Assembly: GCA_030390025.1 (NCBI GenBank)
Contig: CM059431.1
Location: forward strand, 103,294,001-103,358,000
From: Squalus acanthias
Taxonomy: Eukaryota
Length of the DNA: 64,000 nt
Reading direction: 5' to 3'
In this document: positions 1 to 64,000 of the stretch, piece by piece
Position numbering within the stretch: the first letter of the stretch is position 1
How the letters are laid out: each line of letters begins with the position of its first letter
Position numbers and translations under genes: made by a program
The notes under the pieces: generated by a model
What the model saw: only the letters and a program-made list of their open reading frames with translations
What the model was told of the DNA's origin: nothing
The model's database searches: none

Positions 1-1350
1 GCTCCCGCTCACTGCTGTTTTCTTCAGTGCTGCATATCTCATACTCCAGCCCCAAAGCCAGACCTACCAGACCTTGAAGCACACCATAGCCTGAGGCTGA
101 GTTACTGGCCACTATAAGACTGGAAGTTTTCCTTTGCAGGTGGCCAGTGTAATGGCATTGCGATGGATGACAGGCTGTTGTATTTGAATTGTGATTTGAA
201 CTATTGCACCACGTGGCTGCACCACTGCACTGATATCAGAAATTATAGTGCAAGAAAATCGCACAACCTGTGTGTTACATATAACACCATCTCAGCGTAT
301 GGGCGACTTAATAAACTGTTCAAGCTTCACTGTTATTGTTTATGAGAACAGAACCTTTGGCTGTGCTTTGCAGTGGGTTTTATGCGAGCTATTATATTTC
401 ACGTAATTGGTTTTACATGTTCACACTGATGTATCCAAGCTTGATTTAATTTCATTCAAACCACCAATCGCCCATGAAAGTGCGCTTGGCAAAATCTCTC
501 TTTTCATACGGTTGTGAGTTTAAAGCACGATGCTGTGGTTTGAATGGCGGTGTCATAGCAATTGCACCTCTTTTCCCTCCCCCTTCCCAGAAAAGAAAAG
601 ATTGGTTTAATCTTTTGACTATTTCTGTACTAGATGGCGCACTGTTGTCTAAAGGGAACATTGGGCAGCTCAGTCTGTTGGACGCCGCGATGAGGGTTAG
701 GAGCATTTAGGCTTGTTCCCCAGCAGGTGGTTCCTCAGCCTTTCATACTTTTGATAAAATGAACATGAGAGGATAAATTCAGTGAACCAGCGCTCCCGAC
801 ACGAAGCAATGCTTGGCGGGAGTACAGGTCACAGAGAGGGTCTCTGAGCATTGTAGGGCCGATTTTAGCGCTGCTAAATTTACTTGTATCTTTTAGGATG
901 TGGGGAGAAAACAGAAGACTTCAGGGAGGGCGCAGTACGTGCTACAACACGGCTGCATCTTTTGGCTATTTGTCAATAGGAATGGAGCTCATTGCTGCAC
1001 GCAATAGGCATTTTATAGAGTTGATGGAGTCGCTATGCCTTCTGATTACATGGTGCTAATGAAAGGTGTACAATGAATAGGTTTCATGGAATCATACAGC
1101 ACAAATGGCAATGTAATGGCAGTGCATTCCAGATCATAACAACTCGCCGAGTAACAAAAATGTCTCCTCATTTCCCCCTGTGTGTTTAATCCTCTTCCCG
1201 CCGCTAGGTGTCGGGTCCATGCGCAAATCGGGGACCCGACACTTGGGAAAATTGTTTGGAGGTGGGTTGACGGCGGGATCGGACCCCGCCGTCAATCAAA
1301 ACGATTTTAACCTTTGACCCTGCCCTCTCAGTGCCGATAAAATCGCGGCC

Positions 1351-1634
1351 AAGGTGTTCAGAAAAGATAGGGAAGGAAAAAAGGGAGGTGGGATGGCAAT
1401 ACTGATTAGGGAAGACATTGTAGTGTTGGAAAGAGAGGATGTCCTTGAGGGGGCAAGGACAGAATCCATTTGGTTAGAGTTGAGAAGCAAAAAGGGTATG
1501 ATCACGCTATTGGGGGTATTCCACAGGCCTCCAAATAGTGAGAGAGAGATAGAGGAGCAAATCTGCAGGGAAATCACAGAGATGTGCAAGAACTATAGCG
1601 TGGTGATATTGGGGGGCTTTGATTACCCAAATAT
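1351..1634 (+). mobile_element. CR1 LINE ORF2 endonuclease fragment
   Basis: ORF 1354 reads FRKDR..GGGMAILI..ESIWLEL..GVFHRPPNS..GGFDYPNI, matching the APE endonuclease of the ORF2 at 34111. It is cut by the element starting near 1635. Confidence 0.9.
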
Positions 1635-3268
1635 CGGCTGGAATTTTGCCGGCGCTCAGAAGGCGGGTTTGGAGGCGGGTCCGCTGTCAAAATAGCAAAG
1701 AGTGACAGCGGGTAGGAACCCGCTGTCAACCCGCCTCCACGCGAGTCTCCCAGGTGTCGGGTCTGTCAGTGGAGAACTGACCCGACACCAAGCGGCGGGG
1801 GAGACAATTAAGCTCATTAAATGGCCTGTTAAGAGCCAATTTAATGGTATTTTGAGGCTTCCTTCCAATTTTACGTGCTCCCCCATGGGTTACCCGCTGT
1901 TTGGGGAACACACCAGCTCACCCTGGCGTGAGTTGAGTCTGCTCTGATGTATCTGATAAGCTGACAGCTGCAGAAGTGGTGTAATGGATGCCATGTTGCA
2001 GATAGTCAGTTTCAGAGCGCAGAAACTGTTGGTTACATATAGAGATTTCTTGAGCTTGCAAGTGTTTAGAGCCAACTGTATGTCCAGTGCCACCTCATTA
2101 GAACAATCTCTCTCACCATTGACAGATCGCTTCTGTCATCTCACCTGCAGTTGCCATCTATTGCAGCAACATCGGTGCCCTAGAAACTATCTCATCTTGC
2201 TCCTCTGATTCTTTCCATGCTCAGCCCCAACACCAACATCACCACCAACAACACCAACCTTCTCCGCCTTCACCTGATGCTGCACAGGACACAGGGCATC
2301 AGCCCCTGACAACATTGCTGCCTGGGAGGCCAGCGATGGCATCACCATGGTCCGTTTACTTCACTTGACGCTGTAAACATTGGCTGTCACATGATGCGCC
2401 AGGTTGACACCATTCCACACCAGCACTGTGAAGCATCCCTTCAATGTCCAAGCCATTCCATGCACACATATCGCTATAGCGGAGGGGGGCGGGGGCGGGG
2501 GCGGTGGGGGGCAAAGTTATGTCTCACCATTCACTGGAACTCAGTCTCAAGGTGCGCACAGATCTGTCCAATAAGGAGCAGTGTTGAAAATATAGATTTC
2601 ACTGTATGACAACACATTACCAGAAACTTCACATGAACATTGGCTAAACCTCTCAAGTACCTACCCTTGTGTGTTGTTAGTTGGTATGATTGGACTAGGA
2701 TGAGGGTGAGTGTGAGGGGTGGCTAGTGAGATGGGGAAGTGATAATGTAGATAGAGAGGGATGGGTGGAGGTGCAAGGTAAGTTGGTGTGAGTAAGGATG
2801 TGCAGGAGAAGGGTATGGAAGGCAGAGTGATGGGGATGTGATGAATGGCACAGCAGAGTGAGTTTGAGTGTGGTTTTGCAGTAACATTTCGTGATCCACT
2901 GAGATCATTGAAAGGTTGGTGCCACTGCAGCCAGGGACCCCTGATGACATCCCTGCTTTTGCCCTCCTGTGCAATGTGCAACCAGGCTGCGTTGGTGTCC
3001 TGGGGGAGGTCTCTTCCGCCCTTGGAAGGGAAGAGAACCTCCCTGTGTGCTGTGACTCCCTCCCTAAGCATACGGAGGGAGTCATTGGAGAGCCTGGGTG
3101 CAAGCGTCCACCTTTGTGCAGTGCTTGTCAGTGTTTGCAGCACCTCAATGCTGTCAAACACTGACAGAACAACTGTCAAACTCAATGTGGCCGTGGTGCC
3201 TTTAAGGAAACCGGCTGATGACATGTCATCAAATGACGTCATCAGACCCGCTTCCTGTTAATTGGCCG
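1635..3268 (-). mobile_element. Non-autonomous PIF/Harbinger derivative with degenerate Myb/SANT exon; right end lost
   Basis: Starts CGGCTGGAATTTT (TIR-like). Colinear with 6623-8402. Minus ORF 2661..3242 has APRLSNDSL..EVLFPS..AAWLHIAQE..FNDL. Confidence 0.8.
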
Positions 3269-3269
3269 A

Positions 3270-5257
3270 TAAGCCCACAGGATGTAATGGAACAATGGGT
3301 GATCTTTAAGGAGGCGATGTTTCAGGTACAGGCTAGGTACATTCCAACAAGAGGGAAAGCTAGGGGAACCAAAGCAAGGGCTCCTTGGATGACGAGGGAG
3401 ATAGAGAATATGATGAAACAAAAAAAGAGGGTGTATGATGCATGTCAGGTGAATTCTTCAAGTGAGAACCAGGCCAAATACAATAAGTTGAGAGGGGAAG
3501 TGAAGAGGAAAGTAAGACTGGCAAAGCGAGAATATGAGAGTAGAATGGCGGTTAACATAAAAGGGAACCCAAAAATCTTCTACCGGCATATAAATAGTAA
3601 GCGGGTAGTAAGAGGCGGGGTGGGGCCTGTTAGGGACAAAGAAGGTGATATATGCTTAGAGGCGCAGGGCAAAGCTAGAATACTTAATGAGTACTTTGTA
3701 TCGGTGTTTACGAAGGAAGAGGATGCTGACAAAATATCGGTAGAAGCAGAGATGGTAGAAGCAATGGAAGGGTTGAAAATTGATGGGCAGGATGTACTGG
3801 AAAGGCTGGATATGCTTAGAGTGGATAAGTCGCCTGGTCCAAATGGCTTGCATCCCAGGCTGCTAAGGAAAGTGGGGGTGGAGATAACGGAAGGGCTTGT
3901 CATAATCTTCCAATCTTCCGTAGATATGGGGGAAGTGTCAGAGGATTGGAAAGTGGCAAATGTGACACCCTTGTTAAAGAAAGGGTGTAAGGACAATTCT
4001 AGTAACTACAGTTTAACATCAGTGTTGGGTAAGGTTTTCGAAACAATAATCAGGGAAAAAATTAACGGGCACTTGGAGAGGTTTAAGTTAATTACGGATT
4101 TGTAAAAGGCAGATCGTGTTTGACTAATCTAATTGAATTTTTTGATGAAGTAACAGAGAAGGTTGATGAAGGGAATGCAGTGGATGTTGTTTATATGGAT
4201 TTTAAGAAAGCGTTTGACAAAATACCACATAAAAGGCTGGTTAACAAAATTGAGGCTCATGGAATAGGAGGGTCAGTGGCAGCTTGGATAAGAAATTGGC
4301 TTAAGGACAGAAAACAGCAAACTGTGGTAAATGGTTGCTTTTCAGAATGGAGGATGGTAGACAGTGGTGTTCCCCAAGGGTCAGTGCTGGGACCACTGCT
4401 TTTTTTGATATATATAAATGACTTCGATATTGGAGTAAAATTTCTAAATTTTGCCAATGATACCAAATTTGGGGGTGTGGCAAACAGTAAGGATGATACC
4501 AATTGACTGCAACAAGACTTAATGGCACAGTTCTAAAGAGTGTGCAGGGAGAGAGGGACTTGGCAGTTCTTGTGCATAGATCTTTGAAGGTGGCAGGACA
4601 TATTGAGAGAGTAGTTAGTAAAGCATATGGGTTCTTGGGCTTCATAAATAGAGGTATTGAGTACAAAAGCAGAGAAGTTATGCTGAACCTTTATAAAGCT
4701 CTGGTTAGGCCACAATTAGAATATTGCGTCCAGTTCTGGTCACCACACTTTAGGAAGGATGAGAAGGTCCTTGAGAGGGTGCAGAGGAGATTTACCAGAA
4801 TGGTTCCAGGGATGAGGGATTTTAGCTACAAGGTTAGGTTGGAGAAGCTGGTGTTGTTCTCCTTGGAGCAAAGGAGGTTGAGGGGAGATTTGATAGAGGT
4901 GTACAAGATTATGACGGGTTTGAATAAGGTAGACAGAGAAAAGCTGTTCCCATTAGCTGATGGTACAAGGACTAGGGGACACAGATTTAAGGTCTTGGGC
5001 AAGAGATACAGGGGGAATGTGAGGAAGAACTTTTTTACGCAGCGAGTGGTAATGACCTGGAACTTGCTGCCGACGAGGGTGGCGGAAGCGGAGATGATCA
5101 ATGATTTCAAAAGGAAATTGGATAGGCACTTGAGTGAAATAAACTTGCAGGGCTACGGGGACAGAGCGGGGGAATGGGACTGACTGGATTGCTCTACAGA
5201 GAGCCGGCATGGACTCGATGGGCCGAATGGCCTCCTTCCGTGCTGTAATGACTCTAT
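3270..5257 (+). mobile_element. 5'-truncated, frameshifted CR1 LINE (RT region, 3' UTR and tail)
   Basis: ORFs 3218, 4120 and 4503 carry DKSPGP, DWKVANVTP, GVPQGSVLGP and EYCVQFWSP. The 3' end reads GGCCGAATGGCCTCC. The CTATG tail resumes at 6105. Confidence 0.95.
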
Positions 5258-5538
5258 GGGCTGGATTTTGATACGGGGCGGGTTGGGGTCGTATTATCCA
5301 CTTTTCATGTTATCCACCCGACTGCAATTGGATGTGGGAGATTGATGCAATTTTCACCTAATTGGGCAATTGAGTTCCAGCATGTGGGAACCCATGACCT
5401 AATTAGTGTTTTCAGTCTGAAAGTCGCCTCTGATGATGTCATCATTGCTGCTGCATTGAATATCTTCAGAGACTGCCTGGCCTTTGCTGTGAGAGGACCT
5501 GGATGGAAGTCTGTTCCCAGATATTTTTACGAGAGGGA

Positions 5539-5576
<38 letters not shown>

Positions 5577-6104
5577 CAGAGAGAGACAGACAGACAGACA
5601 CAGACACAGACAGACAGACAGAGAGAGAGAGAGAGACAGACAGACAGGCAGGCAGACAGACAGACAGACAGAGAGACAGACTTTTGCTGTGAGAGGACCT
5701 GAAGGCAAAATGAGCAGCAGCAGCCCTACGTCTGCTCCCAGATATTTTCCTACTACTTCTGCATTGTAATAGTGGACCTGCAGCTGATAGTCAGCTTTCG
5801 AAATGTGGTCCCACCAGGTTTCACAATCGTGGTTCAGAACAGGCGTGCTTCACGTAGAACAAGGGTTAAAATCACAAAGGCCTTTCAAAATGGCATTATA
5901 GAGGCAATTTAGTGCTTGTTAAGGGCCTTAATAGCCTATCCCGCCTCTTAAAGGCAGGACGGAGTCGGGACCAGCAGACACGATTTAATCAAAATTGCGT
6001 GGAGGCGGGATGGAGGCGGACTTGTGCCCGCCCGCCAGTTTTCGCAATTTTAACCCCCCACACGCCTCCAAACCCGCCTCCACGGGTCAATGAAAATCCA
6101 GCCC
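5258..6104. mobile_element. Harbinger-type MITE, family A copy 1
   Basis: TIR GGGCTGGATTTT..AAAATCCAGCCC. Same sequence as 16028-16725 and 29149-29824. The TSD is imperfect (TAT/ATG). Confidence 0.9.
5530..5681. repeat. (GA)n/(GACA)n compound microsatellite inside the MITE
   Basis: Directly visible. Confidence 0.95.
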
Positions 6105-6622
6105 ATGTCTCTATGACTCTACAATCAGTGATCTCTTGGTATGGTTGTGCTAGTCATGGAATGAATAGCGGGTTTGAGGGCTGAAGAGGTTTTCTTGTAT
6201 TTGGTTGCTGAGATTGAGTTGGGTTCGGAAACACGGAGATCCTGCGTATCAGTTGGTTGTGGTCACTGCCTGTGCCTGGTTATGGACAGGTTGTTGTTAC
6301 TAGCTTATTTATGATATTGTGTTGGTCTGAACTGTCCTCCTGGCTATTGGTTTGGTTTGTGGGTGGCTTGTGAAGACTGAGACTTGAGGTTTTGGGACCA
6401 GGACTACTTGGCATTTCTGCATTTCCAGGCGGAAATTGAACATCACTCATTCAGATTGGGAAATAGATACTTCAGGCACATACTTGTTGTAGGGAGAGTT
6501 CTACTTCGATATGGTGGAGAATGAACCTACTGGCAGGTCCTTGAGCCATTAGAGTGCCTTTGCCAGAATTGGAGGCAAACTACGGTTTGAGTTGTGATGA
6601 AAAGCCATTGACCTGAAATGTT

Positions 6623-8402
6623 GGCCGGAATTTTCTGGGGTGGTAGCGGGCGCGATTGGCGGTGGGTCGGGTGGGAAAGTAGTTATTTTTGACAGCAGTG
6701 TCAGGAACCCGCTGTCATCCCGCCCCCACGTGCCTTTCCCCCAGGCACGTATGTCATCTCAGAGCTGACCCGACCAGCAGTGGCGGGCGACCCAATTGAA
6801 ATGATTATCAGGTAGTTAACAGGCACTTAAGAGACTTGTTTCATTTACTTTTTAAATTTCCCTGCATGGCCACGGGATTCATGCAGCTCGGGAACCACGT
6901 CTGTCAACCTGAGGCAGCAGTTCAGTGGCCATTGCTCCAGCTGATTACTTGACAACATGAAATGTACAGTAAAAGCTCCCACCTGACAGATGATCACTTT
7001 CCTCAGGCAGAAGCTGTTGCTCAGTCCATTTTCAGCACAGATTCTGCAGGCTGCAAGTGCTTCCAGCAAAGTTTCCATCCAGTCTCACCTCATTGGAAGA
7101 ACTCTCTCACCATTGACAGATGCTTCACCTGCCGTCTATTCCATCAGCATGGGTACCGTTTATAATGTCTCACCTTGGGTCCTCAGAATCGGACCACGAT
7201 GAGCCCCAACACCAGTAGCACCAACAACAATACTAACCTTCTCTGCAATCACCTGATGCTGCACAGGACATGAGGGCATCAGCACCTGACCACATTGCTG
7301 CCCGGGAGGCCAGGGATGGCCTCACCATGGCCAGATTTACTTCATTTGACGCTGTACACCCTAGCTGCCACATGATGCGCCAGGTTGGCACCACCCCACA
7401 CCAACACCATAAAGCGTCCCTACAATGACAAAGCCATTCCTTTCACACTCATCACCATTGCGGGGGTACCGTTATATCTCACCATTGGGGGGGGGGGGTA
7501 ACGTTATGTTTCACTATTCACTGCAACTCACTAAGCCACTGCCAAAGGTGCACACAAATCTGTCCAAGGAAAGTGTTGAAAATAAAGATTTTTATGTTTG
7601 AAAGCACATTAACAGAAATTTTACACAAACATTGGATAAACACCCAAGTGGCCTCCTAGTGTGTTGTTAGTTGGTATGATTGGACAAGGATGAGGGTGAG
7701 TGTGAGGGGTGTCTAGTGAGATGGGGATGTGATAATGTAGATAGAAAGGGATGGGTGGAGGTGCAAGGTATGTGTGAGTAAGGATGTGCAGGAGTAGGGT
7801 AGGGAAGGCAGAGTGATGGGGATGTGATGAGTGGCACAGCAGGATGAGGCTGAGTGCGGCTTTGCAGTAATGTTTCGTGATCTACTGAGATCATTGAAAC
7901 GTTTGCGCCACTGCACCCAGGTCCTCCTGAACACATCCCTGCTGGTGACCTCCTCTGCAATCTGCAACCAGGCTGTGTTGGTCTCCTGGGGAGGTCTCTT
8001 CCACCCATCGGAAGGGAAGAGGACCTCCTTGCGTACTGTGACTCCATCCATAAGCATATGGAGGGAGTCATCGGAGAGCCTGGGTGCAGCCCTCCGCCTC
8101 TGTGCAGTCATTGTCAATGTTTGCAGCACCTCAATGCTGTAGTGCACTGACAGCACTATGTTAGATTAAACTTCAAATCTAATGTGACCATGGTCCCTTT
8201 AAAGATCCTGTCTGAAAATGCGTCATGAATGATGTCACCAGACCCGCTCCATCTCATTGGGCTGGGTAACGCGCTAGGCGGGTTTAATAGGCCCCATTTA
8301 GGTAAGTTCATTTTCTTACAGCGGGATGGAGCCAGCAGCAGGGTCGCGACCCCTCATGGCCGCCGCCCGCTCGGACCCGCCCAGGTAAAGAAAATTCCGG
8401 CC
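6623..8402 (-). mobile_element. Non-autonomous Harbinger element retaining a Myb/SANT exon
   Basis: Perfect TIR GGCCGGAATTTT..AAAATTCCGGCC, with TSD GTT on both sides. Confidence 0.92.
7713..8111 (-). pseudogene. Harbinger Myb/SANT-like DNA-binding domain (exon 1 with read-through)
   Basis: MTAQRRRAAPRLSDDSLHMLMDGV..KEVLFPSDG..AWLQIAEEV..RTWVQWRKRFNDL. Confidence 0.85.
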
Positions 8403-9132
8403 GTTAAACTCTGTTGTGCAGTCGCTCCACAGATGCTGCCTGACCTGCTGAGTGTTTGCGGCATTTTCTGTTTTAATTACAGGTCTTATAGCTTTATGGA
8501 GCACTGTTGAAAGTTGTCAAATGTGGGGCCATGCTTAGAATATGTATAGTCGCATACCCTTCTGGATGGAGCCCCTCCCCGGTACGAAGGGGTGAAATTT
8601 GTGGCACGCACCTGGGGCACCAGGTGTACAGAGCATGTCGACCCTTGTTCACTTGGTTAGATATGGTGGTGCTGAAGGTCAGGCACCACCCGGGCTGAGG
8701 CGGGCCCAATGGCCTTTCTCCTCTCTATTTATGCCGTGATCTTGTGTACGCTGTTGGCATATGGAAATATTTTGTGATCGATCTGTCCCTCCGAGCTCTG
8801 TATGAATTTGTTCTTGTGTATGTTGCCAGGGGCTCCATGGACACGGTGAAGAGAAAGGAAGATAAGAGGCATTGCTGTCTGATCCTTTGACAGAGGGGAA
8901 GGCCAGAAAGCTGAGGCTATCCATCCATGTTGTGGACACTGGTTGTGAATACAGAATGTAGAATCATAGAATTTTACAGCACAGAAGGAGGCCATTGGGC
9001 CCATTCTGTCTATTCTGGCTCTCTGAAAGAGCGATCTATCTATTTATTTCCGTTCCCCTGCTCTTTCCTGATAGCCTTTGAATGTTTTTCATTTTGGAAT
9101 ATTTATCCACTTCCTTTTTAAAAGCTATTATC

Positions 9133-9520
9133 GGGGTACGGTAGCATTGTGGTTATGTTACTGGACGAGTAATCCAGAGACGTGAGTTCAAATCCCATCA
9201 TGGCAGCTGGGGGGGAATTTAAATTCAGTTAATTAAATAAAAATCTGGAATTTAAAGCTAGCATCAGTAATGGTGACCATGAAACTGTCAGATTGTCATT
9301 ATAACCCATCTGGTTCACTAATGTCCTTTAGGGGAGGAAATCTGCCGTCCTTACCCGGTCTGGCCTATATGTGACTCCAGACCCACAGCAATGTGGTTGA
9401 CTCTCAACTGTCCTCTAAAATAGTGGCTCACCACCACCTTCGCGAGGGCAATTAGGGATGGGCAATAAATGCTGGCCTTGCCAGTGACACCCACATCCCT
9501 GTGAATGAATAATAAAAACG
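9133..9520 (+). mobile_element. tRNA-derived SINE with LINE-derived tail
   Basis: A-box-like GTAGCATTGTGG and B-box GAGTTCAAATCC. The tail GGGCAATTAGGGATGGGCAATAAATG is shared with LINE ends at 13560 (-) and 53056 (+). Confidence 0.8.
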
Positions 9521-10579
9521 TTTGATTTTGCTTCCAGCACTATTTCTGCTGGTTGTCCGAACAACCACCATCTTGTTACCAACTCACCGACCAATGGAAA
9601 TAGATTTTCTCTATTTTCCTTATCAAACTCCTCATTTGTTGCCAAAGGCCAAAGTGTGGAGAGATGGAATTTCGACTTCACTTGCCAAATGCTTTTTCTG
9701 TTTCCAGAGAGCGACCCAGATCAGTGAATTAAATGTTGTTGTCGGGGGATATGAAGGAACCCTTGTATGGGGCATTGTTATGAGTCCTCTTTGTCCTTCT
9801 ATTAGGATCGAGGGCCCATCCAGCCTGGGGCTGGTTGCCTGTAGGGCGAGGGACAGGGGTTTGTTGATCAGTGCGGCCATCCTTTTGCTCTTGGGTCAGT
9901 AGGAGATTGCCAGCTTTCACCCAAACGCCCCCCAATTCCTCATAATGTTCCAAGGAGGTGAGCCAGGGTCCCTTGTAGGAACGACACATGTCACCCACCC
10001 TTTCCGTAGGTAGGCCATGATTATTTCTTCGCTTGGTTGGGTAATTGAGGCCCTTGGCATTTCGGAATATAACTGAGTTCCACCCATGTTTGGAGTCTGA
10101 AGCTGGAACACTAATAATCCTTTCAAATGTATATACTGTGCCAGAATATCGGCATAGTACAAAGGAGGAGAGGTCAGGAACACAAGGGGAGATTGCAGGT
10201 CTCAATGGTTGCAGTCAAAAATGGGATTACTGTAGAGAGGTGCCTGACATCCAGTAATAGTTTTTATTAAAAATATAAATACGCGATGAGACTGACCCAG
10301 GGGTAAGTGTTTGCTTACCCATAGAGTTACCTTCTCTTAATAGCGAATGCAAGGGTCAGCGATTTAATTACAGCGATTAGACTTTGCTATATACCTTTCT
10401 GAGAGGCAGTTGCCTTTTAAATTGAACCAATATTTGTTTTTGAAGTCTGCTGAGGCAGAGTAAAAAGAAAGTGCAATTTTCTGTAGTACACGGCTTGCTT
10501 GAACTTAACACAAAAATGATTCACTACCGCAACATCGGCGAAGCACAAGGCAACTCATGGTTTTGCTCCGCAGCAAGAT

Positions 10580-11522
10580 CAAAAAAGAAAGACTTGCATT
10601 TATATAGCACCTTTCACAACCTCAGGACGTCCCAAAGCGCTTCACAGCCAACAAAGTACTTATCGAAGTGTAGTCTTGTTGTAATGTAGGAAACGCAGCA
10701 GCCAATCTGCGCGCAGCAAGCTCCCACAAACAGCAATGTGATAATGACCGGATAATCTGTTTTTTTTTAGTGATGTTGATTGAGGGATAAATATTGGCCC
10801 AGGACACTGGGGAGAACTCCCCTTGCTCTTCTTCGAAATAGTGCCAAGGGACCTTTTATGGAGTGTCAGCCAATGGCTCAGTTGGTAGCACCTTTGCCTC
10901 TGAGTCCGAAAGTTGTGGGTTCAAGTCCCCACTCCAGAGACTTGAGCGCAAAAATCTCGGTTGACACTCCCAGTGCGGTACTGAGGGAGAGCTGAACTGT
11001 CGGAGGTGCCGTCTTTTGGATGAGACGTTAAACCGAGGCTCCGTCTGCCCTCTCGAGTGAATGCAAAAGATCCCACGGCGCTATTTCGAAGAAGAGCAGG
11101 GGAGCTCTCCCTGGTGTCCTGGGGCCAATATTTATCTCTCAATCAACATCTAAAAACAGATTATCTGGTCATTAACACATTACTGTTTGTGGGAGCTTGC
11201 TGTGCACAAATTAGCTGTCGTGTTTCCTACATTACAACAGTGACTACACTTCAAAAAGTACTTAATTGGCTGTAAAGAGCTTTGGGACGTCCGGTGGTCG
11301 TGAAAGGCGCTGTATAAATGCAAGTCTTTCTTTCTTATCTCCACCTGAGAGAGCAGATGGGGCCTCGGTTTAACGTCTCATCCGAAAGGCGCACCTCCGA
11401 CAGCGCAGCGCCCCCTCAGTGCTGCACTGGGAGTGTTAGCCGAGATTTTTTGTGCTCAAGTCTCCGGAGTGGGGCTTGAACCCACGACCTTCTGACTCAG
11501 AGGCGAGAGAGAGTGCTGCCAA
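10580..11522 (-). mobile_element. Deu-domain tRNA SINE (SacSINE1-like) interrupted by a second copy
   Basis: Tail and body lie at 10580-10860 and the head at 11336-11522. Colinear with the intact copy at 25462-25930. Confidence 0.85.
10861..11335 (+). mobile_element. Full-length Deu-domain tRNA SINE
   Basis: A-box TGGCTCAGTTGG, B-box GGTTCAAGTCC, central AAGATCCCACGGCGCTATTT..GGTGTCCTGG and an L2-like tail GAAAGGCGCTGTATAAATGCAAGT(CTTT)n. Confidence 0.9.
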
Positions 11523-13557
11523 AGGAGCATAACATGACATGGTGTGGCTGTAGGACATCGGAATATTTTAAGACTCCTGCACTTGCTTGAAACTCCATTT
11601 ATTATTTTTGCCTTTTGATGCTGGTATCTGTAACATAAAACATGGTCGGCCAGTGTTCTGAATCAGTTTGACAGATTTCTCTGTGGCTTAGCAACCCACA
11701 TAGACGGAACTAATTAAATCCAGTACAAGCGAGATTTTTTTTGAACTTTAATAATTCCACCTATGGGCACCCAGAGTTGTGACACTTTGGCTGCTCATCG
11801 AGTAGACCTATGAGGGATGGATTCCGAAGACATTTAATTATTGCTCATGAAACTAATAACATTTGTGCAATCGTTCACCCATCATATTTGATGGCTTAAA
11901 TGTGAAAATCTACATATATTAGTTATCCCTAAATGACTAGCCTCTGCATTAATATATAATTAAATTACATTTTTTGGAGCAGTGACAGTCGGAAATTGGT
12001 GGGTAAGAGAACGATTTACGTTCCTTTGTTAATGCTCCACTCACTGTTATTGGGCAGATGATTCTTAAGCTACAGTAGAAAATTACAGGAATAATTAAGT
12101 TAAAGGTTCTTACCGTCCAATGATTTAAAACGTGTAGGTAAATTATTTAAGAACTTTCATATTAACTGATACTTAATATATTGTGCAGAATATTGTGCCA
12201 AATTATTAAACAGAGATAATGTTATTTGGAAGCCAAAAATCAGATGGCAGCATGGCCTAATTGTACCTGTGTATGATTAAGAAGGATACAGTAGTACAGG
12301 GTATAAATTGATTTGTTAATGGTGAATACAGGTAGAATACTGATGCTGAGTTTATCCATTGACGCCAAATCCAACTTTGAATGGCAGATGAAATTAAAGC
12401 ATTTAATGAGGACATGAATGGGGAGATGCTTTCCGTGTCATTATTTATTATTTGTTAGCTCTGCTGATGGAAAGCCCAATACTTATAGAATGTAATCACC
12501 ATGGGTTCATGAAGCAATACAGCGGGGGGTCGGGGGCGATTTTCACTTTGGGCAGGCAGTGGGCGGAGGAGCTCATCTTGTGCCCGATAATACAGGCCAA
12601 AGGACCGAGGAATCTTCATGGGGGTTGAGCCTTGTCGGCGAGCTGCCGATGCGTTTAGGGGAATCCGGGAGCTGCTCCATGGAATCGAGCCGACCCCAAG
12701 CTGGTAAGGATGGAGGCCGCAGAGGGACCAGCACTGGGCACGCATCTTTGGAGCGGCCTCCTTCGAGGATCGCTGGTTAGGCCGCTCTACGTCCAGTTCT
12801 ATTGGGGGTGGGGCTCGCGTAGCACATGTTCTGCCCAGTGGAAGCCCCAAAATTGCATTAGCGTCCCATGTGCGCCAGCAGACCACGATTTGCACGGGCC
12901 GGTGAGGTGCTAGCCTGGTTTGGTGATTGCCTGGGCTACCCATTATGAAGGAGCCCCACCAAAATGGTGGCCGCTCGAACCACCTCAAAAAAATTCAACA
13001 AGGTTAGTTGGACATGACTTACCCGTTACAAGTCCATGCTGGCTCTCTCTGGTTTGGTTGAGTCTGCTGAAGACACCAAGACTATTGGGCTTTCTGCAGA
13101 GGATTAAATTGCAGGTTACCCAGCCTCGCTCAGATTCCTACTGAAGACTATGTTAATAACTGTAACTGTCCAGACAGGGAAATTGCAACATGAAGTGGTG
13201 AAGTATTTTTACTTAAATCCCGTTCCAAAATATTAATGTAAAATCAAAACATTTTTTCACAAGTGTGAGTGAATACTAGCTTTGGCAAGAAAACCATGAG
13301 TAATGATACAATTTTCATACTCGTCACCTCACAGGTGAAATATGTGATCTTGATATATTTTAGAATGTAGGCGAAACAGACAACTTTTATCTAACTGTCA
13401 TTTGTCAAACGCTCTAAAAAAATTTGATGAAACAAACAAATTGCTGGTATGACTTTATTGAACAAAATAAAATGATCTCTCAGACTGTAAGTGAGGGAGG
13501 GAAGGTATCTGGCAACAGTTATTTTTTTTTAAACAATCTTTAAACATATAGACTGAT

Positions 13558-13890
13558 TTTTTTTATTCGTTCCTGTGATGTGGGCGTCGCCGGCAAGACC
13601 AGCATTTATTGCCCATCCCGAATTGCTCTTGAGAAGGTGGTGGTGAGCCGCCTTCTTGAACCGCTGCAGTCCGTGTGGTGAAGGTACTCCCACAGTGCTG
13701 TTAGGGAGGGAGTTCCAGGATTTTGACCCAGCGACGATGAAGGAACGGCCGATAGATTTCCGAGTCCGGATGGTGTGTGACTTGGAGGGGAACTTGGAGG
13801 TGGTGGTGTTCCCATGCGCCTGCTGCCCTTGTCCTTCTAGGCGGTAGAAGTCGCGGGTTTGGGAGGTGCTGCAGCAGAAGCCTTGGTGAG
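13558..13890 (-). mobile_element. 3' end of a CR1/L2-group LINE
   Basis: Its reverse complement matches 52850-53120. Confidence 0.75.
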
Positions 13891-14160
13891 TTGCCCATTT
13901 AAGACGGAGATGAGGAGGAATTTCTTCTCTCAGAGGGTCGTGAATCTTTGGAATTCTCTACCCCAGAGAGCTGTGGAGGCTGAGTCAGTGAATATATTCA
14001 AGGTGGAGATTGACAGATATTTGAGCTACAGGGGAGTCGAGGGGTATGGGGAGCGGGCGGGAAAGTGGAGTTGAGGCCAAGATCAGATCAGCCATGATCT
14101 TATTGAATGGCGGAGCAGGCTCGAGGGGCCGAATGGCCTACTCCTGCTCCTATTTCTTAA
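13891..14160 (+). mobile_element. CR1 3' fragment
   Basis: PFKTEMRRNFFSQRVVNLWNSLP..GYGERAGKWS* followed by the CR1 3' UTR. Confidence 0.92.
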
Positions 14161-15012
14161 ACCTCTTCATAATTTTAAAGACCTCCTTCAGTAGATTTGG
14201 GTTTTGAAGTAAATTATCATCCCCTCCACCCCACCCCACCAGAAAGCAAAGGAGAAAGAAAGAGAGAGAGAGAAAGTGAGAGAGAGGGAAAGAAAGCGAG
14301 AGAGGGAGAGAAAGCGAAAGAGAAAGCGAGAGAGAAGAGAGGAAAAAAGACAAAAACAATTTTGCATTTCTATAGCTCCTTGCACGACCTCAGGACGTCC
14401 CAAAGCACTTTACAGCCAGTGAAGTACTTTTGAAGTGTAGTCGCTGTTGTAATGTTGTAAGGGCCCTAGTGCTCCCCAAACACACAATTTTTGGGCTATA
14501 AAATTTGAAAAACTGCCCCTTTCATCATTTTAATTCAGGACTGTGAATTGACTTTCACTGCACTAAAAGCTCTCATTTACCCCCGAAGTTATGTTTGCAC
14601 AGCAAGTTCCAGCCGACCTCGAGTTCAGTTTCAGTAAACCACTAATAATCCAAGGCTAATGGCATCGCAGCACCTCCTCGAAATTGTTTCTTCGAAGCAA
14701 TTAATTCTGAATGGGAGATATTCCGTGTGTGAGGCTATTATCGCTCACACTGCAGCCTGTTCTCGTAACAGTGGCAGAAAGAATCTATTGCGGTTGGAGT
14801 TCCCCCAGAATAAACAACGTTTTGCGCAGTGTGAGATCAGGATCATCATAACAACATGATTATGAGCGTCTTTTTGTCTAGCTTGTGTCTGAGGTTGTCC
14901 ATCACCAACTTTGATGCTTTTAAACGGGTGGCTGTATAAGTTACTGCTCCCTCACAGGCGGCGAGTGCCGATTACATGCGGTTGCTGGCAAGCGGATCTT
15001 TCTGAGAGCATC

Positions 15013-15747
15013 GGCTTGGGTTTTCCGGGGCCTATGACCGTAAAGGCCCCGCAAGTCCCGGGTCTCCGTGTGTGATGCGCGCGCACGAAAACCCGCAACT
15101 TGCGATTTGTCACATTTCAGCTCGACACATCATCCGCATCCCCGGGAAATGGACACTCGCGGGCGGAGAGTCAGGGCTATTTGCCCAGCGAATGCCCGCG
15201 AAACTCTTGCACCTGGTAAAAGCAGGCATAAGGCCTTTTATTTTTACCAGCATAAGGGTTTAAATAAATAATAAAATATATATTTTTGAATGATTTAAAC
15301 ATATAATAAACATTAAAATTAGTTTAGGTTATTTTTGGCCCCTTTAAAACGTTTAAATTTATTTCTCAAAAAAATAATTTTTTGTTTTAAATGTTTAATT
15401 TAACTGTATTTTAATTGATGTAATGATTTATTTTTATTTAACTGGTGTGTAATTATGTTTTTTAGGGGATTCCTATTCATGCTTATGGGGGTTCCGTATG
15501 TAAATGGTATCCCCATAAGCCTAATGGGGATCCCCCTTTGTGATTGGTTGGGCCGGCCCACATGATCCCAGGGACGCTTGCGAACCGCGTCCGCCCCTGG
15601 GATACGTGGGCCTTTACACAGGCCTACGCCCGCAGGCCCAGGACTGCAAGAGTCTACAAACCTCCGGGACCATCGGGTAGGTTCATAGTTTACTTGCGGT
15701 TCGGAGGCATTCACCCGCGGGAAGCGCCCGCCCGCAAATTTAGGACC
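15013..15747. mobile_element. MITE family B (GC-rich arms, AT-rich core), degenerate ends
   Basis: Shares blocks with 23511-24263 (CCTGGTAAAAGC, GATCCCAGGGACGCTTG, CCTGGGATACGTGGGCC). Confidence 0.7.
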
Positions 15748-16009
15748 ACATTTTAAAAAAAAGACCGAATACCCTTTTTCCCACCCCCCGCTCACTAACT
15801 TTCTCCCCCACTCTCCTCTCTGGAAACTGAGATTCCTCATTGGGTTAACGACAAATTGACCCTTACAGGGGAGAAACTTTGGAAGTTTGCATTTAACAAA
15901 CCATTCTTCGCTTTCCATCATGTCTCTAAAATTTCCACCTTAACACTAATAGTTCTAAGCAGCAGTCAGATCGAACAAGGAACCCTAGCAGTTGTGTGAG
16001 ACTATAGTG

Positions 16010-17095
16010 GAAAATTATAGAATCATAGGGCTGGATTTTGATACGGGGCGGGTTGGGGTCGTGTCATCCACTTTTCGTGTTATCCACCCGACTGCAATTG
16101 GATGTGGGAGATTGATGCGATTTTCACCTAATTGGGCAATTGAGTTCCAGCTTGTGGGAACCCATGACCCAATTAGTGTTTTCAGATTGAAAGTCGCCTC
16201 TGATGATGTCATCATTGCTGCTGCATTGAAGGTCTGCAAAGACTGCCTGGCCTTTGCTGTGAGAGGACCTGGATGCAAAATGAGCAGCAGCAGCCCTAAG
16301 TCTGCTCCCAGATATTTTTCCACCACCACTCCCAGATATGTCTCCCATCCACCACCACCACTCCCAGATATGTCATCCATCCATCCATCCATCCAGCCAG
16401 CCAGCCAGCCAGCCAGCTATCGAAATGTGCTCCCACCAGTTTTCACATTCGTGGTTCAGAACAGGCGTGCTTCACGTAGAAAAAGGGTTAAAATCACAAA
16501 GGCCTTTCAAAATGGCATTATAGAGGCAATTTAATGATTGTTAAGGGCCTTAACAGCCTATCCCGCCTCTTAGAGGTGGGACGGAGTCGGGACCAGCAGA
16601 CACGATTTAATGAAAATTGCGTGGAGGCGGGATGGAGGCGGGCTTGTGCCCGCCCGCCAGTTTTTGCAATTTTAACCCCCACACGCTTCCAAACCCACCT
16701 CCACGGGTCAATGAAAATCTAGCCCATAGAATCTAACAGCACAAAAGGAGGCCATTCGGTCCATCGTGCCTGTGCCGGCTCTTTGAAAGAGCTCTCCAAT
16801 TAGCCCCACTCCCTTGCTCTTTCCCCGTATCCTGAAATGTTCTCTCCTTATTCAATATTGTTAGGAATTCTCCTTATTTACTCTATCAAAAGCTTTCATG
16901 ATTTTGAATGCCTCTATTAAATCTCCCCTTAGTCTTCACTGCTCCAAGGAGAACAATCCCAGGTTCTCTAGCCGCTCCACATAACTGAAGTCTCTCATCC
17001 CTCATCCCTGGTACCATTCTGGTAAATCTCTTCTGCACCCTCTGCCAGGTCTTGACATCCTCCCTAAAGTGTGGTGCCCAGAATTGAACACAATA
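16010..17095 (-). mobile_element. CR1 3' fragment with tail interrupted by a MITE
   Basis: Minus strand reads YCVQFWAPHFREDV..RFTRMVPG. The CATAGAAT tail occurs at 16015 and 16726. Confidence 0.85.
16028..16725. mobile_element. Harbinger-type MITE, family A copy 2
   Basis: TIR GGGCTGGATTTT..AAAATCTAGCCC, TSD ATA. Confidence 0.92.
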
Positions 17096-19175
17096 TTGTT
17101 CATCCCTGTTTGGCATAAAAATAAAACAATAAAGGTGACTCAACCGTGGCTAACAAGGGAAATTAGGGATAGCATAAGATCCAAGGAGAGGACATATAAA
17201 TTGGCCAGAAAAAGCAGCAAACCTGAGGATTGGGAACAGTTTAGGATTCAGCAAAGGAGGACAAAGGGATTAATTAAGAGGGGAAAATAGAATATGAGAG
17301 TAAGCTTGCAGGGAGCATAAAAACTGACTGTAAAAGCTTCTATAGATATGTGAAGAGATAAAGATTGGTGAAGTCAAGCGTAGGTCCCTTGCAGTCAGAA
17401 TCAGGGGAATTTATAATGGGGAACAAAGAAATGGCTGACGAATTAAATACATACTTTGGTTCTGTCTTCACAAAGAAGGACACAAATAAACTCCCAGAGA
17501 TGTCGGGGAACATAGGGTCTAATGAGAGGGAGGAATTGAATGAAATCACTCTTTGTAGGGAAATGGTGTTAGGGAAATTGACAGGATTGAAGGCCGATAA
17601 ATCCCAAGGGCCTGATAATTTACATCCTAGGGTACTTAAGGAAGTGGCCCTAGAAATAGTAGATGCATTACTGGTCATGTTTCAAAACTCTATAGACTCT
17701 GGAACAGTTCCCATGGATTGGAGGGTAGCTAATGTAACCCCACTATTTAAAAAAGGTGGTAGAGAAAAAATGGGGGATTATAGACCGGTAAGCCTGACAT
17801 CGGTGGTGGGCAAAATGCTAGAGTCCATTATAAAAGATGTAATAGCAGAGCACTTGGAAAACAGTGACAGGATCGGACAAAGTCAACATGGATTTACAAA
17901 AGGTAAATCATGCCTGACTAATCTACTGGAATTTTTTGAGGATGTAACTGGTAGAATAGATATGGGAGAAACAGTGGATGTGGTGTATTTGGACTTTCAG
18001 AAGGCTTTCGATAAGGTCCTGCATAAGAGATTAGTGTGCAAAGTTAAAGCACATGGGATTAGGGGTGAGCTACTGACTTGGATAGAGAACTGGTTGGCAG
18101 ACAGGAAGCAAAGAGTTGGAATAAACGGGTCATTTTCTGATTGGCAGGCAGTGACTAGTGGGGTACCACAGGGATTGGTGCTAGGACCCCAGCTATTCAC
18201 AATATATATTAATGATCTAGATGAGGGAACTAGATGTAATATCTCTAAGTTTGCAGACGACACAAAGCTGGGTGGGCATGTGTGCTGTGAGGAGGATGCA
18301 GAGAAACTCCAGTATGATTTGGACAGGTTGGGTGATTGGGCAGATGCATGGCAGATGCAGTATAATGTGGATAAATGCGAGGTTATCCACTTTGGTGGCA
18401 AAAACAGGAAGACAGATTATTATCTGAATGGCAATAGATTGGGAAAAGGGTAAGTTCAACGAGATCTGGGAGTCCTTGTGCACCAGTCGCTGAAGGTAAG
18501 CAGGCGGTTAAGAAGGCAAATGGTATGTTGACCTTCATAGCGAGAGGATTCGAGTACAGGAGCAAGGATGTTTTGCTGCAGTTGTACAAGGCCTTGGTGA
18601 GACCACACCTTGAGTATTGTGTGCAGTTTTGGTCGCCTTATCTGAGGAAGGATGTTCTTGCCATGGAGGGAGTGCAGCGAAGATTTACCAGACTGATACC
18701 TGGGATGGCAGGAATGACATATGAAGAGAGATTAGGTCGATTAGGCTTATATTTGCTAGAGTTTCGAAGAATGAGAGGGGATCTCATTGAAACTTATAAA
18801 ATTCTAACAGGACTAGACAGACTAGATGCAGATAGGATGTTCCCGATGGCGGGGGAGTCCAGAACCAGGGGTCAGAGTCTAAGGATAAGGGGTAAGCCAT
18901 TTAGGACTGAGATGAGGAGGAATTTCTTCACCCAGAGAGTGGTGAACCTGTGGTATTCTCTACCACAGAAGGCAGTTGAGGCTATTCCTTAAATATATTC
19001 AAGAAGGAGATAGATATATTTCTTAAGGCTAAAGGGATCAAGGGATATGGGGAGAAAGCAGGGACAGGGTACTGAATTTGGATGATCAGCCATGATCTCA
19101 TTAAATGGCGGAACAGGCTCGAGGGGCCGAATGGCCTACTCCTGCTCCTATCTTCTATGCTTCTCTGCTTCTATA
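17096..19175 (+). mobile_element. 5'-truncated CR1 LINE with disrupted ORF2
   Basis: ORFs 17365 (FADD RT motif) and 18525, with stops and a deletion. The 3' UTR and tail are present. Close protein relative of the 34111 copy. Confidence 0.95.
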
Positions 19176-19549
19176 CTCCAGCTGGGGCCTAACCAATGTT
19201 TTCTAAAGGTTTAGCATAACTTCCTTGCTTTTGCACTGACTTGAAGCAACTTTTGCTGTACAAAGTTTTGACTTGAACATCACGGGGTGGCGGTGGGGGG
19301 GGGGGGCGTCCTTTAGTGTCACATCATGAACTGATTGAAGAGGAGAAGAGGAGAATAAAGCAGAGCAGGAGAGGATGGTCTATGAGATCAGAGAACATGG
19401 AGGAGGACAGGGACAGGATGTTCCCCTGCTCTTCCTCGAATAGTGCCATGGGATCTTTTACGTTCACCTGAGAGAGCAGATGGGCCTCGATTTAATATCT
19501 CATCTGAAAGACAGCACTTACGAAGTACTGCACTGGAGTGTCAATCTTG

Positions 19550-20450
19550 ATAAGAACTTAAGAACATAAGAATTAGAATCAGGAATAGGGCATACGGCCT
19601 CTCGAGCCTGCTCCGTCATTGCATAAGATCATGGCAGATCTTCGACCTTAACTCTACTTTCCTGCCCGATCTCCATAGCCTTTGATTCACTTATAGTCCA
19701 AAAATCTAATCTATCTCAGCCTTGAATATACTCAACGACTCAGCATCCACAGCCCTTTCGGGTGGAGAATTCCAAAGATTTACAACTCTCTGTGTGAAGA
19801 AATTCCTTCTCATCTCAGTCTTAAATGGCCTACCCCTTATCCTGAGACTATGCCCCCCTAGTTCTAGACTCTCCAGCCAGGGGAAACAACCTCTCAGCAT
19901 CTACCCTGTCAATCCCCTCAGAATCTTGTATGTTTCAATGAGATCACCTCTCATTCTTTTAAACTCCAGAGAGTATAGGCCCAATCTACTCAATCTCTCC
20001 TTGTGGGAAAACCCTCTCATCCCAGGGATCAATCTAGTGAACCTTCATTGCATCACCTCTAAGGCAAGTATATCCTTCCTGAGATAAGGAGACCACAACT
20101 GTGCACAGTACTCCAGGTGTGGTCTCACCAAGGCCCTGTACAATTGTAGCAAGACTTCCTTACTCTTATACTCCAACCCCCTTGCAATAAAGGCCAACAT
20201 GCCATTTGCCTTCCTTATTGCTTGCTGTACCTGCATGCTAACGTTCTGTGTTTCCTGTGGGATATCCAATCCCTCTGAACACCAAGATTTAATAGTTTCT
20301 CACCATTTAAAAAATATTCTGTTTTTCTATTCTTCCTACCAAAGTGAATAACATCATATTTCCCCACATTATACTCCAATTCTATTTTCTCCCTTTTTAT
20401 CAATTATTTTGGTCATCCTTTGCTGGTTTCTAAAGCTCTCCCAATCCTCA
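19550..20450 (-). mobile_element. CR1 3' portion with internal deletion
   Basis: Minus ORFs 19706, 20045 and 20215. IKREKIE is joined directly to LEYNVGK. Confidence 0.9.
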
Positions 20451-20489
20451 TGGTTACGTGTGTGCGTGTGCATTTGTGAATGGTGTGAA

Positions 20490-20915
20490 TCAACAACAAC
20501 AACAACTTGTATTTATATAGCGCCTTTAACGTAGTAAAACGTCCCAAGGCGCTTCACAGGAGTATTGCAAGACAAAAAATTTGACACCGAGCCACATAAG
20601 GATAAATTAGGACAGGTGACCAAAAGCTTGGTCAAAGAGGTAGGTTTTAAGGAGCATCTTAAAGGAGGAAAGAGAGGTAGAGAGATGGAGAGGTTTAGGG
20701 AGGGAATTCCAGAGCTTAGAGCCCAGGCAACAAAAGGCACGGCCGCCAATGGTTGAGCGATTATAATCAGGGATGTTCAAGAGGGCAGAATTAGAGGAGC
20801 GCAGATATCTCGGGGGGTTGTGGGGCTGAAGGAGATTACAGAGATAGGGAGGGGGCGAGGCCATGGAGGGATTTGAAAACAAGGATGAGAATTTTGAAAT
20901 TGAGACGTTGCTTAA
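20490..20915 (-). mobile_element. L2-type LINE 3' end
   Basis: Minus ORF PPYLCNLL..LRSS..GGRAF..LWNSLP..FKMLLKTYLF with a (TTG)n tail. Confidence 0.88.
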
Positions 20916-21994
20916 ATTCAGCAATACAAGATGAATGTCTGAGCATTAATTAATTGTATTAATGTAGGCAAGGCTGGAATAAAGGGAGAATATTTTTTGC
21001 TTTGATTTTAAATGGCAAGTAGAAATGAGCTGTTTGTTGAAGCCTTGTGCCAACATGTTGAGCATTTGGTCTTTGAACTTTAGTATCAAATTATAAGAAG
21101 CTCAAAGAATCATTAAGCTTTCCATCTATTCCCAAATGATTGCATTCAATTTTTATTAAAAAATAATTGAGTTATGAAAAGATAGATAATTCCAAATAAA
21201 GTATGAAGATGTCACAGTCATAAAATTTTGCAATTGGTTTGATGATGGATTTACTGACCTGGGTCTATGCAACATAAAGTGGAACAAAATGTGTCAATCA
21301 AAAAATAAGCCTAATATTCTTCAGTGCAAATAATTTATGAAATATTATCACACTTTAATGAATGTCTCTCTGATATTTAATGAATCATCTGGATACATCC
21401 CCAGGTGCTTTAAAAAATTCATTTTTTTTTATGATTGACAATTCCGATCATAAGACCAAAGTTTGGTTTAATTGAATGTTGTTGAAACTATTCTGCAGGA
21501 AAATTTAAAAAATCAGGACCGATAATTAGTTGCGATCAAAGAGTTGGACCAAAGAGAAAGTCAGTCACTGTGCACGCAAGGTCCAGATCCCAGTATCAGT
21601 GTTGAGAAAATTTCAGCCACAGTATCGCATCAGTTTTACTCATCAAGCAGAGGTCAGATCAAATAGCTGACTTGACAAAATCCAATATTTCAATCAAGGG
21701 TTTGGCCAGTCGGTTCAACATGTACACGGAAAATGAACTGCACGGGATAGAATTTCCACAGTCCTCCTCGCCTCCCATTGTGACTTCACTGGAAGATCAA
21801 CGGTGACTCCAGAGAAAGAGGTTTCAGCGGTTTTACAGTGTAAACGTTTCCACCCATGTCCCACCAAAGTTTCGAAGGGAGATTGGGAGACCCCCTGCGG
21901 AAGTTACGCTCCCATGTGTCAGAAACATCACCATTTACAAAATAGGTTGCATGTCATAACCATTGGGTTGAAATTTCTCCAGCCCCAGTTGAAC

Positions 21995-22720
21995 ATTTTA
22001 TATGGTGAGAAACTTTCAAGTGTTGGTGTTGAGAGAGATTTGGGTGTCCTCGTGCAAGAAACACAGAAAGCTAGCAAGCAATAAGGAAGGCAAATGGCAT
22101 GTTGGCCTTTATTGCAAGGGGGTTAGAGTATAAGAGTAAGGAAGTCTTGCTACAATTGTACAGGGCCTTGGTGAGACCACACCTGGAGTACTGTGCACAG
22201 TTTTGATCTCCTTATCAAAGGAAGGATATACTTGCCTTGGAGGCAGTGCAACAAAGGTTCACTAGATTGATTCCTGGATGAGAGGGCTGTGCTATGATGA
22301 GAGATTGTGTAGAATGGGCCTATACTCTCTGGAGTTTAGAAGAATGAGAGGTGATCTCATTGAAACATACAAGATTCTGAAGGGGCTTGACAGGGTAGAT
22401 GCTGAGAGGTTGTTTCCCCTGGCTGGAGAGTCTAGAACTAGGGGGGCATAGTCTCAGGATAAGGGGTCGGCCATTTAAGACTCAGATGAGGAGGAATTTC
22501 TTCACTCATCTTTGGAATTCTCTGCCCCAGAGGGCTGTGAATGCTGAGTCTTTGAGTATATTCAAGGCTGAGATCGATAGATTTTTGGACTCTAGGGGAA
22601 TCAAGGGATATGGAGATCGGGCGGGAGAGTGGAGTTGAAGTCAATGATCAGCCATAGTCTGATTGAATGGCGGTGCAGGCTCGAGGGGCCGTATGGCCCA
22701 CTCCTGCTCCTACTTCTTAT
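21995..22720 (+). mobile_element. CR1 3' fragment
   Basis: Colinear with other CR1 C-termini and the 3' UTR. Confidence 0.9.
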
Positions 22721-22902
22721 ATCTGTACTTTCTGAATGTTGTATTGCTGTAAAATCTATGTTCCCATGTCGGAATGTGCAGATAGGAACAGGAGGAGGCC
22801 ATTCAGCCCCTCGAGCCTGTTCTGCCATTCAATGAGATCATGCTTGATTTGTATCTTAACTCCATATCTCGTAATACCCTTACCCAACAAAAATCTATCA
22901 AT

Positions 22903-23083
22903 AATAACAACAGAAAACGCTGGAAAAACTCAGCAGGCCAGGCAGCATCATCAGACGAAAGGTCTTCGACCTGAAACGTTAACTCTGTTTCTCTCTCCAC
23001 AGATGCTGCCTGGCCTGCTGAGTTTTTCCAGTGTTTTCTGTTGTTATTTCGGATTTCCAGCCTCCGCAGTATTTTGCTATCGT
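22903..23083 (+). mobile_element. Short Penelope-like insertion with inverted 5' segment, inside a minus-strand CR1 end
   Basis: TSD AAAAATCTATCAAT at 22889-22902 and 23084-23097. Inverted repeat 22903-22949 vs 23002-23048. Homologous to 63287-63415. Confidence 0.85.
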
Positions 23084-23409
23084 AAAAATCTATCAATCTC
23101 AGATTTGAAATTTTCAATTGACCCCCCCCCCCCACCCAGCCTCAACAGCTTTTTTGGGGGGTGAAGAGAGTTCCAGATTTCCACTCTCCCTTGTGATAAT
23201 TTTTCTGTAATTGTGTTTCTGAGATACTGTGACATTGAACCTCTGATATCACTTGATAAATGGTCTCCTTTACCAAGTCGCTCCAGTTCCCAACTTTGGA
23301 TTCAGTTCATCCTGATGCAACACTGGTTAACTTTCATACATGGAAACAACGGAAGAGGCATCTTGTGTGCACTGTAGAACGAAACAGATAGAATGAGGTT
23401 ATACAACAA

Positions 23410-24680
23410 TGCGTTCCTACAGCTCCTTTAATGTAGTAAAACGTCTCAAGGCGCTTCACAGGAGCGATTATCAGACAGAAATTTGACACCAAGCCACATA
23501 AGGAGAAATTGGCCCGGATATTCCGATCCCTACGGGTGAGTACGCGCTGTGTACACACCCGTAGGGACATCGGAAATGCCGGTTTCAGGCATGCGAAGTG
23601 CATGCGCTGAAAACCGGCATTTCCGATCTGTTAAGAATGCTCTTGGCAGATCGGATGCCTGCCCTGGAGAAGGGCCTCTGTGGGGGGAGAGTTCCGCTTT
23701 CTGGAGAACCTCCGCCCACTGAAAACCCTTACAAATCTTACGCCTGGTAAAAGCGTAAGGCCTGCTTTTACTAGGATAAGAGTCGAAAAAAGTAAAAAAA
23801 AATGTTTTCACTGATTTATTATTTAAAAATACTTTAAAAAAAGGTAAGTTTATTTTTAGCCCCGTAAAAAACTTTAATTATTTTTTTCAAAAAATTAAAT
23901 TTTTGTTTAAAATATTTATTTTATTGTAATTTCAACTAATTTTAAAAAGGTGATTTAAAAAAAAAATTATTTAAAGTTTTACTATGTTTTTTCATTGATC
24001 TCCATTCATATATTTGACAGGTCTATCTGTCAAGTGTATGAAGGTAGATTCCTTTCTCCTATTGGCTCCCTATGGCCCACGTGATCCCAGGGACGCTTGT
24101 GAACCGCCTGCGCCTCTGGGATACGTGGGCCCTGCACATTTCGAGTTGGAGAGGCCCAGGAGCGAAAGTGTCCGGACCGCGGGAGCCCTCAGGTAAGTGC
24201 GTAGATTTTTTCCAGATCGGAGGCCTCCGCACGCGGGAAGCCTCCGATCGGAAAATACGGCCCATTAGGACAGGTGACCAAGAGCTTGGTCAAAGAGGTA
24301 GGTTTTATGGAGTGTCTTCAAAGAGAACAGAGAGGTAGAGAGGAGGAGCGGTTTAGGGAGGGAATTCCAGAGCTTAGGGCCCAGGCAGCTGAAGGAACGG
24401 CCACCAATGGTGAGGTGAAAGTAATCGGAGATGCGCGAGAGAACAGAATTGGAGGAACGCGGATTTTCTCGGAGCGTTGTAGGGTTGAAGGAAATTATAG
24501 AAATAGAGATAGGGAGGCGGGGCCAGGCCATGGAGGGATTTGAACACGAGGAGGAGAATTTTAAATTTGAGGCGTTGCCGGACCGGGAGCCAATGTAAAT
24601 CAGTGAGCGCAGCGGGTGATGGGTGAAAGGGACTTGATGCGAGTTAGGACACGGGGCAGCCGAGATTGGGACAAACTAAA
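23410..24680 (-). mobile_element. L2-type 3' end split by a MITE
   Basis: Colinear with 20490-20915 once 23511-24263 is removed. Confidence 0.85.
23511..24263. mobile_element. MITE family B (Harbinger-like)
   Basis: Imperfect 18 bp TIR GGCCCGGATATTCCGATC..GATCGGAAAATACGGCCC, TSD ATT. Confidence 0.9.
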
Positions 24681-25461
24681 GATCCACAAGGTATGGTGCA
24701 AAAGTCATTTGGGATTGCTTGCACCTGTCATTTTACCTCAGACTACCTGTCCTTCTGCCAGCAGTTTTAAATGCGAAAGGTGTTGTGCGGGCGACCACAA
24801 ATAAATTGTAAACAGCTCAAACGTAAGCACAAAAGTGGAAACATTGAATAGTAACCGCAGGTTTCCCCTCATGGTCTACTGATTAACAGCTTGACACAAA
24901 GTTCCTTTAACCCATATTTTATACCCAGGCCACACTGAAGCAGCACCAAAAGGAATTTCAGGTGTACACTACCAGAGGACATTAACCCCTTAAATAATCT
25001 CAATGCTTTATTGTTCCATGTTCTTTATTTCTGAAGCAATTAATCAACACGGCACTAAAAGCTTGGCTGTGAATCTGCTCTATTCACTGGGGGAAAAAAA
25101 AATCTTTTAATCCCTGTAGTTGCTCAAGGCTCATACATTTTATACACATGTTCTCTGGTCCTTAGTACACAGTTCAAGTTGAAAAAACTCAATGCATCTA
25201 CGTTATCCATTTCTCTCAGGATATTGAAAGACATTGATGGTGTTTCATCTCAATTTTCATTTCTTTAAGGCAAACACGTTCAGTTCTCTCTCTCTCTCTC
25301 CTCATAACTTGGAGTCCTAAATTCCAGATTTGCCTGTTAATCCTCTCTACTCCCTCTCTAGTGCACCCATGACTTTTTGAATTACCCAAAACTGCATGCA
25401 TTAGCACAAAACACGGGGCAGTTTGTACAGAAAATATTGCACTGAATTTGCAGTTTTCCAT

Positions 25462-25930
25462 AAAAAGAAAAAGAAAGACTTGCATTTCTATAGCGCCTTT
25501 CACGACCACCGGACATCTCAAAGTGCTTTACAGCCAATGAAGTACTTTTTTGGAGTATAGTCACTGTTGTAATGTGGGAAACACGGCAGCCAATTTGCAC
25601 ACAGCAAGCTCCCGGAAACAGCAATGTGATAATGACCAGATAATCTGTTTTTGTTATGTTGGTTTAGGGATAAATATTGGCTAGGACACCAGGGAGAACT
25701 CCCCTGCTCTTCTTTGAAATAGTGGCCATGGGATCTTTTACGTCCACCTGAGACCTCGGTTTAATGTCTCATTCGAACGACGGCACCTCTGACAGGGCAG
25801 CACTCTGTCAGTACTGCACTGGGAGTGTCAGCCTAGATTTATGTGCTCAAGTCCCTGGAGTGGGACTTGAACCCACAACCTTCTGACTCAGAGAAGCAAG
25901 TGTGCTACCCACTGAGCCACGGCTGACACT
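25462..25930 (-). mobile_element. Near full-length Deu-domain tRNA SINE
   Basis: Reverse complement of 10861-11335. Partial copies lie near 14350, 19415, 28808, 33448, 43575/45050, 46258, 62762/63420 and 63815. Confidence 0.9.
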
Positions 25931-25980
25931 GTATTTAGATTTAAATCTAACCCACAAAGGCTTTAAGAAACAGATTCCAG

Positions 25981-26873
25981 GGGGGAAAAATTCAGTATTG
26001 TGTATTTGGGGTGCGATTGTCTGCCAGGTGCAAAGATTAGCGCCTGGCGCTAATTATCGCCTTCGACTGCAAACTTGGCTTTTATCGCCCCTGGAGGTGA
26101 TTGGAGCGCTAAATCAGGTGCTTCACACCTGTCTTAAGGTGCAAAGGCCGAGGAGCGAGGTGCTACCTCAGGGCGCTGGCGAAGCTCATGTGATGTCAGT
26201 CAGCAATGGAACACACACACACTGGTGCCGGCCAGTTCTTAAAGGGAAGGGTTGATCTTGCTTTCCATCCACATCCTGCTCATTGCAGCCTTGAATCTCG
26301 GCCTGGAGAGACCTGTACATCAAATCTGCTGGAAAGAACAATGGAGAGTCCTAGGGAAAGAGCTCAGAGTGCAGCCCCCACAGTCTCTTCTAAATCGATA
26401 CAAGGAAGGGCAAATCAAAATGAACCTGCAAAGTGCTGCTCAGTACCCAAAACTCCTTCACACAGCGTTGAATCTCTCCAGAAGTCTCTCTCTCTCTCTC
26501 TCAGAATGCGTGGTGCAAAAATGTCACCAACAAAAAAAGGCAGGAAGCGTTCGCCTTTAAATAGCGCTCCCCCAGTCCCTTCCTGACTGCAAAACGCTCC
26601 CCTCAACCTGTCGTTGCTAGCGGCAGGCAGTAAGGCAGGGGGCGCCACTCAATATCCACTCCGGGGCGCTACCGGGGCGTTGCGCACTCGACTGACGTCA
26701 CAATCTGCCGGCGCAGGAGATCGTGGCGGTAGTGTTTAGCGCCGCCGCAAAATGTCTAGTTAATTTCATGAGCGGCGCAAACATCGCCGCGCACGGGCGC
26801 TAGTTGCTTTGCGCCCTGTTAGCGCCCTCTTAAGGCGCTAACGGGAGGTGCAAACCAACTGAATTTTCCCCCC
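25981..26873 (+). mobile_element. Internal-deletion derivative of the Harbinger family at 47758
   Basis: Ends GGGGGAAAAATT..AATTTTCCCCC. Arms are colinear with 47758-48150 and about 51450-51924. Confidence 0.9.
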
Positions 26874-27132
26874 AAGGCTTTTCACGATTTATCAGGGCAA
26901 TATGCAGCAGTTGACCACAAAGAGCGATAAGAAAAATGTATAGTTAAGGAGCTGAGTGAAGTTGTATGACTGGTAGAAGATGTATTTTGGTAACCTTCAC
27001 TACACTTGCAAAGTCATTGAACTTCTTCTGGCATTGCGAGGCAGTTCTTGGGGTAATCTTACACTCACTGCCTTTTCCAGCACTCTCTTAGGCAGCCTGC
27101 ACCAACCCTCTTCTGGTCCTTCCTTCCCCTTT

Positions 27133-27602
27133 TTCACCAGAATGTTACCAGGGATCCAAGGGTTAGATGATGAGGAGAGATTACATCAACTAGGCTTGTA
27201 TTCCCTGGAGTATAGAAAGTTCAGGGGTAATTTGAGTGAGGTTTTTAGGATGTTGAAAGGAATCGATAGGGTAGATGGAGAGAAACTTTTTCCGCTGGTG
27301 GGGGAGTCTAGGACACGGGGACATAACCTTAAAATCAGAGCCAGGCCATTTAGGAGAGACGTTAGGAAAAACGTCTTCATACAAAGGGTGGCAGAAGTGT
27401 GGAACTCCCTCCCCACAGAAAGCCGCAGACACGAGCTCAATTAATAATTTTAAATCGGAGATCGATAGATGTTTTGCGAGCCAAGGGTATGAAGGGATAT
27501 GGAGTCAAGGCGGGTGGATGGAGTTAGGATACAGATCAGCCACGATCTCATTGAATGGCGGAACAGGCTCGAGGGGCTGAATGGCCTCCTCCTGTCCCTA
27601 TG
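27133..27602 (+). mobile_element. CR1 3' fragment
   Basis: FTRMLPG..LGLYSLEYRK..RTRGHNLKI followed by the 3' UTR. Confidence 0.9.
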
Positions 27603-29148
27603 CTCCCCTCAGTGCCAGTCTGCCATTTCTGGCCCCAGACGTCTTCCAGAAACATCTCCAGAAATTCACCCGAGAACCTGGGAGCCCTTCCAGCTGCCGA
27701 TCTCCTCTCTCCCTCAAGGACGCTGCGGCACTTCAGATATTGCTGCCGTTATTTTGCTTTCTGCCGCTCAGAATGTGGTGTTGGCCCGTACCAGCCTCCC
27801 CGTTGCCTTCCCCCTCACTCCTGGTGAGTTGAAGGCCAAAGATAAAACTGGCCTTTAGATCAGTGAAACAAACAAGAAAATGCAAACAGTTTTGTTAATA
27901 ACCCATGTGACATGAATCTTGTCATTCATGACTTATGACATAATACTAGGGGGCCTGCTGGTGGTGCTGTCCAGGGAGAGTATAAATACTCGGGCATGGG
28001 CCCAGCTTTCTCAGGACATTCTTTAACAGGAACTAGTGAAGGACACAACTAGATCTCCATGTTGTAAAACAATTGATTAAAGCTTTGTTTAACGCTTAGA
28101 CCAAGTGCCTAGTAGTTTTCTTACGTCACCATGTTTTAAATATGTGACTAAGGCGTGATCTATTTTTTTTTATTCCCCCGCCCCTTAACTTTACTTATCT
28201 CCATTATCTGTCAGCCCTCATCAGTTGGTTGAAAACCTGATCTGAGTCAGCCAGAGGCTGGTGAGCAATGCTCTGTGCATATATTGGAGTGTGTGCGTGT
28301 GTGTATAGGGAGCTTTGCCTTTTCTTGCCTTCCACTGCAAAGATACGATTGGCTCTGCTTCCACCGGTTGGTGTAATGTAGAGAGCGTAAAGCAATGTGG
28401 AGTGGTGGTAACACTTTAACAAGCCCTTCCTTCCAGGTATCAGTATGGGGGATTGTCGGGTGGACAACCTCAAAGACACTTCGGGAATCCAGGGAAAGCA
28501 ACAGCTGGTGTGTAACTGGAGGATGGATCAGGTCTAAAGATGGTTTTCTCCCCTCGGGGCACGTGCCTTAATGTGGAATACAGATAGACACAACTGCATC
28601 CACTGCCAATCTATCCCGAGGTCAGCAAAAATTGGAAGATGGTTGGTTTGACATGCTGGATGTCTCAGGAGATGTTTTATTTTACTTTGAAGAATGAAGC
28701 CATTTTTACCCCCATTGCCTGATAGCAGGGGATTGAAAACTCAGCTGACATTGGTAACACTAACATGCTTATTTCCTCAATGCAAAAAAACGAGTTTGCG
28801 ACAATTAAAAAGAAAGAAAAACTTGCATTTATTTAGCGCCTTTCACGACCACCGGACGTCTCAAAGCGCTTTACAGCCAATGAAGTACTTTTGAAGTGTA
28901 GTCACTGTTGTAATGTGGGAAACATGGCAGCCAATGTGCTCAAAGCAAGCTCCCACAAACAGCAATGTGACACTGACCAGATCATCTGTTTTTTTTGTTA
29001 TTTTGTTATTTTAATTATAGCAACTAATGAGAACTGCAGGACAGACCCGGGGGAGTGGGGAACTTTTTTAATACCAATTCAAAAATTGGTTGCCATTGCA
29101 GCGTATTTATTGCTGGGCTTCTGCCGAAACCAGTATGATGGAGTTAGT

Positions 29149-29824
29149 GGGCTGGATTTTCATTGACCCGTGGAGGCGGGTTTGGAGGCGTGTGGGGGTT
29201 AAAATTACGAAAACTGGCGGGCGGGCACAAGTCCGCCTCCATCCCGCCTCCACGCAATTTTCATTAAATCGTGTCTGCTGGTCCCGACTCCGTCCCGCCT
29301 TTAAGAGTCGGGATAGGCTGATAAGGCCCTTAACAAGCACTAAATTGGCTCTGTAATGCCATTTTGAAAGGCCTTTGTGATTTTAACCCTTGATCTACGT
29401 GAAGCACGCCTGTTCTGAACCACAATTGTGAAACCTGGCGGGGAGCACATTTGGCTGGCTGGCTGGCTGGCTATGGGGATGCATATATGGATGGCTATGT
29501 GGATGGAGAGGAGACATATCTGGGAGTGGTGGTGTAAAAATATCTGGGAGCAGACTTAGGACTGCTGCTGCTCATTTTGCAGGTCCTCTCACAGCAAAGG
29601 CCAGGCAGTCTTTGAAGACCTTCAATGCAGCAGCAATGATGACATCATCAGAGGCGACTTTCAGACTGAAAACACTAATTGGGTCATGGGTTCCCACATG
29701 CTGGAACTCAATTGCCCAATTAGGTGAAAATTGCCTCAATCTCCCACATCCAATTGCAGGCGGGTGGATAACACGAAAAGTGGATGACACGACCCCAACC
29801 CGCCCCAGTATCAAAATCCAGCCC
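29149..29824. mobile_element. Harbinger-type MITE, family A copy 3 (opposite orientation)
   Basis: TIR GGGCTGGATTTT..AAAATCCAGCCC, TSD AGT. Confidence 0.92.
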
Positions 29825-30074
29825 AGTGTCTCTGACTTACGCATCAAAGTGAGATGGCTGGAGTGTCCAACAGGTCCTCAGTGTAAGAGACTGAAATTCG
29901 TTTCAGTCCCAATTTTGTCATCCAAATGCCAATTCATTATTTAAGAATAAACCCAGGGTGCTGCTCCAAAATATGCGCGAAGAACGTTAAATGTATTTAA
30001 TATCATTGGTTATTGTCAGCTTAGTCTAGTAAATAATTGGTATGCCCCACCTCATTAAAGGACAGCCAGTCAGA

Positions 30075-33000
30075 GGAGCTGATTTCAATAACGGGAGATT
30101 AAGTGCTCGAGTTTAATTCCCGAGGTGGGTTGGAGTCGGGTTGCGTGGTGGGCGGGTTCGGGAGCCGCTTCCGGCGGGAACAGCTGCAGAGTTGCGATTT
30201 TTATTAAAGTACCTTGTTAATTTCATGGAGGCGCGCTGACCGGTCCAATGAGTGGGATCGGGTCAGCTGGCCGCCTCTAATGACGTCATAATAGCAGCTG
30301 CTTTTAAAGCTGCCATCCAGCCTGAGTCTTTCCATTGTGGTTTCCTGCACTTCTTTTCACAGCTATGACTTCTTCCAGAGGCAAGGGAACTCCTTGATTT
30401 AATGATGAGTCCCTCCAAGCTCTTGTGGATGCTGTCAGAGGGCGCAGGGAGATTCTCTTCCCTCCTGATGGCCGGAGGAAGCCTCCTCAGCAGACCAAGG
30501 CAGCCTGGCTGCACATTGCTCAGGAGGTGAGCGCAAGGTGCATTTATGCACGCTCATGGATCCAGTGCCGCAAAAGGTTTAATGATCTTGTGATAACATC
30601 AAAAGTGAGTATCCCATCTCACTTGCCTTCACTCTGCTTCCCTTCCCTCCTCATCACCAGCACTCTGCGTTGTAAGCCTCCTCCTTCACATCCCACCTTA
30701 CTCTTACTTCCCTTGCACCCTCTCCTATCCATCTCTGTCTCTGCACTGAGTCACTTCAGCATCCTGCCTATGCACCCCTTAGACTCGCTCTCACTCTCAT
30801 GCAGTGACAACTAACAACGCACAGGGAGCTAGCTTCCTCTTGGCACCTTACCCCATCTTCGTCTCACTCAAAGCTTCTATGGTAGGGATTAATCACACTC
30901 ACGCCATCACTGTGGCTGAAACACCGCTTGTGTCCCTCCTAGCAGGAAAAGATAGCCCACAATAAGAGGGAGAGAGCAATGACTGGAGGAGGAACAGCTT
31001 CCCTAGCAACATTGACCAGTGCTGAGGAGGCAGCAAACAAGATTGTTGGAGATGGCGAGGACCTGGAAGTGGGCGATGGAGAGACGGGCACACTAGAGGA
31101 AGCTGGTGACATAATAGAGTTTCATCCCTCTCAGAAAGCAATGCAATATGATGTTCATAGAGAATCGCTTTGTATCATCTGCTCAAAAGGCAGTGCCTGC
31201 TATATCAATATCAGATGTCTAATTCAAGCCTTTACTCTCCCACAGGACCATCGAGTGCACCCCCTCCCCACGATCCAGGACGAAGAACCGGACAAATCCT
31301 CAGAGGAACCTGAAGCCTCTGAGGGACCAGCGGCACCAGGACTCAGCGCACCCAGCACCAGCGCAGCAACGCTCACCTCGGTGGGGCCATCGCGAGTTAG
31401 AGTAGTGTTGCCACCTAGTCTATCACAGCGCATAAGTGAGCATCAGCAGATGGTGGAGACAGCGACAGCAGTGGAGAGTCCTCCTCGGAGGTCGCAGGAC
31501 TCTCCTAGCTCTGCTGAGCTGCATGCAGACACTGTGCCTCTGGGGCTATCCAGAAAAAGAGCGTCTCGGGAAATACAGGAACAAGTGCAGGTGTCTCTGG
31601 AAGGGTTTGCCTCCAGGGTTAGTGCGAGTGTGGAGAGAATGGAGGAGTCCGTCTGTAACATTAGCGCTGCCGTGGTGGAGGCAATGGCGCATGAACGCAC
31701 CACCATGGATAGGATGGCAACCTCCGTGGAAAGGATGGCTATGGCCATGGAGGAAATAAGTCGCCAGAGTCAGGAAAATATGGTGACTGTTCAGAATAGA
31801 CTGACATCTCTGGAGGAGCGATGGGCAGCTATTGAGCAGAGAGACCAGAGCTTCATGGACGTCCTTTTGAGGAGGACTGCCAGTGCAGATACGGATCCTC
31901 ATGGTCGGCCTGATGTGCTGCAAGGTGCTCTCTGGCCACTTGTCAACACTGAAGTGCGGCTGACCCACGAGAGGGATGTTGTTGGCAGGACAGAAGGAAG
32001 TGTGGGCTCCTCTCCAAGCGCTCACACGACCATGCCACTACGGAGCCCTCGGTCAGAGACCCACTTTGCAGAGACAACTGAGATGACCGTTTCAGCCCCT
32101 GCACAGCCGCAGGAAGAGCAGACTGTTGAAGAGCCCTCCCAGGCTCCCAAACCCAGAGGACGCCCGCCAAAGGCGTCTAAGCAGGCGCAGCATCCTAGTC
32201 AGCAAGGTGCCTCCACATCTGCTGAAGCCACAGGGGAGCACCACGTAGCAGCACGCGTAAGAGAAAAAGTAAGTCACAAGGGGACTCACTTGGGTGATGT
32301 TTCTTTTTTTTCCGACTGCTGTTGGTATATTTTGTCATGTGTTAAAGAGAAATTATCGCAAACAATTGATTGTGTGGCCTATGTGTTCTGGGAAATGGCA
32401 AAAGCGCATTGAAGGCTCAGGGCGACTTACATTTGTAATGCTGATGGTAGCAATGATAGGAAATAAGAAGGTCTAGCAGAGATGAAGTATGACATTGGAC
32501 AAGTGTTGCCTGCAATTACAGAGCCATATGGTGGCCACCTATGGTCGAAGAGTAAGCTTATGGTAGTGTGACATGGCAGTGTGCATACCCTGGTTGACAG
32601 GCAGCAGTGAACTGGAGGGATGCTGTATAGGTCACAACAGGGCATGCAAGGCTCCCCTCGTCCTCCTCCTCCTCCTCTTCCCAGGAAGATCTGCGCTGAG
32701 TCACACGGCTGCTGCTCCCCCGAATATGAGGACCAGGATGAGAGGGTATAAATGTTTCCCATCCCCTTGCTATAGATTTCAGTTGAGGTAACAATCCTGC
32801 AAACGCAGTTGAAGTGGCCTGAAATAATTCCATTCATGACACACTGCAGATGGGTATCAGCTTGAACAGTCAGAAGGTCAGTAGATGTGAAAAATGTTAT
32901 CCCATACCTACAACAGCAAAGTTGTTGCATTTGAATGTCAGCCATGTTTCAGGGCGCTTTTAAAGTGCTCCACCAATGCATACAAATCATGTCCTCCAGC

Positions 33001-33274
33001 AACTCGTCTCCTTGAACCTGGCCTGTTTCTGACTAGTCGGGAAACAGGAGCCAGAAGCAGGAAAATGGGAAACCACTGTGAAAATAGGATTAGCAAGGCT
33101 GTTAACTGCCTTAACTATCTGCCCCACCGGTTGGAGACGGGTCAGTTTGGGAGCGGCTAAACAGACACTCAGGAAAATCGGGTGGCGGCGGGATGGAGGC
33201 GGGTTGGGTGTCTGAAGCCATTTTCCTGATTTTCCCAACAGACTCGCCTCCTCAGGGCTATTAAAATCAAGACC
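30075..33274 (+). mobile_element. Degenerate Harbinger element: Myb gene kept, transposase largely lost
   Basis: Imperfect TIR GGAGCTGATTTCAATA..TATTAAAATCAAGACC. Three-exon Myb gene on +. Minus-strand remnant (IARGWE, poly-E) at about 32600-32800. No clean TSD. Confidence 0.8.
30365..32412 (+). pseudogene. Harbinger Myb/SANT protein gene; predicted exons 30365-30604, 30946-31105, 31246-~32400
   Basis: REILFPPDGRR..AAWLHIAQEV..RSWIQCRKRFNDL, then EKIAHNKRERAMTGGG. GT/AG junctions are present. Exon 1 has an in-frame TGA and there is a frame mismatch after intron 2. Confidence 0.8.
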
Positions 33275-33999
33275 TAAGGTTCGGTATACACATCAAACCT
33301 CTCCTAAGTTAGAACTGGCTTCAACTTAACCATAGATGGTGCTAGAATACCAAAAAAAATATTTTTTCTGCTGTTAGAGCCTCATAAAGTTGTTAACACT
33401 GTCCCGACTGTGTAAGCCCAGCTTTATGTTTATATTTTGCCAATCAGTTTGCATTTATATAGCGCCTTTCACCACCTCAGGACATCCCAAAGCGCTTTAC
33501 AGCCAGTAAAATACTTTTGGAGTGGAGTCATTGTTGCAATGTGGGAAATGCGGCAGCCAATTTGCGCACAGCAAGCTCCCACAAACTGCAATGTGATAAT
33601 GACCAATGTGTTTTTTTTAGTGATGTTGGTTGAGGGATAAATATTGGCCCCAGGGCACTGGGGATAACTCCCCTGCTCTTCTTCCAAATAATGCCGAGGA
33701 ATCTTTTACGTCCAGCTGAGAGGGCAGACGGGGCCTCGGTTTAACGTCTCATCCAAAAGATAGGTAGAATGAATCGATGCTTTTTGTGATATACAGTGGG
33801 ATCGATTTCAATCTCGAGGGAGTTTTGGGCGGGTCAGGGATGGGCTGAGTGTGAATTCACTGGCCTGAAATTCAGGTCTGGGCTATTTTAACTCCCGGGC
33901 CTCACTTAAACTTGACTGGTGGATTTCACATCCAATCCCATTGGGAACAGGAAGCAAGCCCACTTTCCCGGTGGAATATCCAGCTATTATCACCATGGT

Positions 34000-36900
34000 A
34001 ATTTTTGATAAAGCAGTTCGGGAGCATTTAAACTAGTATGGCAGGGGGCTAGAAACCTATGTAGTGAAATAGAGGAAAGTGAAAGGCAGACAGAAATAAA
34101 TGGTAAAAGGGTGAGGAACAAAAAACAAAGGGCCAAACTAATTCATAAAAAATGTGAGCATAAAAAAAGCCTGAGGGTTTTATACCTTAATGCGAGAAGC
34201 ATCAGGAACAAGGTAGATGAATTAGCTGTGGAAATAGAGGTTAATAATTATGATCTAATTGGGATTATGGAAACATGGTTGCAGGGTGAGCAGGGCTGGG
34301 AGCTTAACATACAGGGGTATTCAGTATTTAGGAAGGATCGACAAAAAAGAAAGGGAGGAGGGGTAGCATTGCTGGTAAAAGAGGGGATAAATGCAATTGA
34401 AAGGAAGGATATTAACTCAGTTAATACAGAATCTATATGGGTGGAGCTAAGAAATAGCGAGGGGCGAAAAACATTAATAGGAGTGGTATATAGGCCTCCA
34501 AATAGTAAAATAGAGGTTGGGGAGGGCATCACGAGGGAAATTAGAGAAGCATGCAATAAGAGCACAGCTGTCATCATAGGTGACTTTAACTTACATATAG
34601 ATTGGAATAGCCTAATCAGTAAAAATAATGAGGAGGAGGAATTCCTTGAGTGTTTAAGGGATGGTTATCTGGATCAATATGTCGAGGAACCAACTCGGGA
34701 ACAGGCTATATTGGACTGGGTACTGTGCAATGAGAAGGGACTAATTAGTAATCTTGTTGTACGGGGACCCTTGGGTCAGAGCGATCATAACATGATCGAT
34801 TTCTCACTCGAAATGGAGAGCGAAGAAATTGACTCAGAGACTAAGGTCCTGAATTTAAACAAGGGGAATTATGATGCCATTAGACGGGAACTGAGTAGGT
34901 CTGATTGGACAACGTTCCTGGGAGGACTGGAGGTAGATAAACAATGGCAAGCATTTAAAGATAGAATGACAAAATTGCAAAAATTGTTTATACCAATCTG
35001 GCATAAAAGGAAATCTAAAAAGGTGACTCAACCGTGGATAACAGGGGAAATTAGAGACAGCATAAAATCCAAAGATAGGGCGTATAAAATAGCCAAAAAA
35101 AGCGCCAGAGCGGAAGATTGGGAACAGTTTAAGATAGAGCAAAGGAGGACAAAGGGCTTAATCAAGAGGGGCAAAATAGCTTACGAAAGCAAGCTGGCGG
35201 AAAATATAAAAACTAACTCCAAAAGCTTTTATAAGTATATCAAGAGGAAAAGACTGGTGAAAACCAAAGTTGGTCCATTGCAGTCAGATACGGGGGAATA
35301 TATAACGGGAAATAAGGAAATGGCAGACCAACTAAATGCATACTTTGGGTCAGTCTTTACGAAGGAAGACACAAAAAACCTCCCTGGGATATCGGGAAAG
35401 ATAGGGACATTGGCAAAGGAGGAACTGACGCAAATCAATATCTCTAAGGATATGGTGTTAAGGAAGCTAAAGGGATTGAAGGCGGACAAATCCCCAGGGC
35501 CTGATAACATGCATCCTAGGGTACTGAAGGAGGTGGCCCTAGAGATAGCGGATGCACTAAGTATGATTTTTCAGAATTCATTAGACTCGGGAACAGTGCC
35601 CATGGATTGGAGGGTAGCTAACGTTACCCCACTATTCAAAAAGGGGGGTAGGGAAAAAGCAGGTAATTACAGACCTGTAAGCCTTACATCAGTTGTGGGC
35701 AAAATGCTGGAGTCCATCATTAAGGATGAAATAGCGGAGCACTTAGCAAATGGGGACAGGATAGGACAGAGTCAACATGGATTTACAAAGGGTAAATCGT
35801 GCTTGACTAATCTATTGGAATTTTTTGAGGGAGTAACTGGTAAAATAGATGGGGGAGAGCCAGTAGATGTGGTGTACCTGGACTTCCAAAAGGCCTTCGA
35901 TAAGGTCCCACATAAAAGATTAGCATGGAAAATTGAATCTCATGGGATAAAAGGGAAAGTATTGACGTGGATAGAGAACTGGCTGTCAGATAGAAAACAG
36001 AGAGTTGGAATAAACGGCTCATTTTCTGAATGGCAGGCAGTAACAAGTGGGGTACCACAGGGATCTGTCCTGGGTCCCCAGCTGTTCACAATTTACATTA
36101 ATGACCTGGATCAGGGAGTCGGATGCAGCATTTCCAAATTTGCAGACGACACTAAACTAGGAGGGGGGGTGGGCTCAGAGGAGGAGACCAGGAAGCTCCA
36201 GAGCGATTTGGACAGACTGGGTGATTGGGCGGATAAATGGCAGATGCACTATAATGTGGACAAGTGCGAAGTTATCCACCTTGGGTGCAGGAACGGGAGG
36301 GCAAATTATTATTTAAATGGCAATAAATTGGGAGAGGGGGAAGTACAGAGAGACCTGGGTGTTCTTGTACACCAGTCACTGAAGGCGAGCATGCAGGTGC
36401 AACAGGCGGTCAAGAAGGCAAACGGTATGCTGGCCTTCATAGCAAAAGGGTTGGAATACAGGAACAGGGATACCTTGCTGCAGCTGTACAGGGCACTGGT
36501 GAGACCACACCTCGAGTACTGTGTACAGTTTTGGTCGCCTCATCTGAGGAAAGATGTTCTTGCCATGGAGGGGGTGCAGCGGCGATTCACCAGGCTGATA
36601 CCAGGAATGGCGGGATTGACCTATGAGGAGAGACTATGTAGTTTAGGGATGTACACACTGGAGTTTAGAAGATTGAGAGGGGACCTCATAGAAGTGTATA
36701 AAATTCTGACAGGTCTAGACAGACTAGATGCAGAAGGAATGTTTCCCTTGGCGGGTGAGAACAGAACTAGAGGACATAATTTAAGGATAAGGGCTAAACC
36801 ATTTAGGACAGAAATGAGGGGGAATTTCTTCACTCAGAGGGTGGTGAACCTATGGAACTCATTGCCACAGAGGGCAGTGTATGCCAGCTCATTAAATATA

Positions 36901-37078
36901 TTTAAGAGGGAATTAGATATTTTTCCACAGGCAAAAGGGGTTAAGGGTTACGGAGAGAAGGCGGGGACGGGATACTGAATTGGAGGATCAGCCATGATCT
37001 CATTAAATGGCGGAGCAGGCTCGAAGGGCCGGATGGCCTACTCCTGCTCCTATCTTCTATGTATCTATGTATCTATGT
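34000..37078 (+). mobile_element. CR1 LINE truncated at the end of ORF1, with complete ORF2, 3' UTR and (CTATGTAT) tail
   Basis: ORF1 end AVREHLN* at 34034-34036, followed by an uninterrupted ORF2. Confidence 0.96.
34027..36978 (+). CDS. CR1 ORF2: APE endonuclease and reverse transcriptase, uninterrupted
   Basis: Motifs YLNARS, GDFN, SDHN, QHGF, PQGSVLGP, FADD. The frame is open from 34027 and has no ATG before the first endonuclease motif. Confidence 0.93.
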   Translation, partial: FKLVWQGARNLCSEIEESERQTEINGKRVRNKKQRAKLIHKKCEHKKSLRVLYLNARSIRNKVDELAVEIEVNNYDLIGIMETWLQGEQGWELNIQGYSVFRKDRQKRKGGGVALLVKEGINAIERKDINSVNTESIWVELRNSEGRKTLIGVVYRPPNSKIEVGEGITREIREACNKSTAVIIGDFNLHIDWNSLISKNNEEEEFLECLRDGYLDQYVEEPTREQAILDWVLCNEKGLISNLVVRGPLGQSDHNMIDFSLEMESEEIDSETKVLNLNKGNYDAIRRELSRSDWTTFLGGLEVDKQWQAFKDRMTKLQKLFIPIWHKRKSKKVTQPWITGEIRDSIKSKDRAYKIAKKSARAEDWEQFKIEQRRTKGLIKRGKIAYESKLAENIKTNSKSFYKYIKRKRLVKTKVGPLQSDTGEYITGNKEMADQLNAYFGSVFTKEDTKNLPGISGKIGTLAKEELTQINISKDMVLRKLKGLKADKSPGPDNMHPRVLKEVALEIADALSMIFQNSLDSGTVPMDWRVANVTPLFKKGGREKAGNYRPVSLTSVVGKMLESIIKDEIAEHLANGDRIGQSQHGFTKGKSCLTNLLEFFEGVTGKIDGGEPVDVVYLDFQKAFDKVPHKRLAWKIESHGIKGKVLTWIENWLSDRKQRVGINGSFSEWQAVTSGVPQGSVLGPQLFTIYINDLDQGVGCSISKFADDTKLGGGVGSEEETRKLQSDLDRLGDWADKWQMHYNVDKCEVIHLGCRNGRANYYLNGNKLGEGEVQRDLGVLVHQSLKASMQVQQAVKKANGMLAFIAKGLEYRNRDTLLQLYRALVRPHLEYCVQFWSPHLRKDVLAMEGVQRRFTRLIPGMAGLTYEERLCSLGMYTLEFRRLRGDLIEVYKILTGLDRLDAEGMFPLAGENRTRGHNLRIRAKPFRTEMRGNFFTQRVVNLWNSLPQRAVYASSLNIFKRELDIFPQAKGVKGYGEKAGTGY

Positions 37079-37112
37079 ACGTGTTGAACCAGAAACCACT
37101 GCAGGTAACATC

Positions 37113-37285
37113 ATAATAATAATAATAAGAAGGAGAATAAGAAGGAGGAAGAGGAGGAGGAAGAGGAGGAAGAAGCGGAGGAGGAAGAGGAGGAAGAAAA
37201 GGAGGAGGAGGGAGAAGAGGAGAAGGAGGAGGCGGTGGAAGAGGAGGAGGAGGAAGAGGAGCAGGAAGAGGAGCAGCAAGAGGAG

Positions 37286-37326
<41 letters not shown>

Positions 37327-37474
37327 GGAGGAAGAAGAGGAAGAAGAAGAGGAAGAGAAGGAAGAAAATGAGGAGCAGGAAGAAGAGGAGGAGGTGGAGG
37401 AGGAAGAGAAGGAGGAGGAAGGGGAGGAGGAGGAAGAGGAAGAGGAGGAGGAGGAAGAGGAGCAGGAAGAGGAG

Positions 37475-37509
<35 letters not shown>

Positions 37510-37513
37510 GGAA
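37113..37513. repeat. (AAT)n followed by ~385 bp (GAG/GAA)n polypurine tract, the expanded tail of the adjacent L2
   Basis: Directly visible. It abuts AACTTGTATTTATATAGCGCC, the L2 terminus on the minus strand. Confidence 0.95.
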
Positions 37514-38050
37514 GAACTTGTATTTATATAGCGCCTTTAACATAGTAAAACATTGCAAGGTGCTTCACAGGAGCGTTATCAAACAAAATATGACACTGAG
37601 CCAAACAAGGAGATACTAGGACAGGTGACCAAAAGCTTGGTCAAAGAGGTAGGTTTTAAGGAGCGTCTTAAAGGAGGAGAGAGAGGTAGTGAGGCAGAGA
37701 GGTTTAGGGAGGGAATTCCAGAGCTTGTGACCTTGGCAGCTGAAGGCACGGCCACCAATGGTGGAGCAATTTTAAAACAGGGAATGCGCAAGAGGCCAGA
37801 ATTGGAGGAGTGCAGCGATCTCAGAGGATATGTAGGACCGGACGATGTTACAGAGATAGGGAGGGGGGCGAGGCCATGGAGGGATTTGAAAACAAGGATG
37901 CGAATTTAAAAAAGAAAGTAGATGTTCCCGGACCGGGAGCCAATGTAGGTCAGCGAATCACAGGGGTGATGTGTGAACGGGACTTGGTGAGAGTTTGCCG
38001 TGGGACAGCGGAGTTTTGGTTGAGCTCAGGTTTACGGAGGGTGCAACATT
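37514..38050 (-). mobile_element. L2-type 3' end
   Basis: Colinear with 20490-20915 and 24264-24680. Confidence 0.88.
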
Positions 38051-38123
38051 AACAAAGAGTTTGACCTCAGTTACAGTTGTGTAATTTAGATCATCTCAAA
38101 ATCCAAGAATAATCAGTCACAGA

Positions 38124-38991
38124 GGGCTGGATTTTACCAGCCCTGAGGAGGTGGGTCTGGAGGCGGGACGGCTGGCAAAATCAAAAAGAATGGGAGCGGG
38201 TCCTGAACCCTCTCCCAACCCGCCTCCAAACAATCTTCCCGGGAGTCGGGTCCCCGATTTGCGCAGGGACCCGACTCCTAGCGGAGGGAAGAGGATTATA
38301 GCCACTTAACTGCCTGTTAACAGGTAGTTAACAGGCAGTTAAGAGGCTTTTTCCCATTTTGAGACTTCTGCTGCGGGCTTCCCAACGTCGGGGAACCCCG
38401 CCAGGGTAAGTAAGGCGTGCTGTGGGTCTGTTGTAATGTTTGTGTATAGATGACAGCTGCAGAAGTGGTGTGAAGAATCCAATGGGACACTGGCGAGTAT
38501 CAGAGGTAAGGAGATACTGAGAAAGTTATTTTTAATGTGTTTAGATTTTTCTGTAGGTGACAAGCTTTGAAGTGTTTGTGTGGCCTCACCTCATTGGGAG
38601 AAGTGACAGATCACTTCTGTAACCTCACCTGCAGCTGCCATCTGTTTTATCCTAAGGAGAGAGTCATTGGAGAGCCTGGATGCAAGGGCCCACCTTTGTA
38701 CAGTGATTGTCAGTGTTTGACAGCACCTCAATGATGTCAAACACTGACAGATCATCTGTCAAAAATAAATGGTACATGTCCCTTTAAGAAAACCGGCAGA
38801 TGAAGCGTCATCAACTGACGTTATCTGACACCGGCTTTTCCTTAATTGGCCGGCAAGCTACGCAGGGCGGGCTTAACAAGGCCAATCAGGGGAAAATAGC
38901 GTCTGTGCGTCGGACGTCGCTGGGGGCGGGACTAGAACCCGGAAGGCAGCAGTCCCGCCCCCAACTCGTCTCGGTGAGTAAAATCCAGCCC
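38124..38991. mobile_element. Harbinger deletion derivative related to 1635-3268
   Basis: Perfect 14 bp TIR GGGCTGGATTTTAC..GTAAAATCCAGCCC. Shares GAGTCATTGGAGAGCCTGG..CAGCACCTCAATG. No matching TSD. Confidence 0.85.
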
Positions 38992-39844
38992 AATATGTGT
39001 GCATCCAGGGGAAGGGCTATTTGTCTCAATATATCGGGAATATAAATCAGGACATTTTTTGAGGGCATATATATTCTTTTCCCTTTGTTTTCCTTTCCCT
39101 TTTCAATCCTTCTCGAGCACATTTCTTGTGGTTGAAAGGGCAAGGAAGGCAATCTGCTCGCTCGGCACTGCCAAGTGACACTATTCATTGGTTGTCAGAA
39201 TTAACAAGAGGCTGGCCTGATGAAGGCTGCCTGGCAACAGCCTAGCTGATTTCAGGAACTCAGCACCTTCGCTCTCTGCGTTGGCTTCGATACTAAATAG
39301 GCCAACTTTGGATTTGTTAACAACATTGCAGAAAGCTCTGCGAGATCAATGCTTTAATCGCACTAAAATATCCATTAACAATCAATGTCAAATTTCTTGT
39401 GGAAGAGTGTGATACAATTCATAACTTGTAGATCATAACACCACAGTGGAACATGCAAACAGCTGCAACTTCTAATAAAAGTAGCATGCCTGTGGTTTAT
39501 AAATTCAAAGGTTCGAAGTAGGATTAGCCAAACTGTTGGCCAGCCAAGTCTCGACGCTCGAAGTGGCAGAAAGCCCTCTGTCACGATAGATGGTTATGGT
39601 GGCAGGGTGAGATGAAGTGAGGCGGGAGGAGGCTCGTGTGGCGCATAAACGCCGGCACGGACCACTTGGGCTGAATGGCCTGTTTCTGTGCCATATGTCC
39701 TATGTATGTAGTAAGATCTGCCATCCACCACTGCAGACCAGTGTCCACATGGCCAAGACCCGCTTTTAAAATTCTAATTATAAACTGGAGAATGTGCAGA
39801 CTGATTTAACGAGCAATCGGATCACAGAATTCCAACAACCTGCC

Positions 39845-40384
39845 TTACCTAAGAAAGGATATACTTGCCATAGAGGGAGTGCAGCGAAGGTTCAGCAGAC
39901 TGGTCCCTGGGATGGCAGGACTGTCGTATGAGGAGAGATTGGGTCGAATAGGCCTGTATTCACCAGAGTTTAGAAGAATAAGAGGGGATCTCATGGAAAC
40001 GTATAAAATTCTGACAGGGCTAGACAGACTGGATGCAGGAGGATGTTTCCCCTGGCTGGGGGGTTGAGAACGAGGGGTCACAGTCTCAGGATACGGGGTA
40101 GGACATTTAGGACTGAGATGAGGAGAAATTTCTTCACTCAGAGGGTGGTGAACCTGTGAAATTCTCGACCACAGAAGGCTGTGGAGGCCAAGTCACTGAA
40201 TATATTTAAGAAGGACATAGATAGATTTCTAGACACAAAAGGCATCAAGGGGTATGGGGAGAGAGCGGGAATATGGTATTGAGATAGAGGATCAGCCACG
40301 ATCATATTGAATGGCGGAGCAGGCTCGAAGGGCCGAATGGCCTACTCCTGTTCCTATTTTTCTAAGTTTCTTTCTATGTTTCTA
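39845..40384 (+). mobile_element. CR1 3' fragment
   Basis: QRRFSRLVPGMAGLSYEERLG, then the 3' UTR and TTTCTATG tail. Confidence 0.92.
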
Positions 40385-42529
40385 TGAAGGGATAATTACA
40401 AGTCCTAGCCCTTTCAGACTACCCCAGATCAGGCGGATTCCCCAGACGTTTACCTTCAACTAAAGTTTGCGGTAGCCGGATCCCATAAGACGCTTAATTG
40501 GGTCTAAAGGTCAGACTACCTCTCCCTAAAGGAAAGAAACGGTCTGAAGATGTTACCGTCCTCCGGATAGTACTTTTAATAAGTTTAACTAGACTGCAAC
40601 CTTCTGGATATTATAAGGGTCCGGAATACCCCCCAGAATTCTGCAACTCCTTTGAGTGTACAGAAATTGAGTTCGCAAGATGATACAGAAATGCTCTTTG
40701 AGATTATTCTAAAAATATATAGATTTATTACAGAACCGACATTCAGTTAAGATTTATTATGACAATCGCAACTTTAATCGTTCAAAATACAAATAGCTTA
40801 CATTATCTTATTCTCAGATCTTTATTCTCAAATCTTAACTTCGTTACATTTCCACACTTCTACTTATTTCTTAATCCAGAATATCCACCAAAATCAAATA
40901 AGAGTACCTTGATCCCCGAGACTCAAAAGTTAAAAACTTACAGAGAATGTCTGTTAAGTTGAGAAACGCTTGCCTTCTCAGCGACTTCTGCTTTTCTGTT
41001 TGAAAAGTTCTATGTTTTATACTCTTTTTTGGGTGGTTTATCCTTTGAAGTTTTCCTGATGATGTAAGCTTAATTGTATCATATCATCTCCCTGGTGGCC
41101 CAGCTGGGCCCCGGTTCGTGCTGCACAAGGCCCCTTCCCTTTAATAAGGGAAGGCCTGCAGTACCGTGGCGCGACGTGCCGGCGAGCGTGGCGCTGTTGC
41201 ACGTAACACAGCGATATTGGGCTGGAGCGCCCCAAGAGGGAGGGGGAGTGCTTCCAGTAGCGCCCCGCCTCCTGCTTGGGGCGCTACCACCAATTTCGGG
41301 CGCGGGGAGGGTACAGAGGAGATTTACTAGGATGGTACCAGGGATGAAAGACTTCAGTTACGTGGACATACTGGGGTTGTTCTCCTTAGTGCAGAGAAGG
41401 TTAAGGGGAGATTTGATAGAGATGTTCAAAATCATGAAGGGTTTTGATAGAGTAAACAAGGAGAAACTGTTTCCAGTGGCAGGAGGGTCGGTAACCAGAG
41501 GACACAGATTGAAGGTAAAAGAACCAGAGGCGACATGAGGAAAAAAATTGACACAGCTAGTTAGGATCTGGAATGCACTGCTTGAAAGGATGGTGGAAGC
41601 AGATTCAGTAACAACTTTCAAAAGGGAATTAGATAAATACTTGAAGGGGAAAAAATTTGCAAGGTTATGGGGAAAGAGCAGGGGAGTGGGACTAATTGAT
41701 TAGCTCTTTGAAAGAGCCGGGACAGGTGTGATGGGCTGAATGGCCTCCTTCTGTACTGTATCATTCTTTGCTGACTTTGTTCTATTGTTTATTGATATCT
41801 CTGTTGAATGCTTTCTATCTTGTGTCCTGTTTAGGTGTTTCCAAAACCATCATAAACACAATGACAGCAATGGTTTCTGTTTGATGCAATTCTTATCGAA
41901 GTCTTTCTATTCAATTCTAATACTACTTTAACTGGTCTTTATCAGACGTTGTGACTCCGTGGTATTCCAAGTTTAATACATAAACAATGTAATTGCTTGG
42001 TGCATCCATTGATGTCATTTTCAAAGTCTTTCTGTAGGTATCATATTTACAATATGTAAATTGAAAACACTTTAACTCAATGTTTACTTGTTTTCTAGCT
42101 ATCTCAATTGGTTGCATATTTAATCGTGTTTCCTGTCTTTAAGTTTAACATAAAACTATTTTACGACAGGTATTTCTTACTTGATGTCATTTTTTCAGAG
42201 GCACTTGTTTTTTTTTAATGTTCTGTGCACCTGTTCGACGTGTTAGATTATATCACTTTACTTGGGTCATTCCATTGTTTTGATTCCAATGTCCAGACGC
42301 TCTGGAAGCAAACCTTTGCTTTATCAATAGGGCTTGTTTCTTGGTCAATAACCCATTCCCATTTCAAAGCTTGTGAATAACTGATCTTTATCTCAGAAGC
42401 CTGTATTGTATCGGCAGCCTGTGTCGCCGAGGCTTTCAGACTTTTAAACCCAATATGTCACTTATTAATAATTTCAGAAATCTGTTTTTAGTATCGTGTA
42501 TTTTTCTGAATCCTGGCTCTTCCTTCACA
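40385..42529 (-). mobile_element. Solo LTR copy 1 (~1.46 kb plus ~0.7 kb nested insert)
   Basis: TGAAGGGA..TTCCTTCACA (TG..CA with short inverted ends), TSD TCTA. Minus-strand TATAAAA at 41021-41015 and AATAAA at 40729-40724. Colinear with 54813-56273. Confidence 0.85.
41085..41770 (+). mobile_element. Chimeric insert: inverted Harbinger-MITE fragment fused to a CR1 3' end
   Basis: 41095-41305 resembles the reverse complement of about 56420-56640. 41306-41770 is a CR1 C-terminus and UTR. Absent from LTR copy 2. Confidence 0.8.
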
Positions 42530-43635
42530 TCTATGCCTTCTAAAACTGAACACAGACCTCTCTGCTGCTTACAGTGTGCGGAGAGCTTGCTGCTATTACT
42601 TAGTGGCTGCCTCGCATTATTTTCAGATGTCTCGCACAGTGATGTGCCAGTGTTTTTCTATTTTGTTTTCTGCCAGCAACTCAGCAGCTACTTATCAGGA
42701 TTGTAATACATTCCTATCATTGTGGGTTATCCAGCATGCTGATCAGACATCAAAGCCCATTTACACTCGTGGGATGAGCTTAGTCGTCCATTTCTGGTTA
42801 GACGCATCTGCGCTTTGTGATTATTTTTGAACTTGTAACCTGGGTAGAATTCATAACAGCATTGGACAAATACTTAAAGGGGAGAAAATTTACAGGGAGA
42901 GAGCAGGGGGGAGTGGGGCTAATTGGATAGCTCTGCCAAAGAGCCAGCACAGGCACGATGGGCCGAATGGCCTCCTTATATGCTGTACCGTTCCATGATT
43001 CTATGAATATCTGTCACAGTTAATAAACATTACCAATTATCATAGACTCAACCCGAATATAAGAACTAAAGCCTACTCCCTTGACCTTAAATATTTAACA
43101 TTTCACATCATTATATGGAAAAAAAACTCCAAAATCAATACATATGGGATATTTCCTGTAGAGGTTTGCTGAGGAGAGAGAGAGCAGCTCTCAATTCAAG
43201 GAAGATCAATTAAAACAGCATCAGAATAAGTACTTCACAGAAGTAACTTTGATCCTACAAAAATCATATTCATTGCACTGTACAAGGCATGCATCATAAT
43301 TTTACATGTAAGGCTTTGGATTCTGTTTTTTGGGATCAATGCATAATGTACTTTTCTGCATTGTACTTGTGTCATGGTCTGTTTGGGGCTTTCTATTCCC
43401 GAACTCAATGTGCGTTGGCAAGAAGGATTGCTGACTTGACACACATTGCCTGAAGTCTACTTTGAGTTTGACAATGGTACGCCAGTTTCAAATGACAAAG
43501 TAATGCAGGAATATTAGCCGTGTAGAATTTCAAATAGGTTTTCAGGAGGGTTAGGGAGGAAGAGAGGGAGGGAGGGAATTTATATAGTACTTTTCACAAC
43601 CTCAGGATGTCCCAAAGTGCTTTACAACCAATTAA

Positions 43636-45050
43636 CCATCGAATCATAGAAATTTACAGCACAGAAGGAGGCCATTCAGCCCATCGTGTCTGCGCCGGTC
43701 AAAAACAAGCTATCCAGCCTAATCCCACTTTCCAGCTTTTGGTCCGTAGCCCTGTAGGTTACGGCACTTCAAGTGCATATCCAAGTACTTTTTAAATGTG
43801 ATGAGGGTTTCTGCCTCTACCACCCTTTCAGGCAGTGAGTTCCAGACCCCCACCACCCTCTGGGTGAAAAAAGTTCTCCTCAACTCCCCTCTAATCCTTC
43901 TACCAATTACTTTAAATCTATGCCCTTGGTTATTGACCTCTCTGCTAAGGGAAATAGGTCCTTCCTAACCACTCTATCTAGGCCCCTCATAACTTTATAC
44001 CCCTCAATTAAGTCTCCCCTCAGCCTCCTCTGTTCCAAAGAAAACAACCTCAGCCTATCCAATCTTTCCTCATAGCTAAAATTCTCCAGTCCTGGCAACA
44101 TCCTCGTAAATTGCCTCTGTACCCTCTCTAGTGCATCACAACTTTCCTGTAATGTGGTGACCAGAACTGCACGCAGTATTCTAGCTGCAGCCTAACTAGT
44201 GTTTTATACAGTTCTAACATAACCTCTCTGGTCTTGCATTCGATGCCTCAGCTAATAAAGGAAAGTATCTCGTATGCCTTCTTAACCACCTTATCTACTT
44301 GTCCTGCTACCTTCAGGGATCTATGGACATGCACTCCAAGGTCCCTCTGTTCCTCTACATTTCTCAGTATCCTACATTTATTGTGTATTCCCTTGCCTTG
44401 TCAGCCCTCCCCAAATGCATTACCTCACACTTCTCCGGATTGAATTCCATTTGCCACTTTTCTGGCCACCTGACCAGTCCATTGATATCTTCCTGCAGTC
44501 TACAGCTATCTTCCTCACTATCAACCACACGGCCAATTTTTGTATCATCTGCAAACTTCTTAATCATGCCCCTTACATTGAAGTCTAAATCATTGATATA
44601 CACCACAAAAAGCAGTGGACCTAGTACTGAGCCCTGTGGAACCCCACTGCAAACAGCTTTCCAGTCACAAAAACACCCGTCGACCATTACCCTTTGGTTC
44701 CTGCCACTGAGCCAATTTTGCCATTTTCCCTTGGATCCCATGGGCTTTTACTTTTTTGACCAACCTGCCATGTGGGACCTTGTCAAAGGCCTTGCTAAAA
44801 TCCATGTAGACTACATCGAATGCACTACCCTCATCGACCCTCCTTGTTACCTCCTCAAAAAATTCAATCACATTAGTCAGACATGACCTTCCCTTATAAA
44901 TCCATGCTGACTGTCCTTGATTATTCCGTGCCTTTCTAAATGAAGATTTAACCTGTCCCTCAGAATTTTTTCCATTAATTTTCCCACCTCCGAGGTTCAG
45001 CTGACTGGCCTGTAATTACTTGGTCTATCCCTTTCTCCCTTTTTAAACAA
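43636..45050 (-). mobile_element. 5'-truncated CR1 inserted in a Deu SINE
   Basis: Minus ORFs 44665, 44364 (FADD) and 43907. SINE halves lie on both sides, with CAATTAA repeated at the junctions. Confidence 0.92.
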
Positions 45051-45624
45051 TTAAGTACTTTTTGAAGTGTAGTCACTGTTGTAATTTAGGAAATGCAGCA
45101 GCTAATTTGCGCACAGCAAGGTTCCACAAACAGCGATGTGATAATGACCAGATAATCTGTTTAGTGATGTTGGTTGAGGGATAAATATTGGTCAGGACAC
45201 CGGGGAACACTCCCCCTGCTCTTCTTCGTAATAGTGCCATGGGATCTTTACGTCCACCTGAGAGGGCAGACGGGGCCTCGGTTTAACATTTCATACGAAA
45301 GATGGTACCTCCGACAGTGTTGGCGTAGATTTTGTGCTTACGTCTCTGGAGTGGAACTTGAACCCACAACCTTTTGATTCCGAGGAGAGAGGGTTACCCA
45401 CTGGACCACGGCCGTAACCTGAGGAAACTCAACGTGTTCTGTCCTCTGAAGCAGTCTCACGTCAGGTAATAAAGTCTCAACTCTGCAGAAGTTGAGGAGA
45501 CGCACCACAAGGCACAATGGTCCACTTGTGATAAAAAAAAATATGCATTGCAAAACAATATATATCCTAAAAGATCATTTAAGTCCATTCTCCATGACGA
45601 AGAGAGATAGCAAGGCATTGATAA

Positions 45625-46010
45625 GATTGACAGGGTCGATGCAGGGAGGATGTTTCCTCTGGCTGGGGAGTCTAGAATAGGGGTCACTGTCTCAAAATAA
45701 GGGGTCAGCCATTTAAGACTGAGATGAGGAGAAATAGTCTAAAAATTAGAGCCAGAACTTTCAGGAGTGAAATTAGGAAACACTTCTACATACAAAGAGT
45801 GGTAGAAGTTTGGAACTCTCTTCCGCAAACGACAATTGATGCTCGATCAATTGTTAATTTTAAATCTGAGATTGATAGATTTTTGTTAACCAAAGGTATT
45901 AAGGGATACGGGGCAAAGGCGGGCAGATGGAGTTAGGTCTCAGATCAGCCATGATCTCATTGAATGGTGGAACAGGCTCGAGGGGCTGAATGGCCTCCTC
46001 CTGTTCCTGT
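45625..46010 (+). mobile_element. CR1 3' fragments from two subfamilies joined near 45735
   Basis: The LKIRG..FKTEMRRN segment is followed by LKIRARTFRSEIRKHF. Confidence 0.8.
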
Positions 46011-47294
46011 GGTCAAATTTAGGGATTTGACAACAGGGTAGATTTTAACGTTTTACTATCGGGCGAAAAACTATTGGTAGAATATCGGTCATGCATTGCA
46101 TACCCTGCCAGATTTTCCTTTCCATTGGCCAGTCTTCTTCTGTCAGTTTTCCAAAGTGAAAATCACCTTGAGCATTTAAAATAAAAAAAAACCTACAGAT
46201 ACAGAACCCAGCCGCTGGTCTTTGGAGAAATTGCTTACTTGATCCTGATGTTGAAAGAAGAAAAAAAAGACTTGCATTTCTATAGCGCCTTTCACGACCT
46301 CAGGACGTCCCAATGCGTCTACAGCCAGTGAAGTACTTTTGAAAGTGTAGTCACTGTTGTAATGTAGGAAACGTGGCAGCCAATTTGCGCACAGCAAGCT
46401 CCCACATACATAATCTGTTTTTGGTGATGTTGGCTGAGGGATAAATGTTGGCCAGGACACCGGACGGAGGAGATGTGGATCCAATATCGGCATTGGCACA
46501 GATGTCCAAAATGATGCTCCTGCACCTCACCCGCACATCCACAGAATAGAATCTTGCCCTGTTAATTAAAATGTGCAAACTCTTAGCAGATGTGCAGGCG
46601 AGCACTGACAATGGAAAGCAGAACACCAGAAAGTCAATAATAATGAGTCGTTTCTCTATGGTTCTCTCTCTCTCTCTCTCGGGATGTTGAGAAACAAAAT
46701 AGCGACGCTTCTAAAAAATAAATAGCAGCAACTTGAAAAATGGCTCTGAAAAATATCGCTGACTGATTGACTCCTACATTTGGTGCAGTTGTAGATTGAA
46801 TCGGGAGCGGAGTGGAGGGGGGGTGTGCGGGGGGTGGTGGGTTCAGTGCCATAAAAGCTGGGCACAGTTGTGACTTTTACTCACATTAGCAGAGTGTACA
46901 TGGAATTTACAGCACAGAAACAGGCCATTCGGCCCAACAGGTCTGTGCCAGTGTTTATGCTCCGCACGAGCCTCCTCCCACACTTACCTCTTCTCACCCC
47001 ATCAACAGATCCTTCTATTCCTTGCTCCCTCATGTACGTATCTAGCTTGCTCTTAAAGGCATCCAAGCTATTCGCCTCAACTACTCCCTGTGGTAGCGAG
47101 TTTCACGTTCTCACCACTCTTTGGGTGAAGAGGTATAGCTTGTGTCATCCTGATACGCCAAATCCTCTTTTTAAGTCCTGGTATTAGTAATCTGCCAATT
47201 ATCTCGGCTAAATTAGTAAGCTGGGTGCGGTTATGCTGTGGGCACAACTGATGAGACTGCATCAAGGGGACAATTTTCCAATAGTTTGTTCTTG

Positions 47295-47757
47295 AGGAAA
47301 GGTTGAGCAGGTTGGGCCTATACTCATTGGAGTTTAGAAGAATGAGAGGTGATCTTATTGAAACATATAAGATTCTGAGGGGGTTTGACAGGGTAGATGC
47401 AGGGAAGATGTTTCCCCTCGTGGGGGAATCTAGAACTAGGGGGCATAATTTCAGGATAAGGGGTCGCCCATTTAAAACGGAGATGAGGAGGAATTTCTTC
47501 TCTCAGAGGGTCGTGAATCTTTGGAATTCTCTACCCCAGAGAGCTGTGGAGGCTGGGTCATTGAATATATTCAAGGCGGAGATAGACAGATTTTTGAAAA
47601 ACAGGGGAGTCAAGGGTTATGGGGAGTGGGCGGGAAAGTGGAGTTGAGGCGAAGACCAGGTCAGCCACGATCTTATTGAATGGCAGAGCAGGCTCGAGGG
47701 GCCGAATGGCCGACTCCTGCTCCTATTTTTCTATGTTTTTATGTTCTATGTTTCTAT
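47295..47757 (+). mobile_element. CR1 3' fragment
   Basis: ORF 47303..47647 with UTR and TTCTATG tail. Confidence 0.93.
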
Positions 47758-48118
47758 GGGGGAAAAATTAGGTCGCGCCCCGTTTGGGGCGCAAATATCG
47801 TCTGGACGCAAAAATTAGCGCCTGGCGCTAATTATCGCCACTGACTGGAAACTTCACTTTTACCGCCCCGGGAGGTGAGTGGAGCGCTAAATCAGGCGCT
47901 GCACACCTGTCTTAAGGCGCAAAGGCCGAGCAGTGAGGCGCTAACTCAGCGCGCGAGTGCAGCGCAGGTGCTGCCAGTTAGCGAGGGAACACAGACACAC
48001 TGGCGCCGGCCAGTTCTTAAAGGGGGGGGGGGGGAATCTTGCTCCCCAGCCACACCCTGCTCATTGCAGCCTTGAATCTCGGCCTGGAGAGACCTGTGAA
48101 TCCATTTTGCTGCCAAGG

Positions 48119-49938
48119 ATGGAGAGGGTGAGAGAACGAGCTCAGCGCTTCACCGAGCAGGCCTTGGATGCTCTGGTTGGCGCGGTAGAGCGCAGAAGAT
48201 CTATACTTTTCCCTGAGAGTGGCAGGAGGCCTTTGCCACGCGAGTACAGAAGAGTGTGGAGGGAGGTGGCTCAGAGCGTCTCCTCCAGGAGCATGGTGCC
48301 CAGGACCCATGTTCAATGCCGCAAAAAGTTCAACGACCTCACTCGGGTCGTCAGGGTGAGTGACTTTTTCTCAATACCTCTCCATCCCTCCATCTCAACC
48401 TCACTCTATGGCCAGAGGGTCTTAAAACCCCAATGCACAACACTCATCCAACACCTATGGCCCTTTCATGAAACACACACACACAATCCACACTTTGCAT
48501 ACAGTAAAGGCTATTCACCTATGGGAGGCACATCAGGCAAGACCATGGCTGTATACAGTAAGGGCTATTCACCTATGGGAGGCACATCAGGCAAGACCAT
48601 GGCTGTATATTTACTCAGATGCTGTCCTTTTTCTTGCAGGCCAAGCTGGCGCATAATAGGAGACAGCAGCAACGGACAGGTGGAGGGCGGCCTCAGCTGC
48701 AAACCCTCAGCGATCTTGAGGAGCGCGTCCACAGGATTGTGGCAAGCCGGGTGATCGGTCCCGTCGCCACTGGAGACGCCGACCCCGTTCTGGACAGCAA
48801 TGGGAAGGTCATCACCTTTTTGTCCTCTGTCCTTCCACTTGTCCCTCACAACACCAGCCTTTGACACTTTCAATCCAACTTACTAACTCGCTGCACTTAT
48901 TCCTCCCTTACTGCCACCCTGTCCTCACGCTAAAGCCACTCTTGTACCTCCCTGCTTTCAGATGGTGATTCACCAGCTGAGGAGACGGGCCCTGAAGCTG
49001 CCAGTGGGAGTGAAGCTGCAGCCGAGGAGGAAGAGGGAGCCGAAGCATCAGTGCCACCCTCTCCCGAGGAAGTCCATGCCGACACTGGGAACACGCCTTC
49101 CCTGGAGGGGAGCAGGGGGAAAGGGTCTGATGAGGGTGAAGCTCCAGGACCCAGCGGGCTGCAGCAACGCCATGGGGGTAGGGAAGAAAGGGGGCCTTCT
49201 CCCCAGAGGGAGAGTATGCCAGCGAGTCCTACTGCAATGGACGCAGAGGAGGAGCGGCTGATCGCAGAAATGAACACCCAGGCGGTGGGCATGCACACTG
49301 AGCTGATGGGTGCAGTGGGAAGGGTGCCCGAATGCATTGAGTCACTGGCAAGGAGTGTGGAGCACTTCGCTGTAGCACAGGCGGATGCCACACTAAAGCT
49401 TAGTGCTGCAATTCAGTCACTGACTGCCATGATCCCATCTCTGACTGCTCTCATGCAGACTCAGATTGAGGCCACGCGAGCACTGACTGCTGCCATCCTC
49501 GATGGTTCGTTCACATTTCCCCGAGGCTCTCACCGCGCCGCAGCAGGCCGGCAATCTGTGCTCCAGCAGATTGCTCCGGATGCTGAAGTGCTGCCCCGTG
49601 GGAGTGCCAGTGTGTCGGTCGAGCAGGGAGTTGCTGTCCTCTCTCACGATGACAGCATTCCTGCTGCCAACACTGTCACTTCTCCACTGCACTTGCCACC
49701 GCCTGTAGGACAGACTGCTGCCGCCCATGCAGAGTTGGTGCAGTCTGCAGCCGGGCCCTCCAGGCCCAGAACTGGTCGAGGCCGTCCTTCAGGGGCATCT
49801 GCAGTGTCAGGGTCTGACCATCAGCAGCCTTCCACCAGCCTTGCTGCAGCCACTGAGGTCCCATTACGGAGGAGCAGTAGGGTTAGAAGGGGGGAAGTGC
49901 GCAAGGGAAGGAGATCACCCTCGAAGGGCAAAAAGTAG
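48119..49938 (+). CDS. Harbinger Myb/SANT-like protein; predicted exons 48119-48355, 48640-48802, 48962-49938
   Basis: MERVRERAQRFTEQALDALV..WREVAQSV..RTHVQCRKKFNDL | AKLAHNRRQQQRTGGG | acidic, helical and basic C-terminus. Exon phases fit, but the second donor reads GGAAGG instead of GT. Confidence 0.8.
48499..48606. repeat. 2 x 54 bp tandem duplication in Myb intron 1
   Basis: ATACAGTAA(A/G)GGCTATTCACC..CATGGCTGT occurs twice with one mismatch. Confidence 0.95.
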
Positions 49939-50250
49939 GAGGTGTGACAAAATGCTGGTCATTTTTTTATTAAAGGCCGAGGTTCGTGGTCCAACTTTTG
50001 TTTAGTGTTTTGGACATTATCTCCAGGTTGTGAGAACCAGTTATGTTAATGACTGTTTTTTAGTGTTTATTTCTATGAGTTTGTCATGAGGAAATGACAC
50101 ACACAGAGTTTGTAAAATAAATAAGTTTTTGTATTCAAAATATACATGTTTGGTGTTTGGAATCATTGGTGCCTTGGCCGACTTAGGGGTTGCGTGCTGG
50201 GTTCATTGATGTTGTTAGCAATGGCAGAAGCCATTTCCACAGCAGGGGCC

Positions 50251-51411
50251 CTAGAAGCGGCTTGCTATCAGCCGTTGACGGACGGCCCTTGCAGTTTGAC
50301 CATTGTGGGCCGCCCTCCCGCCTTGGTGCTGCTGATGATCATCCTCCTCGTCCTCTTCCTCCTCTTCCTCCTCCTCCTCTGGTGGTGCTCCAAGGCCTGG
50401 TGGCATTGGCTGGGTCCTGACGATTGCCATGTTATGCAACATGCAGCACACAACTACGAAGTTGGATACTCGCTCAGGCGAGTACTGCAGGGCTCCTCCA
50501 GAATGGTCGAGACAGCGGAACCGTTGCTTCAGCACGCCGATTGTGCGCTCAATGATGTTCCTGGTAGCTTGATGGCTCTCATTGTACCGCAGCTCAGCAG
50601 GGGTGTTGGGTGTACGGAGCGGTGTCATCAGCCAGGTGCTCAATGCATACCCCTTGTCCCCGAGAAGCCAACCAACTGGCTGATGCGGTGCCTCGAAAAG
50701 TTCTGCCACAGTAGTCTGGCGCAGGATAAAAGCATCGTGGCAGCTGCCAGGATAGTGGGCATTGACAGTGAGTATCAGCTGTCTGTGGTCACAGACCAAC
50801 TGAACATTCAAGGAATGGAACCCCTTTCTGTTCCGGAAATCCTCGGCATTCTCATGTGGAGCACGCAAAGCCACATGCGTGCAGTCAATGGCGCCCTGCA
50901 CCATGGGGAAGCCCGCTATCCTTGCAAAGCCCAGAGCGCGGTCACGCTGCTTGTCTGGGGTCATGGGGAAAGAGATGAACTCTCGTCTCCTTTTAAAGAG
51001 GGCATTTGTGACCTGCCGGATGCAGCAATGCACCGCGAACTGGGAGATATTGGCGAGGTCCCCAGCAGCAGCTTGAAATGAGCCAGTAGCATAGAAGTTG
51101 AGAGCCACTGTGACCTTCACTGCCACCGACAGAGACGTCCTGGACCTCAGTTGAGGCTGCAGATCTGGCTGCAGCAGGTGGCAGAGCTCAGTGACCACCT
51201 CCTTGCTGAATCGCAGCCTTCGCAAACACAGCTCCTCAGACAAATGAATGTAGGAGAGCTGTTCACGATATACCCTGGGAGGGTAAGCTCTCCTGTACAG
51301 ACGCCTGTTGGCCCTCCTCCGTCTGGCCATCATTGCCACTCTCTCTCTGCGTCTCTGTGTCCTCCGATTCAGCTGGAGCAGGACGACGCCCCCATTCAGT
51401 GCAGCCCCCAT
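50251..51411 (-). CDS. Harbinger DDE transposase (HARBI1-like), 386 aa, intact
   Basis: GAIDCTHV, NRKGFHSLNVQLVCD, PGSCHDA, LGDKGY, RNIIERTIGVLKQRFRCL, CCMLHN. First ATG at 51411. Confidence 0.96.
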   Translation of the reverse strand: MGAALNGGVVLLQLNRRTQRRRERVAMMARRRRANRRLYRRAYPPRVYREQLSYIHLSEELCLRRLRFSKEVVTELCHLLQPDLQPQLRSRTSLSVAVKVTVALNFYATGSFQAAAGDLANISQFAVHCCIRQVTNALFKRRREFISFPMTPDKQRDRALGFARIAGFPMVQGAIDCTHVALRAPHENAEDFRNRKGFHSLNVQLVCDHRQLILTVNAHYPGSCHDAFILRQTTVAELFEAPHQPVGWLLGDKGYALSTWLMTPLRTPNTPAELRYNESHQATRNIIERTIGVLKQRFRCLDHSGGALQYSPERVSNFVVVCCMLHNMAIVRTQPMPPGLGAPPEEEEEEEEEDEEDDHQQHQGGRAAHNGQTARAVRQRLIASRF

Positions 51412-52409
51412 AGTCTCTTTGCAAGCAAAGTTATGAAGGACAGCAACCAAAGTACCAGCGAAGTTAGGATCAGTAGGCAAAACTACCTCACAAAGCGTTG
51501 ACTCAATGCAGAAGTCTCTCTTTCTCTCTCTCCGAATCTCTCTCTCTCTCTCTCAGAACGAGTGGTGCAAAAATGTCAACCACAGAAAAAGACAGGAAGA
51601 GGCCCCCTTTAAATAGCGCCCCCCCCAGCCCCACAGCGATTGATAGCGTTCCAGTCTTCCGGTCGTTGGATGCGCCAGGCGGTAAGGCAGGGGGCGCCAC
51701 TCAATTTCCGCTCCGGGGCGCCACAAGGGCGTTGCACCATGGAATGACGTCACAATCTGCGCGCGCAGGTGGTCGCAGCGGTAAAGTTTAGCGCCGCCGC
51801 ACAATGTCTAGTTAAGTTCCCGAGCGGCGCAAACATCGCTGCGCCCGGGCGCTAGCGGCTTTGCGCCCCATTAGCGCCCTCTTAAGGCGCTAACGGGAGG
51901 CGCAACCAACTGAATTTTTCCCCCTATGACTCTTATGTAGGAATGATTTATTATTGTAACATTAATGATATTTCCAGCATCTCAGCTGGTGTCCTGAACA
52001 AAATGGCAGGTAACACTGGTGCCACATAAATGCCAGGGAACGGCTATCTGGTGTGGTGGGTGCTGACTCACTGCGTTGCCATCAAGAGGAACTGACTGGT
52101 TCTTGACTGGGGCAGTGATCACATCATATAGAAGGGAAGTGGCCTTATAGAGAATGCTTGGTCCGCGTGATCTCCTGGGCTGGTTTCGATCGCCTGAGGG
52201 GGTCGGAGAGGAATTATCCGAGTATTTTTTCCCCTTATTGGCCCTGGATTTTTTGTCTCTCCCAGTAAATTACATGGCTGGGGGAGGGGTGGGGGTGGGC
52301 GATAGAGGGGAGGAGGAGTGGGAAGTCTTTATTTATGATGCTCCAGCCATCAGGAGGTGTGGGGCAGGCTTGCCGGACTAGCTAGTCTTTTCCTACCAGT
52401 CAATTTAGC

Positions 52410-53120
52410 ATGTTCGAAGAAGAGCAATCTCAGCCATCTCCCCATGACCTTTAGTGGCACCATCATCCTCGAGTCCACCGCCATTGACATCTTGGAGGCC
52501 ACCATTGATCAGAAGCTGAATTGGACCAGCCAGGGCTACAAGAGCACGGTAGAGGCTGGGCACTCTGTGACAAGTGGCTCACCACCTGACCCCCTTAAAG
52601 CCTTTCCACCATCTACAAGGCTCAAGTCAGGAGTGTGATGGGCTACTCACCACTTATCTGGACGGGCAAAGCCAAGACAATGCGCAAGAAACTCAACACC
52701 ACCCAGGACAGAACTTTTGTTTAATCTCGTGCCCCTGGACGCAATATCCATCCCCTCCACCGCCGGATCAATGCGGCTGCAGTGTGTACATCGTACAGGA
52801 TGCACTGCAACAACTCACCAATGCTACTTGAACAGCATCTCCCTCCCCTGCAATCTTTACCAATGAGTAGGTCAAACAGTAGCAATGTCACGGGATCATC
52901 ATCATCTCCAAGTTCCCATCAACTCACACACCTCCCAGTTCATTCATCATTGCTGGGTCATAATTCTGGTATTTCCTGACCCAACACCATCGAGAGAGCA
53001 CCATGACCACAAGGACTGTAGCAGTTCGAGAAGATGGCTCACCATCACCATCCCAGGGCAATTAAGGGATGGGCAATAAATGAGGCATCACCCACATCCT
53101 GAGAATAAATGACAAAAAAA
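52410..53120 (+). mobile_element. Degenerate CR1/L2-group LINE 3' fragment
   Basis: TIDQKLNWTS, TIYKAQVRSVM and the shared GGGCAATTAAGGGATGGGCAATAAATG end. Confidence 0.75.
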
Positions 53121-53318
53121 ACCAAAAGCAGCCATCCAAAGGAGATCAAGCTTTCAGAAACATAGAAGATAGGAGCAGGAGTAGGCCATTCAGCCCCTCG
53201 AGCCTGCTCCGCCATTCAATGAGATCATGGCTGATCATCCAAATTCAGTACTCTGTCCCTGCCTTCTCCCCATATCCCTTGATCCCTTTAGCTTTAGAAA
53301 TATAGAAAAGTACTCGAC

Positions 53319-53391
53319 CTCGCCGGTGGGGAATTAGAACCCCGGTCTCCCGCGTGACAGGCAGGGATACTCACCACTATACTACCGAGGA
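53319..53391 (-). tRNA. tRNA-Asp(GTC), degenerate, probable pseudogene
   Basis: The minus strand reads TCCTCGGTAGTATAGTGGTGAGTATCCCTGCCTGTCACGCGGGAGACCGGGGTTCTAATTCCCCACCGGCGAG. It has an altered T-loop, stem mismatches and TTTT about 10 nt downstream. Confidence 0.88.
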
Positions 53392-53451
53392 CCAGCCACC
53401 TGCACCTGTGACCAGTTAAAGGACAGTACCTCAATCTCCACTTGCTAGACC

Positions 53452-53745
53452 AGGTCGGGGAGTCTAGGACAAGGGGACATAACCTTACAATCAGAACCAG
53501 GCCAGTCAGGAGAGAAGTTGGGAAGCACCTCTTCACGTAAAGTGTGGAGCTCTCTCTCCCAAAAAGCAATAGATGCGAGCTCAATTAATAACTTTAAATC
53601 TGAGATTGATAGATTTTTGCTAGACAAGGGTTTAAAAGGATATGGAGTCGAGGCAGGTGGATGGAGTCAAGACACAGGTCAGCCATGATCTCATTGAATG
53701 GCGGAACAGGCTCGAGGGGCTGAATGGCCTACACTCGTTCCTATG
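53452..53745 (+). mobile_element. CR1 3' fragment (an oppositely oriented CR1 end lies at 53155-53292)
   Basis: Matches 27300-27602. Confidence 0.85.
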
Positions 53746-54812
53746 CAATCAACAAAACCTATGTGACATCTCTAAATCCTGAGTGGTCGATCTTTTCCCA
53801 ATCCCTAGCATGCCTTCATCAATGGATAGCATCTGGTTTGAAGCAAAGAAAGAATTCATAGTTGATGTTCATTTCATTGCATGACATGACCTTTAAACAA
53901 CTGGGGGGGGGCGGGGGGGGGGGAGGGTGGGGGGGTGGGTGTTGAGTAACGCAGACTTTAAAACCACTTTTCCGTGAATTGAATTGCAACGAGTGCCAAA
54001 GTATCTAATTTAGGACGAGGAAAACTACACACTGCACTGTGCACATTAAATAATGAGAGATAACATGTATTGCTTCAAATTACACGGCACAGAACCAATT
54101 TACTGCATCAGTTGCAAAAGCCCAAGCATTTTCTATATCCACACACTAGCCTCACAGACTTTGCTTGTTGAATTTGAATTGTGTGTTCTGCGTTTCTGGG
54201 CAGTTTTACTCAACATATTGTTTAATATAGGCAGTACGTTAAATGATAGTCGGTATTTAGGGCATGCCTTATTGCGTGTATGTGGTTTTAGGCTTCGCAT
54301 TCAATTTTGTTTGCAGAATAAAGGATATTCAGTTGCAGATCACTGAATATGGAATTTATCCAATGTGTGAGGATGATCAAATTACTCTCAAAACCTACAG
54401 GGACAATTGAGTTGTCGCTGGTGGAATAAATTTCAAACTCAGTATCCTGCCATTCCACATTCTGATTGCACAAATGTCGTGTGAACATTTACCGTAGAAG
54501 AAAATGCCACATTTACCGTGTCCCGGCCTTTTGTGAACCTGGTGAGATTTGGAATATCTCCCATGTCTTTCCGTGAAGCAGCTTTCATCTCTGTGTGGTG
54601 GAGGTTAAAAAAAAAGCAATTGCACAGCTTTTCCTGAAATGGTATAGCCAGCATCTTACGGCAAAATTCACGCTGATCTCCCAGTCGGTGAGTTAAGCCA
54701 GAATTTCCCAGAATCTCATTCGCATACACCTCAATTAAAGTTAAAAAAAATCAGCATTAAAAAAAGAAAGACTTGCATTTCTTCAGCGCCTTTCACAACC
54801 TCAGGACGTCCC

Positions 54813-56273
54813 TGAAGGGATAATTACTAGTCCTAGCCCTTTTCGGGCCACCCCGGATCAGACGTATTCCCCAGACGTTCACCTTCAACTAAAGTTAAAG
54901 ATAGCCGAATCCTATAAGACGCTTAATTGGATCTAAAGGTTCAGACTATCTCTCCCTAAAGGAAAGGAACGACTTGAAGATGTTACCGTCCTCCAGTTAG
55001 CACTTTTAATAAGTTTAACTAGACTGTAACCTTCCGGATATTATGAGGGTCTGGAAAACTCCCCCAGAATTCTGCAACTCCTCACAAAAGAGTGTACAGA
55101 GATTGAGTTCGCGAGTTTGATACAGAAATACTATTTGAGACAATTCTAAAAATATATAGATTTATTAAAGAACCGACATACAGTTAACAGTTGGTGAGTC
55201 AATCGCAACTTTAACAGTTCAAAATACAAATAGCTTACAATTCTTCTCAGAGATCCTTATTCTCAAATCTTAACTTCGTTACATTTTTACATTTCGTACT
55301 TATTTCTAATCCAGGATATCCACCAAAATCAAATAAAAGTACCTTTTTGATCCCCGAGACTCAAAGAGTTAAAAACTTACAGAGCCTGCCTCTGAAGAGT
55401 GAGAGAATCGCTTGCCCCTTCCAGCGACTTCTGACTTCCTATTTGAAAGTTTTATATTTTATACTCTTTTTGCAGTGGCATATCCTTTGAAGTTTTCTGC
55501 TGATGTAAGCTAATTATCTCTCGTCATATTTCTGTTGACTTCTTTCTATTCTTACTGTCAATTCAGCTGTTAACTTGCAGACTTCTGTCTCTACCTTTAG
55601 GTGTTCAAAACTTATCATAAAAAATGGTTATAACAGATGTATCTACTTGATGCCATTTTTACGAAGGTCTTCCATTCAATTCTTAAATCACCTTAGCTGC
55701 TTGTAAGCAGACTTCTCGTCTCCTAACTGTTCCAAGTTCAATACAAAAACCATGTGATTACTTGGTGCATCTATTGATGTAATATTTACAAAGTCTTCTG
55801 TTTGTACCTTTTACAATATGTAAATCAAAAACACTTCAACCAAGTACTTGATTGTTTTCCTAGCCATCTTAGTTGGTTATATTACAAACTTATGTCTCTG
55901 TCTTTCATTTGATATTACTTTTACAAAGGCACATGTTTCTTTAATGTTCTGTGTTTCTGTTCGAAGTGTTAGTTTACAATACTTTAAACTGGGTATAGCT
56001 ATTGTGTTGGTTCCAAACTGCAGACTTCTTGGAAACTCCAACCCTTTGCTTCAATAGGGCCATTGTCTCAGTGTCAACAACCAATTCCCATTTCAAAAGC
56101 TTGTAAGGTGTTTACAGCTTACAAGCTCATCTTATCTCAGAAGCCTATATTTACAGCTTTGTGTCGTTGAGGCTTTTAGATTTTTAAACCCAGTTTATCA
56201 TGTTTTAATAATGTCAGAATTCTGTTCATAGGATGATGTATTTTTCTGAATAGGTTTGGCTCATTCCTTTATA
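54813..56273 (-). mobile_element. Solo LTR copy 2 (1461 bp)
   Basis: TGAAGGGA..TTCCTTTATA, TSD GTCCC. Minus-strand TATAAAA at 55463-55457 and AATAAA at 55166-55161. Confidence 0.87.
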
Positions 56274-56340
56274 GTCCCAAAGCGCTTTACAGCCAATGAA
56301 GTACTTTTTGAAGTGTGGTCACTGTTGTAATAGAGTCATA

Positions 56341-57101
56341 GGGGTAAAAATTGAGTCGCGCCCCATTTGGGGCGCTAACCTCGCCGGGGCGTGACTTTTA
56401 GCGCCCCGAAAAAATTAGCGGCCCCGCGCCGGAACTTCAGTGGTTGCGCCCCAAGAGGGAAGCGGGGCGCAACTGGAAGCAGCCCGCATCCCTCTTGGGG
56501 CGCTGCGAGTGAATATCCTGGCGCTACGTGCCGCAGCGCCACGCGCTGCGGCACGTCGCGCCGCGGTATTGCAGGCCTTCCTCCCCTTCTTAAAGGGGAG
56601 GGACCCTGCGCAGCGCGAACCGGGGCCCAGCTGGGCCCCCAGGGATCGGGAGTGCCGGCAAAAGAGCCCGGCACTCAAGAGAAGTGCCGGGCTCTTGGAG
56701 CGCAGCCGGCACTTCACGGTGGGGGGGCTTCACGGGGGCCGGGGGCAGGTGCTGGCAGGCGGCCAGCAACAAAAATGGCCGCCTGCCACCTCCGCTTTAA
56801 ATATCGCCGCCCCGGCCGCACGTACGCCTCCCTGAACCCGTCGGACATAGCGTCTGGCGGTAAATCAGGGGGCGCGACTGAAGATCACGGCCGGGGCGCG
56901 AGCGGGGTGCTGCGCACGGCGATGACGTCATCGCCGGCGGCGCAGCGCCACAGGGCGCTACCGGCTGCCGCCGCCGCTAACCTCCCACTAAATTTTTCGG
57001 GAGGCGTGGGCGGCGCTGCGCCCGGGCGTTAGCTGCTTTACGCCCCATTAGCGCCCTCTTAAGGCGCTAACGGGAGGCGCAAGCAGCTGAATTTTTCCCC
57101 C
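56341..57101. mobile_element. GC/CpG-rich Harbinger MITE sharing ends with the 47758 element
   Basis: GGGGTAAAAATT..AATTTTTCCCCC, TSD ATA. The last ~60 bp are nearly identical to 51860-51924. Confidence 0.92.
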
Positions 57102-57173
57102 ATAGAGTTATACAGCACGGATAGAGGCCCTTCGGCCCATCGTGTCCGCGCCGGCCATCAAGCCCTGTCTAAT

Positions 57174-60088
57174 CTAATCCCATATTCCAGCATTTGGTCC
57201 GTAGCCTTGTATGCTATGGCATTTCAAGTGCTCATCCAAATGCTTCTTGAATGTTGTGAGGGTTCCTGCCTCCACAACCCTTTCAGGCAGTGAGTTCCAG
57301 ACTCCAACCACCCTCTGGGTGAAAAAGTTCTTTCTCAAATCCCTTCTAAACCTCCCGCCCTTTACCTTGAATCGATGCCCCCTTGTTATAGACCCCTCTA
57401 CTAAGGAAAAAAGCTCCTTAATATCCATCCTATCTATGCCCCTCATAATTTTGTACACCTCAATCATGTCCCCCCTCAGCCTCCTCTGCTCCAAGGAAAA
57501 CAAACCCAATCTGCCCAGTCTCTCTTCATAGCTGAAGCACTCCAGCCCGGGTAACATTCTGGTGAATCTCCTCTGCACCCTCTCCAAAGCTATCACATCC
57601 TTCCTGTAGTGTGGCGACCAGAACTGCACACAGTATTCCAGATGTGGCCTAACCAGTGTTTTATACAGCTCCATCATAACCTCCTTGCTCTTATATTCTA
57701 TGCCTCGGCTAATGAATGCAAGTATCCCATATGCCTTTTTTACCACCTTATCCACCTGTTCCGCCGCCTTCAGGGATCTGTGTACTTGCACACCAAGATC
57801 CCTCTGACCCTCCGTCTTGCCTTGGGTCTTACCATTCATTGTGTATTCCCTTGCCTTGTTAGTCCCTCCAAAGTGCATCACCTTGCACTTTTCCGGATTA
57901 AATTCCATTTGCCACTGTTCCGCCCATCTGACCAACCCATCTATATCGTCCTGCAGACTGAGGCTACCCTCCTCGCTATTTACCACCCTACCAATTTTTG
58001 AAACATCCGCGAACTTACTGATCATACCTTTTACATTCATATCCAAGTCGTTAATGTAGACCACAAACAGCAAGGGACCCAGCACCGATCCCTGTGGTAC
58101 CCCACTGGCCACAGGCTTCCAGTCACAAAAACAACCTTCGACCATCACCCTCTGCCTTCTGCCACTGAGCCAGTTTTGTATCCAATGTGCCAAGGCACCC
58201 TGGATTCCATGGGCTCTTACCTTCTTGACCAGTCTCCTGTGCGGGACTTTATCGAAGGCCTTACTGAAATCCATGTATACCACATCCACTGCGTTACCCT
58301 CATCCACACACCTAGTCACCCCCTCAAAAAATTCAATCAAATTAGTCAGACATGATCTTCCCTTGACAAAGCCATGTTGGCTAATCCTGATTAATCCTTG
58401 CCTCTCCAAGTGGAGACTAATTTTGTCCCTCAGAATTTTTTCCAATAATTTTCCTACCACTGATGTTAGGCTCACTGGCCTGTAGTTCCCCGATTTTTCC
58501 CTACTCCCTTTCTTGAATAATGGTACTACATTAGCGGTTCTCCAGTCCTCTGGCACATCCCCTGTGGCCAGAAAGGTTCTGAATATATGTGTTAGAGCCC
58601 CCGCAATCTCCTCCTTTGCCTCACACAGCAGCCTGGGATACATTTCGTCCGGACCTGGGGATTTATCCATTTTTAGACCTGCTAAAACCGCCAATACCTC
58701 CTCCCTCTCGATGTTAAAATGTTCGAGTATATCACAGTCCCCCTGCCCTAATTTTATGTCTCCATAGTGAAAACAGATGCAAAAAATTCATTTAGAACCC
58801 CACCTACATCTTCCGGCTCCACACACAGATTGCCACTTTTGTCCCTAATGGGCCCTATTTTTTCCCTAGTTATCCTCTTACCCTTAATATACTTATAAAA
58901 CATCTTAGGATTTTCCTTTATTTTGCTCGCCAGTGTTATTTCATGGCCCCTCCTTGATCTCCTAATTTCTTTTTTAAGTATCTCCCTGCACTTTTTGTAC
59001 TCCTCTAGGGCTTCCTCCGTCTTTAGCATTTTGTATCTGCCAAAAGCCCTCCTTTTTTTCCTGATCCATTCTCGTATATCCCCCGACATCCAAGGTTCCC
59101 TGGGGTTTTTGGAACCACCCTTGACCTTTACGGGAACATGCTGCCATTGTATGATCTCAATCTCCCTTCTGAAAGAATCCCATTGCTCCGATGCGGATTT
59201 TCCTACAAGCAGCTGATCCCAGTCCATTTTGGCCAGATCCTGCCTTATCCTATTAAAATCGGCCTTCCCCCAATTTAGAACCTTTATTTCCGGCCCATCC
59301 CTGTCCTTTTCCATGACCACCTTAAATCTCACCGTATTATGGTCACTGTCACCAAAGTGCCCACCTACTAGCACTTCTTCCACTTGGCCGGCCACATTCC
59401 CTAGAATTAGGTCCAGTACCGCCCCCTCTCTTGTAAGACTTTCTACATGCTGGCTCAAAAAGCTCTCCTGGATGCACTTTAAGAATTTTGAACCCTCTAA
59501 TCCTTTCACACTCTGACTATCCCAGTTAATATTGGGGAAGTTGAAATCCCCCATTATTATTACCCTATTATTTGCACATTTCTCTGAGATTTGCCTACAT
59601 ATCTGTTCCTCTATCTCCCCCTGACTGTTTGGGGGCCTACAGTATGCTCCCAGCAAAGTGCTTGCCCCCTTTTTGTTTTTAAGCTCCACCCATATAGCCT
59701 CATTGGAGGAACCTGCTAATATATCATCCTTCCTTATGGCAGTAATTGATTCTTTAATTAATATTGCGACCCCCCCTCCTCTTATACCTCCCCCTCTGTC
59801 TCGCCTGAAGATTCTGTACCCCGGAATATTGAGCTGCCAGTCTTGCCCCTCCCTCAACCATGTCTCCATGATAGCAACAATATCATACTCCCATGTGTTT
59901 ATCAACACCTTCAGTTCATCCACCTTATTCGCTAGACTCCTTGCATTAAAATAGATGCCTTCCAGCCTTGCTCTTACATGTTTGCCCTGTCTTCCAAGCT
60001 GACTTGTTTTTTTCTCTATATTTGACTGTACATCACCCCCTATTGTAGCTCCACTCTGTATCCCATCCCCCTGCCAAGTTAGTTTAAA
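57174..60088 (-). pseudogene. CR1 ORF2 (endonuclease and RT), frame-disrupted near 58750, FADD changed to FADV
   Basis: YFNARS, GDFN, SDHN, QHGF, PQGSVLGP. Confidence 0.93.
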
Positions 60089-61029
60089 CCCCCCCCAACA
60101 GTGCTAGCAAACCTCCCCGCAAGGATATTTGTCCCGCTCTGGTTCAGATGCAAACCGTCCGACTTGTACAAGTCCCACCTTCCCCAGAAGCAGGCTCAGT
60201 GATCCAGGAAACTAAAACCCTCCCTCCTGCACCAACTCTTTAGCCACGCATTCATCTGTTCTATCCTCCTATTCCTATACTCACTAGCACGTGGCACTGG
60301 GAGTAATCCAGAGATTACAACCTTTGAGGTCCTGCTCTTTAATCTGCTGCCTAGCTCCCTAAATTCTTGATGCAGGACCTCATCCCCCTTCCTACCTATG
60401 TCGTTGGTCCCAATGTGAACCACGACCTCTGCCTGCTCACCCTCCCCCTTAAGAATGCCCTGTAGCCGCTCAGTGACATCCATGACCCTGGCCCCAGGGA
60501 GGCAACCAACCATCCTGGAGTCACGTTTACTGCCACAGAAACGCCTATCTGTTCCCCTTACGATAGAATACCCTACCACTATTGCTCTCCCACTCTTTTT
60601 CCTCCCTTTCTGAGCAGCAGAAGCAACCCTGGTGCCAGGAAGTTGGCTGCTGCCGCTCTCCCCTGGTGAGTCATCCCCCTCAACAGTATCCAAATCGGTA
60701 TACCTGTTTGAAAGGGGGTTGACCGCAGGGGTCCCCTGTACTTCCTGCCTGCCTCTGCTGCTCCGCCTGATGGTCACCCATTTCCCTTCTGCCTGTGCAG
60801 CCCTACCCTGCGGCGTGACCAACTCGCTAAACGTGTTATCCACGACCCTCTCAGCATCGCGTATGCTCCAAAACTCATCCACCCGCAGCTCTAGCGCCGC
60901 AATGCGGTCTACAAGTAGCTGCAGCTGGATGCATTTCTCGCACACATGGTCCCCAGGGACACTGGCAGCGTCCCTAAATTCCCACATGGAGCAAGAGGAG
61001 CATAACACGGGGCTGATCTCACCTGCCAT
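60079..61029 (-). pseudogene. CR1 ORF1: zinc-finger/leucine-zipper plus SGNH esterase-like domain, premature TGA at 60198-60196
   Basis: CSSC..CEKC, IVVG(Y)SIVR and HIGTND. After the stop the frame continues ..DGLHLNQSG..GGGLN*. Confidence 0.92.
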
Positions 61030-61257
61030 GACCTAATCCTTTAATTAAATAAAAAATGTATTCAATACCCCAGTTACAGATATACTCTAGGGTGCTTTAT
61101 TTACCAACTGTCCCCACTACACCACAGAGACCCTAGAAATTTAACACCACAGAATTTAAGCTTAAAAAGAGAGAAATACTCACCAACCAATCACTTACCT
61201 GCTTTTTGGTGACGTCACACTTCGATTATTTTTCCCTCCGAGTTCGGAGACTGGTAC

Positions 61258-61462
61258 GCCTTACCTGGTCTCTGGAGCCTTTTATAGGCCCACTGCCGCC
61301 GCTGAAACTCCCGCCAACGCTCTGAGGCCTTACCTGGTCTCTGGAGCCTTTTATAGTTTTATAGGCCCACTGCCGCCGCTGAAACTCCCGCAGACGCTCT
61401 GAGGCCTTACCTGGTCTCTGGAGCCTTTTATAGGCCCACTGCCGCCGCTGAAACACCCGCCG
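61258..61462 (-). repeat. Three ~60-70 bp tandem monomers at the CR1 5' end
   Basis: Minus unit CAGCGGCGGCAGTGGGCCTATAAAAGGCTCCAGAGACCAGGTAAGG. Confidence 0.93.
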
Positions 61463-62419
61463 ACGGGAAAATGGGCACGTGTCACTTACACCCAAATTTA
61501 CTCAACCTTTTTTGCGCCGAAAATCACCAATACTCTGTTGTGTTGTGTAGGAAACACGGCAGCCAATTTGCACACAGCAAGCTCCCACAAACAGCAAAGT
61601 GATAATGACCAGTTCATCTATTTTAAGCGATGTTGGTTGAGGGATAAATATTGGCCCAGGACACCGGGGAGAACTTCCCAGCTCTTCCCCAAATAGTGCA
61701 TCCACCTGAGAGAGCAGACGGGGTCTCGGTTTAACATCTCATCCGAAAGACGGCACCTCCGACAGAGCAGCGCTCCCTCAGCACTGTACTGGGAGCGTCA
61801 GCCTAGATTTTTGTGCTCACGTCTCTGGAGTGGGACTCAGTGTAAAACAATCAGGATCTGAGGAAAAGCGCCAAACTGACACCATCTTCTTTCTTTAAGG
61901 TGCTCTTTATGCATAAAAATTTGCCATCATTCTTGCAAATTAGACACAGCAGATGCAATCGCGGAAATGTTTCAATTTTTAAAATGCAAATCATTCCGCT
62001 GCCACTAAGGTGCTTTCAAAGTCACATTTTAGGTCTCAGTGAGGAGAAATCAAAAATCACCATGAAACGCCAGAATTGTGACTGTTGTGACTAAAGCTTT
62101 GGGCACAAATTGAGAGCCCGTTCAGAACTGGCGTGAAGTAACTCAGTTCGTGCGAGCCACAATTTTTGCCTGGGGGTGGGTGAGACGGGGGGAGGGGGTG
62201 GAGCGAGGTAAACACACGGCAGAGGATTCCAGGTGGATGGTTCACAGAATAGGCGCAACAAGCCGCGGAAATTTGGGCGCAGTGTGAAAACGGGCACGTG
62301 TCACTTACACCCAAATTTACTCAACCTTTTTTGCACCGAAAATCACCAATACTCCGTTGTGTTGATGCACGTATTCCGGAAAGTGAATCACTCATCAGGG
62401 AAAGACTGGCTGAGCACTT

Positions 62420-62640
62420 TCCACAGGGACGAGCTGATTGGTTGGACTAATCTGGTTGAATTGTTTGAGGAGGGTCACTAATACGGTGGATGGAGGAGCT
62501 TCAATGGATGTTGTCTGTATGGACCACCAGAAGGCATTTGATAAGGTTCCGCACAAGAGATTATGAGCAAAAAAAAGTGGGAGCGCACAGAATTGGAGGA
62601 AACCTTGGGACATGGGTTAGGAATTGGGAAAGGGCAAGTT
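62420..62640 (+). mobile_element. Old CR1 RT fragment
   Basis: TNLVELFE..MDVVCMDHQKAFDKVPHKRL. Confidence 0.8.
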
Positions 62641-62841
62641 CTAGGAGCAGAATTCTGTAAGTGAAGAAAATTCCACATATTTTAAAAGAAAAACACGAGC
62701 AGATCTGCTTGGCAAAGGCAGTTTGCAATTTGAATGAATGGAGTTTACGAATGAAACTTTGAAAGAAAGGAAGAAAGACTTGCATTGATACAGCGCCTTT
62801 CATGACCGCCGGACGTCTCAAAGTGTTTTACAGCCAATGAA

Positions 62842-63416
62842 ATACAAATGCAGATTGGGGGACCGCTTTGCGGAACACCTCCGTTCAGTCCGTAAGGGTG
62901 ACCCCGAGCTTCCGGTCGCTTGTCGCTTTAATTCTCCGCTCCACTCCCACTCAGACCTCACCGTCCTCGGCCTCTTACACTGTTCCAACGAAGCTCAACG
63001 TAAGCTCGAGGAACAGCACCTCATCTTTCGATTAGGCACTTTACAGCCTTCTGGACTCAGCATTGAGTTCAACAATTTCAGACTATAACCTCTGCCCCTA
63101 TTTTTTCAGGCGGCAGCTGTTGATTATTCTGCCATCCCCATTTGCAACATTTAATCTCTCCTGCCTTCCACCCTATTATAGACCGTCCCTTTTTCTTTTT
63201 TCTTTTCTCTTTCCTCCCCTCCCCCCCCGCTTTCCCTGCCTCTGCATCTTGCTTAAAACCTGTTACATCTCTAACTTTTTCCAGTTCTGACGAAGGGTCA
63301 CAGACCTGAAACGTTGACTCTGTTTCTCTCTCCACGGATGCTGCCTGACCTGCTGAGCATTTCCAGCATTTTCTGCTGTTATTTCAGATTTCCAGCATCC
63401 GCAGTATTTTGCTATT
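62842..63416 (+). mobile_element. Penelope-like element 3' part (GIY-YIG C-terminal region and terminal repeat) inserted in a SINE
   Basis: RLGDRFAEHLRSV..PVA..FN..RKLEEQHLIFRLGTLQPSGL. Confidence 0.88.
63283..63319 (+). ncRNA. Candidate minimal type I hammerhead ribozyme
   Basis: AGTT-CTGACGA-A-GGGTC/ACA/GACCT-GAAA-CGTT-GACT: conserved core, stem II, palindromic AACGTT and a 4 bp stem I. Confidence 0.7.
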
Positions 63417-64000
63417 AGGTTTGGAGTATAGTCACTGAAGTACCGTAGGAAACGCGGCAGCCAATATGCGCACAGCAAGCTCCCACAAACAGCAATGCGA
63501 TAATGACTAGATAATCTGTTTTTTGTTATGTTGATCGAGGGATAAATATTGGCCCGGACACCTGGCTTTGTTTCCAAAGAGAGTTTGAAATTACCACTGA
63601 ACAAATGGTATCTCCAAATTTGGGACAGAAATCATGATTTGGCTGTTACAATCTAAAGTTACAGTCTCCACAATTTATGAATAAATTTACTAAGTCTAAA
63701 ATACCACAATATGCAGTAGAACAAATTCATAGAATCCTACAGCACAGAAGGAGGCCACTCGGCCCATCGTGCTCTTTGAAAGAGCTCTCCAATTAGTCCC
63801 ACTCACCCTGCTCTGGTTGAGGGGGATATATTGGCCAGGACACTGGGGAGAACTCCCCTGCTCTTCTTCGAAATAGTGCCATGGGATCTTTTACGTCCAC
63901 CTGAGAGGGCAGACGGGACCTCGGTTTAACATCTCATCTGAAAGACGGCACCTTCGACAGTGCAGCTCTCCCTCAGCATTGCACTGGGAGCGTCAGCCTA

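Follow-up and report, generated by a model that had tools for sequence, protein, structure and literature searches.

A conserved slippery heptamer at the ORF1/ORF2 junction of young CR1 LINEs in Squalus acanthias, a candidate site of programmed -1 ribosomal frameshifting

UUUAAAC is the -1 frameshift site of coronavirus ORF1a/1b. In BYDV (a luteovirus) and RCNMV (a dianthovirus) a slippery heptamer is followed directly by the 0-frame stop codon, and frameshifting in these viruses also needs adjacent or long-distance RNA structures. How ORF2 is translated from the bicistronic RNA of LINEs is a long-standing question, for which reviews name coupling, reinitiation or IRES-like routes, calling the mechanism unclear (PMC3894237, PMC3708506 and PMC5009743). 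A conserved slip site would offer a bench-testable hypothesis for CR1-group elements, the dominant retrotransposon of most vertebrate species according to PMC13343379. The literature searched, with term look-ups in PMC5009743, PMC3894237, PMC3708506, PMC2881922, PMC3905857, PMC13343379, PMC4255032, PMC2817409, PMC1947958 and PMC11835228, yielded no account of CR1 frameshifting, although earlier work (Haas et al. 1997, Kajikawa et al. 1997, Kapitonov & Jurka 2003) might contain one.

We consider here the site where ORF1 meets ORF2 in a very young CR1-group LINE, located in a stretch of 64,000 nucleotides of the Squalus acanthias genome (contig CM059431.1, positions 103,294,001 to 103,358,000; hereafter the window), the features of which are collected in Table 1. 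The sequence CAT TTA AAC TAG at 34025-34036 sets the heptamer in the X_XXY_YYZ register of the TAG-terminated frame, directly before the stop codon as the original prediction had it. The same prediction described a -1 frame open throughout ORF2 and free of ATG codons as far as the endonuclease motif YLNARS (34183-34200), and this too is borne out, the frame being open for 988 codons. The encoded protein matches the Pfam families RVT_1 (1.3e-30), Exo_endo_phos_2 (2e-10) and Exo_endo_phos (2.1e-9). The earliest in-frame ATG of this copy, codon 86, is the product of a private C>T change seen in 0 of 28 other copies, and an ATG at 34038-40 lies in the third frame, ends after 4 codons and is missing in three (C, D and E) of the five lineages compared below. 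The last bases of the element, ..TCTATGTATCTATGTATCTATGT at 37078, are the same in the full-length copy L031; short tandem octamer repeats at the 3' end are a hallmark of CR1.

It is important to note that the window copy itself no longer has the ORF1 that was said to end at the heptamer. Other copies match this one only from 33995/33996 onward, a stretch that takes in just the last 13 ORF1 codons: a 5' truncation has removed the rest, the heptamer is a relic beside an otherwise intact ORF2, and only the 13-codon remnant could be fused there. The 0 frame is open for 55 codons (33869-34036), 42 of which belong to an unrelated flanking repeat. Codon 1 of the remnant is ATG, the A of which is not present in full-length copies. 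A sub-family of truncated copies carrying such a mini-ORF1 was considered and rejected, there being just 3 exact copies and no common substitution past the first base; the apparent shared 5' end of truncated copies may partly stem from the search skipping very common words.

Near-identical full-length copies elsewhere in the genome carry a real ORF1 of 315 aa encoding an SGNH esterase. The window copy differs from the full-length L031 at 16 of 3081 bases; the ORF1 of L031 (positions 4039-4986 there) ends in the same codons as the window remnant and aligns with ZfL2-1 ORF1p, an esterase (PDB 4c1b), at E 4.2e-29; its relatives carry PF13472. In L031 the first Met of ORF2 is codon 261, beyond most of the endonuclease domain. 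A 641-base junction query gave 40 scored matches among 625 candidates, all ~100% identical. Copies of this lineage (A) show 6-14 differences per 1712 bases, and 18 of 29 share a common 5' end, 27 bases upstream of the ORF1 ATG. The family has thus been recently active, and the layout belongs to a working element. The window also holds an older, decayed CR1 of lineage C, in which ORF2 again follows the heptamer in the -1 frame and reads ..GGFKLTWQG..

Table 1. Features of the two CR1 copies in the window (window coordinates)
Feature	Position	Strand	Remarks
Young CR1 LINE of lineage A, 5'-truncated copy	33995..37078	+	3' end by alignment to L031
ORF1 remnant, last 13 codons and TAG	33995..34036	+	L031 has ..VVIFDKAVREHLN, then the stop, at the same bases
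TAA closing the -1 (ORF2) frame	34009..34011	+	5 codons 5' of the heptamer
Candidate -1 slippery heptamer T_TTA_AAC	34027..34033	+	Leu codon in P site, Asn codon in A site
ORF1 stop codon TAG	34034..34036	+	adjoins the heptamer
G-rich tract TGGCAGGGGG	34039..34048	+	few bases downstream of the heptamer
ORF2, -1 frame	34012..36978	+	988 codons, stop to stop
AP-endonuclease	~34189-34788	+	Pfam, within ORF2
Reverse transcriptase	~35647-36279	+	Pfam, within ORF2
3' UTR	36979..37078	+	ends in tandem ATCTATGT-type octamers
Older, decayed CR1, lineage C	57174..61032	-	same junction; ORF1 63% protein identity
Heptamer of the lineage-C copy	60088-60082	-	within the 57174..61032 copy
TAA stop of the lineage-C copy	60081-60079	-	within the 57174..61032 copy

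The junction layout is conserved beyond this family. Five ORF1 lineages of the Squalus acanthias genome (A to E), with flanks 52-82% identical upstream and 32-72% identical downstream, all read NNT_TTA_AAC followed directly by TAA or TAG, so that heptamer, register and adjoining stop have been kept together across diverged elements. Among 34 junction pieces from these lineages, chosen from top-scoring lists, mostly with an unbroken ORF1 and hence biased to young copies, the heptamer is intact in 31 and a TAA or TAG adjoins it in 32. The codon that overlaps the start of the heptamer differs (CAT, GAT, GGT, GCT), and its final base is T in all lineages. When 13 junctions representing the five lineages are aligned over 251 columns, the longest invariant run is TTTAAACTA; of 100,000 column shuffles of this alignment, 9 gave a run of at least 9 invariant columns, and a GGGG block is the sole other invariant run of at least 4 at the junction. 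TTTAAAC is frequent in the window (13 occurrences on the + strand and 6 on the - strand, with ~5 expected per strand), so a single occurrence means little; its conservation, however, does carry weight.

The reading frames behave consistently around this block. ORF2 is in the -1 phase relative to ORF1 in every lineage. Of the 31 pieces that represent lineages A-D, 23 have an uninterrupted -1 frame between the heptamer and the last bases of the piece, 25 have the endonuclease motif in that frame, and 29 have, upstream of the heptamer, a stop that closes the frame where the window copy has its TAA, the overlap between ORF1 and ORF2 being 8 codons; this closing stop is missing in lineage E. The distance from heptamer to motif varies between lineages (46 codons in C, 53 in A, 67 in B and 68-71 in D) and is always a whole number of codons. 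Across the lineages we found no conserved AUG that could supply ORF2: before the endonuclease its frame is free of AUGs in lineages A and C; B has one there, as do some D copies, and in lineage E an upstream AUG lies in the -1 frame. Past the heptamer the five lineages read CUA GUA, CUA AUA, CUA ACU, CUA AAU and CUA AUU.

CR1 elements of many vertebrates appear to share this layout, judging from the ends of their ORF1 proteins. An x-Leu-Asn end, which is what the heptamer and adjoining stop would require, is found in 94 of 179 database relatives of ORF1 with a complete C-terminus, and the same junction would be implied for all 94; the residue preceding Leu can be coded as NNU in 93 of them. 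Their named sources are sharks, rays, an alligator, turtles, lizards, a swallow (bird) and an eel. Ten of the 179 end in QGN or SGN and two in SKN, ends that on our reading would fit G_GGA_AAC and A_AAA_AAC, respectively. Another 66, mainly of cyprinid type, have other ends, so the layout is not universal. These counts come from phylogenetically non-independent sequences, with the codons of other species deduced from protein. Two ray gene models, P0034 and P0273, read ..G and then FKL.. over the junction; the DNA at these loci would be T_TTA_AAY, given a Leu-Asn-stop assumed from related ORF1 ends. The bird gene model P0272 leaves the junction out and is uninformative there. For junction DNA from other species, scans of metagenome contigs and viral contigs found no relatives, a scan of genome contigs matched bacterial SGNH hydrolases only, and a query with P0162 found no QGN-type ORF1 lineage in the Squalus acanthias genome at E 1e-40 or better.

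The stimulatory RNA structure that might be expected 5-9 nt downstream of a frameshift site was not predicted at any scale we folded: single folds of 60-130 nt gave z scores from -0.5 to +0.64, RNAalifold placed 0 pairs on 8 sequences, and 330-nt folds showed no structure common to the lineages, although all of these are predictions that pseudoknots or long-range pairs could escape. As for a G-quadruplex, inspection by eye shows that the G-runs fail to form four short-loop tracts in every lineage, and we therefore make no such claim.

Taken together, these observations lead us to favor, with a probability of roughly 70%, programmed -1 frameshifting that yields an ORF1-ORF2 fusion in full-length elements. 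In such an element ORF1, encoding the 315-aa SGNH-esterase protein, would terminate at ..CAU UUA AAC UAG, with ORF2 (endonuclease and reverse transcriptase) lying in the -1 frame, devoid of a usable AUG and overlapping ORF1 by just 8 codons. A minor fraction of the ribosomes decoding UUA-AAC would shift back one base on U_UUA_AAC, their tRNAs pairing anew with UUU-AAA, and would read on through CUA GUA UGG... to make the ORF1p-ORF2p fusion; the remaining ribosomes would stop at the adjoining stop codon and release ORF1p alone, and the ratio of ORF1p to fusion would be fixed as the Gag:Gag-Pol ratio is. More speculatively, the adjoining stop may give the pause that a pseudoknot gives in viruses. 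The original prediction that this clade makes an ORF1-ORF2 fusion therefore stands in part: of the sequence tests it named, four were run and three (conserved heptamer with its register and stop, constant -1 phase, no conserved AUG or splice) speak for it, the window copy (being without ORF1) and the lack of a predicted stimulator do not, and the slip and the fusion protein are what we infer from the layout.

An alternative that shares the adjoining stop as its starting point is termination-coupled restart, in which some ribosomes, after UAG or UAA, would begin again on a nearby non-AUG codon in the ORF2 frame and make free ORF2p. The stop codon always stands next to the conserved block, no frameshift-type 3' structure is predicted, and in PMC3894237, PMC3708506 and PMC5009743 reinitiation or coupling is described for SART1 and unconventional initiation is proposed for L1, all of which would suit such a restart. 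However, near the stop the ORF2 frame offers neither an AUG nor a common near-cognate codon, and a SART1-type start codon, in frame with ORF2 and overlapping or adjoining the ORF1 stop, is absent from all lineages. Restart would also leave unexplained the T in which the codon ahead of the heptamer ends in all five lineages, the NNU-codable residue before Leu-Asn (93/94), and the fixing of UUA and AAC as codons in five lineages with flanks 32-82% identical, and we consider it unlikely. We think it less probable still that ORF2 is initiated independently and internally (by leaky scanning, an IRES or lineage-specific AUGs), with the heptamer kept for its Leu-Asn end or as an RNA signal. The in-frame AUG found 19 codons past the heptamer in lineage B, and 16-18 codons past it in some D copies, would serve this purpose, and the linker from heptamer to endonuclease is poorly conserved; but lineages A and C are without any in-frame AUG before the endonuclease domain, the first Met of L031 being as late as codon 261, and in every lineage, however long its linker, the -1 frame runs unbroken right to the heptamer. 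Nor is a need for the Leu-Asn tail in ORF1p apparent, as the alignment with the ZfL2-1 esterase structure ends at residue 303 of 315, before the tail, and teleost ORF1s do without it.

It could also be argued that the frame is changed at the level of nucleic acid, whether by a slipping polymerase, by RNA editing or by splicing of the ORF1 AUG to ORF2. Lineage C, with a run of 8 G just before the heptamer, would suit this reading: its genomic copies have an extra G in 29 cases, which fuses ORF1 and ORF2 in frame, and one G fewer in 4, compared with 106 that keep G8. These G9 copies were considered as a fused sub-family, a candidate we rejected when 20 G9 and 20 G8 pieces proved to have no separating column except the extra G. 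By contrast, no long run precedes the stop in lineages A, B or D, and in lineage E, which has a run of 7 G, the extra G occurs in 2 of the first 100 among the matches listed. RNA-seq reads over the lineage-A junction (3,209 and 6,271 reads) reveal no splice joint and no indel in at least 5% of reads, the sole indel listed at that level lying ~300 bases upstream. A change of frame in DNA or RNA therefore seems to us highly improbable, and programmed frameshifting remains our preferred reading of the junction.

If frameshifting does occur, ORF2p would be made fused to the esterase protein, and its amount would be set by frameshift efficiency, as for Gag-Pol. A broader proposal, which we offer tentatively and on balance rather doubt, is that in vertebrate esterase-ORF1 CR1-group LINEs from sharks to birds ORF2p might be made solely as a fusion, through a structure-independent -1 shift on interchangeable X_XXA_AAC heptamers (U_UUA_AAC, G_GGA_AAC, A_AAA_AAC), with the stop rather than a pseudoknot as the pause and with the reverse transcriptase tethered to the ORF1p particle, a tethering that would underlie cis-preference. 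For annotation, the first AUG of CR1 ORF2 should not be taken as its start; chimeric models over the junction are already produced by gene predictors, as in P0034 and in P0273, a model bearing the name of a host enzyme.

Among described non-LTR elements, SART1 of Bombyx (UAAUG stop-start coupling) and human L1 resemble the present element in having a bicistronic RNA and an ORF2 whose translation depends on events at the ORF1 stop (PMC3894237 and PMC3708506). Unlike these, the element has no AUG at or near the stop, a slippery heptamer marks the overlap of its ORF1 with the -1-frame ORF2, and its predicted product is a fusion rather than free ORF2p. The APE-type non-LTR elements TRE5-A and TRE3-A of Dictyostelium differ from CR1 in clade, host and ORF1. 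BYDV and RCNMV share with it the stop directly after the heptamer, whereas RNA structures like those of the two viruses were not seen here. Compared with Gag-Pol of retroviruses and LTR retrotransposons and with coronavirus ORF1a/1b, the element is a non-LTR LINE, its ORF1 is an esterase and not Gag, the 0-frame stop adjoins the heptamer, and no pseudoknot or hairpin is predicted at the junction. With these systems the junction has in common a canonical X_XXY_YYZ heptamer, identical in the coronavirus case, and an abundant upstream structural or accessory ORF followed, in the -1 frame, by a polymerase ORF without a start of its own.

The ORF1/ORF2 junction of the lineage-A CR1 in the window is laid out as the original prediction had it: read from the sequence, the heptamer T_TTA_AAC lies in X_XXY_YYZ register with the stop (CAT TTA AAC TAG), and the -1 frame stays open for the whole of ORF2 with no ATG ahead of the endonuclease motif YLNARS. 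This frame encodes AP-endonuclease and reverse-transcriptase domains (Pfam). Its first in-frame ATG, at codon 86, results from a C>T change that none of 28 other copies has. The conserved -1 stop at 34009-34011 leaves 8 codons within which a shift into ORF2 can take place. What did not hold was the assumption that an ORF1 precedes the site here, as the window copy is 5'-truncated and has kept only 13 ORF1 codons, in a 0 frame open for just 55 codons.

A query of window 33760-34260 against the window's own genome gave six near-identical matches, own locus included, all starting at query base 236/237, which is where likeness to other copies begins; the remaining 34 matches belong to the unrelated repeat under 33780-33985. 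Around the window copy and loci L002, L004 and L005/L006 the flanking sequences are mutually unrelated, and at locus L003 the sequence continues upstream into an esterase-like frame. The ORF1 of L031, a full-length lineage-A copy, is similar to the zebrafish ZfL2-1 ORF1p esterase domain of solved structure (PDB 4c1b, E 4.2e-29); 16 of 3081 bases and 5 ORF2 residues separate the window copy from L031. Four independent truncated copies (window, L002, L004, L005/L006) share one start base, which lies 39-41 nt ahead of the ORF1 stop. Three of them start with an ATG that is in frame with ORF1 (part of CACCATGG in the window) and so have a 13-codon mini-ORF with the slippery site at its end. This ATG-starting truncated junction has only three exact copies in the genome, with no further substitution in common. 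The common 5' end may be partly an artefact of a search that favours rare words.

Features of the window and of the full-length copy L031
Feature	Position	Strand	Remarks
Open frame, stop to stop	30943-32412	+	489 codons; Ser-, Glu-, Ala-rich; no Pfam match
Two other repeats directly upstream of CR1	33440-33994
First repeat	~33440-33760		presumably akin to a SINE of cartilaginous fishes
Second repeat	~33780-33985		34 other loci match at 69-87% identity
0 frame before junction	33869-34036	+	no Pfam match
Window CR1	33995/6-37078	+	3' end of ATCTATGT-type octamers
Conserved stop of -1 frame	34009-34011	+	same position in lineages A-D, missing in E
ORF2 frame	34012-36978	+	988 codons
CAT TTA AAC TAG	34025-34036	+
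Heptamer	34027-34033	+
ORF1 stop	34034-34036	+
YLNARS motif	34183-34200	+
Simple repeat shortly 3' of CR1	37100-37530		long, purine-rich GAA/GAG type; all six frames open
Second CR1, lineage C, decayed	57174-61032	-	ORF1 63% identical; ORF1 and ORF2 both broken; junction layout retained
Heptamer of second CR1	60088-60082	-	then ..GGFKLTWQG.. in -1 frame
TAA of second CR1	60081-60079	-
At least 12 further CR1 ORF2 fragments	1354-62563	both	several lineages, mostly 3' parts
L031 ORF1	L031 4039-4986		315 aa, ending ..VVIFDKAVREHLN then stop
L031 ORF2	L031 4962-7928		988 codons, -1 relative to ORF1

The lineage-A family is young and abundant. A 641-base junction query gave 625 candidates, and the 40 that were scored all matched at ~100% identity. 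Of 35 copies compared with L003, 28 show at most 14 differences in 1712 bases, and 27 of those show 6-14; in the other seven, indels upset the ungapped count. Because 18 of 29 copies start at L031 position 4012 (one at 4018, ten scattered over 4165-4562), the full element has a 27-base 5' UTR before the ORF1 ATG. This leader (L031 4012-4039), common to full-length copies, leaves very little space for an internal promoter. In a family so young and abundant ORF2 must be expressed, and in L031 the first Met of ORF2 is codon 261.

To survey the junction across the genome, searches were run with diverged ORF1 proteins from databases, and 34 junction pieces of 421 bases were taken from top-scoring hit lists; most have an unbroken ORF1, with open frames of varied length, and the set is therefore biased towards young copies. 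They represent five lineages, in which ORF1 ends and continues as GAG CAT TTA AAC TAG then TATGGCAGGGGG (A), GAG GAT TTA AAC TAA then TATGGCAGGGG (B), GGG GGT TTA AAC TAA then CTTGGCAGGGGG (C), AGG GCT TTA AAC TAA then ATAGTGGGGGGG (D) and GGG GGT TTA AAC TAA then TTTGTCAGGGGG (E). The predicted conservation among diverged relatives is borne out: 31 of 34 pieces, from all five lineages, have an intact heptamer (it is altered in L080, TTCAAAC; L102, CTTAAAC; and L103, TTTAAAA), ORF2 is always in the -1 phase, and no in-frame AUG is conserved. Lineages A and C lack one, B has one at codon 19, and only some D copies have one, at codons 16-18. In lineage E an in-frame Met lies upstream, inside a longer -1 window. 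The stop adjoins the heptamer in 32 of 34 pieces (exceptions L076 and L111). Among the 31 pieces of lineages A-D, reference counted, the -1 frame is open to the piece end in 23 and contains the endonuclease motif in 25, and in 29 the nearest upstream -1 stop precedes the heptamer by 5 codons; the distance from heptamer to motif is 53 codons in A, 67 in B, 46 in C and 68-71 in D. Between lineages, flank identity is 52-82% upstream and 32-72% downstream. An alignment of 13 junction sequences (251 columns, 52 invariant) has TTTAAACTA as its longest invariant run, and runs of at least 9 arose in 9 of 100,000 column shuffles; the second longest, GGGG, lies a few bases downstream.

ORF1 relatives in other species were collected by a word-indexed search, a profile search of 1.84 billion representatives and two later look-ups (277 proteins in total). 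When C-termini were counted the set held 258, of which 79 truncated or chimeric proteins were left out and 179 reach the end of the ORF1 profile: 94 end in x-Leu-Asn, 10 in QGN or SGN, 2 in SKN, 7 in another ...N and 66 otherwise, mostly cyprinid-type. Named sources of Leu-Asn endings are sharks, rays, Alligator, Macrochelys, Chrysemys, Zootoca, Salvator, Hirundo and the eel Synaphobranchus. With Leu-Asn as the last residues, all 94 have the stop right after the Asn codon; before Leu-Asn, 93 have one of G, A, Y, T, S, C, D, F, N, H and V, all of which can be coded NNU, and one has E. Endings in QGN or SKN would be compatible with G_GGA_AAC and A_AAA_AAC. Two public ray gene models, P0034 and P0273, pass from ORF1 into ORF2 as though by a -1 shift, reading ..G then FKL.. 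directly across the junction, and their DNA would be T_TTA_AAY if the ORF1 frame there reads Leu-Asn-stop as in related ends. Being products of annotation, the two models are not evidence that frameshifting occurs, and are likely chimeras caused by the CR1 junction layout. P0273 is named hydroxyacid oxidase 2 isoform X1, after a host enzyme.

Taken together, this sequence pattern points to programmed -1 frameshifting at the CR1 ORF1/ORF2 junction, to which we assign a probability of roughly 0.7. The codon before the heptamer always ends in T, the Leu and Asn codons are unchanged (UUA, AAC), ORF2 always has the -1 phase, its frame opens exactly where the overlap begins, and an AUG is nowhere conserved, as predicted by selection on a tandem-slippage site and not by selection on the ORF1 protein alone. 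The product would run through ORF1p to ..His-Leu-Asn and then through Leu-Val-Trp-Gln-Gly.. into ORF2p, with the abutting ORF1 stop perhaps providing the pause for slippage. The downstream stimulator sought as part of the original prediction did not emerge, with no structure predicted over 60-130 nt in lineages A, B and C (fold z scores -0.5 to +0.64), 0 pairs from RNAalifold on 8 junction sequences and no structure common to lineages in 330-nt folds; the region is purine-rich, and apart from the adjacent stop and a G-tract it has no conserved 3' feature. The adjoining stop could also accommodate restart on a non-AUG codon after ORF1 termination, which we consider unlikely beside the invariant heptamer codons. 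Internal initiation of ORF2 might draw on the in-frame Met codons of lineage B and some D copies; lineages A and C have none ahead of the endonuclease motif, and we judge it very unlikely.

A frame change at the nucleic-acid level would deliver the fusion ready-made, as happens in some lineage-C copies. Among lineage-C copies genome-wide (e.g. L116-L138), 106 have G8 before the heptamer, 29 have G9 and 4 have G7; the extra G of G9 copies puts ORF1 and ORF2 in one frame, and three of them have open frames of 904, 669 and 546 aa. The extra G is the sole column separating 20 G9 from 20 G8 pieces, so it arose repeatedly and G9 copies are not a clade. Lineage E (G7) gave 1,332 matches, and only 2 among the first 100 listed have it. 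The extra G may stem from a bias in homopolymer slippage, or RNAs that already encode the fusion may be copied preferentially. RNA-seq reads of the same species label (3,209 and 6,271 placed on L031 3500-5500; depth ~89 and ~148 in the junction bin) contain no joints, and the single listed indel is at L031 4671 (10 of 198 reads). This argues against splicing, editing or polymerase slippage in at least 5% of reads, and we regard a nucleic-acid-level change as most improbable. Because the reads fall on both strands and about half continue into unlike sequence, they are no proof of intact-element expression.

Programmed -1 frameshifting is standard in retroviruses and LTR elements, a stop abutting the slip site has a parallel in plant viruses, and there is a model of slippage at the ribosomal E and P sites. 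The literature searched, to which older CR1 papers do not belong, yielded no report of CR1 frameshifting; term look-ups in a 2016 recoding review, two 2013 papers on non-LTR translation, a 2010 non-LTR review and the ZfL2-1 esterase paper gave nothing on it, and in a 2026 CR1-group survey the terms frameshift, overlap, slippery and start codon occur 0 times. For the non-LTR elements TRE5-A and TRE3-A of Dictyostelium, one paper describes -1 frameshifting as a requirement (PMC5911963).

What the first reader, a model, noticed from the sequence alone, without database searches (positions are those of the whole stretch)
59920..60095. Independent replicate of the slippery junction in a divergent full-length CR1
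Seen on the minus strand: GGT TTA AAC TAA ends ORF1 (heptamer 60088-60082). The -1 frame TTT AAA CTA ACT TGG CAG GGG.. runs 55 codons with no stop and no ATG, through GIYFNARS into ORF2. The linker differs from the 34 kb copy, yet TTTAAACTA, the adjacent stop and the TGGCAGGGGG 3 nt beyond that stop are shared. Inference: this is a selected RNA signal, with the stop or the G-run acting as the stimulator.
Basis: partly seen in the sequence, partly recalled or inferred. Interest (0 to 1): 0.75.

Follow-up and report, generated by a model that had tools for sequence, protein, structure and literature searches.

The report
Conserved frameshift site in CR1 retrotransposons
In CR1 retrotransposons, common jumping elements of sharks, reptiles and birds, the first gene ends on a conserved "slippery" sequence of a kind used by viruses, so ribosomes very probably slip back one base there to make the copying enzyme as a fusion protein, which would answer how these elements translate their second gene.

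Summary
The element is a CR1 LINE (esterase-type ORF1; ORF2 with endonuclease and reverse transcriptase) in a cartilaginous-fish genome. ORF1 ends in U_UUA_AAC plus stop, and ORF2 lies in the -1 frame.

The Leu codon is TTA in 13 of 13 lineages of this genome and 22 of 22 bird-like copies, whereas control Leu codons vary. The base before it is T across six amino acids. The linker to the endonuclease varies from 111 to 285 nt, yet is a multiple of three in 10 of 11 lineages. ORF1 proteins from sharks to birds end in LN (95 of 106). A G-tract 11-15 nt downstream is fixed at wobble positions while its amino acids vary, so peptides do not explain it.

Best reading: programmed -1 ribosomal frameshifting gives an ORF1p-ORF2p fusion (0.85; inferred, not observed). 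No conserved hairpin was found, and the stimulator role of the G-tract or stop is unproven. Against: 7 of 10 in-frame lineages carry an AUG in the linker. This copy is broken, and the two window copies are homologous, not independent. Nine full-text searches found no report; three older papers were not held.

The parts
61030..61465 (-). 5' untranslated region of the CR1 element, with a 77-nt tandem repeat (two copies, 61280-61433)
   Evidence: 12 of 26 aligned family copies end at 61465; tandem repeat
60079..61029 (-). ORF1, 316 codons plus stop: N-terminal Cys pairs, long helix, SGNH esterase; interrupted in this copy
   Evidence: Pfam Lipase_GDSL_2 E 3.4e-10; alignment; model of relative P0001; PDB 4c1b 'ORF1-encoded protein' E 2.2e-38
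60196..60198 (-). copy-specific premature stop in ORF1
   Evidence: TGA here, TGG in 28 of 30 family copies
60082..60088 (-). slippery heptamer U_UUA_AAC, last codons of ORF1 (Leu-Asn)
   Evidence: conservation
60079..60081 (-). ORF1 stop codon directly after the heptamer
   Evidence: TAA 10 and TAG 3 of 13 lineages; TAG 15, TAA 3, TGA 2, TGG 2 of 22 bird-like copies
60062..60074 (-). conserved G-tract (G at +8, G5 at +11 to +15, G3 at +18 to +20 after the heptamer); candidate stimulator
   Evidence: profile of 26 representatives; wobble test
59954..60088 (-). start-less linker in the -1 frame, 45 codons from the heptamer to the endonuclease motif YFNARS
57174..59953 (-). ORF2 body: AP-endonuclease (about 59950-59339) and reverse transcriptase (about 58496-57816); frame break near 58760-58787 in this copy
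   Evidence: Pfam Exo_endo_phos E 1.5e-14, RVT_1 E 1e-31
57101..57173 (-). 3' untranslated tail (end approximate)
   Evidence: read from the sequence
33997..37078 (+). second CR1 (other subfamily), 5'-truncated just upstream of the same junction: heptamer 34027-34033, TAG 34034-34036, G5 34044-34048, uninterrupted ORF2 to 36978, tail with 8-nt repeats (ends approximate)

Best explanation
Ribosomes translate ORF1 of the bicistronic CR1 RNA. Most stop at the codon after Leu-Asn and release ORF1p. A minority slip back one base on U_UUA_AAC (tRNA-Leu UUA to UUU, tRNA-Asn AAC to AAA), avoid the stop, and read on through a flexible linker into the endonuclease and reverse transcriptase. The product is an ORF1p-ORF2p fusion, like Gag-Pol; in this family its joint would read ...GGLN-LTWQGDG.... 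This would set a low ORF2p:ORF1p ratio and could tether the enzyme to the ORF1p particle. SHOWN: frame geometry, nucleotide-level conservation of heptamer and G-tract, frame-preserving linker, no AUG before the endonuclease in three lineages. INFERRED: the slip itself, the fusion, its purpose. The pause signal is most likely the G-tract at +8 to +20 (about 0.55; through a bound protein or a weak quadruplex), perhaps helped by slow termination at the adjacent stop (about 0.35); no conserved stem-loop was found.
For: (1) Slip-site codons: Leu = TTA in 13 of 13 lineages of this genome and 22 of 22 bird-like copies. Control Leu codons in the same copies: TTA 3 of 13 and 0 of 7 (DGxHL), 0 of 11 and 1 of 11 (NxWL); background TTA 13-17% in four ORFs of the window. 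The base before Leu is T in 12 of 13 (the exception is a tie in a two-copy lineage) and 22 of 22, as the third base of Gly, Ala, His, Thr, Ser and Pro codons. Asn = AAC in 12 of 13 and 18 of 22, never AAT as a lineage majority. (2) ORF1 proteins of sharks, rays, frogs, turtles, lizards, a snake and birds end in LN in 95 of 106 that carry the DGxH motif. In a model these residues follow the last helix, at pLDDT under 50. (3) The heptamer-to-endonuclease distance is a multiple of 3 in 10 of 11 lineage majorities (111 to 285 nt), stop-free in the -1 frame in 9 of 11, with 2-12 stops in each other frame. The exception (D1) is one extra G in a G-run; genome-wide the in-frame form outnumbers it 524 to 77. 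(4) No Met before the endonuclease motif in lineages A, B and E; first Met at codon 178 (21 of 30 copies), 80 and 166 against the motif at 45, 52 and 45. The -1 frame is closed by a stop 5 codons upstream in A and B. (5) U_UUA_AAC is named among the most shift-prone heptamers for mammalian ribosomes (PMC5009743, passages). [quoted passage not shown]
Against: No translation data: the slip and the fusion were not observed. No conserved hairpin 3' of the heptamer (z from -2.0 to +2.0 over 26 representatives); no Rfam match above threshold. The G5 core starts after a 10-nt spacer, beyond the usual 5-8 nt (PMC3919603). 7 of 10 in-frame lineage majorities have an AUG in the linker, and 8 of 22 bird-like copies have AUG two bases after the stop. 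AAC is also the usual codon at one control Asn (10 of 11), and GGG is common at control Gly codons of ORF1 (8 of 13, 7 of 7, 10 of 13, 4 of 7). Lineage C1 has a stop at linker codon 5 in 2 of 3 copies. Lineages share ancestry, so the binomial figures overstate significance. 17 of the 22 bird-like copies come from one assembly.
Confidence: 0.85

Rival explanations
1. Termination-reinitiation: ribosomes stop at the ORF1 stop and restart just downstream at an AUG or near-cognate codon in the ORF2 frame (as described for SART1 UAAUG and proposed for L1); the conserved nucleotides are a reinitiation signal.
For: AUG in the linker in 7 of 10 in-frame lineages. At the codon two bases after the stop, the bird-like copies have ATG 8, TTG 5, GTG 1 of 22. 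Known for SART1 (PMC3708506, passages).
Against: The same codon is TGG, AAG, AAA, TGT or AGT in all 13 lineages of this genome. AUG positions scatter (codon 3 to 91), and linker sequence upstream of them stays in frame. A, B and E have no AUG before the endonuclease motif. Reinitiation does not require a run of three T and three A in the slippery register.
Confidence: 0.07
2. Peptide constraint and shared ancestry alone: LN at the ORF1 end and a WQG-like motif are selected as protein, and the nucleotides follow.
For: Leu-Asn is invariant in both alignments. Gly codons are often GGG in these elements (33-46% background; higher at ORF1 controls).
Against: Synonymous positions are fixed at the junction and free at control codons. 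At linker codon 5, differences over 45 lineage pairs are 33, 16, 0 for positions 1, 2, 3, the reverse of protein constraint; the endonuclease shows the normal third-position excess. Selection on a start-less -1 peptide would itself need the frame to be entered.
Confidence: 0.03
3. Splicing joins ORF1 or the leader to ORF2, the junction being a branch point and acceptor (CTAAC...CAG/G in this family).
For: The window family has CTAAC seven bases before CAG/G. G-runs can be splicing elements (own knowledge).
Against: No pyrimidine tract, too short a distance, and CAG is replaced by AAG, GGG, ATG, TTG, CCA in other lineages. It does not explain TTA or the preceding T. Contigs from 3 of 4 laid runs cross the junction collinearly and none of 8 listed joints has splice ends (weak, since the runs are only guessed to be RNA).
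Confidence: 0.02
4. The frame is restored at the RNA or DNA level: polymerase slippage in the G-runs adds a base in some transcripts, or rare copies with an indel are the true source elements with a fused ORF.
For: G-runs beside the heptamer are unstable: 5 of 7 copies of lineage A2 have a longer upstream run, and the D1 run is 8 instead of 7 in 77 of 601 exact matches. A few copies have open frames of 563-748 aa over the ORF1 match.
Against: The upstream run is absent in lineages B and D and in the bird-like copies. 29 of 30 young family-A copies keep the exact heptamer, so the source element had the two-frame layout. It does not explain the fixed heptamer.
Confidence: 0.03

Closest known systems
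Vertebrate CR1 LINEs with esterase ORF1 (CR1 subgroup 7, ORF1 type IVB of PMC4120745)
   Same: Two ORFs; ORF1 with Cys pairs, long helix and SGNH esterase; ORF2 with AP-endonuclease and RT.
   Different: Nothing in the anatomy. The addition is the route into ORF2: term searches in the papers read showed no programmed frameshift for CR1.
-1 frameshifting at U_UUA_AAC (infectious bronchitis virus; IBV named with this site in PMC5009743) and gag-pol -1 frameshifting of retroviruses and LTR retrotransposons
   Same: Same heptamer in the same register at the end of a structural ORF, with the enzyme ORF in the -1 frame.
   Different: The host is a non-LTR element. No pseudoknot-like or hairpin stimulator was detected at 5-8 nt; instead there is an adjacent stop and a purine-rich G-tract at +8 to +20.
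ORF2 translation in other LINEs: SART1 UAAUG termination-reinitiation; L1 unconventional initiation; 2A peptides in CR1/L2-clade elements; HeT-A gag frameshift
   Same: Same problem: a low-level second protein from one RNA.
   Different: SART1, L1 and 2A give a separate ORF2p; here a fusion is predicted. The HeT-A shift lies within gag, and HeT-A has no RT (PMC5009743).
Protein-stimulated or G-quadruplex-stimulated frameshifting (PRRSV nsp1beta with PCBP; synthetic G4 reporters of PMC3919603)
   Same: A short sequence motif rather than a stem follows the slip site. The spacing of the PRRSV C-rich motif (about 10 nt) is recalled, not from a call.
   Different: The motif is G-rich. A three-tier quadruplex is impossible in 26 of 26 representatives and a two-tier one possible in 15 of 26; no binding protein is known.

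Membership tests
CR1 LINE, esterase-ORF1 type | ORF2 with AP-endonuclease followed by reverse transcriptase | tested here: met
CR1 LINE, esterase-ORF1 type | ORF1 with zinc-finger-like Cys pairs, zipper helix and SGNH esterase | tested here: met
   type defined in PMC4120745
CR1 LINE, esterase-ORF1 type | No LTRs, 5' truncation of copies, short 3' tail with small repeats (tail feature recalled) | tested here: met
   the 8-nt repeat is clear in the 34 kb copy only
CR1 LINE, esterase-ORF1 type | RT phylogeny places it in the CR1 clade rather than L2 | not tested
   no RT tree built; ORF1 relatives come from cartilaginous fish, amphibians, reptiles and birds
Programmed -1 ribosomal frameshift cassette | X_XXY_YYZ heptamer in the zero-frame register | tested here: met
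Programmed -1 ribosomal frameshift cassette | Functional ORF in the -1 frame, overlapping and open from the heptamer | tested here: met
   10 of 11 lineage majorities in frame, 9 of 11 stop-free; D1 resolved
Programmed -1 ribosomal frameshift cassette | Conservation at synonymous sites beyond protein need | tested here: met
Programmed -1 ribosomal frameshift cassette | Downstream ORF lacks its own start codon | tested here: inconclusive
   true in 3 of 10 in-frame lineages; scattered AUGs in 7
Programmed -1 ribosomal frameshift cassette | Trans-frame product demonstrated | not testable with these tools
   needs a reporter, ribosome profiling or mass spectrometry
Classical structure-stimulated -1 cassette (hairpin or pseudoknot at 5-8 nt) | Stable conserved stem-loop 3' of the heptamer | tested here: not met
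   no dedicated pseudoknot search was run. Not filed under this subclass.
G-quadruplex-stimulated frameshift | Four G-tracts starting 5-12 nt after the heptamer | tested here: inconclusive
   two-tier pattern 15 of 26 against 7% background, three-tier 0 of 26
Termination-reinitiation (SART1 type) | AUG overlapping or next to the ORF1 stop | tested here: not met
   AUG within codons 3-4 after the heptamer in 1 of 13 lineages of this genome; at codon 4 in 8 of 22 bird-like copies and at codon 3 in 1

The most novel reading that the evidence does not exclude
A -1 frameshift at X_XXA_AAC followed by a stop is the ancestral way in which esterase-ORF1 LINEs across animals make their reverse transcriptase (ORF1 ends LN, QGN or KN, the three most shift-prone heptamers). 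In vertebrate CR1 it is stimulated not by a stem but by a short G-tract, through a bound protein or a quadruplex: a natural G-tract stimulator, which the 2016 review calls anticipated but not known, in one of the most abundant repeats of non-mammalian vertebrates.
Probability: 0.25. Interest if true: 0.9.

Novelty: new variant of a known kind. Interest (0 to 1): 0.76.

Why it matters
How LINEs translate ORF2 is described as an open question (PMC3894237; PMC3708506), with answers only for a few elements. CR1 makes up 11.8% of the chicken model chromosomes (PMC11835228), and an ORF1 motif matches about 20,000 places in this genome. If right, CR1 uses a retrovirus-like Gag-Pol strategy kept from sharks to birds. 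The active enzyme would be a fusion with the esterase, annotated ORF2 starts would be wrong, and the junction would be a short, directly testable cassette with an apparently unstructured stimulator. It may also expose CR1 to host factors that act on viral frameshifting (inference).

Tried and rejected
Local RNA structure: folds of the 3' region are no better than shuffles in either window copy or across 26 representatives; a hairpin at about +25 to +50 appears only in some bird-like copies. Rfam scan of 59700-61600: one chance match at E 0.98. Long-range partner: the G-tract pairs on paper with a C-rich stretch about 230 nt upstream, but it was the top-ranked partner in only 1 of 26 representatives, is poor in the D lineages and shows no common register; rejected. 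Expression: no RNA holder listed; four runs guessed to be RNA were laid as contigs, which cannot show strand, level or translation. DNA for other hosts: viral contigs gave nothing in three scans, genome contigs one weak hit, plasmids and phages none; so the codons behind the QGN and KN endings and the junction DNA of amphibians, turtles and lizards remain unseen. A search of this genome with a QGN-ending protein gave only 34-43% matches, not examined further. Longer fused proteins: two chimeric gene models among 3042 candidates, no evidence either way. The ORF1 intactness count had a length error and was redone (14 of 30 ORF1 intact, 8 of 30 ORF2 open over the stretch held, 2 of 30 both). Earlier findings of this scan: none bears on this. 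A genome-wide tally of synonymous variants at the junction was not obtained; the codon test rests on sampled copies.
Full report
OBSERVATION. On the minus strand ORF1 ends GGT TTA AAC TAA (heptamer 60088-60082), and the -1 frame runs from the heptamer for 55 codons without stop or Met into the endonuclease motif. The 60 kb copy spans about 57101-61465 but has a premature ORF1 stop (TGG in 28 of 30 family copies) and a frame break in ORF2, so it cannot itself make the fusion. The 34 kb copy is cut about 30 nt upstream of its heptamer; other copies of its family show ORF1 ending EHLN*.

WHAT IT IS. A CR1-type LINE: ORF1 with SGNH esterase, ORF2 with AP-endonuclease and RT. The genome has 3.7 Gb, and the closest named ORF1 relatives are from sharks and rays. 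The family is young: the 40 scored of 5176 candidates are 99-100% identical over the junction. A six-residue ORF1 motif upstream of the junction matches 19,950 places against 421 for the reversed control.

SAMPLING. Loci came from four sources: 30 best matches to the window family, 20 to the 34 kb family, 50 of the first 100 listed motif places, chosen without regard to the junction, and 68 loci from public contigs found with an alignment of tetrapod ORF1s. The ORF1 end was located with a profile that left out the last alignment columns, then the best match to the heptamer within 14 nt was taken; most anchors fell at the same offset. Among the 49 of 50 unbiased copies anchored, 35 had the exact heptamer at first pass; 18 of 25 public-contig copies that reached the junction did. 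For codon counts I grouped copies by hand into 13 lineages, guided by a tree and clustering, and used 22 public-contig copies singly. Dropped for deletions, insertions or no anchor: L055, L065, L077, L083, L096, L116, L122, L151; for the two window families only 8 and 7 copies were used. The public-contig copies are bird-like by ORF1 sequence; their hosts were not determined, and 17 of 22 come from one assembly. Mean identity over 240 nt upstream is 0.61 within each group and 0.41 between them.

TEST 1, SLIP-SITE CODONS. Leu is TTA in 13 of 13 lineages and 22 of 22 copies. Control Leu codons of the same ORF1s are TTA in 3 of 13, 0 of 7, 0 of 11 and 1 of 11; background is 13-17%. The base before Leu is T in 12 of 13 and 22 of 22, as the wobble base of six different amino acids. 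Asn is AAC in 12 of 13 and 18 of 22 (the rest are non-Asn codons in single or paired copies). One control Asn is mostly AAT (9 of 11), but another is mostly AAC (10 of 11), so this position is the weakest part.

TEST 2, PROTEIN ENDS. 95 of 106 ORF1 proteins with the DGxH motif end in LN, from cartilaginous fish, frogs, turtles, lizards, a snake and birds. In a predicted structure of relative P0001 the last helix ends at 311 and residues 313-315 have pLDDT under 50, weak evidence that the fold does not need LN. Among 66 newly found proteins with the motif in a wider search, 25 end in LN, 8 in QGN, 2 in SN, 1 in KN, 1 in LK, 14 run longer than 34 residues past the motif (2 of these also end in LN) and the rest vary. 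The QGN proteins carry no organism names, and I could not see their codons.

TEST 3, THE LINKER. The heptamer-to-endonuclease distance is 111, 135, 135, 150, 156, 165, 174, 192, 213 and 285 nt in ten lineage majorities, and 208 in one (D1). D1 copies differ by one G in a run; genome-wide the in-frame form has 524 exact matches and the longer form 77. Ten distinct lengths all in frame would have a chance of about 5e-5 if each were one free indel. The -1 frame has no stop in 9 of 11 majorities (C1 has one, D1 is out of frame); the other frames have 2-12 each. Amino acids in the linker change freely (differences spread over the three codon positions), unlike the endonuclease. This is the pattern of a translated, flexible tether.

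TEST 4, START CODONS. Lineages A, B and E have no Met before the endonuclease motif; in the window family the first Met is codon 178 in 21 of 30 copies, deep inside the domain. Against this, seven in-frame lineages have an AUG in the linker, at codons 3 to 91, and 8 of 22 bird-like copies have AUG two bases after the stop. Reinitiation may therefore contribute in some lineages, but it cannot be the common rule.

TEST 5, THE G-TRACT. In 26 representatives that I picked as the cleaner copies (13 lineages, 13 public-contig copies), G is found at +8 in 20, at +11 to +15 in 24, 24, 24, 25, 24 and at +18 to +20 in 22, 23, 22. Positions +8, +11, +14 and +20 are wobble bases of the ORF2 frame; elsewhere in the linker the third base is G in 222 of 676. 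The residues at the W and Q positions vary widely, and at the Q codon the differences over 45 lineage pairs are 33, 16 and 0. So the tract is kept as nucleotides. GGG is also common at control Gly codons, so the Gly codons alone would be weak; the flanking non-Gly codons carry the argument. No conserved hairpin, no consistent long-range partner. A two-tier quadruplex is possible in 15 of 26 (background 7%), a three-tier one in none. In synthetic reporters a quadruplex 6-8 nt after this heptamer gave about 7% frameshifting, and fewer tiers gave less (PMC3919603, passages). The tract could also serve another RNA function, such as protein binding or packaging.

MECHANISM. Most likely a tandem -1 slip on U_UUA_AAC giving an ORF1p-ORF2p fusion (0.85). 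Geometry and conservation are shown; the slip, the product and the stimulator are inferred. Rivals: reinitiation 0.07, peptide constraint alone 0.03, slippage at the nucleic-acid level 0.03, splicing 0.02.

LITERATURE. Nine full-text searches bear on prior report; none listed a paper describing frameshifting in CR1, and the searches for CR1 with 'slippery' and for CR1 element, start codon and ribosomal returned nothing. What I saw: PMC5009743, passages from the first 300,000 of 449,034 characters (no 'CR1'; HeT-A frameshift; L1 thought to use unusual initiation); PMC11835228, passages from the held part; PMC4255032, passages; PMC3919603, passages; PMC3894237, parts 1-2 of 3; PMC3708506, passages; PMC3905857, passages; PMC8665684, term search only; PMC4120745, passages. 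No supplements were read. Not held: Kapitonov and Jurka 2003, Alisch 2006, Haas 1997. I recall, unchecked, that the 1997 turtle CR1 paper described overlapping ORFs; an earlier passing suggestion of frameshifting there or in Repbase entries is quite possible. The heptamer, its conservation and the G-tract I found in no text that I could search.

VERDICT. Real, selected at the RNA level, and very probably a programmed -1 frameshift in a known element: a new variant of a known kind. It makes a long-open question directly testable with a short reporter. Interest 0.76.

Noticed in passing
proteins P0219, P0228, P0232, P0245, P0248, P0253, P0262, P0275, P0256: Distant esterase ORF1s end in QGN (8) or KN (1), the dipeptides of two other strong slippery heptamers; organisms unnamed, codons unseen.
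   Followed up: partly
window 47945-51552: Convergent ORFs that look by eye like a Harbinger-type DNA transposon (Myb/SANT-like protein on +, nuclease-like ORF 50251-51552 on -); related fragments at 2661-3257, 7713-8165 and 30943-32412. Label recalled, not tested.
   Followed up: no
window 3206-5183, 17362-18992, 26977-27444, 41074-41538, 44218-44886: Further CR1-like ORF2 fragments, judged by eye from the translations.
   Followed up: no
window 37065-37564: Long purine-rich simple repeat just after the 3' end of the 34 kb CR1.
   Followed up: no
L062, L067, L072, L078, L086 (upstream run); L052, L057, L059, L085, L087 (downstream run): G-runs on both sides of the heptamer often gain bases in individual copies.
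   Followed up: partly
L063, L069: Lineage C1 has a stop at linker codon 5 in 2 of 3 copies; decay or a non-autonomous subfamily.
   Followed up: no
L032, L037, L046: Three of 16 copies of the 34 kb family that cover the junction are cut within about 30 nt upstream of the heptamer, two at nearly the same base; the query favoured such copies.
   Followed up: no
L101, L109, L127, L140, about +25 to +50 after the heptamer: A stem-loop in some bird-like copies, absent from the lineages of this genome.
   Followed up: partly
proteins P0013, P0122: CR1 ORF1-like proteins named as Pseudomonas and Klebsiella hydrolases; probably vertebrate DNA in bacterial records.
   Followed up: no
proteins P0038, P0174, P0191; G000 C5:30951605, C1:178249035, C1302:11351: Gene models that read from ORF1 into the -1 linker, and genomic copies with open frames of 563-748 aa over the ORF1 match, probably copies fused by an indel.
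   Followed up: no
window 61280-61433: Two 77-nt repeats in the 5' region, each with a TATAAAA-like motif on the element's strand; possible internal promoter.
   Followed up: no
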